The position numbers were made by a program, and so were the translations under genes. DNA of 32,000 bases from Patescibacteria group bacterium. GTDB taxonomy: Bacteria > Patescibacteriota > Patescibacteriia > 2-01-FULL-39-33. This document shows, one piece after another, positions 1-32,000 of the stretch (positions are counted from its first letter, which is position 1; each line of letters starts with the position of its first letter). The notes under the pieces were generated by a model. That model saw nothing but the letters and a program-made list of their open reading frames with translations. It did not search any database and was not told the origin of the DNA. The DNA is taken from NCBI GenBank assembly GCA_041649575.1, contig JBAZMW010000003.1, positions 90,001-122,000 on the forward strand. Reading direction: 5' to 3'.

Positions 1-79
1 GCAAAGCCAGGCCGCTCTCTGTGTCGGCAATAGCCAAACCGATTTTTACTTCACCATAGTCGATGCCAAGTAGTTTCAT
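1..79 (-). CDS. ruvX: YqgF/RuvX Holliday-junction-resolvase-like nuclease, first 26 codons only (gene runs off the left edge)
   Basis: Hand translation of the reverse strand from the ATG at 79-77 gives MKLLGIDYGEVKIGLAIADTESGLAL. This fits the G-I/L-D-x-G-x3-IG-L/V-A N-terminal motif of the YqgF/RuvX family. Confidence 0.7.
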   Translation of the reverse strand, partial: MKLLGIDYGEVKIGLAIADTESGLAL

Positions 80-92
80 GTCTGTTTACAGT

Positions 93-175
93 GTCATTGC
101 GAGGAGCGAAGCGATGTGGCAATCCCGTGGGATCCCCACGTCGCCCGGCCGAATGGCCGGACTCCTCGGGATGAC
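93..175. repeat. GC-rich nested palindromic (REP/MITE-like) intergenic element
   Basis: Terminal inverted repeats GTCATTGCGAGGAG (93-106) and CTCCTCGGGATGAC (162-175) match at 12 of 14 positions. Two internal stem-loops lie between them: CGATGTGG 112-119 with CCACGTCG 136-143, and CCGGCC 145-150 with GGCCGG 155-160. The element lies between the map stop (178) and the ruvX start (79). Confidence 0.6.
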
Positions 176-177
176 AA

Positions 178-948
178 TTAAATAGTAGTTATAATCTCTC
201 CTCCCCTTTCTGTCACCGCGATCGTATGCTCAAAATGCGCCGAGAGCGAATTGTCTCTAGTGGCCACCGTCCAGCCGTCGTCCAAAGTTTCTACCGGCCA
301 GTCGCCAAAATTAACCATTGGCTCTAGAGCCAAAGTCATACCAACCGCCAGCTTGATGTCGGCAAACCTCTTGTCCACATAATTGGGAATTTGCGGATCT
401 TCGTGGGGAGAAAAACCGACTCCATGGCCGCACAATTGCCGCACAACACTAAAACCATTTTTTTCAACGTAATCTTGAATGGCGCGGGAAATGTCCGTCA
501 ATTTATTGCCAGCTTTGGCCTGCCTAATGCCTTTAGACAAAGATTCTTCCGTGACGGAAATAAGTTTTCGGATTTGCCGGCCAACACTACCAACGGCGAC
601 TGTCTTGGCCATGTCGGTAAAAAGCCCGCGATACTCCAGGCCGCAATCAATACCAACGATGTCGCCGCTTTTAATAATCCTATTGGGAACCGGCAGGCCA
701 TGCACCACTTCGTTATTTAACGAAAGGCAAAGAGCCGAGGGATAGGCATGCTCGGCCCAAGAAGCCCGATAACCCTTAAAACTTGGCTTGCCGCCGGCTT
801 TTTTTATTAATTCTTCGGCATAAACACTCAATTCTTCGGTGCCAACGCCGGGTTTTATTTTTTTTATTACCAAAGCCAAAACCTGGGCGAGAATTTTCCC
901 GCCCTGACGCATGGTGGCTATTTGTTGTTTATTTTTTAATTTAACCAT
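178..948 (-). CDS. map: Type I methionine aminopeptidase
   Basis: 256-aa ORF. MVKLKNKQQIATMRQGGKILAQVL..., ...HGLP...GDIVGIDCG...CGHGVG...EPMV... are typical MetAP metal-ligand and fold motifs. Confidence 0.95.
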   Translation of the reverse strand: MVKLKNKQQIATMRQGGKILAQVLALVIKKIKPGVGTEELSVYAEELIKKAGGKPSFKGYRASWAEHAYPSALCLSLNNEVVHGLPVPNRIIKSGDIVGIDCGLEYRGLFTDMAKTVAVGSVGRQIRKLISVTEESLSKGIRQAKAGNKLTDISRAIQDYVEKNGFSVVRQLCGHGVGFSPHEDPQIPNYVDKRFADIKLAVGMTLALEPMVNFGDWPVETLDDGWTVATRDNSLSAHFEHTIAVTERGGEIITTI

Positions 949-954
949 GACTTA

Positions 955-983
955 ATATTAACAAAAAAAGAATAAAATCACAA
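955..983 (-). promoter_or_regulatory. Candidate promoter for map (TTGTGA-17-TAATAT with an upstream TG)
   Basis: Reverse strand reads TTGTGA (983-978), a 17-nt spacer, then TGT-TAATAT (-10 at 960-955). The -10 ends only 6 nt before the map ATG, so the transcript could be leaderless. AT-rich DNA produces such matches easily. Confidence 0.3.
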
Positions 984-1033
984 AAAGATAAACTTATTTT
1001 TGCCTAAATTTAAACAAAAAATAACATTATTTA

Positions 1034-1062
1034 TTGACATTTAATTTTGGATATGATATAAT
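1034..1062 (+). promoter_or_regulatory. Perfect consensus sigma-70 type promoter driving the GC-rich cassette
   Basis: TTGACA at 1034-1039, an exact 17-nt spacer (1040-1056), TATAAT at 1057-1062. It sits about 65 nt upstream of the first cassette ORF and just before the GC jump. Confidence 0.6.
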
Positions 1063-1127
1063 TATATATTGGGTCGGCATCGCGCTGACTCGAGATTTTG
1101 GACATTTTCAACCAAGGAGAAAGAGAA

Positions 1128-1481
1128 ATGAAACGATTTTTCAGCTTTTTGGAGCGGCTGTTCGCCGGCCTGAGTGCGATAGCTCTACTGCTCGGCCTGA
1201 TGTTTGTGGCCGGCATCTGTCTATCGCTGCCCTGGTACGGCTGGATTGCCAGCTTCCTGGCCGGCATCTTCACCGCAGGGATAAGAGTGATCCGCTGGCC
1301 GATCAAAATCGCCTTGCTGGTAATCTGGGGGCCGATGATCATGGCTTTCGGCTACTACATCGTCTTCCCGATGGTCGGGCCGGTGAGTATCGTGCAGGGA
1401 GCGATCTGCTGGGTGATATTCATCACGGCGTTTGTGATGGCTCGCTGCGCCGCCGGCATCAAGGACATGCCAACGGACTGA
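1128..1481 (+). CDS. Hypothetical small polytopic membrane protein (117 aa), cassette gene 1
   Basis: The ATG at 1128 is preceded by AAGGAG (1114-1119, 8-nt spacer). MKRFFSFLERLFAGLSAIALLLGLMFVAGICLSLPWYGWIASFLAGIF... has about four hydrophobic spans. Third codon positions are strongly G/C in this frame. No family recognised. Confidence 0.7.
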   Translation: MKRFFSFLERLFAGLSAIALLLGLMFVAGICLSLPWYGWIASFLAGIFTAGIRVIRWPIKIALLVIWGPMIMAFGYYIVFPMVGPVSIVQGAICWVIFITAFVMARCAAGIKDMPTD

Positions 1482-1538
1482 AAAGGCCTATGAGCGGTGC
1501 CTTTGAAAACCGCTTAAGACAAAGAAGGAGTTGCAACC

Positions 1539-2156
1539 ATGATAGAACCTGTTGGTGTTATATTGTGCGGTATAGTGATCTTGGTCCTTGGGGTTGGGTG
1601 GAGTCTAATCTCAAGGAAGAGTCTGGAATTCTTCAGTTGCGTGACACTGGTGGTGCTGGCTGTCGGCCTGTACTTGTCAGTGTCCGATCACCAAATCCCC
1701 AAGACGTCATGGGGAGCCACCACGCCGGGCGCGATGATGCCCTACGACCAGAAACAAGCCACCGACGCGTTCGACGCATCGGCGAAGCAGGCACAAGGAG
1801 CTACAGGGTGTAGCGCCGGAGCAGAGCAAAGGACCGCTGTGACCGCACTGACCCGCGACGAAGAGACGGCGCTGGCCAGACAACGGAACGCAGCGGCCGC
1901 CCAAGAAAGCGGTGAAACAACCGCCGACAAGTGGCCGATGAAGGAGCTAGCCATCACTCCGCTGAGCAAGTGGTTTAACCAAAGGGAAAGCAAGGGGGGC
2001 TGGTCTTCCGTAAACTATGGCTCGTACCGGTGGGTGCGAGTGGATGATAGGCTGGGACTGCAGTCCCATACGGTATATGGCTGTGTGATTTCCTTCGTGC
2101 CAGAGCCGCCGGCCACGCCAGCGACAACGGCCGAAACAAAGGAGGACAAGCCATGA
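1539..2156 (+). CDS. Hypothetical membrane-anchored protein (205 aa), cassette gene 2
   Basis: AAGGAG at 1525-1530 lies 8 nt before the ATG. The protein has two N-terminal hydrophobic spans (MIEPVGVILCGIVILVLGVGWSLI..., FFSCVTLVVLAVGLYLSV), an Ala/Gln/Thr-rich linker and a Trp/Tyr-rich C-terminal domain (KWFNQRESKGGWSSVNYGSYRWVRVDD...). No family recognised. Confidence 0.7.
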   Translation: MIEPVGVILCGIVILVLGVGWSLISRKSLEFFSCVTLVVLAVGLYLSVSDHQIPKTSWGATTPGAMMPYDQKQATDAFDASAKQAQGATGCSAGAEQRTAVTALTRDEETALARQRNAAAAQESGETTADKWPMKELAITPLSKWFNQRESKGGWSSVNYGSYRWVRVDDRLGLQSHTVYGCVISFVPEPPATPATTAETKEDKP

Positions 2157-2320
2157 CCACGACATGGTGGCAAGAATTGGGACGATATGAGTACGAGATT
2201 GAAGTCGGAGAGAACGGCGGCCAACACTACACCGGCCGCCATCGCTGTGTTGGCGGACAATTGGCAGATGGCCGGTGGCCGATCTTTGGTGACAAGTCTG
2301 GCGAGACGGTTTACGCCTGA
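2153..2320 (+). CDS. Hypothetical small protein (55 aa), cassette gene 3 (below the ORF-track cutoff)
   Basis: Hand translation gives MTTTWWQELGRYEYEIEVGENGGQHYTGRHRCVGGQLADGRWPIFGDKSGETVYA*. The ATG overlaps the gene 2 stop as ATGA (2153-2156). AAGGAGG at 2139-2145 lies 7 nt upstream. Amino-acid composition is varied, unlike the Arg/Ala-rich alternative frame. Confidence 0.55.
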   Translation: MTTTWWQELGRYEYEIEVGENGGQHYTGRHRCVGGQLADGRWPIFGDKSGETVYA

Positions 2321-2333
2321 AAGGAGACGCGCC

Positions 2334-2687
2334 ATGCAATTCGTACTGAAAGTTGATGACGGTGTGAAAGAGCCGCCGACGCTGCGGGATGCCATCCTGG
2401 CGGCTAAGAAGCTGGCCCACTATGACGCCTTGGTGGCTTTCCTGGCCACTCAGAAAATGACCGAGCCAGGAAGAAAGCGACTGGCCGCTAACGCGGTAGT
2501 GGAAGCAATTGGCCACCTCTGGGTGCAGCCGCCAGGCAAGTGGGCCCAACAAGTGCGAAGTTTTGTGGCGGTCGAAGTTGGCGTCAATAGCGCCATAACG
2601 CTTGAAGACTCCCCGTGTCTCGACTTCCCTGTCTTCAACGTGGAGCCAGAGCGGCCGCCCTCGGTTCCGCCCGAACCCGAGTCCTAA
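2334..2687 (+). CDS. Hypothetical protein (117 aa), cassette gene 4
   Basis: This is an internal ATG of the 2187..2687 ORF. It is preceded by AAGGAG (2321-2326, 7-nt spacer) immediately after the gene 3 stop. MQFVLKVDDGVKEPPTLRDAILAAKKLAHYDALVAFL... ends in a Pro/Glu-rich tail. No family recognised. Confidence 0.6.
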   Translation: MQFVLKVDDGVKEPPTLRDAILAAKKLAHYDALVAFLATQKMTEPGRKRLAANAVVEAIGHLWVQPPGKWAQQVRSFVAVEVGVNSAITLEDSPCLDFPVFNVEPERPPSVPPEPES

Positions 2688-2700
2688 CCGTACATTCGAT

Positions 2701-2743
2701 CCCCTGGGGTTGCGCACTTGCGCGACCCCGGGGTAATTTTTTT
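2701..2743 (+). terminator. Rho-independent terminator of the cassette
   Basis: GC-rich imperfect hairpin CCCCTGGGGTTGCGC-ACTT-GCGCGACCCCGGGG (2701-2733), followed by TAATTTTTTT. It begins 14 nt after the gene 4 stop. Confidence 0.75.
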
Positions 2744-2869
2744 ATAAATAATATTTTTTACTATCTTTCTTTTTCTTTTTTAGAATATTTAATTTTATTA
2801 GTTTTAAAAGTTACTTTAGATAAAAATGACCACTAAAAAATTTAGAAACAAAATCAAGTAATTAGAGCG

Positions 2870-2888
2870 TTCCGCCTTCCGGGCGGAA
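2870..2888. other. Short GC hairpin in the cassette-adk spacer
   Basis: TTCCGCC (2870-2876), loop TTCCG, GGCGGAA (2882-2888). Confidence 0.3.
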
Positions 2889-2904
2889 ATTTATAACTGT
2901 TTGA

Positions 2905-2929
2905 AAACCCCGCCTGTAAGGCGGGGTTT
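2905..2929. terminator. Bidirectional terminator between the convergent cassette and adk
   Basis: Perfect 10-bp stem AAACCCCGCC (2905-2914) with GGCGGGGTTT (2920-2929) and loop TGTAA. T-rich sequence follows on both strands (GAGTTTT on plus, TTTTCAAAC on minus). Confidence 0.65.
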
Positions 2930-2996
2930 GAGTTTTATAAATTAGCGATAATTGCGCTAGATTTTGTCTAAATTTTTTAATGGTCAGAGTTTTTGC

Positions 2997-3022
2997 GCTA
3001 CTTTTTGCGGCCAAAAAGTAGC
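2997..3022. other. Hairpin immediately 3' of adk
   Basis: 11-bp stem GCTACTTTTTG (2997-3007) with CAAAAAGTAGC (3012-3022) and loop CGGC, 7 nt beyond the adk stop codon. No clear U-tract follows on the minus strand, so this may be a 3'-end stabiliser rather than a classical terminator. Confidence 0.4.
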
Positions 3023-3029
3023 AATGGGC

Positions 3030-3707
3030 CTATTTCCACCCCACTTTGCTTCTTAAATCCTCCACCATCCGCCTGACCAGCTGCTGAAAAACAGCTTCAA
3101 TATGCTTCTCGCCGTCGATCTCTATCAGCAGCCCTTTGTCTCGATAAAATTTTATAATACCATCCATCTCTCGATGATAAATTTCCAGCCGGTTCGTCAC
3201 TACCTCTTCTTTGTCGTCATCGCGCTGAAACAGCGGTTCGCCGCAATTATCACAAATTCCCTCTGTTTTTGGCGGTGAATATTTGATGTGCCAGGAATGG
3301 CCATTTTTGCACACCCGGCGACCAGACATTCTCTCGACTATTGTCTCATCGGAAACCTTAACCAAGAAAACATAATCCACATCCACATTCTTGTCTAAGA
3401 AATCCGCCTGATCCAAAGTCCTCGGACAGCCATCCAGGACATAACCGAATTTACAGTCGTCTTTTTTTATTCTTTCGACAACCAAATGATCAACCACTTC
3501 TGTTGGCACCAACTGTCCCTTTTCGATATAAGCCTTGACCTCGGCGGACAAAGGGTGACTGGAATCATTTTTTATGGACGAAAGGATTTGGCCAGAAGAA
3601 ACATGAGGGATATCAAAAGTTTTGGCCAATAGACCGGCCTGGGTGCCTTTGCCGGAAACTGGCGGACCTAAGACAATGATCTCAAATGGTTTTTCGTTTT
3701 GAAACAT
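3030..3707 (-). CDS. adk: Adenylate kinase (canonical, Zn-type LID)
   Basis: GPPVSGKGTQ P-loop, LDGCPRTLDQ, and LID CKNGHSWH...CDNCGEPLFQRDDD. It sits directly downstream of secY as in spc operons. Confidence 0.95.
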   Translation of the reverse strand: MFQNEKPFEIIVLGPPVSGKGTQAGLLAKTFDIPHVSSGQILSSIKNDSSHPLSAEVKAYIEKGQLVPTEVVDHLVVERIKKDDCKFGYVLDGCPRTLDQADFLDKNVDVDYVFLVKVSDETIVERMSGRRVCKNGHSWHIKYSPPKTEGICDNCGEPLFQRDDDKEEVVTNRLEIYHREMDGIIKFYRDKGLLIEIDGEKHIEAVFQQLVRRMVEDLRSKVGWK

Positions 3708-3778
3708 ACGAATTGGCTTATAGTTTATAGCGTATGGCTTATGGACTATTATTTGCCATAGGCCATTGACTATTTAAG

Positions 3779-5053
3779 CTAGATTTCCTCGTAATCGCGC
3801 ATGGAGAGTTGCGCGTTGATTTGATTGACCGTCTCAATTACTACCGAAACCACGATTAACAAGGAGGTGCCGCCAACCACCAACGACTGGGTGCCGGTAA
3901 CTTGAGAAGTGGCCAAAGGCAAAACGGCGATGATGCCCAAAAATAGGGCGCCGGTAAAAACAATACGGCTTATGATTTTCTGGATATATTCGGCGGTGTT
4001 TCTGCCCGGACGAATGCCAGGTATGAAGCCGCCCTGCTTCTGCAGATTTTCGGAAATCTGATCAGGATGAAAAATAACCGCTGTATAAAAATAGGTGAAA
4101 GCCACCACCATTATAAAATACAGAGCGCCATAAAATAATTGGTTTTGAAAAATTCTCACCACCCAAAAAGCGGCGGCGGCCACCCAAGCGGTATGGACTT
4201 GAGTGAATAATTGAGCAATCATTGGCGGAAAGAGAATGATAGAGATGGCAAAAATAATTGGAATAACACCGGCCTGATTAACCCTTAAGGGCAAATGAGT
4301 GTTGGTGCCGCCGTACATTTTATTGCCGCGCACTTGGCGCGCATAAGAAATGGGTATGTTTCTTTGGCCTTCGGTAATAAAAACCACGCCCACAATCACC
4401 ACCAGGGCGATTACCGCAAAAACAATCATATTGATAATCTGCGACTGATCATAGGAATATAAAATACTACTGACTGCTTTGGGAATACCAGCAACAATAC
4501 CGGCAAAAATCAAAAGCGAGATGCCATTACCAACATGCTTCTCGGAAATCAGCTCTCCTAGCCACATCAGAAAAACCGTGCCCCCGGTGACAGTAATAAT
4601 TGTCAGGGCAAACTGCCAGGGAGTAAAGTTGGCGAGGACACCGCCGGCGCTGCGCTGCAAAATAGAAATCATACCAAAGGCCTGGAGCATAGCCAGGGGG
4701 ACGCTCAGCCAACGAGTCCATTGGTTTATTTTTTGCCGGCCGTACTCCCCTTCTTTGGAGAGTTCTTCCAGCTTAGGAACCACCATTACCAATAATTGAA
4801 AAATAATCGAGGCGGTAATATAAGGAGCCACGCCCAACATGACAACGGAAAAATTTTCCATACTGCCGCCGGAAAACACATTCATAAGACCGAGCAGCTG
4901 ATTGTTGGCAAATAAATTTTTTAGAGCCGTAGTATCGATTCCTGGTACCGGTATATGAGCCGCGACCCGAAAAATAACCAGCATCAGAAAGACAAACAAG
5001 ATACTCTTGCGTAAATCGGGAATTTTCCAGATTTGAGTCAGTTTATTGAACAT
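3779..5053 (-). CDS. secY: Preprotein translocase subunit SecY
   Basis: 424-aa polytopic membrane protein between rplO and adk. ...GISLLIFAGIVAG... and ...GGFIPGIRPGRNTAEYI... are typical SecY motifs. Confidence 0.96.
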   Translation of the reverse strand: MFNKLTQIWKIPDLRKSILFVFLMLVIFRVAAHIPVPGIDTTALKNLFANNQLLGLMNVFSGGSMENFSVVMLGVAPYITASIIFQLLVMVVPKLEELSKEGEYGRQKINQWTRWLSVPLAMLQAFGMISILQRSAGGVLANFTPWQFALTIITVTGGTVFLMWLGELISEKHVGNGISLLIFAGIVAGIPKAVSSILYSYDQSQIINMIVFAVIALVVIVGVVFITEGQRNIPISYARQVRGNKMYGGTNTHLPLRVNQAGVIPIIFAISIILFPPMIAQLFTQVHTAWVAAAAFWVVRIFQNQLFYGALYFIMVVAFTYFYTAVIFHPDQISENLQKQGGFIPGIRPGRNTAEYIQKIISRIVFTGALFLGIIAVLPLATSQVTGTQSLVVGGTSLLIVVSVVIETVNQINAQLSMRDYEEI

Positions 5054-5056
5054 AAA

Positions 5057-5494
5057 CTATTTTAATTCCGCTTGGCCGCCGGCTTTGATAATGGCCTCTT
5101 TGGCGCTAGCAGAGAAGGCGCGAGCAACAACGGTTAATTTTTTGGTTAATTTGCCCTCACCCAAAACTTTTACGCCACTAACTTTTTTGGCTATCAAGCC
5201 ATTTTTTTTCATGGCCTTAATGTCTGCCACGGTTCCAGCGTCAAATTTTTCTAAATCCCTTAAATTAACCACGACCAATTTCGGTTTCAAGCTTCTAAAG
5301 CCACGAATTTTGGGAATGCGTTGCAGGGTTTGTTTAAAGCCAAGGGCTTTTAGACCGCCTTTGCCGCCACTTCTGGCTCTCTGGCCTTTCATGCCACGGC
5401 CGGAATAGGTGCCGCGCTTTCCGCCGCGACCAACGCGTTTGGCTTTCTTGGCCGCTCCTTTGGCCGGCTTTAAATTGGATAAAGTCAAAGACAT
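5057..5494 (-). CDS. rplO: 50S ribosomal protein L15
   Basis: MSLTLSNLKPAKGAAKKAKRVGRGGKRGTYSGRG... The ATG at 5494 is preferred over the TTG at 5506 given in the ORF track. Confidence 0.93.
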   Translation of the reverse strand: MSLTLSNLKPAKGAAKKAKRVGRGGKRGTYSGRGMKGQRARSGGKGGLKALGFKQTLQRIPKIRGFRSLKPKLVVVNLRDLEKFDAGTVADIKAMKKNGLIAKKVSGVKVLGEGKLTKKLTVVARAFSASAKEAIIKAGGQAELK

Positions 5495-5498
5495 AATT

Positions 5499-5993
5499 TT
5501 AGTCAATTTTTTCTTTTTTGGGTCGTTTCTTTAAGAGGCCCAGGGCTTTGATGGTCGCCCGAACATTATTAACTTTATTATTGGTGCCTAAAATTTTAGA
5601 AACAGCGTTTTCTACGCCCGCCAACTCCAAAACAGTGCGCACCGCGCCACCGGAGATAATTCCTGTTCCCGCGGGAGCTGGTTTCAGCAGAATTCTAGCC
5701 GAACCATCTTTAAGAAAAATTTCATGAGGGATAGTGCCATAAACCAAATTTATTCTAATGGCGTTCTTCTCGGCTTTTTTGGCCGCCTTCTGAACAGCCA
5801 GCGGTACGTCGTGGCCCTTGGCCAGGCCAAAACCAATCTTTCCCTTTTTGTCACCCACAACCACACAGGCCCGGAAACGCATTCTTTTACCGCCAGCCAT
5901 AACTCTGGTGACACGAGCGATGTCAACGATCCGCTGATCCATTTCTGACTGTTCTTTTCTGGTTTTGGGAAATCTGTTATTTTTATCTGTCAT
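5499..5993 (-). CDS. rpsE: 30S ribosomal protein S5
   Basis: ...RVTRVMAGGKRMRFRACVVVGDKKGKIGFGLAKG... is an S5 signature. The gene lies between L18 and L15. Confidence 0.96.
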   Translation of the reverse strand: MTDKNNRFPKTRKEQSEMDQRIVDIARVTRVMAGGKRMRFRACVVVGDKKGKIGFGLAKGHDVPLAVQKAAKKAEKNAIRINLVYGTIPHEIFLKDGSARILLKPAPAGTGIISGGAVRTVLELAGVENAVSKILGTNNKVNNVRATIKALGLLKKRPKKEKID

Positions 5994-6001
5994 AAAAAAT
6001 A

Positions 6002-6355
6002 TTAAATTTTTAAACCGGCTTCTCTGGCGCCATCGGCCAAAGCCTTGACCCGGCCATGATATTTAAAAGCACCTTTATCAAAAACTACCACGGTAATTTT
6101 TTGCCCAGCCGCTTTTTGCGCTACTAACTTTCCTAGTTCATAAGCTTGAGCGGTTTTGGTTTTTCCGCCTTTTACTTCCTTGTCGCTGGCACTAACTAAA
6201 GTCCGCCCCTTGGTGTCATCGACTAACTGAACATACAAATGTTCTAAACTACGATAAACGGAAAGCCGCGGCCGCTCACTGGTGCCTTTGATTTTGGCTC
6301 TAATCCTGGCTTTCCTTCTTATCTTAGTTTGGTTTTTTTGTTTAGTTTTTTTCAT
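6002..6355 (-). CDS. rplR: 50S ribosomal protein L18
   Basis: ...RPRLSVYRSLEHLYVQLVDD...FDKGAFKYHGRVKALADGAREAGL. Confidence 0.96.
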   Translation of the reverse strand: MKKTKQKNQTKIRRKARIRAKIKGTSERPRLSVYRSLEHLYVQLVDDTKGRTLVSASDKEVKGGKTKTAQAYELGKLVAQKAAGQKITVVVFDKGAFKYHGRVKALADGAREAGLKI

Positions 6356-6367
6356 AAATAATCACCA

Positions 6368-6907
6368 TTATTTGCCAGCGGTTTTGCCGGCTTTGCGCCG
6401 CACCAATTCGCCGACATATCTGATACCACTACCTTTATAAGGCTCTGGTTTTTTTATTCTTCTGATCTGAGCGGCCACTTCGCCAACCAACTGTTTGTCG
6501 ATACTAGAAACTGTAATAACATTGCCTTCGATTTTGGCCTCGACACCATTAGGGATATTATATTCTACTGGATGAGAAAAGCCAACATTTAGAATTATCT
6601 TTCTGCCACTAAGAGCGGCCTTATAGCCAATGCCGTTAATTTCCAGGCCCTTAGAAAAGCCGACCGTCACACCAAGAATCATATTTTTAATTAAACTGCC
6701 GAACAATCCCCACAAAGCGCGCTGGTTTTTGTCGTTTTCATTTTTAACTTTTAAGCTAATGCCCTCGGCGCCAATCTCAAGACTAACCAAGCGATGCAGT
6801 TCTTGTTTTAATTCGCCCTTAGGGCCTTTCACAGTCAGAACGCCGCTGTCGTTTTTAACCTCAACGCCAACCGGAATTTTTATTAATTGTTTACCAATTC
6901 TGCTCAT
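6368..6907 (-). CDS. rplF: 50S ribosomal protein L6
   Basis: The canonical MSRIGKQLIKIPVGVEV start at the ATG at 6907 avoids overlap with rpsH. The ORF track extends to 6925. Confidence 0.95.
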   Translation of the reverse strand: MSRIGKQLIKIPVGVEVKNDSGVLTVKGPKGELKQELHRLVSLEIGAEGISLKVKNENDKNQRALWGLFGSLIKNMILGVTVGFSKGLEINGIGYKAALSGRKIILNVGFSHPVEYNIPNGVEAKIEGNVITVSSIDKQLVGEVAAQIRRIKKPEPYKGSGIRYVGELVRRKAGKTAGK

Positions 6908-6911
6908 ATTT

Positions 6912-7310
6912 TTAATAAATTTCACAAATTATCTCGCCGCCCAAGCCAGCTTTTTTGGCTTCATCGCCAGTCATCAATCCTCGAGAGGTGGAAATAATTG
7001 ATATTCCTAAACCATTTAAGACTCTGGGCAACTTATCTTTAGCGGCATAAACCCGCTTGCCAGGCTTGGAAATCTTTTTCAGACTGGTAATGGCCGGCTT
7101 GGAATCCTCGTACTTCAAGCTCACCATGAGACCGCCGAATTTGCTGTCAGCCCCCGGCTTGATCTCTTCGAAGCTTTCAATCAGTCCTCGTTTCTTAAAA
7201 ATTTTTATCATTTCCAGCTTGATTTTGGAAAAAGGAATATAGACCTCCGTCTTTTTAACTTTGGAGGCATTCCTGATTCTAGTTAACATGTCAGCTATAG
7301 GATCGGTCAT
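6912..7310 (-). CDS. rpsH: 30S ribosomal protein S8
   Basis: MTDPIADMLTRIRNA... is the classic S8 N terminus. Confidence 0.97.
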   Translation of the reverse strand: MTDPIADMLTRIRNASKVKKTEVYIPFSKIKLEMIKIFKKRGLIESFEEIKPGADSKFGGLMVSLKYEDSKPAITSLKKISKPGKRVYAAKDKLPRVLNGLGISIISTSRGLMTGDEAKKAGLGGEIICEIY

Positions 7311-7333
7311 ATAAAATTAAAATTAAATTTATT

Positions 7334-7519
7334 TTACCAGGAAGACTTACTTACCCCGGGAATCTGGCCATTATTGGCTAATTCGCGAAAACAAATACGG
7401 CAGAGTTTAAACTTCCTCATATAACCGTGTCTACGGCCGCAACGCCAGCAACGGTTAACAATACGGGTGGAAAATTTCCTTTTTTTATTCGATTTTGCTC
7501 TTTGCGCTTGTGTCGCCAT
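7334..7519 (-). CDS. rpsN: 30S ribosomal protein S14, short zinc-binding (type Z) form
   Basis: 61 aa with [23 protein letters not shown] (CxxC...CxxC) and a ...SW C terminus. Confidence 0.95.
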
Positions 7520-7530
7520 ATAAAAAATTA

Positions 7531-8079
7531 TTAACTTTTCTTCTGGAAGGGAAACCCTAATAACCTAAACAATTCCACGCCCTCGGCCTGAGTCTGGGCG
7601 GTAGTAGTGACGGCGATTTCCAATCCGTGTATTTTTTCGACCTCATCAGACTTAATTTCCGGAAAAACATTATGCTCTTTAAAGCCCAAATTTAAATTGC
7701 CACGCTGATCGACATTCTTAAGCGGCAAGCCGCGAAAATCACGAATTCTGGGAATGGCGATATTGATCAGCTTATCCAAAAAATCGTACATTCTATTGCC
7801 TCTTAAGGTAACTTTTACTCCCACCACCATGTTTTCTCTTATTTTAAAGGCGGAGATGGCTTGGCGGGCCTTGGTACGGACTGGTTTTTGGCCTGTAATT
7901 CGTATGATGTTTTTCTCGACATTTTCCAAATAACCACTGTCGGTGTTTCGAGAATTAATGCCCACATTAATAGTGACCTTTTCGATTCTGGGTACGGCCA
8001 GTTTATTTTTAAAACCAAACTTTTCCTGCATGGCCGGAATTACTTCGGTTTGATATTTTTTGGCTAATCTGGTTTTCAT
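7531..8079 (-). CDS. rplE: 50S ribosomal protein L5
   Basis: 182 aa with L5-like sequence (...[13 protein letters not shown]..., ...[18 protein letters not shown]...), between L24 and S14. Confidence 0.96.
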
Positions 8080-8083
8080 ATTT

Positions 8084-8422
8084 TTAGATAACTTCTTTGC
8101 ACTTTTGACAAACTCTGCTTTTTATAATTTTTTGATTGTTGTTGTCCGGCGCCGCTTCCACTTTTGTTAATTTGAAACCAACACGAGTCGGACGGCCGCA
8201 TTTGGTACAAATCAAGGCGACATTGGAAACATCCAAAGGAGCGGGAAACTGAATTCTTTGGCCTTTTTCGCCTTGTCTTTTGGCTCGTTGATGCTTAATC
8301 ATCAGATTTAGGCCTTCGATCACTATCTTTTTTTCTTCAACTAAAACCTGCAAGACCTTGCCAGTTTTGCCCTTATCCTTGCCAGTTAGAATTTTAACTT
8401 TATCGCCAGCTTTTATTTTCAT
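8084..8422 (-). CDS. rplX: 50S ribosomal protein L24 (with C-terminal CxxC...CxxC zinc ribbon)
   Basis: KOW motif MKIKAGDKVKILTGKDKGKTGKVLQV, plus CTKCGRPTRVGF...VCQKCKEVI. Confidence 0.95.
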   Translation of the reverse strand: MKIKAGDKVKILTGKDKGKTGKVLQVLVEEKKIVIEGLNLMIKHQRAKRQGEKGQRIQFPAPLDVSNVALICTKCGRPTRVGFKLTKVEAAPDNNNQKIIKSRVCQKCKEVI

Positions 8423-8433
8423 ATAATTATTAT

Positions 8434-8805
8434 TTATAAAACCTCCGGGGCCAAAGAAATAATTTTTTGGTAGCCCAAGTTTCTCAATTCTCTGGCTACT
8501 GGTCCAAAAATCCGAGTGCCTTTCATATCTTTGTTTTTGGTATCAATAATTACAGCGGCATTATCATCAAAACGGATATAAGAACCATCGGATCGTCTAA
8601 CTTCTTTTTTGGTCCGCACCAACACCGCGTGAACCACATCGCCCTTTTTGACCATACTGTGAGGCGTAGCTTCCTTGATAGAGGCAGTGACCACTTCGCC
8701 TAAACGGGCATAACGTTTTCTATAACCGCCTAAAACCTTGATCACCATTAACTTTTTTGCGCCCGTATTATCAGCCGATTTTAAAATTGATCTAGTTTGA
8801 ACCAT
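8434..8805 (-). CDS. rplN: 50S ribosomal protein L14
   Basis: [27 protein letters not shown]... Confidence 0.97.
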
Positions 8806-8806
8806 A

Positions 8807-9061
8807 TTATTTGTAAATTACCCTAAACTTTTTATCTTTGCTTAGGGGGCGGCACTGAACAAACTCGACAGTATTACCAACCTGATACTGGCCTTTCGGG
8901 TCATGCACTTTGTACTTTTTACTGACTCGATATCTCTTTTGATAGCGGGGATGCAACTTGAAACGATCAACTCTCACCACGATAGTTTTGGCCATCTTGG
9001 CAGAAACCACTTCTCCGGAAAATTTTCTCTTCATTGACTTTTTTTCAGATTCTAAAGACAT
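8807..9061 (-). CDS. rpsQ: 30S ribosomal protein S17
   Basis: ...[29 protein letters not shown]... Confidence 0.95.
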
Positions 9062-9074
9062 ATAATTAACTTTA

Positions 9075-9260
9075 TTACTTTTTTTCTCTTAAAACCGTGA
9101 GAACCTTGGCGATATTGCGCCTGGTCGCCCTAATCTCTCGGATATTTTTTATTTGCTTCTGTTTAACCTTGAAATTTAAATCGTCAAACTTATGACGCAA
9201 CTCTTTAAGCAGCTGGTCAAGCTCACTAACCGATTTAGTTCTAATTTCTTTTATTTTCAT
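9075..9260 (-). CDS. rpmC: 50S ribosomal protein L29
   Basis: 61-aa helical protein MKIKEIRTKSVSELDQLLKELRHKFDDLNFK... between L16 and S17. Confidence 0.93.
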   Translation of the reverse strand: MKIKEIRTKSVSELDQLLKELRHKFDDLNFKVKQKQIKNIREIRATRRNIAKVLTVLREKK

Positions 9261-9262
9261 GG

Positions 9263-9670
9263 CTAATTTTTGACGATAAATTTAGTTTTAATAGGAAATT
9301 TGTAGGCTGCCAACTCCAAGGCCTCTTTGGCCTTAGCTTCAGGGAGACCGTCCATCTCCAATATCACTGTTCCAGGCCTAACTACGGCCACATAATATTC
9401 CGGCACCCCCTTGCCGCCACCCATGGTTGCCTGGGTGCCTTTGGCAGAAATCGAGCGATGTGGGAAAATTCTGATCCATAATTTACCGCCTTTTTTGACC
9501 GAACGGGAAATCACCCTTCTGGCCGCTTCTATTTGCGTGGCTTTGATCCAGCCACCCGTAACCGCCTTCAGGCCATAATCGCCAAAAGCCAGTTCCTTAT
9601 TACCACTAGCCAAACCGCGAACATCGGGTCGGTGATATTTTCTTCTTTTTAACTTTTTGGGGGCTAACAT
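9263..9670 (-). CDS. rplP: 50S ribosomal protein L16
   Basis: MLAPKKLKRRKYHRPDVRGLA...IEAARRVISR... Confidence 0.96.
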   Translation of the reverse strand: MLAPKKLKRRKYHRPDVRGLASGNKELAFGDYGLKAVTGGWIKATQIEAARRVISRSVKKGGKLWIRIFPHRSISAKGTQATMGGGKGVPEYYVAVVRPGTVILEMDGLPEAKAKEALELAAYKFPIKTKFIVKN

Positions 9671-9680
9671 ATATTAAAAT

Positions 9681-10382
9681 TTATTTTTTTGTTTTAGCGA
9701 CTTTGTTTTTATTGTCTAAAGCTTCCTGGTCGAAAATTTCACCTTTATAAATCCAAACTTTGACACCAATCTTACCATAAATGGTCTGGGCGGCGCCGCG
9801 ACAATAATCGATATCGGCACGCAAAGTGTGCAAAGGAATTTTTCCAGAAAAAAGAGTTTCTCTACGGGCGATTTCCGCACCGTTCAAGCGACCCGAAACT
9901 ATAATCTTAATGCCTTTGGCACCAGCCTTTTCCACTCGGCCGATAGCCTGCTTTACGGCTCGACGAAAAGGAATTCTTTTTTCCAAATCAGCAATAACTT
10001 GTTGCATAACCACTGAAGAATCCAAGGCCGGACGTTCTATTTCTAAAATATTGATATTAATGGTTTTGATTCCTCTTTTCCGGCTAAAACTATCTTTCAA
10101 AAATTTATTATGAATTTCTTTTTTTAACTCTTCTGCTCCTTGACCGCCACGACCGATAACCAAGCCCGGCTTGGCACAATAAATATTGATACCAAGACCA
10201 TTAGCTGAACGCTCCATATCAACCCTGGAAACACCGGCTGTTTTAAGCTTGTTTATAATAAATTTTCTAACCAAAATATCCTGCCGTAAAAATTCGGAAA
10301 AATTTTTATCAGCAAACCATCTGGAATCCCAGGTTTTATTGATTTTAAGACGGAAAGCTTTTGGATGAACTTTTTGACCCAT
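9681..10382 (-). CDS. rpsC: 30S ribosomal protein S3
   Basis: MGQKVHPKAFRLKINKTWDSRWFA... includes a KH domain and ...GRLNGAEIAR... Confidence 0.97.
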   Translation of the reverse strand: MGQKVHPKAFRLKINKTWDSRWFADKNFSEFLRQDILVRKFIINKLKTAGVSRVDMERSANGLGINIYCAKPGLVIGRGGQGAEELKKEIHNKFLKDSFSRKRGIKTININILEIERPALDSSVVMQQVIADLEKRIPFRRAVKQAIGRVEKAGAKGIKIIVSGRLNGAEIARRETLFSGKIPLHTLRADIDYCRGAAQTIYGKIGVKVWIYKGEIFDQEALDNKNKVAKTKK

Positions 10383-10388
10383 AATATT

Positions 10389-10925
10389 TTATTTTTGGCC
10401 CGATCTTCTATTAAGTATTCTTTTGACAAATCCTTTTGAGGATTTGGAAGAAGTGCTTTTGTCGGCTAAACCGGCCGATTTTTCTTCTTTGGCTTTATCG
10501 GACTTTTTTAATTCTTCCCAATCGTCAACTTTTATTATATCATCATTTTTACTTTCTTTTTTCTTTATTTCTTCTTTTTTAACCTCGGTGGGTACCCGTT
10601 CTGACAAGGTTAGAATAATATGCGAAGAACCCTTTCTTATCGGCGTAGCGCGGCCAAAGGCCCTGGGAGCCCAACGCTTTAAGACTGGGCCTTCATCAAC
10701 CTTAATCTCTTTAATAAACAAATTATTTCTTTTTAATTTATTATTTTCTTCGGCATTACTGATGGCCGACTTGAGCAATTTAGCAATCGGCTCGGCTGCC
10801 GCTTTGGTGCTAAACTTTAATTGTACCAGAGCCGCTTCCACGTCCAAACCCCTAATCAGATTGGCAACCAGCCTGATCTTTTTGGGTGACCTGCGAATAA
10901 ATCTTGCCTTGGCTCGTGTTTCCAT
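10389..10925 (-). CDS. rplV: 50S ribosomal protein L22 with a C-terminal Lys/Glu-rich extension of about 60 aa
   Basis: METRAKARFIRRSPKKIRLVANLIRG... is the L22 core. It is followed by ...EVKKEEIKKKESKNDD...KAKEEKSAGLADKSTSSKSSKGF... Confidence 0.94.
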   Translation of the reverse strand: METRAKARFIRRSPKKIRLVANLIRGLDVEAALVQLKFSTKAAAEPIAKLLKSAISNAEENNKLKRNNLFIKEIKVDEGPVLKRWAPRAFGRATPIRKGSSHIILTLSERVPTEVKKEEIKKKESKNDDIIKVDDWEELKKSDKAKEEKSAGLADKSTSSKSSKGFVKRILNRRSGQK

Positions 10926-10934
10926 AAATTATAA

Positions 10935-11234
10935 TTATTTAGCAGCTTCTTTTTTATCTTGATCAATCGCCTTTTGAATCTTACCGCCATGTTTGATAAA
11001 TTTCCTGGTTGGTGAAAATTCGCCGAGCTTATGTCCAACCATATTTTCCAGAACAAAAACGTTAAGATGCTCTCTGCCGTTATGAACACCAAAAGTAAAG
11101 CCTACCATTTCAGGAGTAATAGTACAGTCGCGCGCCCAGGTTTTTATCACTGTTTTATCCCCTTTTTTGAGCTGGCTCAATTTTTTCAGAATCTTCTGAT
11201 CGATATAGGGACCCTTTTTAAGACTTCGGGACAT
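10935..11234 (-). CDS. rpsS: 30S ribosomal protein S19
   Basis: Canonical [18 protein letters not shown] start at the ATG at 11234. The track ORF extends upstream into rplB. Confidence 0.95.
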
Positions 11235-11238
11235 AAAT

Positions 11239-12090
11239 TTAATTACTTTTACGATTTTTATTTTTTCTGCGAACCAGAATAAAGCGATCTGATTTTTTGC
11301 CATCTTTTCTGGTCTTAACACCTAAAGCGGGTTTGCCCCACGGAGTTTTAGGATGAGTTAAGCCGATAGGATTATGACCTTCGCCACCGCCGTGCGGATG
11401 ATCAACCGGATTCATGGCTTTGCCGCGAACTGTTGGCTTAATGCCACGATGTCTCATGCGACCAGCCTTGCCCCAACGGATATTTTTGAAATCCTGATTG
11501 CTGACCGATCCGATAGTAGCCAATGACTTACCCGAAACTAAGCGAACTTCTCCAGAAGGCAGCTTCAGCTGGGCATAACCGTTGTCGATACCCATCAAAT
11601 AAACGCTATTGCCGGCGCTTCTGGCCAGCTGACCGCCCTTGCCCGGTACCAGCTCTACATTATAAACAAACATACCCGGAGGAATCAACTCTAACGGCAT
11701 TGAATTACCCGGCTGGAAATCAACGATTTTTTGAGAGCTGACAACCAAATCGCCTATTTTTAATTCTTGTGGCGCTACGATGTAAGACTTTTGACCGTCT
11801 CGATAATACAACAAAGCAATACGACAGTTTCTATTAGGATCATATTCAATGGCCGCCACTTGGGCCGGGATATCAAATTTATCTCTTTTATAATCAATGA
11901 TTCTGATTTTTTTCTTGGCCCCACCGCCCTGATGACGAACAGTGATCTTGCCCTGATGGTTACGACCAGCTCGATTTTTACCGGAAACAATTAGTCGCTT
12001 CTCTGGCTTTTTTTTGACAAGGTCATGACTGGTCAGAACCGAAGTTTGACGTCTGGCGGGGGTGGTTGGTTTATAAATTCTTATTGCCAT
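11239..12090 (-). CDS. rplB: 50S ribosomal protein L2
   Basis: [18 protein letters not shown]...[13 protein letters not shown]... Confidence 0.97.
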
Positions 12091-12098
12091 AAAATTAT

Positions 12099-12617
12099 TT
12101 AGACTCCTTCCTGAATTTCTATTGATTTACCGGCTGGAAAAGTAATAATTGCTTTCTTCCAATTCTTGGTCTGCCCTGAAGTTCTGCCATAACGGACCTT
12201 TTTGCCTTTGTTATTTAAGATATTAATACTTAAGGGTTTAACGCCATAGCGCGACTCGATTGCCTGAGCTACCTGAATCTTATTGGCCGAAACTTCTACT
12301 TTAAAAACATACTGATTGGAACCGGTTAAATAATTGGCTTTCTCGGTGATTAGGGGTTTGACTAAAACGCCGTGCAAGTCTTTGTTTGCCCAAGTCTTTG
12401 CTTCTTTGGGTTTATCTTCCTTTTTTGTCAAGACTAATTCTTTCTTTTGATCTTTTTCTTTTTTGTCCTTAGGCGCCAATGGCTTTTCTAAACGCACAAC
12501 TCGATCAGCCTCACTGCCTTTAACGGCTTTGGCGACTGTTGCTTCTTTTTCGTCTTTCTGAGTCTTTAATTTTTTTAATTTATTGAAAATTCCCATATGA
12601 ACATTATTTAATTGCAT
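12099..12617 (-). CDS. rplW: 50S ribosomal protein L23 with an N-terminal Lys/Glu-rich extension of about 75 aa
   Basis: The L23 core is [17 protein letters not shown]...[19 protein letters not shown]. The start is ambiguous: the ATG at 12617 overlaps rplD by 14 nt, and the ATG at 12596 lies 7 nt after the rplD stop. Confidence 0.9.
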
Positions 12618-13284
12618 CGGCTGATTTCAAAGCCACCTGGCGATAATGCTTGTCTATCCTGCTAACAGCTTCTTCTGAAAGCAATAAGGTATCGTATTTT
12701 AAAACATCGACACAATTTAAACTATCGGCTAAAATCGTGTTGACATTCTTCAGATTTAGAGCGGCTTTAATGCTTTTTTGATCGTTATTGTTTAAAATCA
12801 AGAGAAATTTTTTGCTGTCTTTTAATTCACTAATTTTATTTTTTAACTGTTTGAGCTGGTTGGCCAAATCTTTGGTCTTGCCCGATTCTACAGCCAATTT
12901 ATCAAAGACTAAAAAGCTACCGCTACCAATTTTATCCGAAAGACACATAGCCAAGGCCAACTGCTTCTGTTTCTTATTGATTTTCTGGGAAAAATTTCGA
13001 TCTTTCCGAGGGCCAAAGGTTATGCCGCCACCCTTCCATAAGGGCGAACGAATGGAGCCGTGACGAGCCCGTCCCGTCCCCTTTTGGCGCCAAGGTTTTT
13101 TGCCACCACCCTTAACTTCGCCTCGAGTCTTAGTGTGAGCCAAAACCTGACGAGCATTGGCTAACTGCGCCACTACAACCTGATGCACCACTTCCGGCTT
13201 AACTTTGACGCCAAAAATCCTGGAGCTTAATTCTAGCTCTTTGATTTTTTCACCGCTTGAGTTGTAAACCGGAACCTTTATCAT
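12604..13284 (-). CDS. rplD: 50S ribosomal protein L4
   Basis: ...GGGKKPWRQKGTGRARHGSIRSPLWKGGGITFGP... Confidence 0.97.
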   Translation of the reverse strand: MIKVPVYNSSGEKIKELELSSRIFGVKVKPEVVHQVVVAQLANARQVLAHTKTRGEVKGGGKKPWRQKGTGRARHGSIRSPLWKGGGITFGPRKDRNFSQKINKKQKQLALAMCLSDKIGSGSFLVFDKLAVESGKTKDLANQLKQLKNKISELKDSKKFLLILNNNDQKSIKAALNLKNVNTILADSLNCVDVLKYDTLLLSEEAVSRIDKHYRQVALKSADAIK

Positions 13285-13301
13285 AATTATTAAAACAAAT
13301 T

Positions 13302-14045
13302 TTATTCTGTTTTGATTGTCTCTTCTTCGGTGGTTTTATTGTTTTCGACCGCCGGTTCTTTGATTTCTTCAATAGGCGCGGATTCTTTTGGGACAACTTC
13401 TTGTGGGATAACTTCTTGATCCAATTCTATTTTCCCAGGCCCGCTGATCAAAAGCAGGCTATTTCTGGTTCCCGGTACCGCCCCTTTTATATATAAAATA
13501 TTTTTTGATTCGTCGGTTTCTATAATCTCCAAACCCTTGACCGTCACTTGGTTTCCCCCCAGCCGCCCAGGCATACGCATATCCTTGAAAACCCGCTGTA
13601 CGCCGCCGGCGCCAATGGAACCAGGCATCCTCAACTGATCCTTGTGGCCGTGAGTGGCCGGACTGCCATGAAAACCATGACGTTTGACTACCCCCTGAAA
13701 ACCGCGTCCCTTGGAAACACCTGAGACCTGGACTTTATCGCCAGCTTTAAAAAGATTTACTGTTAGTCTATCGCCACGTTTCAATTCTCCAACTTCATCG
13801 CCAGTCATTGCAAACTCCCTAATGGTCTTGACCGATTCAATACCTTTTAAGTGGCCGGCTTGCGGTTTCTTGGGCTTTTTGCTAGCGCCAAAACCAACCT
13901 GAACAGCGCTATAACCGTCTTTAGAGAGCATCTTTATCTGAGTAATAATATTGGGTTGAGCCAACACCGCAGTAACCGGAACGACATTGCCGTCGGCCCG
14001 GAAAACCTGGGTCATCTCTAATTTTTTGCCTAAGATAAATTTCAT
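13302..14045 (-). CDS. rplC: 50S ribosomal protein L3 with an acidic C-terminal tail of about 40 aa
   Basis: MKFILGKKLEMTQVF...GVSKGRGFQGVVKRHGF... with tail ...ELDQEVIPQEVVPKESAPIEEIKEPAVENNKTTEEETIKTE. Confidence 0.96.
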   Translation of the reverse strand: MKFILGKKLEMTQVFRADGNVVPVTAVLAQPNIITQIKMLSKDGYSAVQVGFGASKKPKKPQAGHLKGIESVKTIREFAMTGDEVGELKRGDRLTVNLFKAGDKVQVSGVSKGRGFQGVVKRHGFHGSPATHGHKDQLRMPGSIGAGGVQRVFKDMRMPGRLGGNQVTVKGLEIIETDESKNILYIKGAVPGTRNSLLLISGPGKIELDQEVIPQEVVPKESAPIEEIKEPAVENNKTTEEETIKTE

Positions 14046-14086
14046 TTTCTAAAAAATAAAAATCTGGTTATATCTTAAAAACCAGA
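14046..14086 (-). promoter_or_regulatory. Terminator-like hairpin plus U-tract abutting the rplC start codon (candidate attenuator)
   Basis: The minus-strand RNA reads UCUGGUU-UUUAAGAUAU-AACCAGA (14086-14063), followed directly by UUUUUAUUUUUUAGAAA-AUG. Confidence 0.35.
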
Positions 14087-14265
14087 CCTAGAAATTTAAC
14101 GCCACTCGACGTTAAGTAGAAATCTAATTTTTTAAGATATTTGGTCGCTGTTGTTCCTTTATTAATCTACGCCACTGATGGAGGTTTTCCCCAGAAGATC
14201 ATCAGAAACATCTTAGGATCTTTCTCCATTTTTAGTATAGATTTTTAGCTGAAAAAATTTCCAGC

Positions 14266-14304
14266 CCAGTTTTTGTTCCGAATTTGATTCAGAACAAAAA
14301 CTGG
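14266..14304 (-). promoter_or_regulatory. 13-bp perfect hairpin just 3' of rpsJ
   Basis: CCAGTTTTTGTTC (14266-14278) pairs with GAACAAAAACTGG (14292-14304) around a 13-nt loop, 10 nt downstream of the rpsJ stop. A T6 run lies about 10 nt further along the minus strand. Confidence 0.45.
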
Positions 14305-14313
14305 AATAGAAAA

Positions 14314-14658
14314 CTACATTTTTATCTCAATGTTCACTCCGGCCGGCAAACTCAAACTCATTAAAGCGTCTACTGTTTTGCTATCAGGATCAACAATATC
14401 TAAGAGGCGTTTGTGAATCCTCATTTCAAACTGCTCCCGGCTATCCTTATGGACAAAGGTCGAACGATTAACTGTGTATTTTTTATTCTCCGTCGGCAAA
14501 GGAATTGGCCCAACCACCTGAGCGCCACTGCGCTGGCAGGTCTCCATAATTTTTTTAACAGAACTGTCGATGATCTTGTGGTCGTAAGCCTTGATCTTTA
14601 TCCTAATCCTCTGATGAGCCTTGTCATTCTCTTGAGTTGCAGTATTTTTAGTTACCAT
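14314..14658 (-). CDS. rpsJ: 30S ribosomal protein S10
   Basis: ...[41 protein letters not shown]... Confidence 0.96.
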
Positions 14659-14693
14659 TTTTAATTAACAATTATTCTAAATTCGACCGCTTA

Positions 14694-14725
14694 GTAGAGG
14701 CAAGCCCGCCAGGGATTGCCTCTAC
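14694..14725 (-). terminator. Stem-loop between tuf and rpsJ (possible terminator or processing site)
   Basis: 10-bp stem GTAGAGGCAA (14694-14703) with TTGCCTCTAC (14716-14725) and a GC-rich 12-nt loop. No clear U-tract follows on the minus strand. Confidence 0.35.
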
Positions 14726-14739
14726 CGGTCTTTATTGAT

Positions 14740-15930
14740 TTATTTGATAATTTTAGTCACCACGCCAGCGCCGACCGTATGACCGCCTTCACGAATAGAG
14801 AATTTCATCTTTTCTTCCATGGCCACCGATTTGCCTAACTTAATTTTTAAATTATTAACTGTATCGCCTGGCATCACCATCTCGGTGCCTTCCGGTAACT
14901 CGATTTCGCCAGTAACATCGGTTGTCCGAATATAGAATTGCGGTTTGTAGCCTTTGAAGAAAGGCTTGTGCCGGCCACCCTCTTCTTTGCTTAAAATATA
15001 AACCTCGGCTTCGAATTCGGTGTGCGGAGTGATTGATCCTGGTTTGCCTAAGACCTGACCCCTCTCTACCTGATCTTTTCTAGTACCGCGCAAGAGTATG
15101 CCGGCGTTATCACCAGCCATTCCTTCGTTTAGAGATTTATTAAACATTTCTATTCCAGTCACGACTGTTTTTTGAGTATCGGTTAAGCCGACGATCTCCA
15201 CTTCTTCATTTAATTTGATTATACCCCGCTCGATTCTGCCGGTCACTACCGTACCACGGCCTTCAATGGAAAAAACATCTTCTATAGGCATTAAAAAGTC
15301 TCTGTCGGTTGAACGCTGGGGTTGCGGTATATAAGTGTCCAAAGCCTCCATTAACTTCATAATTGGTTCGGCATCAGGACCGTTGGGATTTTCGAGGGCC
15401 TTTAAAGCGGAGCCGCGAATTATCGGAATTTCATCTCCGGGAAATTCATATTTTTTGAGCAAATCTCTAACCTCTTCTTCGACTAAATCAACCAGTGAGG
15501 GATCGTCAACCTGATCAACTTTGTTGATAAAAACAATGATATATGGCACCCCGACTTGCCTGGCCAAAAGAATGTGTTCTCTGGTTTGAGGCATCGGACC
15601 GTCGGTGGCGGCAACAACCAGGATCGCGCCATCCATTTGGGCGGCGCCAGTAATCATGTTCTTTATGTAGTCGGCATGACCCGGACAGTCAACGTGAGCA
15701 TAATGACGTTTTTCTGTTTCATACTCAACATGAGCGGTAGCAATAGTAATACCGCGCGCTTTTTCTTCGGGAGCAGCGTCGATCTGGTCGACACTTTTAT
15801 TTTGGGCCCTTAAGCCCTTGGCGGTTAAAACCTGCAAAATAGCCGCTGTTAAAGTGGTTTTGCCATGATCAACGTGGCCAATAGTACCGACGTTTACATG
15901 TGGTTTGCTTCTGTCAAATTGTTCTGCCAT
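14740..15930 (-). CDS. tuf: Elongation factor Tu
   Basis: [33 protein letters not shown]; 396 aa. Confidence 0.98.
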
Positions 15931-16016
15931 TGTTGTTATCCTTGTTATTGAGACCCTCCGCCCTTGGGAGTTTTAGCCAGGCCTCGCTCTTAATTTATTT
16001 ATTAAAATGTTTAGTT

Positions 16017-16044
16017 ATTATAACACAATATATAAATTTTGCAA
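16017..16044 (-). promoter_or_regulatory. tuf promoter, TTGCAA-16-TGT-TATAAT (extended -10)
   Basis: On the reverse strand the -35 TTGCAA is at 16044-16039 and the -10 TATAAT at 16022-16017, with TG at 16025-16024. It lies about 85 nt upstream of the tuf ATG. Confidence 0.55.
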
Positions 16045-16062
16045 GTCTTTATTTATCTACAA

Positions 16063-16464
16063 CTATTCCACTGGTTCAAAATAATAATGATCTTCTTCCT
16101 GCTTTTTATTTAAACTCTGTAATTCTGACATACGATCATAGACATCAGCTAGAGAAAAGTTCTGATCATTAATAACAACCCCTAAATCGTAATAATCCCT
16201 CAATTTTTCCGAGAAATCTTGTTCTTCAATCGGCAAATGATTGTTATTGGTTTCTTGGCTGTCTTTCCAGAGAGCAATTTCTCGGTTTATCTTATCTAAA
16301 AGTTCGTCCTCTGTCAAGCCAACCACCTCTGATTTACCTAAAATTAGCCGTTCATAATCAAAAATAGTCATTAAAACGTAAGCCGGATCACCATTTTGGT
16401 CTAAAATTATAGCTTTATCCCCAGTTTTTTTTATTAAATTAACGATTTTTTTAAGACCTTCCAT
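16063..16464 (-). CDS. Hypothetical protein: Phd/YefM-antitoxin-like N-terminal domain plus an acidic C-terminal region
   Basis: 133 aa. GDKAIILDQNGDPAYVLMTIFDYERL resembles the YefM segment [24 protein letters not shown]. The C-terminal ~85 aa are Asp/Glu-rich. The gene sits between fusA and tuf. Confidence 0.6.
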   Translation of the reverse strand: MEGLKKIVNLIKKTGDKAIILDQNGDPAYVLMTIFDYERLILGKSEVVGLTEDELLDKINREIALWKDSQETNNNHLPIEEQDFSEKLRDYYDLGVVINDQNFSLADVYDRMSELQSLNKKQEEDHYYFEPVE

Positions 16465-16495
16465 TGTTATAAATTATTAAATATTAATAATTTTT

Positions 16496-16511
16496 TATCT
16501 AAATTTAGATA
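16496..16511. promoter_or_regulatory. Perfect 16-bp palindrome TATCTAAATTTAGATA upstream of the Phd/YefM-like ORF (candidate operator)
   Basis: Read directly from the sequence. It lies between the fusA stop (16524) and the ORF start (16464). The stem is entirely AT with no loop, so it is a poor terminator. Confidence 0.35.
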
Positions 16512-16523
16512 AATTTTATAAAC

Positions 16524-18650
16524 TTACCTCTTTTTTTCGCCTGAACGGCCTTCTTTTATCTTTTCTTCGACATTTTTGGGAACCTCGGCATATTTCAAAA
16601 ATTCCATAGTGTAAGACGCTCGGCCTTGGGTAATAGAACGAAGCTGGGTGGCATAGCCAAACATTTCGGCTAGTGGCACTTCGGCACCGATTACTTTGAC
16701 AGAGGAAGCTCCCTCTCCGCGATCTTCCATCGAGCCGATAATGGCTCGGCGGGAATTCAAATCGCCAATAGCGTCACCCATGAATTGTTCCGGAGTGACG
16801 ACTTCCACTTTCATAATTGGTTCTAGAATTATCGGGCTAGCCTTTTTGACGCCTTCTTGCAAAGCCAGAGAGCCGGCGATTTTAAAAGCCGCCTCCGAGG
16901 AATCAACCTCATGAAAAGAACCATCATAAACCGAGGCCTTGATACCAATTAAATGATAACCGGCGATAACCCCCCTGTCCATGGCTTCGCGTACACCTTT
17001 TTCTATCGGTTTGATATATTCTTTGGGAATAATGCCTCCCTTAATTTCATCGACAAATTCAAAAATCTGGCCATCGGTTAAGGGCTCTATTTTTAACCAA
17101 CAGTGACCATATTGGCCACGACCGCCCGATTGGCGGATGTATTTACCTTCGGCTTCAGCCTTGCCTTTGATGGTTTCTTTATAAGCCACCTGTGGCGCGC
17201 CAATATTGGCCTCCACTTTAAACTCACGTTTCATGCGATCAATAATAATATCCAAATGCAACTCACCCATACCGGAAATAATCGTCTGCATCGTTTCTTC
17301 ATCAGTATGCACTCGAAAAGTGGGATCTTCCTCGGCCAGCTTAGCCAAAGCAACACCCATCTTTTCCTGGTCGGCCTTGGTTTTTGGTTCGACGGCAATA
17401 TCAATAACCGGGTCAGGGAAAGTAATTTTTTCGAGCAGAACATCATAACCGGCTTCGGAAAGAGTGTCGCCGGTGGTAGTTCCTTTGAGACCGACAATGG
17501 CGGCAATTTCACCGGAATAAACCTCGGTGATTTCTTCTCTAGAATTAGCGTGCATGCGTAAAATACGTCCAACTCTCTCTTTGTCGCCGCTGGAATTGTT
17601 TTGGATATAAGAACCGGATTTGAGAACGCCACTATAAACCCGGAAGAAAATCAGTTTGCCGACAAAAGGATCGGTAGCTACCTTGAAAGCCAGGCCAATC
17701 AAAGGAGCATCGTCTTTAACATCAACTTTGATCTCTTTGGTTTCATCTTGAGAGTGATGACCAATTGGCGCGGCCACCTCCAGTGGCGACGGCAAAAACT
17801 CATCAACGGCATTAAGTAAGAACTGCACACCTTTATTTTTCAAAGCCGAACCGCAAAGAATAGGGACGATTTTATTGCTAACGGTGGCTTTTCTCAATCC
17901 TCTTTTTAGTTCTTCGATTGATAGTTCCTGGCCGGCAAGATATTTCTCCATTAAAATTTCATCGTTTTCAGCGATCGCTTCCACTAATTTAGAGCGATAT
18001 TCTTTGGCACGTTCTAGTTCGTCGGCAGGGACATCAACAATTTCCCATTTGGTGCCCAAATCGTCCAAATAAATTTCCGCCTTCATCTCAAATAAATCAA
18101 TAATGCCCTTGAAGGTTTCGGCGGCACCAATCGGCAACTGAATGGGATGGGCGTGAGAGGTTAGGCGATTGTGAATAGTTTTTAAATCATGGTAGAAGTC
18201 GGCGCCCATTCGGTCCATTTTATTGACAAAACCGATTTTTGGCACATGATATTTCTCGCTTTGACGCCAAACGGTTTCTGATTGGGGTTCGACTCCGGCA
18301 ACACCATCGAAAACAATTACTCCGCCATCTAAAACGCGCAGGGAACGCTCTACTTCGGCAGTAAAATCAACGTGGCCAGGAGTGTCGATGATATTAATTT
18401 GAATTTCACCACCGCCAAGCCATTCGGCATTAGGCCAGAAGCAAGTGGTGGCGGCGCTGGTTATGGTTATGCCCCGCTCTCTTTCTTGTTCCATCCAATC
18501 CATGGTGGCTTCGCCATCATGCACTTCGCCAATCTTGTGTTTCTTTCCGGTGTAAAACAAAATGCGCTCGGAGACCGTGGTCTTGCCGGCGTCGATATGA
18601 GCAATGATTCCTATATTTCTGACCTTTTCCAGTGGTTGTTGTCGTGGCAT
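16524..18650 (-). CDS. fusA: Elongation factor G
   Basis: [32 protein letters not shown]; 708 aa, downstream of rpsG. Confidence 0.98.
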
Positions 18651-18687
18651 AATTATTGACTGTCCTTAAATGTTAAGTTGTTTATAA

Positions 18688-19155
18688 TTAATAACTAAAA
18701 TGGGCAAAAGCGCGGTTGGCTTCGGCCATACGATAAGTGTCCTGTTTTTTCTTAATGGCGGCACCCTCATTATTGGCGGCAACCATAATCTCATCGGCCA
18801 ATTTTTCGGCCATCTTTTTACCTCGACGATCATGAGCCGCCTTAATCAACCAGCGACAACCCAAAGTAAAGCTGCGTTCTGGACGGACTGCCACCGGCAC
18901 CTGATAATTGGCGCCACCAACACGACGGCCACGAATTTCTACCGTTGGCGAGATATTTTTGATAGCGATACCAAATAAGTCTAGCGGATCTTGTTTGGTT
19001 TTTTCGGAAATAATTGACAGGGCGTCATAAACCACCTTTTCCGCCGTTGATCTTTTGCCACCGTGCATAATATAATTGATGAATTTAGCCAGATCTTCAC
19101 GATTAAATTTGGCGTCAGGTTTGATTTTTCTCTTAGTTGCCGATTTTCCACGCAT
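18688..19155 (-). CDS. rpsG: 30S ribosomal protein S7
   Basis: 155 aa; ...VEIRGRRVGGANYQVPVAVRPERSFTLGCRWLI...; between S12 and EF-G. Confidence 0.97.
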   Translation of the reverse strand: MRGKSATKRKIKPDAKFNREDLAKFINYIMHGGKRSTAEKVVYDALSIISEKTKQDPLDLFGIAIKNISPTVEIRGRRVGGANYQVPVAVRPERSFTLGCRWLIKAAHDRRGKKMAEKLADEIMVAANNEGAAIKKKQDTYRMAEANRAFAHFSY

Positions 19156-19184
19156 ATTGGTTAAATAGACAGTAATTAATTTAA

Positions 19185-19613
19185 TTATTTGGAGGCCTGC
19201 TTCTCTTTTTTAGCTCCATAAAGACTACGCCCCCGTTTGCGGCCAGAAACCCCAGCGCTATCATAAACGCCACGCACCAAATGGTAACGGACGCCAGGCA
19301 GGTCCTTGACCCTGCCGCCACGCACTAAAACAATAGAATGCTCTTGTAAATTATGGCCAACTCCTGGGATGTAAGCGGTGACTTCCTGACCATTAGACAA
19401 GCGAACTCTGGCGATCTTACGCAAAGCAGAGTTTGGCTTCTTGGGTGTAGTCGTCCTGACCTGCAAACAAACCCCACGCTTAAAAGAATTGCCTTTGGGC
19501 ATAGAATGCCGCCGGCGATGCAGGCTGTCTAAAGTCAGCTGTAAATCCGGGGTTTTAGACTTTGTCTTTTTTGATTTACGGCCTTTTCTTAGTAATTGAC
19601 TAACGGTAGGCAT
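19185..19613 (-). CDS. rpsL: 30S ribosomal protein S12 (with an insertion of about 15 aa near the N terminus)
   Basis: The true start is [13 protein letters not shown] at the ATG at 19613. ...[12 protein letters not shown]...[13 protein letters not shown]... follows. The track ORF's upstream 34 codons are not S12-like. Confidence 0.96.
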
Positions 19614-19746
19614 AATTGTGGTTATAAAAAATCCCGTTTTGGGATTCCCTGAATCGAATTTTGTTTTTACCCAGTCAAATCCTGCTTTGATTAGGATCGC
19701 TGACGGGCGAATCAAGGAAACTTTAGTTTATTAACAGACAATAGAT

Positions 19747-19775
19747 ATATTAAACAATTAGGCTGAAAAAGTCAA
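19747..19775 (-). promoter_or_regulatory. Candidate str-operon promoter TTGACT-17-TAATAT
   Basis: On the reverse strand the -35 is at 19775-19770 and the -10 at 19752-19747. This gives a leader of about 125 nt ending in AAUCCC-AAAAC-GGGAUU-UUUUAU (19646-19624) just before the rpsL ATG. Confidence 0.4.
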
Positions 19776-19802
19776 GGATTTGCCCAGCGAACCCAACTGG
19801 CT

Positions 19803-20444
19803 CTACAAATTCAGCAGTCTTTGCAAAAGCTGAAGAATAAAATCAAAAATAATATTAAGAACGCCCCGATTGAAAAAGCTATCAATGATAATTAACACTA
19901 ATAAAACCCAGGGACCATTGAAAGAAAGCCAATTTTTGAAATTATTGTATTTATCTGGCAATAGACTGAATAAAACCCGAGAGCCATCAAGCGGCGGAAT
20001 CGGTATTAAATTAAAAACCATTAAAACCACATTAACCACAAATAAGGAATACAAAAAATAGACCAATAAATTCTGTACGCCCAAATAGGGCGAAATTAAT
20101 TTCAATAAAATTGCCGAGATAATAAGCAGAATTAAATTGGCAATGGGCCCGGCTGCCGAAACTAAGCCAGAGGAAATTTTGGGATTTCTTAGATTATAGG
20201 GATTGACCGGCACCGGTTTGGCCCAGCCAAAAGCCGGCAAACCCATAAAGACTAGAGCTAGAGGCAAAAGAACCGTACCAAACCAATCAATATGAGCCAG
20301 CGGGTTTAGAGTCAACCGGCCCATGGCTTCGGCAGTGTTATCACCAAAATATTTAGCTGAAGCGGCATGAGCAAATTCATGAATGGTCAAAGAGACAATC
20401 ACCCCAACAAAAGAGAGAATGAGAATTAAGATATTATTATCCAT
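19803..20444 (-). CDS. Site-2 protease family (peptidase M50) membrane metalloprotease
   Basis: HEFAHA (HExxH) lies in the first TM region, with ...NLIPIPPLDGSRVLFSLLP and multiple TM spans. The ATG at 20444 (MDNNILILILSF...) is preferred over the track start at 20576. Confidence 0.85.
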   Translation of the reverse strand: MDNNILILILSFVGVIVSLTIHEFAHAASAKYFGDNTAEAMGRLTLNPLAHIDWFGTVLLPLALVFMGLPAFGWAKPVPVNPYNLRNPKISSGLVSAAGPIANLILLIISAILLKLISPYLGVQNLLVYFLYSLFVVNVVLMVFNLIPIPPLDGSRVLFSLLPDKYNNFKNWLSFNGPWVLLVLIIIDSFFNRGVLNIIFDFILQLLQRLLNL

Positions 20445-20707
20445 ATAAATTTCGTTTATTTCGGAGTCAGATAAATAATAACATGGCCGTAATATTTTTA
20501 CAATTTCCAATAAATCCGCTTGGCTATTGAAAAAAATATAGAAATATGTTAATTTTAATGAACCCAGGCGTTGCAAAACAAGAGGCTGGTCGGGCGCGTT
20601 CTATAATCTTAAACAAATCAAATACCGCTTTCACCGACTAAAGCCAGAAGTAGACAAAACGTTTTTAGAAGACGTTTCTAAATAAAATCTAATAAATAAC
20701 AAAATTC

Positions 20708-20899
20708 ATGGCAAAAACTTGCGCTATTTGCGGCCGAGGTACGACTACGGCTTTTAATGTCAGCCACTCCAAAGTCAAAACCAAAAGAACGCAAAAAATA
20801 AATTTACAAAACAAAACAGTTGACGGAAAAAAAATCAGAATTTGCACCAGTTGCATTAAAACACAGAATAAGAACAAGAAACAAAAAACGGCGAAATAA
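20708..20899 (+). CDS. rpmB: 50S ribosomal protein L28
   Basis: MAKTCAICGRGTTTAFNVSHSKVKTKRTQKINLQ...RICTSCIK is L28-like, with a Lys-rich tail. Confidence 0.9.
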   Translation: MAKTCAICGRGTTTAFNVSHSKVKTKRTQKINLQNKTVDGKKIRICTSCIKTQNKNKKQKTAK

Positions 20900-20912
20900 A
20901 CGCCGCTTTTTT
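20883..20912. terminator. Bidirectional terminator between convergent rpmB and the adk-like gene
   Basis: A6 run, CGGCG (20889-20893), loop AAATAAA, CGCCG (20901-20905), C, then a T6 run. The stem is short (5 GC pairs). Confidence 0.45.
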
Positions 20913-20951
20913 GTAGAAAAATTAATTTTGGAAGCTGGTATTAAAAAATAA

Positions 20952-22025
20952 TTAAAGTCCCAGTACCTCTACTAACCTCTTTATCATTGCTACCACTACC
21001 GGCGGAGCCAACAGGCTGTAGGAATCGACACTATTGTCGTCTTTAACAATCCAGGGCTTCTCTTTAACTTGAGGTTGGCCGCTTTCATCTAATTCATAAT
21101 AATACTCGGGGGTGATTTCATAATCATCAACATATTCAGCGGCCTGATCGACAGGAATGGCATTTCTCAATAAAACTTTTGGTAAGCCGTGTAATTCTAA
21201 AATTTTATTAATTAACTTGTCATCCAATTCCAATCGGTCACGAATCGCCTCCACGCCCAAATCATCCCCCTCTTTAGGCACCATTCTCGACCGACCACAG
21301 GCAGAGTTGTCACAAATTAAATAAAATTGTTTTTGTTCCTGGTCGTAGCCAACTTCTTTGGTTGCCAAAGTCTTCAAACTGCGAGGTGTTTTACAAACCG
21401 GGCAAACTACTCTTGATTTCATGCGCTGATCAATGACTGTCTCCGGAATACTAATAGCCACAAAGACATCGGGGTCCTGACGGTAATTAATCAAGTCTCT
21501 AAAAAACAGGGAGTAAGAAATCTGGTCCAGGTCGCGAGGAAAGCCATCAATAAAAAGAGTTTTCTTGGGCAATTTATCAATCTCTCTTTTTAAGAGCGTC
21601 AAAATAAACTCTGTTGGTAGCAGTGTTTTGGTGTTACGGCCCAACAGCGCGTCCAAGGCTTCTTCAACTGAAATATAGCCTCGATAATTATTTTTTAAGA
21701 AATCTATTAACTCCTGTTTTTTGTCTTTGTCTTCCATGTCCGCATGCACCGCTCGCACCACGTCGCCAACGGAAATGTGGCTAATTTTGTCGGCGCCAAA
21801 AATTTCTACCATTAACTTGGTATAAGTGCCTTTACCGGAATTTTTTTTGCCCAGGAGATAGGCAATAAAAGTATTTTCGGAAAAAAAACTTTTTAACTTT
21901 TTTACCTCTTCGCCGGCCTTGGCCATAAAGTATTCCAGCCTGATTTGTGGGTCTGCTAAATCAAATTTTTTGTCTAAGCCGGAAATCTTGATCTTGGTTA
22001 GAGGAAATTCAAACTTTTGCTCCAT
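20952..22025 (-). CDS. Divergent, extended adenylate/nucleoside-monophosphate kinase paralog (357 aa)
   Basis: P-loop GKKNSGKGT, NMP-site ISVGDVVRA, IDGFPRDLDQ, and a Cys4-type LID (RVVCPVCKT...LICDNSACGRSRMVPKEGDD...IRDRLE). It also has an N-terminal extension of about 55 aa and a C-terminal extension of about 90 aa of unknown type. Confidence 0.7.
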   Translation of the reverse strand: MEQKFEFPLTKIKISGLDKKFDLADPQIRLEYFMAKAGEEVKKLKSFFSENTFIAYLLGKKNSGKGTYTKLMVEIFGADKISHISVGDVVRAVHADMEDKDKKQELIDFLKNNYRGYISVEEALDALLGRNTKTLLPTEFILTLLKREIDKLPKKTLFIDGFPRDLDQISYSLFFRDLINYRQDPDVFVAISIPETVIDQRMKSRVVCPVCKTPRSLKTLATKEVGYDQEQKQFYLICDNSACGRSRMVPKEGDDLGVEAIRDRLELDDKLINKILELHGLPKVLLRNAIPVDQAAEYVDDYEITPEYYYELDESGQPQVKEKPWIVKDDNSVDSYSLLAPPVVVAMIKRLVEVLGL

Positions 22026-22047
22026 AACTTAAATTTTAATTTATTAA

Positions 22048-22425
22048 TTATAAAAGTAATTCTTTGATTTTTTGAATGACTTCTGCGGGAGTATGCTGGG
22101 ATTTAACAAAATAATCAGCCGCACCGGCTTGCATTCCTTTGTCTCTATCTGATTCCTGGCCCAAATTGGTCAGAAGCAGCACGGGTATATCTTTGGTGCT
22201 GTCATCGCTCTTAAGGCTATCCAGTATTGTAAAACCATCTGTTTCTGGTAAAATCACGTCCAAAAGGATAATGGCAAATTTATTTTCTTTAGCCAGCTCC
22301 AGAACTTCGCTCCCCTTTTCGGTCACCATAACCTCATAACCCTCCTCTTCTAAACGCAATTTATACATCTCGACAATCATTGGATCGTCTTCAACCAACA
22401 AAACTTTATTCTTTGTTTCTTCCAT
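22048..22425 (-). CDS. Stand-alone response-regulator receiver (CheY-like) domain protein
   Basis: 125 aa. VLLVEDDPMI...ILLDVILPETDG...PVLLLTNL...GAADYFVK contains the DD, phospho-acceptor D, T and K positions. Confidence 0.88.
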   Translation of the reverse strand: MEETKNKVLLVEDDPMIVEMYKLRLEEEGYEVMVTEKGSEVLELAKENKFAIILLDVILPETDGFTILDSLKSDDSTKDIPVLLLTNLGQESDRDKGMQAGAADYFVKSQHTPAEVIQKIKELLL

Positions 22426-22488
22426 AAAATTTAAATTATTTCTAAAGTAAGGTTATCTTACCAAAATAAAAGACTGGTGGCAACCCTA

Positions 22489-23391
22489 TCAAAAAGCGGT
22501 GATTGTCTGGCCATCGCTGAAAAAACGAATATCGCCTAATTGATCGGTGCGAAGAATTCTTGTTCCGATCTTTTTTAAATTGTATAAAGCTCTGTAATGC
22601 GGATGGCCAAAGCTATTTTTGCCGACAGAAATGACCGCGGCGACAGGGCTAACCGCCCGCAAGAAATCTAAATCATTGGCATTATTAGAACCATGATGAC
22701 CAATTTTCAAAATATCGCTTTTAAGCGGCACCCCCGATTGCAAAAGTAATTCTTCTTCTGCCTCGTAATCACCCATCAGTAAAACAGAGGTACTGGCATA
22801 AACTAATTTGGCTACCAAAGAAGAGTTGTTTAAATTTTCCAGCCGCTTGGAAGATGGTTCTCGTCCAGGACTTAGGATTTTTAGTTCTAAACCAGGCTCT
22901 AAATTAATTATTTCCGGCTCGAAAGCCTGTTCCAGGGGAATATTTTTTTTATTAATTAAATCAGTAAACGTCAGTTGGGCTGGGTCGCTAGTAGTGACGG
23001 CGGTAATCAGGACTCGATTCACTTTATACCTTCTTAAAACCTCTACCAGACCAACCAGGTGATCTGCGTGAGGGTGGGTCAAAATCACTAATTCCAGCTG
23101 ACGGTCAAAGAAAGGCAGATATCGGCCCAGCTTTTCCAAAACTTTATTGTCGGGACCACCGTCAATAAGAACATCCTCACCGCCTGGCGTACGAATCAAA
23201 ATAGCATCTCCCTGACCAACGTTTAGAAAACTGATCACCAATTTTCCTTTTAAAGCTGGCGCTAGTAAACTATTAGGATAGCCCGTGAATTTGAAAACAA
23301 AAAAAACCAAGAGTAAAAACGCTGCCAACAAAATTAGAAAAATAATTTTTAAATTCTTTTTAAGATAGCTAATTGCGTTTTCAAATTTCAT
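22489..23391 (-). CDS. ComEC/Rec2-type metallo-beta-lactamase domain protein with its own N-terminal TM anchor
   Basis: FLNVGQGDAILI, LTHPHADHLVGL, GHHGS, GHPH. N-terminal IIFLILLAAFLLLVFFVF. The ATG at 23391 overlaps the upstream ORF by 11 nt. Confidence 0.85.
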   Translation of the reverse strand: MKFENAISYLKKNLKIIFLILLAAFLLLVFFVFKFTGYPNSLLAPALKGKLVISFLNVGQGDAILIRTPGGEDVLIDGGPDNKVLEKLGRYLPFFDRQLELVILTHPHADHLVGLVEVLRRYKVNRVLITAVTTSDPAQLTFTDLINKKNIPLEQAFEPEIINLEPGLELKILSPGREPSSKRLENLNNSSLVAKLVYASTSVLLMGDYEAEEELLLQSGVPLKSDILKIGHHGSNNANDLDFLRAVSPVAAVISVGKNSFGHPHYRALYNLKKIGTRILRTDQLGDIRFFSDGQTITAF

Positions 23392-24883
23392 AATGTTTCT
23401 TCTTTATTTTATAGTAAAAAATAATCAACAAAAAATAAAGTAAAGCTAGAAACGGCCAGCTCAAATAATTTATTTCCAGAGCAGCGAAGGGCAGGCGCGA
23501 CAAACCGTCAGTTATCACCAAAAAATAACTGGCGACCAGCCAGCTAATATAGCCAGCCAGCTGGCCTAAAGCCAGGCTGAAAACAGCAACCAAAGAATTA
23601 ATAAACCCCCAAACCATCAAAAAAGGAACTACAGGTAAAAGCAAGATGTTGGCTAAAAAAGAGACTAGCGATAATTTGTGAAAATAAAAAATTATTAGCG
23701 GCAAAGTGGTGAGTTGGGCGGCTAGTGTAAGGATAAACATTTCTTTGAGTCGCCAAGGATCTGGTATTTTTTGGAAAAGAGACATTAATAGAGGCGAAAA
23801 ATGGATCAGGCCAATGACTGCCAGGAAAGATAACTGAAAGCCAATATCATTTAATAAAACCAGCGGGTTGACTAAAAGTATCGCCGAGGCCGAGAAAAAA
23901 ATCAGGTTAGTCGCCTGGCTAAGACGTCCGATTTTCTGGGCATACAAAACCATAATACCCATTACTGCCGACCTGACCGCAGAGGCCGGCGAACCAATCA
24001 TTAAAACATAAAGAATTATAATTACTAAGGAGAACCAAAAAGATTTTTGACGAGAAATTCCCAAACTAATAGCTAAAACAGACAATAAGGAAGCAATAAT
24101 TGCTATATGTGAGCCGGAAACGGCTATGATGTGGGTGATGCCGGTTTGAGAAAATCTAGCCAGCCATTCCTGACTCAAACCTTCACGTCTGTTTAAAATC
24201 AGGGCTTGTAAAAAAGCATTCTGTGGTTCGCCCAGACTGCGACTTAGGCCAGAAGACAGCCGATCGCCAACCTTGAGCAATAAGGAATTAGCTCTGACTA
24301 AATAATTGCTACTAAAGCCGGCTTTTTGGATCTCTTGCGGCCAGCAAAGTGAATAAATATTATAACTAGATAAATATTTGCCATAATCAAAGTCATTGAT
24401 TGTGCCAGGACTCTCTAGTCGGCAACCAACCCTTAAAACCTCACCATAAGTATATTGGGGATAAAGTCCGGTTGTGATAAGCACCTTGCCAGAAACCGGC
24501 ACACGCTGGCCGCCAGCAGAAACAGACTCGACAATCAGGGTCATTTTTTGTTTATCAATTCTTCTGTCGATGTTGGCAAGACGACCAGTTAACTCCGGTT
24601 GGCTACCGTTATAAAAATAAATTTGTTGGGGGTTGGAAAAATCTGGCAAGGCCACTTGATAACGCCAGAAACCAAGCAAACAAAAAATTAGCAACAAAAA
24701 AACCAGTCTCAAATAGGTATTGGAAAAACAAAAAATCAGTCCCAGGACTGAAAAGAGGGCCCCTAAAAAAATCAGAAAGTGGCTAAAAGAAAAAAAATTA
24801 CCGATCAAGATTCCTAAAATCAAAGCCGCCTGACAAGACAAAAAAAATTTAGCCTTTGATTGCGTCAACCTCCTTAAACGCAT
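23381..24883 (-). CDS. comEC: ComEC/Rec2 DNA-uptake channel, N-terminal OB (DUF4131-like) plus polytopic competence domain, lacking the MBL domain
   Basis: 500 aa with many TM spans; ...TGITHIIAVSGSHIAIIASLL... is the competence-domain signature. Confidence 0.85.
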   Translation of the reverse strand: MRLRRLTQSKAKFFLSCQAALILGILIGNFFSFSHFLIFLGALFSVLGLIFCFSNTYLRLVFLLLIFCLLGFWRYQVALPDFSNPQQIYFYNGSQPELTGRLANIDRRIDKQKMTLIVESVSAGGQRVPVSGKVLITTGLYPQYTYGEVLRVGCRLESPGTINDFDYGKYLSSYNIYSLCWPQEIQKAGFSSNYLVRANSLLLKVGDRLSSGLSRSLGEPQNAFLQALILNRREGLSQEWLARFSQTGITHIIAVSGSHIAIIASLLSVLAISLGISRQKSFWFSLVIIILYVLMIGSPASAVRSAVMGIMVLYAQKIGRLSQATNLIFFSASAILLVNPLVLLNDIGFQLSFLAVIGLIHFSPLLMSLFQKIPDPWRLKEMFILTLAAQLTTLPLIIFYFHKLSLVSFLANILLLPVVPFLMVWGFINSLVAVFSLALGQLAGYISWLVASYFLVITDGLSRLPFAALEINYLSWPFLALLYFLLIIFYYKIKKKHYEI

Positions 24884-24892
24884 TAAAACAAA

Positions 24893-25985
24893 TTATTTTT
24901 TAATTTTCTGCCGCAGGTAGCTTTCGACCAGTTCATTAATTTTGCCGGCCAAAACACCATCCACGTCGGCTGTTTCATAAGTGCTGCGGTGGTCTTTGAC
25001 CAGCTTATAGGGCTGTAAAACATAGGATCGCGCTTGATTACCCCATTGCGCTCGTAAATATTCGCCCTTTATTTCTTTAAGCTTGTCACTTTCCTGTTCG
25101 GTATAATATTTGAGCAACTTGGCCTTTAAAAGCTTGAGAGCATTATTTTTATTTTGAAGCTGCGAACGCTCGTTCTGACATTTTACGCTGAGGCCACTGG
25201 GCAAATGTGTAAGACGCACCGCCGAATCGGTGGTATTAACCGATTGGCCGCCGTGGCCAGAAGAACGCATCACCTCTACTTTTAAATCATCGTCCCTAAG
25301 GGGGATCTCTTTTATCTCTTCTATTTCCGGCAGAACTTCAACCAAGGCAAAAGAGGTGTGTCGCATCTTTTCGGCGTCAAAAGGAGAAATGCGCACCAGG
25401 CGGTGAACCCCGTTTTCGCTCTTCAGCCAACCATAGGCATAACGGCCAGCTACCTCCAAAACCACATTTTTTAAACCAGCTTCTGAACCAGCGACCTCGT
25501 CAATAATCTTGGCCGAAAAATTATGTCGCTCGCAAAATCTTAAATACATCCTTAGTAACATTTGAGCCCAATCTTGGGCGTCAACACCACCAGTGCCGGC
25601 ATGAATTGATAAAATAGCGTTATTTTTGTCGTACTGGCCGGCGAATAAAACCAAAAATTCCAGCTGCTTAAAATTATTTTCCAACTTCTCCAACTTAAGT
25701 CTAATCTCTTCCAGTAAAGCTTCGTCTTGTTTGGCTAATTTAACTAACTCTAAAAGCTCGTCTAACTCTTTTTTTAAGTCATGCCACTGATTAAATTCCG
25801 TTTTGGCATTATCGTAATCTTTGGTTAAGGCTTTGGCTTTGACTGATTCCAGCCAAAAATCCGGCCGGGCGATTTCTTTGTCCCAGGACAATAACTGTTG
25901 CTTTAAGCCATCCAAGTCAAAGCAACCTCCAAGACCCAGAGACCTGTTTTTGCAAATCTTTAATTTGAGAAATTAGCTCTTTCAT
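24893..25985 (-). CDS. prfB: Peptide chain release factor 2, requiring a programmed +1 frameshift at 25919
   Basis: ORF0 reads MKELISQIKDLQKQVSGSWRLL then TGA (ATG at 25985, CTT 25922-25920, TGA 25919-25917). The +1 frame continues DLDGLKQQLL... to the GGQ motif (SSGHGGQSVNTTDSAVR). Confidence 0.93.
25916..25930 (-). promoter_or_regulatory. RF2 autoregulatory frameshift site GGAGG-TTG-CTT-TGA-C
   Basis: Read directly on the reverse strand. The SD-like GGAGG (25930-25926) lies 3 nt before the slippery CTT TGA C, the same architecture as the E. coli prfB site. Confidence 0.9.
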
Positions 25986-25986
25986 T

Positions 25987-26346
25987 TTAGCGTAATTGTT
26001 TTAATTGGCTAAGTAGATCTAGGGTTCCCTGACCGCCACCTAAAAGTTCCTGATAGCTTTGATAAAAATTTTTAAATAGCGGCGGCAACCAAATGGCAGC
26101 AGCAATAATTGGTAAAATAACCACCATTATCCAAACAACGGAAATGACCGTCCGCCAAAACAGATAACGTCTGATTTTCTGAGTATCGGCATAAATCGCC
26201 TGGGAATATTTTAGATTATCTTTCAATAATTTTTCCAAGCTACTCTCCTGCTGTTTGACAAGGTATTCGGTGGCCTTGGCGTATTGAATGTCTTCTTCTA
26301 GCCGATTAAGAATATCCTGTTCTGGCATACTATTTAAATTATTCAT
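25987..26346 (-). CDS. Hypothetical single-pass membrane protein
   Basis: The ATG at 26346 (MNNLNSMPEQ...) is preferred over the TTG at 26373. One long hydrophobic span (ISVVWIMVVILPIIAAAIWLPPLF). Its stop is 1 nt before the prfB ATG. Confidence 0.5.
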   Translation of the reverse strand: MNNLNSMPEQDILNRLEEDIQYAKATEYLVKQQESSLEKLLKDNLKYSQAIYADTQKIRRYLFWRTVISVVWIMVVILPIIAAAIWLPPLFKNFYQSYQELLGGGQGTLDLLSQLKQLR

Positions 26347-26380
26347 TATACCTTTATCATAACAAATTATCAACTCTTTG

Positions 26381-27082
26381 TTAATTCGACCGTAAATAAC
26401 AACTTTTGACCTGCTGGCCGGCTAAACGCAAAAAATTATTTAATTCCTTGGGACTGAAGCTTTTTCCTTTAAAATCAGAGCCGACCAGCTTGTCCCGAAA
26501 AATAAAATTTTGTAAGTAGTATTTCTCTGCGCCTTTTATAGTCTTGAGCATTTTTTTAAAATCGCTCACCCGGTGCAGGCCTTTAACCAGTGTGCTACGA
26601 AACTCGTAGGGCAAACCGCTGGTTTTGATAATTTTAATACTGGCCGCTAGCTTAGTCGAGTCAACCTTTACGCCACAAAATCTTTCATAATCATCTAAAG
26701 GGCCCTTGATGTCCATGGCTAAATAATTAACTAATTTTTTGTCAATTAATTTTTTTAAGACTGCCGGCAAAAGCCCATTAGTATCAATTTTTATTTCATA
26801 ACCATCTTTTTTCAAACGACGACAAAAACCAAACAGGCCCCTCTGCATTAACGGTTCACCTCCCGTAATCACCACGCCGTCAAGATATTTTTTTCGATCG
26901 GATAAAAAATTAATCGTTTTTTTGACTGATCGCCTAGAATCTGCCTTGGCCAGCTCGGGCAAAACCAGCTCGGGATTATGACAAAAAGAGCAGCGCATAT
27001 TACAACCACTGGTAAATATAATCGCTGCCACTTTTTGCGGATAATCCAGTAGGGTGACTGGTTGTAACCCGCCAATAATCAT
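26381..27082 (-). CDS. nrdG: Anaerobic ribonucleotide reductase activating protein (radical SAM)
   Basis: CNMRCSFCHNPE (CxxxCxxC) and GGEPLMQ, adjacent to nrdD. Confidence 0.9.
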   Translation of the reverse strand: MIIGGLQPVTLLDYPQKVAAIIFTSGCNMRCSFCHNPELVLPELAKADSRRSVKKTINFLSDRKKYLDGVVITGGEPLMQRGLFGFCRRLKKDGYEIKIDTNGLLPAVLKKLIDKKLVNYLAMDIKGPLDDYERFCGVKVDSTKLAASIKIIKTSGLPYEFRSTLVKGLHRVSDFKKMLKTIKGAEKYYLQNFIFRDKLVGSDFKGKSFSPKELNNFLRLAGQQVKSCYLRSN

Positions 27083-27087
27083 AAATC

Positions 27088-27237
27088 TTAAATTTCGGAA
27101 CTGACCGCCCTAAACGGTTTGCGATCATCGTATTCCGATTGCTTGCCGGCATTCCAAGAATCAACCGGCCGCAAATAACCGACGACCCGGGAGTAAACCT
27201 CACAAGGCTGACGCCTTACCTTTTTGTCATCTTCCAT
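27088..27237 (-). CDS. 49-aa ORF encoding the detached C-terminal glycyl-radical segment of NrdD (below the ORF-track cutoff)
   Basis: Hand translation gives MEDDKKVRRQPCEVYSRVVGYLRPVDSWNAGKQSEYDDRKPFRAVSSEI*. RVVGY is the glycyl-radical motif and WNxGK the conserved NrdD C-terminal signature. Confidence 0.7.
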   Translation of the reverse strand: MEDDKKVRRQPCEVYSRVVGYLRPVDSWNAGKQSEYDDRKPFRAVSSEI

Positions 27238-27265
27238 ATTAAAAAGTTATTTTTATTAATATATC

Positions 27266-29311
27266 TTACAGAGGTAATTTTTCTTCTTGTTCCCGGATAA
27301 AACCGATTTCCTCATCACAAACAGGACAAAAACGATGTTCACCGGAAAGATAACCGTGTTTGGGACAAATAGAAAAAGTCGGTGTTAACGTGTAATAAGG
27401 CAAACGAAAATTTTCGGCGATTTTCCTCACCAGCTTTTTGGTACTTTCGATGTTTGGCATTTTTTCCGCCAAAAAACCGTGCACCACGGTGCCGCCAGTA
27501 TATTTGACCTGCAACGGGTCTTGTTTTTCCATCACTTCAAAAATGTCTTCGGAAAAATTAACGGGGAGGTGGGAGGAGTTGGTATAATAAGGCGCTGCTC
27601 CTTTTTCTCGATAAGCGTCTTCATTGGCCACCACTATATCTGGGTATAACTCTTTATCCTTCTTGGCAAAACGATAAGTGGCGCCTTCGGCTGGAGTGGC
27701 CTCCAAATTATACAGCTGGCCGTCTTCCTCTTGATATTTTGCTAAACGTTGCAGCATAAAATCCATGACTTTCAAGGCGAAGTCCTGGCCTTCAGGAGTG
27801 GAAAGCGGCCGATTTAAAAAGTTAATCATGGCTTCGTTCATACCGTTGATGCCGATGGTATTGAAATGGTTTTTCCAATACTCGCCAAACCTTTCCTTAA
27901 TCTCCTTAAGATAAAATTTACTATAAGGATAAAGCCCCTGCTCTGTAAAAGTTTCTAAAATATCGCGTTTTAATTTCAGGCTCTGACGCGCCAAATCCAT
28001 AGTCTGGCCGAGCCGGCTGAAAAAAGCGTCTTTGGTTTTTGATAAATAACCGATCCGCGGCAAATTAATAGTCACCACTCCTATTGAACCGGTCAAGGGA
28101 TTAGCGGCAAAAATTCCGCCGCCACGCTTTTTTAATTCACGATTATCCAATCGCAGGCGACAGCACATGCTGCGGGCATCTTCGGCTTTCATGTCAGAAT
28201 TCACAAAATTGGCAAAATAAGGTATGCCATACTTGGCGGTCATTTCCCAAACCGGATCCAGAACTTTATTTTCCCAGTTAAAATCTGCGGAAATATTATA
28301 AGTGGGAATCGGGAAAGTAAAAACACGGCCGTTAGCATCGCCTTCCAACATTACCTCGGCAAAAGCCTTATTAAGCATATCCATTTCCGGCTGGAACTCT
28401 TTGTAAGCTTCTCTTTGCGGCAAGCCACCAATAACTACCGACTCATTGGCCAGAGTGGTAGGACAAATTAAATCAAAAGTTAAATTAGTAAACGGCGTTT
28501 GAAAGCCAACCCGGGTGGGAACGCTCATATTAAAAACAAACTCCTGCATGGCTTGCTTAACCGCTTTTTCATCTAGATTGTCATAACGAATAAAAGGAGC
28601 GAGCAGAGTGTCAAAATTGGCCAAAGCCTGGGCCCCGGCAGCCTCGCCTTGTAAGGTATAAAAAAAGTTAACAATCTGACCCAGAGCAACCCTTAAGTGT
28701 TTAGCCGGCTTACTGTTTACCTTGCCATCAACACCGCCGAAACCCAACCGCAAGACGGCTTGCAAATCCCAACCACAGCAATAAACCGCTAAAATCTGCA
28801 AGTCATGAAGATGAATGCTGCCGTCAATGTGCGCTTCGCGAATCTCTTGAGGATAGATTTTATTAAGCCAATAGTGAGAGCTGACCGCCGAAGCCACGTG
28901 ATTATTCAATCCTTGCAAAGAATAGCTCATGTTGGCATTCTCTTTGACTCGCCAATCCAATTGTTTCAAATAGCCGTCGATAATATCATTGGAATCCAGC
29001 ATTTTTTTCATGTCTCTGAGCTGGGCATGCTGGGCTCGATAGATAATATAGGCTTTGGCAGCCTTGACCAGACCTTCTTTAATCAAAGTTTCCTCGACTA
29101 TATCCTGGATTTCCTCAATCGCCGGAATAGAACGGGGGTGAAACTTACTATTAAGAATTTGAACGGCTTTATCGGATAACTCAAGGGCTAGTTTTTCGTC
29201 GTCCCGACCAACTGCTTTCAGGGCCTTGTAAATCGCCTGGACGATTTTGTTCTGGTCAAAGTCAACAATACTGCCGTCTCGCTTTTTAACCTGTTTGATT
29301 TGGGTATCCAT
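27266..29311 (-). CDS. nrdD: Class III (anaerobic) ribonucleoside-triphosphate reductase large subunit, truncated before the glycyl-radical loop
   Basis: ATP-cone N terminus (VKKRDGSIVDFDQNKIVQAI), catalytic core (...SMCCRL...), and a terminus after the Zn-ribbon region (...CPKHGYLSGEHRFCPVCDEE...). Confidence 0.92.
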   Translation of the reverse strand: MDTQIKQVKKRDGSIVDFDQNKIVQAIYKALKAVGRDDEKLALELSDKAVQILNSKFHPRSIPAIEEIQDIVEETLIKEGLVKAAKAYIIYRAQHAQLRDMKKMLDSNDIIDGYLKQLDWRVKENANMSYSLQGLNNHVASAVSSHYWLNKIYPQEIREAHIDGSIHLHDLQILAVYCCGWDLQAVLRLGFGGVDGKVNSKPAKHLRVALGQIVNFFYTLQGEAAGAQALANFDTLLAPFIRYDNLDEKAVKQAMQEFVFNMSVPTRVGFQTPFTNLTFDLICPTTLANESVVIGGLPQREAYKEFQPEMDMLNKAFAEVMLEGDANGRVFTFPIPTYNISADFNWENKVLDPVWEMTAKYGIPYFANFVNSDMKAEDARSMCCRLRLDNRELKKRGGGIFAANPLTGSIGVVTINLPRIGYLSKTKDAFFSRLGQTMDLARQSLKLKRDILETFTEQGLYPYSKFYLKEIKERFGEYWKNHFNTIGINGMNEAMINFLNRPLSTPEGQDFALKVMDFMLQRLAKYQEEDGQLYNLEATPAEGATYRFAKKDKELYPDIVVANEDAYREKGAAPYYTNSSHLPVNFSEDIFEVMEKQDPLQVKYTGGTVVHGFLAEKMPNIESTKKLVRKIAENFRLPYYTLTPTFSICPKHGYLSGEHRFCPVCDEEIGFIREQEEKLPL

Positions 29312-29445
29312 GATAATTTAAAGCTATTTTAACCCTTAAATTACTTAAATTTAAAGAAAATAAAAATAGACCTAGAAACTTGGTTGTCACAAACTGTTAA
29401 AATTCAAGTCTTAGCTAGATCTATCGGAATCTACGGTTATTATTA

Positions 29446-29473
29446 ATTATAGCACTCCCAAAATGGCTGTCAA
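29446..29473 (-). promoter_or_regulatory. nrdD promoter TTGACA-16-TGC-TATAAT
   Basis: On the reverse strand the -35 is at 29473-29468 and the -10 at 29451-29446, preceded by TG. It lies about 130 nt upstream of the nrdD ATG. Confidence 0.55.
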
Positions 29474-29537
29474 AAAATTAATTTTATTAAACTTTTTAGA
29501 GATTTTTTCTAAGCAGCCGGGGGTTTTGTGGATAAAT

Positions 29538-30728
29538 TTATTTCATCTTTTTTCTGATAAAGGCCGGGATCTCCAGATCCTCCTCTTCCGAGGATAATTT
29601 GGGGCTGATTTTAACCGGTTGAGGGATTATTTTTGACTCCTCTTCTTTTTCTTTTTTGATATTTTGACTACCGCTCCGGCTTTTATCGATTGAAGCGTCT
29701 TCAATGTTTCTTTTAGAAAAAAGACGATTGACAGAGTAACGCGGCTCACTTAAAGAGATCTTTTTCGACTCTCTCGTTTCGCCAAAACCGGTAGCTACGA
29801 CAGTAATTTTTATCCGATCCTTTAGGGTTTCGTCAATTACCGAGCCAAAAATTATTTTTGCATTGGGATCGGCGCTTTCTGTAATAGTATTAGCAGCTTC
29901 ATTCACCTCACTCATGGTCAAACTGGGCCCGCCCATAATGATAAACAACACTCCTCTGGCGCCATCAATGGAGATGTCCAGAAGCGGCGACGAGATGGCC
30001 GACTTGGCCGCCGTGACTGCTCGATTTTCGCCGCTAGCCTCACCAATGCCCATCAGAGCCGAGCCAGCATCTTCCATAATGGCTTTGACATCCGCAAAAT
30101 CCACATTAATCAATCCTGGGATAGTAATCAGCTCCGAGATGCCCTGAACGCCTTGTCGCAAGACATCATCAGCCGCCTTAAAGGCGTCAAGCAAAGAGGT
30201 TTTTTTATCAATAATGTGAAGAATTTTATCGTTAGGAATAGTAATGATGGTGTCGACTTTATCCTTTAACTCCTGAAAGCCTCTTTCGGCAATTTCCGAC
30301 CTCTGAGCGCCTTCAAAAGAAAAGGGTTTGGTTACCACTGCCACCACTAAAGCACCCAATTCTCCGGCCACGCTGGCAATTATGGGCGAAGCGCCGGTGC
30401 CAGTGCCGCCGCCCAAACCACAGGTGATAAAAACCATGTCCGCGCCCTTGAGCAAATCACGAATATCGTTGATGCTTTCCTGGGCTGACTGCAAACCGAC
30501 ATCGGGGTTCATGCCGGCACCCAACCCTCTGGTGGTGGTTTGGCCGATGTGCAATTTATGTTTGGCGCTATTATGATGCAAAGCCTGGACATCGGTGTTG
30601 ACAGCTATAAACTCCACGCCCTTAATTTTAGAATCGATCATGCGATTAATCGCCGATCCACCAGATCCGCCAACTCCTATGACTTTGATTTTGGCAAAAG
30701 TTTCTATTTCTGGTCTTATCTCTGGCAT
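29538..30728 (-). CDS. ftsZ: Cell division GTPase FtsZ
   Basis: [13 protein letters not shown], the tubulin signature [10 protein letters not shown], and a C-terminal ...[10 protein letters not shown] peptide. Confidence 0.98.
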
Positions 30729-30773
30729 ATTTTTAAATTATTTGATTAAAAAAATTAATTTATTAAAACCTTC

Positions 30774-32000
30774 TTAAGGTAATAACGATTTAAACCATTC
30801 CCTTAAGTGGCTGCTGGCTTTATCCACGCTTTTGAAAGGGAAATGCGGCAGACTAAATTTGCCACTCTTTTGTAACTGGCTACCCCAGATAACCAAGCCC
30901 ACCGCTGTGGTAAAAGAAAGATCGCCAACTTTATCTAAATTAGAGATAATCCCTTGAGGATAGCCCAGCGAAGCCGGCAGCCGCAAAGCCTTTTTTGCCA
31001 ACTCCACCAAACCGTCTAATTTGGCGCCGCCGCCAGTCAAGACCACACCAGCTGGTAACATACCGGATTTACCTATTTTTTTTAGCTCTTTGTCTACCTT
31101 TTCCATAATCTCTTCAACTCGAGCCTCAATAACTTCGGCTACGTGCTTTTTGGAAAAGGCCCCCTCTTCAACCCCGCCGACATCCGAATATCTAGTCTCA
31201 TCTTGTTTGCGAAAGTTTTCTGGCAGACAGCTGCCCTCGCGAACTTTTATCCTCTCGGCTGTGTCAATAGAAATCCGCCGCTCAATGGCAATATCGCTGG
31301 TTATATATTCGGAACCGACCGGCAAAATCACCGTGTGTAAAACATCACCCTCTTCAAAAACCGCCAGGCTGGTGGTAGCACCGCCAATATTTACCACCGC
31401 CACCCCTAATTCTTTTTGACGATTGGTTAAAACGCTTTCCGAGTTGGCTAAAACCGCCAGGACCAGATCGTCGATATCTAAACCGGTGCGATAGATACAT
31501 TTGGTCAAATTTTTAATTTGAGCCGAAAGTCCTTGAATAATTTGAGCGTCAACCTCCAAACGAATTCCTGTCATGCCGATCGGATCTTTAATTCCAGTCT
31601 GCGAATCAACCGTAAAACTTCTGGGAATGACGTGTAGTATCTCATAATTTGGTGGCGTCGCCACAGCACGGGCCGCTTCTATTACCCGCTCTACGTCTTC
31701 GGGCCTTATTTCGCCATCGGTTTTAGAAACAGCCACCACTCCCTTGCTTTCCTGAGCAATAATATGGCTACCCGAAATACCCACCCAAGCATGCTCAACC
31801 GGCTGACCCACCATTCTCTCTATCCTTTCTAAAGACGAAGAAATGGAAGACACCGCATCCTCAACACTAACCACCACGCCCTTACTGATGCCTTGGGCCG
31901 GTATTTCAATAGCTCCGACTATTTTTATCTTATCGTTTTCTTTGGATTTTTGACCCACTGCTATTCTAATAGCCGTTGAGCCAATATCCAAGCCAGTTAT
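30774..32000 (-). CDS. ftsA: Cell division protein FtsA (5' end beyond the right edge)
   Basis: ...ITGLDIGSTAIRIAVG... is an actin-like ATPase phosphate-1 motif and ...VVLTGGGAKLDGL... also fits. The reading frame stays open to position 32000. Confidence 0.93.
   Translation of the reverse strand: MTGLDIGSTAIRIAVGQKSKENDKIKIVGAIEIPAQGISKGVVVSVEDAVSSISSSLERIERMVGQPVEHAWVGISGSHIIAQESKGVVAVSKTDGEIRPEDVERVIEAARAVATPPNYEILHVIPRSFTVDSQTGIKDPIGMTGIRLEVDAQIIQGLSAQIKNLTKCIYRTGLDIDDLVLAVLANSESVLTNRQKELGVAVVNIGGATTSLAVFEEGDVLHTVILPVGSEYITSDIAIERRISIDTAERIKVREGSCLPENFRKQDETRYSDVGGVEEGAFSKKHVAEVIEARVEEIMEKVDKELKKIGKSGMLPAGVVLTGGGAKLDGLVELAKKALRLPASLGYPQGIISNLDKVGDLSFTTAVGLVIWGSQLQKSGKFSLPHFPFKSVDKASSHLREWFKSLLP

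Follow-up and report, generated by a model that had tools for sequence, protein, structure and literature searches.

What is the block of four genes that separates adk from map in this genome, and how did it come to be there? We analyzed a 32,000-nt stretch of a patescibacterial contig (the window). An initial annotation, made from the letters alone, had described the block as a compositionally foreign operon inserted antisense to its neighbors. We will call it the cassette. We think that it is probably a self-contained accessory unit, similar to the morons of phages, from a lineage-specific family whose members share a regulatory frame and carry variable cargo. The features of the locus, in window coordinates except for the last line, are:

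178-948, minus strand: map (methionine aminopeptidase), host flank; 256-aa ORF, divergent from the cassette promoter
995-1072, plus strand: conserved promoter module (T-rich stretch, upstream box, -35, 17-nt spacer, TG-extended -10, ATTGG)
1069-1093, plus strand: 5'-terminal stem-loop of the predicted transcript; 10-bp stem, 1069-1078/1084-1093
1128-1481, plus strand: ORF1, 117 aa, integral membrane protein with about 3-4 spans; Shine-Dalgarno AAGGAG at 1114
1539-2156, plus strand: ORF2, 205 aa; AAGGAG at 1525
2153-2320, plus strand: ORF3, 55 aa, soluble, 12.7% Trp+Tyr; AAGGAG at 2139
2334-2687, plus strand: ORF4, 117 aa, soluble, predicted helical, Pro/Glu tail; AAGGAG at 2321
2702-2747, plus strand: intrinsic terminator, 3' end of the conserved frame (GGTTGCGCACttGCGCGACCCCGGGGTaATTTTTTTATAA); 14-bp stem and T-run
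2827-2986, no strand: inverted-repeat element, 160 nt, between the cassette terminator and the adk stop codon
3030-3707, minus strand: adk (adenylate kinase), host flank; 225-aa ORF, convergent with the cassette
L001 ~1761-2690, same orientation as the cassette: second GC-rich unit, between recO and aspS, 55% GC

Insertion between adk and map

Both flanking genes, on the minus strand, are what they had been taken to be: in a Logan contig of identical sequence, map has the Peptidase_M24 domain and adk has the ADK and ADK_lid domains (Pfam). The Adk of the window is 72% identical to that of a Ca. Buchananbacteria MAG, and the host chromosome is that of a Ca. Buchananbacteria-like member of the Patescibacteria. 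The gene content of the window is ribosomal and housekeeping.

The cassette is 57.6% GC (1068-2735; 57% for 1068-2743), versus 42.0% for the rest of the window, or about 15 points higher, and the 300-nt GC profile steps up from 0.34 to 0.59 and down again to 0.33 across it. The abrupt contrast in composition was thus reproduced. The host samples used earlier (37% GC) lie below the host mean, but the contrast with the cassette holds.

In three of four relatives, map directly follows adk and the site is nearly empty: the gap is 6 bp in L003, 41 bp in L004, and 22 bp in L005, versus 2081 bp here. Also, a separate assembly (Logan, SRR8542065) contains a contig that matches positions 1-9993 of the window at 100% identity, both junctions included. 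Because the two genes are 6-41 bp apart in three of the four relatives and a separate assembly reproduces the junctions, we take the cassette to be a true insertion. That the assembly is chimeric, or that a contaminant fragment was spliced into the tail of the spc operon, is extremely unlikely. This would fit the abrupt shift in composition and the finding that the cassette proteins are known from one population only (their records come from JGI, ENA, and Logan). But the separate Logan assembly runs identically through both junctions, which weakens the concern; a false join would need both its entry and its exit at a single locus; another unit, with matching ends, lies between two other host genes; and in the fourth relative (L002), the adk-map site is occupied and has the same promoter module (see below).

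The ORF list and our domain and repeat searches confirm that the cassette contains no integrase or transposase ORF and has no convincing flanking direct repeats: the repeat search found AT-rich, low-complexity matches alone. We considered the box AAATTTARA as an att-like repeat, but it occurs 10 times in 32 kb, three of them in the adk-map interval, so we dropped it.

The four genes and their products

We recovered the four tightly packed ORFs with the coordinates and sizes that had been reported. The start codon of ORF3 overlaps the stop codon of ORF2 (ATGA), and ORF4 follows ORF3 after 13 nt. All four ORFs have AAGGAG 7-9 nt before the ATG, while none of the 18 neighboring host genes that we examined has a Shine-Dalgarno sequence. 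By hydropathy, ORF1 has two long hydrophobic stretches (residues 4-40 and 61-112), which we read as about 3-4 spans. ORF2 starts with two spans, which form a two-helix membrane hairpin. A linker rich in Ala, Gln, and Thr connects this to a small C-terminal domain that contains Trp and Tyr, and the protein ends in a Pro-rich tail. Hydropathy shows no spans in ORF3 or ORF4. This topology is close to the one first proposed. The AlphaFold model of ORF2 has a mean pLDDT of 50.7 and is confident for residues 1-51 only (71-81, versus under 50 for the rest); the model of ORF4 (mean pLDDT 47.5) is unusable. Since two of the products are integral membrane proteins and two are soluble, all of them small, they suggest a membrane-associated complex.

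The initial annotation recognized no family for any of the four proteins, and our searches agree. Pfam, PHROG, PADLOC, and NCBIfam gave sub-threshold noise alone: in Pfam and NCBIfam, nothing passed E = 0.001 or came near the cut-offs, and the defense and toxin-antitoxin models of PADLOC gave no family for any of the four. Sequence searches against the PDB returned noise or nothing, and ORF1, ORF2, ORF3, and ORF4 have no relatives in IMG/VR. Among 5.8 billion clusters, ORF1 matched itself alone. Word-index searches of a large protein collection gave only self hits for ORF4 and no homologs of ORF2. An exhaustive phmmer search with ORF2 against 1.84 billion representatives gave one match, P0003, which has no gene record. 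P0003 is ORF2 itself with an internal GTG taken as the start, so we rejected it as an independent homolog. We also rejected a candidate relative of ORF2 in L003: the weak tblastn match (32% identity over 74 aa; the E value of 0.04 comes from a tiny database) lies within a Lys-rich ORF of 104 aa that is unrelated. ORF1, ORF2, and ORF4 are orphans in large protein collections, and ORF3 is an orphan with respect to profile libraries, the PDB, and IMG/VR.

Could these ORFs not be genes at all? The block might instead be a GC-rich structured non-coding RNA, or decaying DNA, with frames that are open because of their GC content. Long ORFs do arise by chance at high GC (a 256-aa antisense ORF is also open at 1947-2717), there are no homologs that could show conservation, the AlphaFold models of ORF2 and ORF4 are poor, and the sister unit described below is partly decayed. 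Nevertheless we consider this very unlikely. Each of the four ORFs is preceded by an optimally spaced AAGGAG, and the ATGA overlap and the 13-nt gap are also hard to reconcile with it. The base composition by codon position fits coding DNA: GC at third positions is 0.61-0.79 and exceeds GC at second positions in all four ORFs, and the second position is the lowest in three of them. Clean hydrophobic spans are confined to the called frames, and the window has no Rfam match.

The regulatory ends and their recurrence

A perfect TTGACA-17-TATAAT promoter had been reported at 1034-1062, and we reproduced it (-35 at 1034-1039, -10 at 1057-1062, spacer of 17 nt). It scores 12/12, and the -10 is also TG-extended (TTGACA-17-TGnTATAAT). 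TTGACA-N16-18-TATAAT occurs twice in the 32 kb, versus 0.01 expected. The match to the consensus stands, but this is not an anonymous consensus promoter: it belongs to a conserved module of about 80 nt that is reused with unrelated cargo. Our sequence model of the module (R1) matches the window at 995-1072 with 51.5 bits (E = 3.7e-14). The module includes an upstream box, CTAAATTTAAACAAAAAAT, at 1004-1022 on the plus strand and ends with ATTGG at 1068-1072, the predicted transcription start (about 1068-1071). We ruled out that the module is the general promoter architecture of the host: the other perfect promoter (29446-29473, minus strand) lacks it, and so does the palindrome at 16.5 kb.

The stem-loop at 1069-1093, at the start of the predicted transcript, is found in both the MFE and the centroid structures. 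A terminal hairpin of the form ATTGG...CCAAT also opens other leaders behind the promoter module, with three covarying pairs. 5'-terminal hairpins such as that of ompA are known to stabilize mRNA, so we propose that this stem-loop does so as well.

At the other end, the GC-rich hairpin and T-run of the initial annotation were reproduced: the stem spans 2702-2733 and is followed by a T-run (-31.1 kcal/mol, z = -5.2). The terminator sequence occurs once in the window, and the motif is absent from IMG/VR. Between it and adk lies the inverted repeat at 2827-2986, with 38-nt arms that are 76% complementary (-51.8 kcal/mol, z = -6.3) and two GC-rich hairpins inside (2872-2892 and 2905-2929), the latter of which is terminator-like. 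Most likely this element houses the terminator of adk and insulates the converging transcripts from each other; it may or may not be part of the cassette.

About 2.3 kb from the cassette, beyond the start of the window, is the second GC-rich unit (in L001). Its promoter and leader are homologous to those of the cassette (the model matches with 51 bits), it has a 5' hairpin at the corresponding place (L001 1834-1857), and its terminator (L001 2650-2690) is identical to that of the cassette at 38 of 41 positions. It has no counterpart of the inverted repeat, as the recO stop codon is about 8 nt past its terminator. A remnant of ORF2 (residues 181-193; VIAFVPEPPATAP versus VISFVPEPPATPA) is followed by an ATG gene, which is the arrangement in the cassette. 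The ends of the two units are 80-93% identical, whereas this 13-aa remnant is all that can still be recognized of common cargo; we found no other similarity between the cargo of the window and that of the second unit or of L002. We therefore consider the second unit to be a paralogous, partly decayed copy of the cassette frame. The inserted four-gene block stands as first described, but it is not an isolated, one-off insertion: its promoter, its leader, and nearly all of its terminator sequence recur in this paralog. A recent acquisition, as inferred in the initial annotation, is less well supported: the decay of the paralog suggests that the family has been resident for some time.

The promoter module also occurs on other metagenome contigs, where it is 84-88% identical outside the searched core and precedes unrelated genes without a family. 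We retrieved these loci with a 19-mer from the cassette promoter, so their similarity is partly by construction, and the elements are consensus-driven; the independent part is the identity of the upstream box and of the spacer. Outside the 19-mer, the window is identical to L044 at 48 of 57 positions and to L033 at 46 of 58, and L002 is identical to L040 at 60 of 68, but the window and L002 agree at only 31 of 41. Since L002-L040 and window-L044 exceed window-L002, the type of module cuts across synteny. Full-length matches to the model score 29-64 bits, the three lowest being loci from outside the training set: L025 (36.8), L050 (32.0), and L013 (28.8). In L002, the module is at the syntenic adk-map site, and the cargo consists of a 72-aa protein and a 62-aa transmembrane protein. 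This cargo is not GC-rich (0.45 versus 0.46), so foreign composition is not a trait of the family, although most units with the module exceed their flanks in GC. Behind the promoter modules, no cargo has a Pfam match above the curated cut-off or a PHROG family, and Rfam found nothing but an unrelated tmRNA across 13 promoter loci. As judged from these alignments, the module is reused upstream of unrelated cargo.

Alternatively, the cassette could have been acquired once, horizontally, from a GC-rich donor; the second unit would then be a local duplicate, and the likeness of the promoters would reflect convergence on the sigma-70 consensus and an UP element. Composition and Shine-Dalgarno usage do differ sharply from the host, there are no mobility genes or flanking repeats, the frame is seen in two copies only, 2.3 kb apart, and retrieval with a promoter 19-mer biases the loci toward similarity. 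We nevertheless find a single acquisition unlikely. Convergence does not readily account for a 17-nt box at about the same distance from the -35 with similar spacers (AAATTTAAACAAAAAAT precedes TTGACA by 28 nt in the window and, by hand count, in L044), or for the high identity outside the searched core at non-syntenic loci with unrelated cargo. Also, the same site in L002 is occupied by the module with other cargo, and the two local copies have kept their ends while the cargo between them diverged.

Relation to known systems, and what the cassette may do

Phage morons are independent transcription units between conserved phage genes, described for lambdoid phages. The cassette resembles them: it is compact, with its own strong promoter, its own intrinsic terminator, and a deviant composition; it is inserted between genes that are adjacent in relatives; and its cargo is accessory (that of morons is often unknown or related to conflict). 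Unlike a moron, it lies in a bacterial chromosome between the housekeeping genes adk and map, rather than in a prophage; it has no phage homologs; and its regulatory ends recur with other cargo.

Might it be a true moron or an early transcription unit, left after a prophage or another mobile element of CPR bacteria decayed? This would account for the strong promoter, the Shine-Dalgarno sites, the terminator, and the orphan proteins, which are typical of phage accessory genes, and the anatomy matches, as noted above. Against this, the flanks are housekeeping genes and there are no phage genes within the 32-kb window, the four ORFs have no PHROG match and no relatives in IMG/VR, the terminator is missing from IMG/VR as well, and a blastn search of 50,697 phage records found no match. 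In IMG/VR, the promoter 19-mer matches once, in a giant-virus bin of 23% GC and without the module, and the two matches to the upstream box there are low-complexity A-runs without a -10 region. Overall, a phage remnant seems rather improbable. We also rejected a plasmid origin, as the blastn match behind it is a 60-nt AT-rich chance match.

Integron cassettes are promoterless and carry attC, and their array, which includes many orphan ORFs, adjoins the intI integrase with attI. Small variable cargo, a conserved site, and a conserved strong promoter are common to both systems, but here each unit has its own promoter and the units are dispersed between host genes. There is no attC-like imperfect palindrome among the repeats (the sole 3' structure is the perfect terminator hairpin with its T-run), there is no intI between or beside the flanks, and the four ORFs lack Pfam matches.

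Non-autonomous IS200/IS605 elements likewise have hairpins near both ends and lack terminal inverted repeats, target duplications, and an inner transposase; we found no transposase domain, terminal inverted repeats, or target duplication at the cassette. The hairpins at the ends of the cassette (1069-1093 and 2702-2733) are both kept in the second copy; they do not resemble each other, each is also accounted for as an expression signal, and we identified no TnpA or guide motifs in the 35.6 kb that we examined. The small multi-span ORF1 (117 aa, 3-4 spans) recalls a holin-endolysin cassette, in which such a protein is paired with a muralytic one, but no muralytic partner is present: we found no lysozyme, amidase, or peptidase domain in ORF2, ORF3, or ORF4.

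Putative mobile promoters are very similar promoters before non-homologous genes, in one genome or in several (PMC3575422). As in that work, a similar promoter is found here upstream of non-homologous genes, but unlike mobile promoters, the two local copies share the 5' hairpin leader and the terminator too, around variable cargo.

Returning to the moron-like accessory unit that we favor, the cassette presumably originated outside the host's core genome. We infer that duplication or recombination spread the frame, with its conserved ends as anchors or with the help of a function acting in trans, although the ends are fully explicable as expression signals, and selection for expression could conserve them without mobility. 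Within the 35.6 kb examined, two copies of the full frame are seen, which is compatible with a single local duplication.

If these signals act as predicted, the A/T-rich upstream box, the consensus -35, the 17-nt spacer, and the TG-extended consensus -10 would form a maximal sigma-70-type promoter that fires at about 1068-1071, directed away from map. The 10-bp terminal hairpin should protect the 5' end of the transcript; the strong AAGGAG sites would drive translation of the four ORFs, among 18 host neighbors without such sites; and the very stable terminator would stop the RNA before it runs antisense into adk, with further insulation from the hairpins at 2872-2929. So we expect the cassette to be highly expressed.

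More tentatively, the cargo might act in conflict at the level of the cell envelope, for example in superinfection exclusion, as a toxin/immunity pair, or in cell-cell interference. We base this guess on the fast turnover of cargo at the site, the decay of the paralog, and, in L003, an AbiEii toxin gene that is inserted between the adjacent genes map and ruvX; the empty PADLOC search lends it no direct support.

The genomes of CPR bacteria are tiny, and about half of the genes in them are uncharacterized. To our knowledge, little is understood of how these bacteria acquire new genes and express them. The locus described here would be a concrete route of gene gain: a reusable frame of maximal strength brings orphan, membrane-associated proteins into one of the most conserved operons of bacteria, splitting map from adk. 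The Shine-Dalgarno-led genes of the cassette, as opposed to the host genes without such sites (18 examined), may provide a simple signature for genome-wide searches for accessory or conflict genes. If only a local duplication took place, then this would still be a clean example of promoter reuse, and the orphan genes would still show strong signs of being real (four optimal Shine-Dalgarno sites, packed ORFs, and clean spans). If the frames are mobile, then they would represent a cassette system of a new kind and would offer a ready set of strong promoter, 5' stabilizer, and terminator for genetics in CPR bacteria. As a speculation that is more likely wrong than right by some distance, CPR genomes may harbor an undescribed class of promoter-carrying cassettes (upstream box, maximal promoter, 5'-terminal hairpin, Shine-Dalgarno-led cargo, and terminator) that are copied in trans into intergenic sites of conserved operons and whose cargo is exchanged through recombination at their conserved ends. 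If so, these cassettes would supply strongly expressed orphan proteins with fast turnover to organisms whose own genes lack Shine-Dalgarno sequences.

The GC-rich block between adk and map

The block (the GC-rich unit at about 1068-2743 of the window) has four packed ORFs on the opposite strand to map and adk, as the initial annotation had placed them:

178-948, - strand, map (host flank)
1128-1481, + strand, ORF1, antisense to map and adk
1539-2156, + strand, ORF2, antisense to map and adk
2153-2320, + strand, ORF3, antisense to map and adk
2334-2687, + strand, ORF4, antisense to map and adk
3030-3707, - strand, adk (host flank)

The abrupt change in composition that had been reported was borne out: GC content is 57.6% at 1068-2735 and 42.0% across the remaining 30 kb, and a 300-nt profile goes from 0.34 to 0.59 to 0.33 across the block. 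The promoter at 1034-1062, which had been called perfect, does match TTGACA-17-TATAAT at 12/12 positions, and it has a TG extension as well. This pattern occurs twice in the 32-kb window (0.01 expected). The hairpin and T-run that were said to end the block form a strong terminator (GGTTGCGCACNNGCGCGACCCCGGGGT), with a 14-bp stem at 2702-2733 and then the T-run (-31.1 kcal/mol, z = -5.2). Transcription is predicted to start at about 1068-1071. The GC-rich stretch starts at this predicted site and stops at the terminator, so it coincides with the putative transcribed region.

The other perfect promoter in the window (29446-29473, - strand) precedes a 681-aa gene that adjoins ftsZ, and there is a perfect DnaA-box about 55 nt upstream of this promoter (29527-29535, - strand).

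An assembly chimera is very unlikely, because a contig from the Logan assembly of SRR8542065 (L001) reproduces window 1-9993 at 100% identity, including both junctions; because relatives have short adk-map gaps; and because the block's proteins are on record from JGI, ENA, and Logan sources. The adk-map interval is 2081 bp in the window, and 6 bp in a Patescibacteria-group MAG (L003; 70% identity of Adk) and 41 bp and 22 bp in two other Buchananbacteria (L004 and L005; 56% identity of Adk). These short intervals support a true insertion. In a Candidatus Buchananbacteria MAG (L002; 72% identity of Adk), the interval is also occupied (1065 bp).

Judging from their start signals, codon composition, and hydrophobic spans, we take all four ORFs to be real genes. 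AAGGAG lies 7-9 nt ahead of the ATG in 4/4 of them, and an SD-like motif was found within 21 nt of the start for 0/18 called host genes on L001 (aspS, recO, ruvX, map, adk, secY, and 12 ribosomal-protein genes; the equivalent of window 178-13281). The density of AGGAG on the block's + strand is about 7 times that of host DNA. GC3 is 0.61-0.79 and is above GC2 in 4/4 ORFs; GC2 is the lowest position in 3/4. An antisense ORF at 1947-2717 was rejected as a gene, as it encodes Arg-rich junk and has no start signal.

Hydropathy agreed with the proposed two N-terminal spans in ORF2 and with zero spans in ORF3 and ORF4. In ORF1, for which about four spans had been claimed, there are two long hydrophobic stretches (residues 4-40 and 61-112), which are taken to hold about 3-4 spans. 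AlphaFold modelled the membrane hairpin of ORF2 at pLDDT 71-81. Mean pLDDT from single sequences was 50.7 for ORF2 and 47.5 for ORF4, so no fold search was warranted. The set of products, two small membrane proteins with two small soluble ones, suggests a complex associated with the membrane.

No family had been recognized for the four proteins, and none was found in Pfam, PHROG, PADLOC, or NCBIfam, or by a sequence search of PDB. We also searched two large protein collections, the first with ORF1, ORF2, and ORF4 and the second with ORF2. Among 5.8 billion clusters, ORF2 had no match and ORF1 and ORF4 matched only themselves. Exhaustive phmmer with ORF2 against 1.84 billion representatives gave a sole match, which is an alternative-start call of the ORF2 gene itself. 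We found no relatives of the block in IMG/VR, 50,697 phage records, or 72,556 plasmids.

A second unit and a shared promoter module

L001 reaches 3.6 kb past the window start (window position 1 is L001 3612) and contains another antisense GC-rich unit:

L001 114-1568, aspS
L001 1761-2690, second antisense GC-rich unit (L001b)
L001 2698-3258, recO

L001b is 55% GC, with flanks down to 18% GC. Its promoter is TTGACA-17-TAGAAT with a TG extension, its leader is homologous to the block's (ATTGAGCGGCACAGTGCTGACTCAAAA vs ATTGGGTCGGCATCGCGCTGACTCGAGA; motif ATTGRG..GGCA....GCTGACTC), and the two terminators are identical at 38/41 positions. Inside L001b is a stop-containing frame that ends in VIAFVPEPPATAP, the counterpart of ORF2 residues 181-193 (VISFVPEPPATPA). 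The ATG of the next gene follows this remnant in the same arrangement as after ORF2, and that gene is a 112-aa ORF unrelated to the window cargo. Given the shared promoter, leader, terminator, and ORF2 remnant, L001b and the block are paralogous frames, and their cargo is mosaic and partly decayed. The ends of the frames are conserved better than the cargo, which points to selection on the ends or to recent gene conversion.

On the strand that points away from map, L002 carries ATTGACA-N13-ATGATATAATTATACATTGG, whose match to the window spans the -10 region and the putative start. It would drive two ORFs, one of 72 aa that is SD-led and one of 62 aa that encodes a membrane protein, with a terminator at the end. 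This unit is not GC-rich (0.45 vs 0.46 for its flanks). The same interval has a tandem array at L002 6866-6985, with about five direct repeats of about 27 nt (TTTGTCATTCCCGCGCCCTCC...), ending in a GTCATTCCCGCGAAGGCGGGAATCC hairpin.

A metagenome scan with a 19-mer from the promoter (TGATATAATTATAYATTGG) gave 62 loci, about 15 of which have a proper -35; several of the scan contigs share a metagenome series with the L002 contig. We aligned the promoter module (window 995-1072) across 11 sequences: the window, L001b, L002, and eight scan loci. Of these, 8/11 have a YYAAATTTARA box, which is outside the query 19-mer, at 20-35 nt upstream from the -35. When the query 19-mer is left out, the window is identical to metagenome loci L044 and L033 at 48/57 and 46/58 positions, and L002 to loci L040 and L042 at 60/68 and 53/63, while the window and the syntenic L002 share only 31/41 aligned positions. 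There are two module types, one with AAATTTAAACAAAAAAT and the other with the DnaA-box-like TGTGGATAA, and which type a locus has does not follow synteny. A model of the module built from sequence only gave full-length matches of 29-64 bits in module loci, the lowest being L025, L050, and L013, which were outside the training set. It detected no additional copies elsewhere in the window, nor any in the L003-L005 regions.

The cargo behind the modules is SD-led and unrelated to the window cargo. It belongs to no PHROG family, and none of its Pfam matches exceeds the curated cut-off. Most of these units are GC-richer than their flanks (0.45-0.56 vs 0.09-0.43).

In one module type, the -35 is directly preceded by a perfect DnaA-box (TTATCCACA/TGTGGATAA) (L002 7641-7649, - strand; L040; L042). 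Directly downstream of the module in L025, L033/L051, L040, L042, and L044/L057 is a conserved leader of 90-140 nt that belongs to no Rfam family. A stem (ATTGGU...GCCAAU) that surrounds a hairpin forms its 5' terminus and shows 3 covarying pairs. Behind it is a family of 145-236-aa proteins with a common C-terminal motif (PIxALGSxW...RFAxVRE) and no Pfam or PHROG family.

Predicted expression of the block and its neighbors

The first 26 nt of the predicted transcript fold into a 10-bp terminal hairpin, and L001b has a homologous 5' hairpin (z = -2.1). The leaders of the other family, which also follow this module, likewise open with a terminal stem (ATTGG...CCAAT, three covarying pairs). 5'-terminal stem-loops, such as in the ompA leader and the Bacillus 5' stabilizers, shield mRNAs from 5'-end-dependent decay. 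The maximal promoter, upstream A/T box, 5' hairpin, four optimal SD sequences, and strong terminator would together make a high-expression frame.

The block's transcription unit converges on adk. Between them is a 160-nt inverted repeat (2827-2986; -51.8 kcal/mol, z = -6.3) with 38-nt arms (TGACCA...TGGTCA), both of which carry a AAATTTAGA-AAAA box resembling the one upstream of the block's promoter. It encloses two GC-rich hairpins (2872-2929), which probably terminate adk and insulate the block and adk transcripts. The inverted repeat may be a combined adk terminator and insulator, or a small MITE-like element.

We infer that map, which the block severs from its operon, uses its own promoter within 949-1033; a promoter scan reported no site there. 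Upstream of map there is TAATAT 9 nt before the ATG in the window (949-985, - strand) and TATAAT 6 nt before it in L002 (7700-7737). From these motifs, map appears to have gained its own promoter very near its ATG in both genomes, and their position suggests that the map mRNA is leaderless or near-leaderless where a cassette splits map from adk.

The gap from the stop of map to the start of ruvX (window 95-177) holds a 91-nt GC-rich branched palindromic element (-49.7 kcal/mol, z = -6.0), which translates as a "VIARSEA..." type pseudo-peptide. Similar elements (GTCATTCCCGC/GTCATTGCGAGG) are in intergenic DNA of L002 and L003.

Possible role and relation to known systems

In L003, in which adk and map are adjacent, a gene for an AbiEii nucleotidyltransferase toxin lies between map and ruvX (7844-8506; Pfam E = 3e-14), with a 68-aa ORF ahead of it. 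The operon tail gathers accessory conflict genes in this lineage. The turnover of cargo at one site (window vs L002), the decayed paralog, the orphan proteins, and the AbiEii gene of L003 hint at a role for the cargo in envelope-level conflict (exclusion, toxin/immunity, or cell-cell interference), which we consider possible but rather doubtful.

The block is neither an integron cassette nor a conventional IS element with a transposase or terminal inverted repeats, and it matches no known defense or TA system. It works like a phage moron, with its own promoter and terminator, but its location is not that of a moron. Among published concepts, promoter reuse comes closest, also described as putative mobile promoters (PMC3575422). 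The block fits this definition and carries it further, from a promoter to a whole expression frame.

What the first reader, a model, noticed from the sequence alone, without database searches (positions are those of the whole stretch)
27088..27268. Class III ribonucleotide reductase with its glycyl-radical segment encoded as a separate 49-codon ORF
The 681-aa NrdD ORF ends ...CPKHGYLSGEHRFCPVCDEEIGFIREQEEKLPL*. That is just after the Zn-ribbon region and before the glycyl-radical loop that is essential for catalysis.

A 49-codon ORF (27237-27088) starts 28 nt downstream in another frame. It reads MEDDKKVRRQPCEVYSRVVGYLRPVDSWNAGKQSEYDDRKPF... and carries the RVxGY radical-glycine motif and the WNxGK signature that normally form the last ~40 residues of NrdD. 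nrdG starts 6 nt after it.

The AT-rich spacer has a TAA in the NrdD frame and another TAA six codons upstream of the small ORF's ATG in its own frame. A single-base indel therefore cannot fuse the two.

Either the enzyme is assembled from two polypeptides, or the gene is decaying. A two-part enzyme would allow the oxygen-cleaved radical segment to be replaced, as the stand-alone glycyl-radical protein GrcA/YfiD does for pyruvate formate-lyase.
Basis: partly seen in the sequence, partly recalled or inferred. Interest (0 to 1): 0.65.

Follow-up and report, generated by a model that had tools for sequence, protein, structure and literature searches.

The report
Two-piece anaerobic ribonucleotide reductase (split NrdD)
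This ultra-small bacterium encodes its only enzyme for making DNA building blocks in two pieces, with the roughly 50-residue segment that carries the catalytic glycyl radical made as a separate small protein; relatives conserve this layout widely, and I found no paper that describes it.

Summary
On the minus strand, a 681-aa nrdD (29311-27266) ends just after its zinc ribbon. A 28-nt AT-rich spacer has stops in both relevant frames. A 49-aa ORF (27237-27088) in another frame carries the RVVGY glycyl-radical loop, and nrdG follows 5 nt later.

It is not an assembly error, a pseudogene or recoding.
- All 27 relatives' loci examined keep two ORFs. Gaps are 15-171 nt, all three relative frames occur, and stops are TAA, TGA or TAG.
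- The new C-terminus and the small ORF's start (MEG[DE]) are conserved.
- dN/dS is about 0.07-0.09.
- In a 401-genome Patescibacteria sample, 72 of 115 glycyl-motif matches lie in small frames.
- The split also occurs in high-GC non-CPR bacteria, where the small ORF has a strong Shine-Dalgarno sequence.
- This genome has one copy of the small gene and no class I or II RNR, so the two-chain enzyme must work.

The GrcA-like "replaceable part" idea is plausible but untested. Here the peptide is the regular subunit, not a spare. I found no paper describing a split NrdD.

This scan noted the same arrangement earlier on other DNA: 445 notes in at least 433 genomes.

Verdict: a new variant of a known kind.

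The parts
27266..29311 (-). nrdD core subunit, 681 aa. It has an ATP-cone (aa 7-96), the class III RNR barrel with the ENANM flap (aa 124) and the finger-loop CC (aa 383-384), and the zinc ribbon CPKH-x9-CPVC (aa 649-665). It has a conserved new tail, DEEIGFIREQEEKLPL. It has no glycyl-radical loop.
   Evidence: (NF006126 scores 1031.9 bits against a cut-off of 548).
27317..27367 (-). Codons of the zinc-ribbon ligand motif C649-x2-H652-x9-C662-x2-C665. The break lies 16 residues after the last ligand.
   Evidence: The T. maritima NrdD zinc ribbon (CxxxHx6CxxC) sits between the last barrel strand and the glycyl loop (PMC4493059).
27238..27265 (-). Intergenic spacer of 28 nt, AT-rich. It has TAA codons in the nrdD frame and in the small ORF's frame. 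It has no promoter-like or terminator-like site.
   Evidence: Relatives' spacers are 15-171 nt and occur in all three relative frames.
27088..27237 (-). Glycyl-radical subunit, 49 aa. It has the conserved Cys12, the motif S16-R-V-V-G20-Y with the radical Gly20 (codon 27180-27178), and W28-N-x-G-K.
26381..27082 (-). nrdG, the radical-SAM activase, 233 aa.
   Evidence: TIGR02495 NrdG2 scores 199.3 bits against a cut-off of 131. Radical_SAM domain.
29446..29473 (-). Consensus sigma-70-type promoter (TTGACA-16-TG-TATAAT, 12 of 12) upstream of nrdD. It probably drives the operon nrdD, small ORF, nrdG.
   Evidence: This is a pattern match only.

Best explanation

The 681-aa chain holds the ATP-cone, the catalytic barrel and the complete zinc ribbon. 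The 49-aa chain is only the C-terminal glycyl-radical loop plus its trailing helix.

The two genes and nrdG are co-transcribed from one promoter, and each is translated from its own ATG.

I infer the following mechanism. The peptide docks non-covalently into the barrel. NrdG abstracts a hydrogen from Gly20. The glycyl radical then generates the thiyl radical on the finger-loop cysteine, as in single-chain NrdD.

The break falls in a linker between the zinc ribbon and the glycyl loop. In some fused relatives this linker is already long.

Shown: two ORFs, their conservation, purifying selection, wide distribution, and that this is the sole RNR in the genome.

Inferred: assembly of the two chains, activation of the peptide by NrdG, and catalysis.
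For: 1. The two ORFs tile the family profiles exactly.

2. In 27 relatives' loci across family, order and class, the two-ORF layout is kept. Gaps are 15-171 nt, the relative frame is 0, 1 or 2, and stops are TAA, TGA or TAG. The large ORF's tail CD[ED]EIG[FY]xREQEEKLP[LI]* and the small ORF's head MEG[DE] are conserved. The Gly codon of the head varies (GGT, GGC, GGA, GGG), so selection acts on the protein.

3. dN/dS is 0.088 for the new tail and 0.072 for the small ORF's core.

4. There are 579 stand-alone small proteins (E <= 0.01). The 120 I read all start with Met and all have [RK]xxCEVYSRVVGY.

5. In a sample of 401 genomes of the phylum, 72 of 115 glycyl-motif matches lie in open frames under 130 aa. 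In 38 of 40 such loci inspected, a large nrdD frame ended just upstream.

6. The same split occurs in non-CPR bacteria of 56-64% GC. There a strong Shine-Dalgarno sequence (GAGAGGTGAAGAGATG, GATGGAGGTCAAACATG) precedes the small ORF.

7. The genome (G000) is 97.9% complete. It has no PF02867 (class I or II RNR) and only one glycyl-motif locus. Of the 71 split genomes in the sample, 58 likewise show no PF02867.

8. Fused homologues exist with a long linker of the same kind, for example P0197: CPICDEEIG-LKKSAKAKSLERKRTR-CEVYSR. The AlphaFold2 model of P0197 has a mean pLDDT of 81.9. It shows a coil at 667-673 between two short helices, then the glycyl hairpin.

9. The small ORF's AT-rich leader is typical here. 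Only 5 of 26 window genes have a Shine-Dalgarno-like motif.

10. There is one strong promoter upstream of nrdD. No promoter or terminator lies between the three genes.
Against: - There is no direct evidence that the peptide is made, binds the core or carries a radical.
- A free 5.6-kDa peptide has no independent fold to protect a glycyl radical, so tight docking has to be assumed.
- The organism might also salvage deoxynucleosides, which weakens the 'sole RNR, therefore functional' argument.
Confidence: 0.88

Rival explanations
1. Exchangeable 'radical cartridge'. The fission is adaptive because oxygen cleaves glycyl-radical enzymes at the radical glycine. With a split enzyme only the 49-aa peptide is lost. 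A fresh peptide then re-arms the intact 681-aa core, as GrcA/YfiD does for pyruvate formate-lyase. This refines the best explanation by giving a reason for the split. It does not exclude it.
For: - The spare-part principle is established for PFL (PMC13450708, PMC12288474).
- Split genomes have a second RNR class less often than fused ones: 13 of 71 against 21 of 40 have PF02867.
- At least three independent fissions occurred at or near the same boundary: types A, B and C.
- Related Patescibacteria with an intact fused nrdD carry an extra stand-alone 86-89 aa zinc-ribbon plus glycyl-loop gene before nrdG. This shows that glycyl modules acting in trans on NrdD are selected for.
Against: - Here the peptide is the only glycyl module and exists as a single copy within the operon, so it is not a spare.
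- The association with a lack of other RNRs is confounded by shared ancestry.
- Fission within an already long linker could be neutral.
- No experiment exists.
Confidence: 0.25
2. Programmed recoding. Ribosomes bypass or frameshift across the spacer and make one fused NrdD chain.
For: The two ORFs are adjacent, on the same strand, and only 28 nt apart.
Against: - Spacers in relatives range from 15 to 171 nt, occur in all three relative frames, and contain several stops.
- No conserved take-off or landing codons were seen.
- The ATG and the Met-Glu-Gly head are conserved at the protein level.
- High-GC relatives have a canonical Shine-Dalgarno sequence before the small ORF.
Confidence: 0.03
3. 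Pseudogene. The nrdD gene is decaying after a disruptive insertion.
For: The essential glycine is not on the large chain.
Against: - The large ORF gives a full-length family match above the curated cut-off, with no other lesions.
- dN/dS is about 0.07-0.09.
- The layout is conserved in dozens of genera.
- It is the only RNR in a 97.9% complete genome.
Confidence: 0.02
4. Assembly or sequencing error that created a false stop and frameshift.
For: None specific. AT-rich spacers can be error-prone.
Against: - Independent assemblies of 27 or more relatives, and hundreds of database entries, show the same two-ORF layout with different spacers.
- Several stops in both frames would each need its own error.
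Confidence: 0.01

Closest known systems
Single-chain class III ribonucleotide reductase NrdD with activase NrdG (phage T4 1H78; Thermotoga maritima 4COI/4U3E; Prevotella copri 8P23)
   Same: - ATP-cone, barrel, NxN flap, finger-loop cysteines (CC, as in T. maritima) and the Cys/His zinc ribbon.
- The RVVGY glycyl loop with WNxGK.
- An adjacent NrdG.
   Different: The glycyl-radical loop is on a separate 49-aa polypeptide, not at the C-terminus of the same chain. Both chains have new, conserved termini at the break.
GrcA/YfiD of E. coli (and Y06I of phage T4), autonomous glycyl-radical cofactors that rescue oxygen-cleaved pyruvate formate-lyase
   Same: A small stand-alone protein that carries a glycyl-radical loop homologous to the C-terminus of a large glycyl-radical enzyme. 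It is presumably activated by that enzyme's activase.
   Different: - GrcA is a spare for an enzyme that keeps its own glycyl domain. Here the core has none, so the peptide is obligatory.
- The enzyme family differs (RNR, not PFL).
- The protein is 49 aa without a folded domain, against 127 aa for GrcA.
- A 2026 review states that spare parts are known only for formate lyases (PMC13450708).
Split class II RNR NrdJa/NrdJb of Pseudomonas aeruginosa (Crona et al. 2015, cited in PMC9669993)
   Same: An RNR catalytic chain naturally encoded as two adjacent ORFs. The C-terminal, cysteine/zinc-containing part is a separate protein.
   Different: - A different RNR class and cofactor (B12).
- A different split point.
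- NrdJb is a large folded protein. It does not carry the radical site.
Long-linker fused NrdD homologues (for example P0197, P0188, P0178, P0187 from metagenomes)
   Same: The same subfamily, with the same CPxCD.EIG signature after the zinc ribbon and the same R..CEVYSRVVGY.
   Different: One continuous chain. A linker of 10-40 residues replaces the stop, spacer and start.

Membership tests
Class III RNR (NrdD) | NRDD catalytic barrel domain matched above the curated cut-offs | tested here: met
   PF13597 scores 608.5 bits (cut-off 26.2). NF006126 scores 1031.9 bits (cut-off 548). TIGR02487 scores 525.5 bits (cut-off 326).
Class III RNR (NrdD) | Finger-loop cysteine(s) that carry the thiyl radical | tested here: met
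   SMCCRL at aa 381-386 aligns with the CC of T. maritima NrdD.
Class III RNR (NrdD) | Zinc ribbon between the last barrel strand and the glycyl loop | tested here: met
   C649-x2-H-x9-C662-x2-C665 aligns with the T. maritima zinc motif (PMC4493059). Metal binding itself was not tested.
Class III RNR (NrdD) | C-terminal glycyl-radical motif RVxGY on the same polypeptide | tested here: not met
   The large ORF stops at profile position 532 of 562. The motif is on the separate 49-aa ORF. The pair is therefore a two-chain variant of the family.
Class III RNR (NrdD) | Cognate radical-SAM activase NrdG encoded nearby | tested here: met
   TIGR02495 scores 199.3 bits (cut-off 131). The gene starts 5 nt after the small ORF.
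Class III RNR (NrdD) | Anaerobic NTP reduction with a glycyl radical detectable by EPR | not testable with these tools
   This needs biochemistry.
GrcA-type spare-part protein | Small stand-alone protein homologous to the glycyl-radical C-terminus of a large glycyl-radical enzyme | tested here: met
GrcA-type spare-part protein | The parent enzyme keeps its own glycyl-radical domain, so that the small protein is a replacement | tested here: not met
   The only nrdD in G000 lacks the loop, and the genome has only one glycyl-motif locus. This feature is met in other Patescibacteria loci: L031 and L102-L104.
GrcA-type spare-part protein | Restores activity to the oxygen-cleaved enzyme | not testable with these tools
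   This needs biochemistry.
Split class II RNR (NrdJa/NrdJb) | B12-dependent class II barrel (PF02867) split into two ORFs | tested here: not met
   No PF02867 match anywhere in G000. The resemblance is by analogy only.

The most novel reading that the evidence does not exclude
The 49-aa chain is a consumable, exchangeable radical cartridge. NrdG arms it. After oxygen cleaves it at Gly20, the fragments leave and a fresh peptide re-arms the undamaged 681-aa core. A class III RNR would then be cheaply repairable. This would explain why the split form predominates in ultra-small bacteria that have no other RNR. It would also be the first spare-part logic for a glycyl-radical enzyme outside pyruvate formate-lyase.
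Probability: 0.25. Interest if true: 0.85.

Novelty: new variant of a known kind. Interest (0 to 1): 0.6.

Why it matters
- All characterised class III RNRs, and all structures, are single chains with the radical glycine tethered to the barrel.
- A natural enzyme whose radical site sits on a detachable 5.6-kDa peptide would open several experiments:
  - how the activase reaches the glycine;
  - how the glycyl domain docks and undocks;
  - whether oxygen damage can be repaired by subunit exchange.
- The last question is stated as open in a 2026 review (PMC13450708).
- The split also affects annotation. Pipelines call the 45-60 aa ORFs "anaerobic ribonucleoside-triphosphate reductase" or miss them. 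The 680-aa genes then look complete although they lack the catalytic glycine.
- For Patescibacteria it concerns what is often their only route to dNTPs.

Tried and rejected
A natural long-linker fused homologue was folded instead.

3. I asked whether Cys12 of the small chain (PCEVYSR) is an invention of split forms that staples the chains through zinc. I rejected it as specific to split forms, because many fused relatives have the same Cys (CPxC-x2-5-CEVYSR). Its role stays unknown.

4. I asked whether the tail IGFIR is a degenerate copy of the VGYLR radical motif. The only support is a MAFFT misalignment, and the spacing from CPxC does not fit. I dropped the idea.

5. The MAFFT alignment A1 misplaced the query's glycyl loop. 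I rebuilt it as A2 and A3.

6. I built a tree to count fissions. Deep nodes are weak. Parsimony needs 9 changes of state, and well-supported branches force only about 2 for type A. I therefore claim only at least 3 independent fissions, from the distinct junction types A, B and C.

7. A Pfam scan of the 322-aa insertion in relatives' nrdD found no intein model. The intein call rests on boundary motifs.

8. Literature searches for a split NrdD or a spare part for NrdD found nothing.

Full report
**Observation**

On the minus strand the window holds three genes in a row.
- nrdD runs 29311-27266 (681 aa).
- A 49-aa ORF runs 27237-27088.
- nrdG runs 27082-26381 (233 aa).

nrdD ends ...CPKHGYLSGEHRFCPVCDEEIGFIREQEEKLPL-TAA. 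A 28-nt AT-rich spacer follows. The small ORF starts one base out of frame and reads MEDDKKVRRQPCEVYSRVVGYLRPVDSWNAGKQSEYDDRKPFRAVSSEI.

In the small ORF's own frame, TAA codons lie 4, 6 and 7 codons upstream of its ATG. No single indel can therefore fuse the genes.

The two products tile the family profiles end to end.
- Pfam NRDD: 1-532 and 531-561 of 562.
- NF006126: 2-654 and 649-682 of 684.
- nrdG matches TIGR02495 above its cut-off.

**Where the break lies**

The large chain keeps the ATP-cone, the barrel, the ENANM flap, the finger-loop CC (aa 383-384) and the whole zinc ribbon, C649-x2-H-x9-C662-x2-C665.

In T. maritima NrdD the zinc ribbon (CxxxHx6CxxC) is inserted between the last barrel strand and the C-terminal loop that carries the glycyl radical (PMC4493059). 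The break here is therefore exactly at the boundary between the zinc ribbon and the glycyl loop. The small protein is only that loop plus its trailing helix.

**Not an error, a pseudogene or recoding**

The window is contig 3 of a 0.92-Mb, 97.9%-complete genome. The nearest database relatives of the large chain are named Candidatus Buchananbacteria, within Patescibacteria.

Of 29 relatives' nrdD loci whose C-terminal end could be read (family, order, class), 27 keep two ORFs and 2 are fused.
- The gap is 15-171 nt.
- The relative frame is 0, 1 or 2.
- The stop is TAA, TGA or TAG.

Within the window's family both new termini are conserved. The large-chain tail is CD[ED]EIG[FY]xREQEEKLP[LI]. The small-chain head is Met-Glu-Gly-[Asp/Glu], with all four Gly codons in use.

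dN/dS is 0.088 for the tail and 0.072 for the small ORF's core.

Variable spacers and frames, with several stops, argue against bypassing or frameshifting.

The AT-rich leader without a Shine-Dalgarno sequence is the norm in this genome: only 5 of 26 genes have one.

A 12-of-12 consensus promoter lies upstream of nrdD. No promoter or terminator lies between the three genes. They are probably one operon.

**Distribution**

A search restricted to small proteins found 579 stand-alone relatives (E <= 0.01). The 120 best listed are 43-77 aa, all start with Met, and all read [RK]xxCEVYSRVVGYLRPVxxWNxGK.

In an even sample of 401 genomes of the phylum, 111 have the glycyl motif. Of 115 matches, 72 lie in open frames under 130 aa and 43 in large frames. 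I inspected 40 of the small-frame loci. In 38 a large nrdD frame ended just upstream.

Most are one junction type, type A. The large chain ends CPxCD.E[IL]G[YFW] plus a variable tail. The small chain begins with Met, then 8-30 residues, then [RK]xxCE[VI][YW][ST]R[VI][VM]GY.

The same arrangement occurs outside Patescibacteria.
- One locus is on a 64%-GC contig with arabinofuranosidase, sulfatase and alpha-2-macroglobulin genes.
- Another is in an Anaerolineae MAG with nrdR upstream.
- In both, a strong Shine-Dalgarno sequence precedes the small ORF.

Two further junction types show independent fissions.
- Type B breaks inside the second zinc knuckle...GEHYEC...* followed by M..KCGKKTLVYSRVVGY. 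The zinc site would then be shared between the chains. It forms its own clade next to fused genes.
- Type C is a different NrdD subfamily. Its small ORF carries CPFCG plus ISRVVGYY.

**How the fission arose**

Fused relatives come in two kinds.
- A short linker: CPxC-x2-5-[CT]EVYSR.
- A long linker with the type-A signature, for example P0197: CPICDEEIG-LKKSAKAKSLERKRTR-CEVYSRVVGY.

AlphaFold2 on P0197 gave a mean pLDDT of 81.9. The model shows:
- a short helix over CDEEIGL (660-666);
- a coil at 667-673;
- a second helix at 674-680;
- a hairpin (685-690 and 693-696) with the radical glycine at its tip.

The fission therefore cut (or a fusion joined) a surface linker.

The tree of the 218 columns before the zinc ribbon interleaves split and fused genes, but its deep nodes are weak. 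I claim only at least three independent events.

**Function**

G000 has no class I or II RNR (PF02867; the control genomes matched) and only one glycyl-motif locus. The two-chain enzyme is its only de novo route to dNTPs.

In the phylum sample, 58 of 71 split genomes show no PF02867, against 19 of 40 fused genomes. Fisher's p is 2.6e-4, but relatives are not independent.

I infer that the peptide docks in the barrel, that NrdG abstracts a hydrogen from Gly20, and that catalysis then proceeds as in single-chain NrdD. In the window's family the large-chain tail is acidic and the small-chain head is basic. This may help docking, but it is speculation.

**The spare-part idea**

For pyruvate formate-lyase, GrcA/YfiD replaces the oxygen-cleaved glycyl domain. 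[quoted passage not shown]

Here the peptide is obligatory, not spare. A split enzyme would nevertheless lose only 49 residues to oxygen. I rate this benefit as plausible (0.25) but untested.

A true candidate spare exists in other Patescibacteria. There are 305 clusters of 86-89 aa proteins, each with its own CxxC...CxxC ribbon plus a glycyl loop. In four loci they sit between an intact fused nrdD and nrdG.

**Literature and earlier scan notes**

Searches for a split NrdD or a spare part for NrdD found no description. The known split RNR is class II NrdJa/NrdJb (PMC9669993).

This scan noted the same arrangement before on other DNA: 445 notes in at least 433 genomes, including spirochaetes, proteobacteria, archaea and phages. 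The window is therefore one more member of a widespread but apparently unpublished variant.

**Limits**

- The joined chain could not be folded.
- No coordinates, proteomes or experiments were available.

Noticed in passing
L031:3542-3808 (G117), L102:4001-4261, L103:4001-4267, L104:4001-4267: In Moranbacteria/Pacebacteria-like genomes an intact fused nrdD, with its own TEVYSRVVGY loop, is followed by a stand-alone 86-89 aa ORF and then nrdG. The ORF has its own CxxC...CxxC zinc ribbon and a near-identical glycyl loop. There are 305 protein clusters of this kind. It is a candidate true GrcA-like spare part for class III RNR.
   Followed up: partly
L033 (G091), L087 (G162), L090 (G140), L093 (G182): A second kind of split lies inside the second zinc knuckle. 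The large chain ends ...GEHYEC(xx)*. The small chain starts M..KCGKKTLVYSRVVGYHNPV. The zinc site would have ligands from both chains. These loci form their own clade (SH-aLRT 99).
   Followed up: partly
L034 (G151), L094-L097 (G080, G105, G129, G052): A third split occurs in a different NrdD subfamily. The large chain is about 813 aa. The small ORF is about 70 aa and carries CPFCGSxNVYGISRVVGYYSPINNWN.
   Followed up: partly
P0148 aa 272-593; L024-L026 (G010, G022, G013); also G006 and G019 near aa 385: Some close relatives carry an in-frame insertion of about 322 aa in nrdD at VGFQ|CLSGDT...ITGN|TPFTN. It has intein-like boundaries and LAGLIDADG-like motifs, but no Pfam intein hit. A second insertion site lies near residue 385.
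   Followed up: partly
small ORFs of L004, L008-L011, L013, L014, L026, L030; P0006, P0010, P0020 and others: Many small subunits, and the stand-alone spares, end in cysteine pairs (CGCG, CSCNC, GCC, CASC). These recall the C-terminal redox-shuttle cysteines of class I and II RNRs. The window's copy has none.
   Followed up: no
window 27244-27253 and relatives' spacers: A palindromic TTATTAATAA-like motif recurs 10-25 nt upstream of the small ORF's ATG in several family members. It may be only AT-rich leader sequence with stops in all frames.
   Followed up: no
L032 (G384): A split nrdD (589 + 46 aa) lies next to a fused paralogue of 774 aa. In the paralogue the radical motif reads RVVGK (Tyr replaced), and CEVYSR reads CMVYSR.
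   Followed up: no
phylum sample: Genomes with a split NrdD less often hold a class I or II RNR than genomes with a fused NrdD: 13 of 71 against 21 of 40. Those that hold both mostly belong to the CEVWTRVMGYHRPV subfamily.
   Followed up: partly
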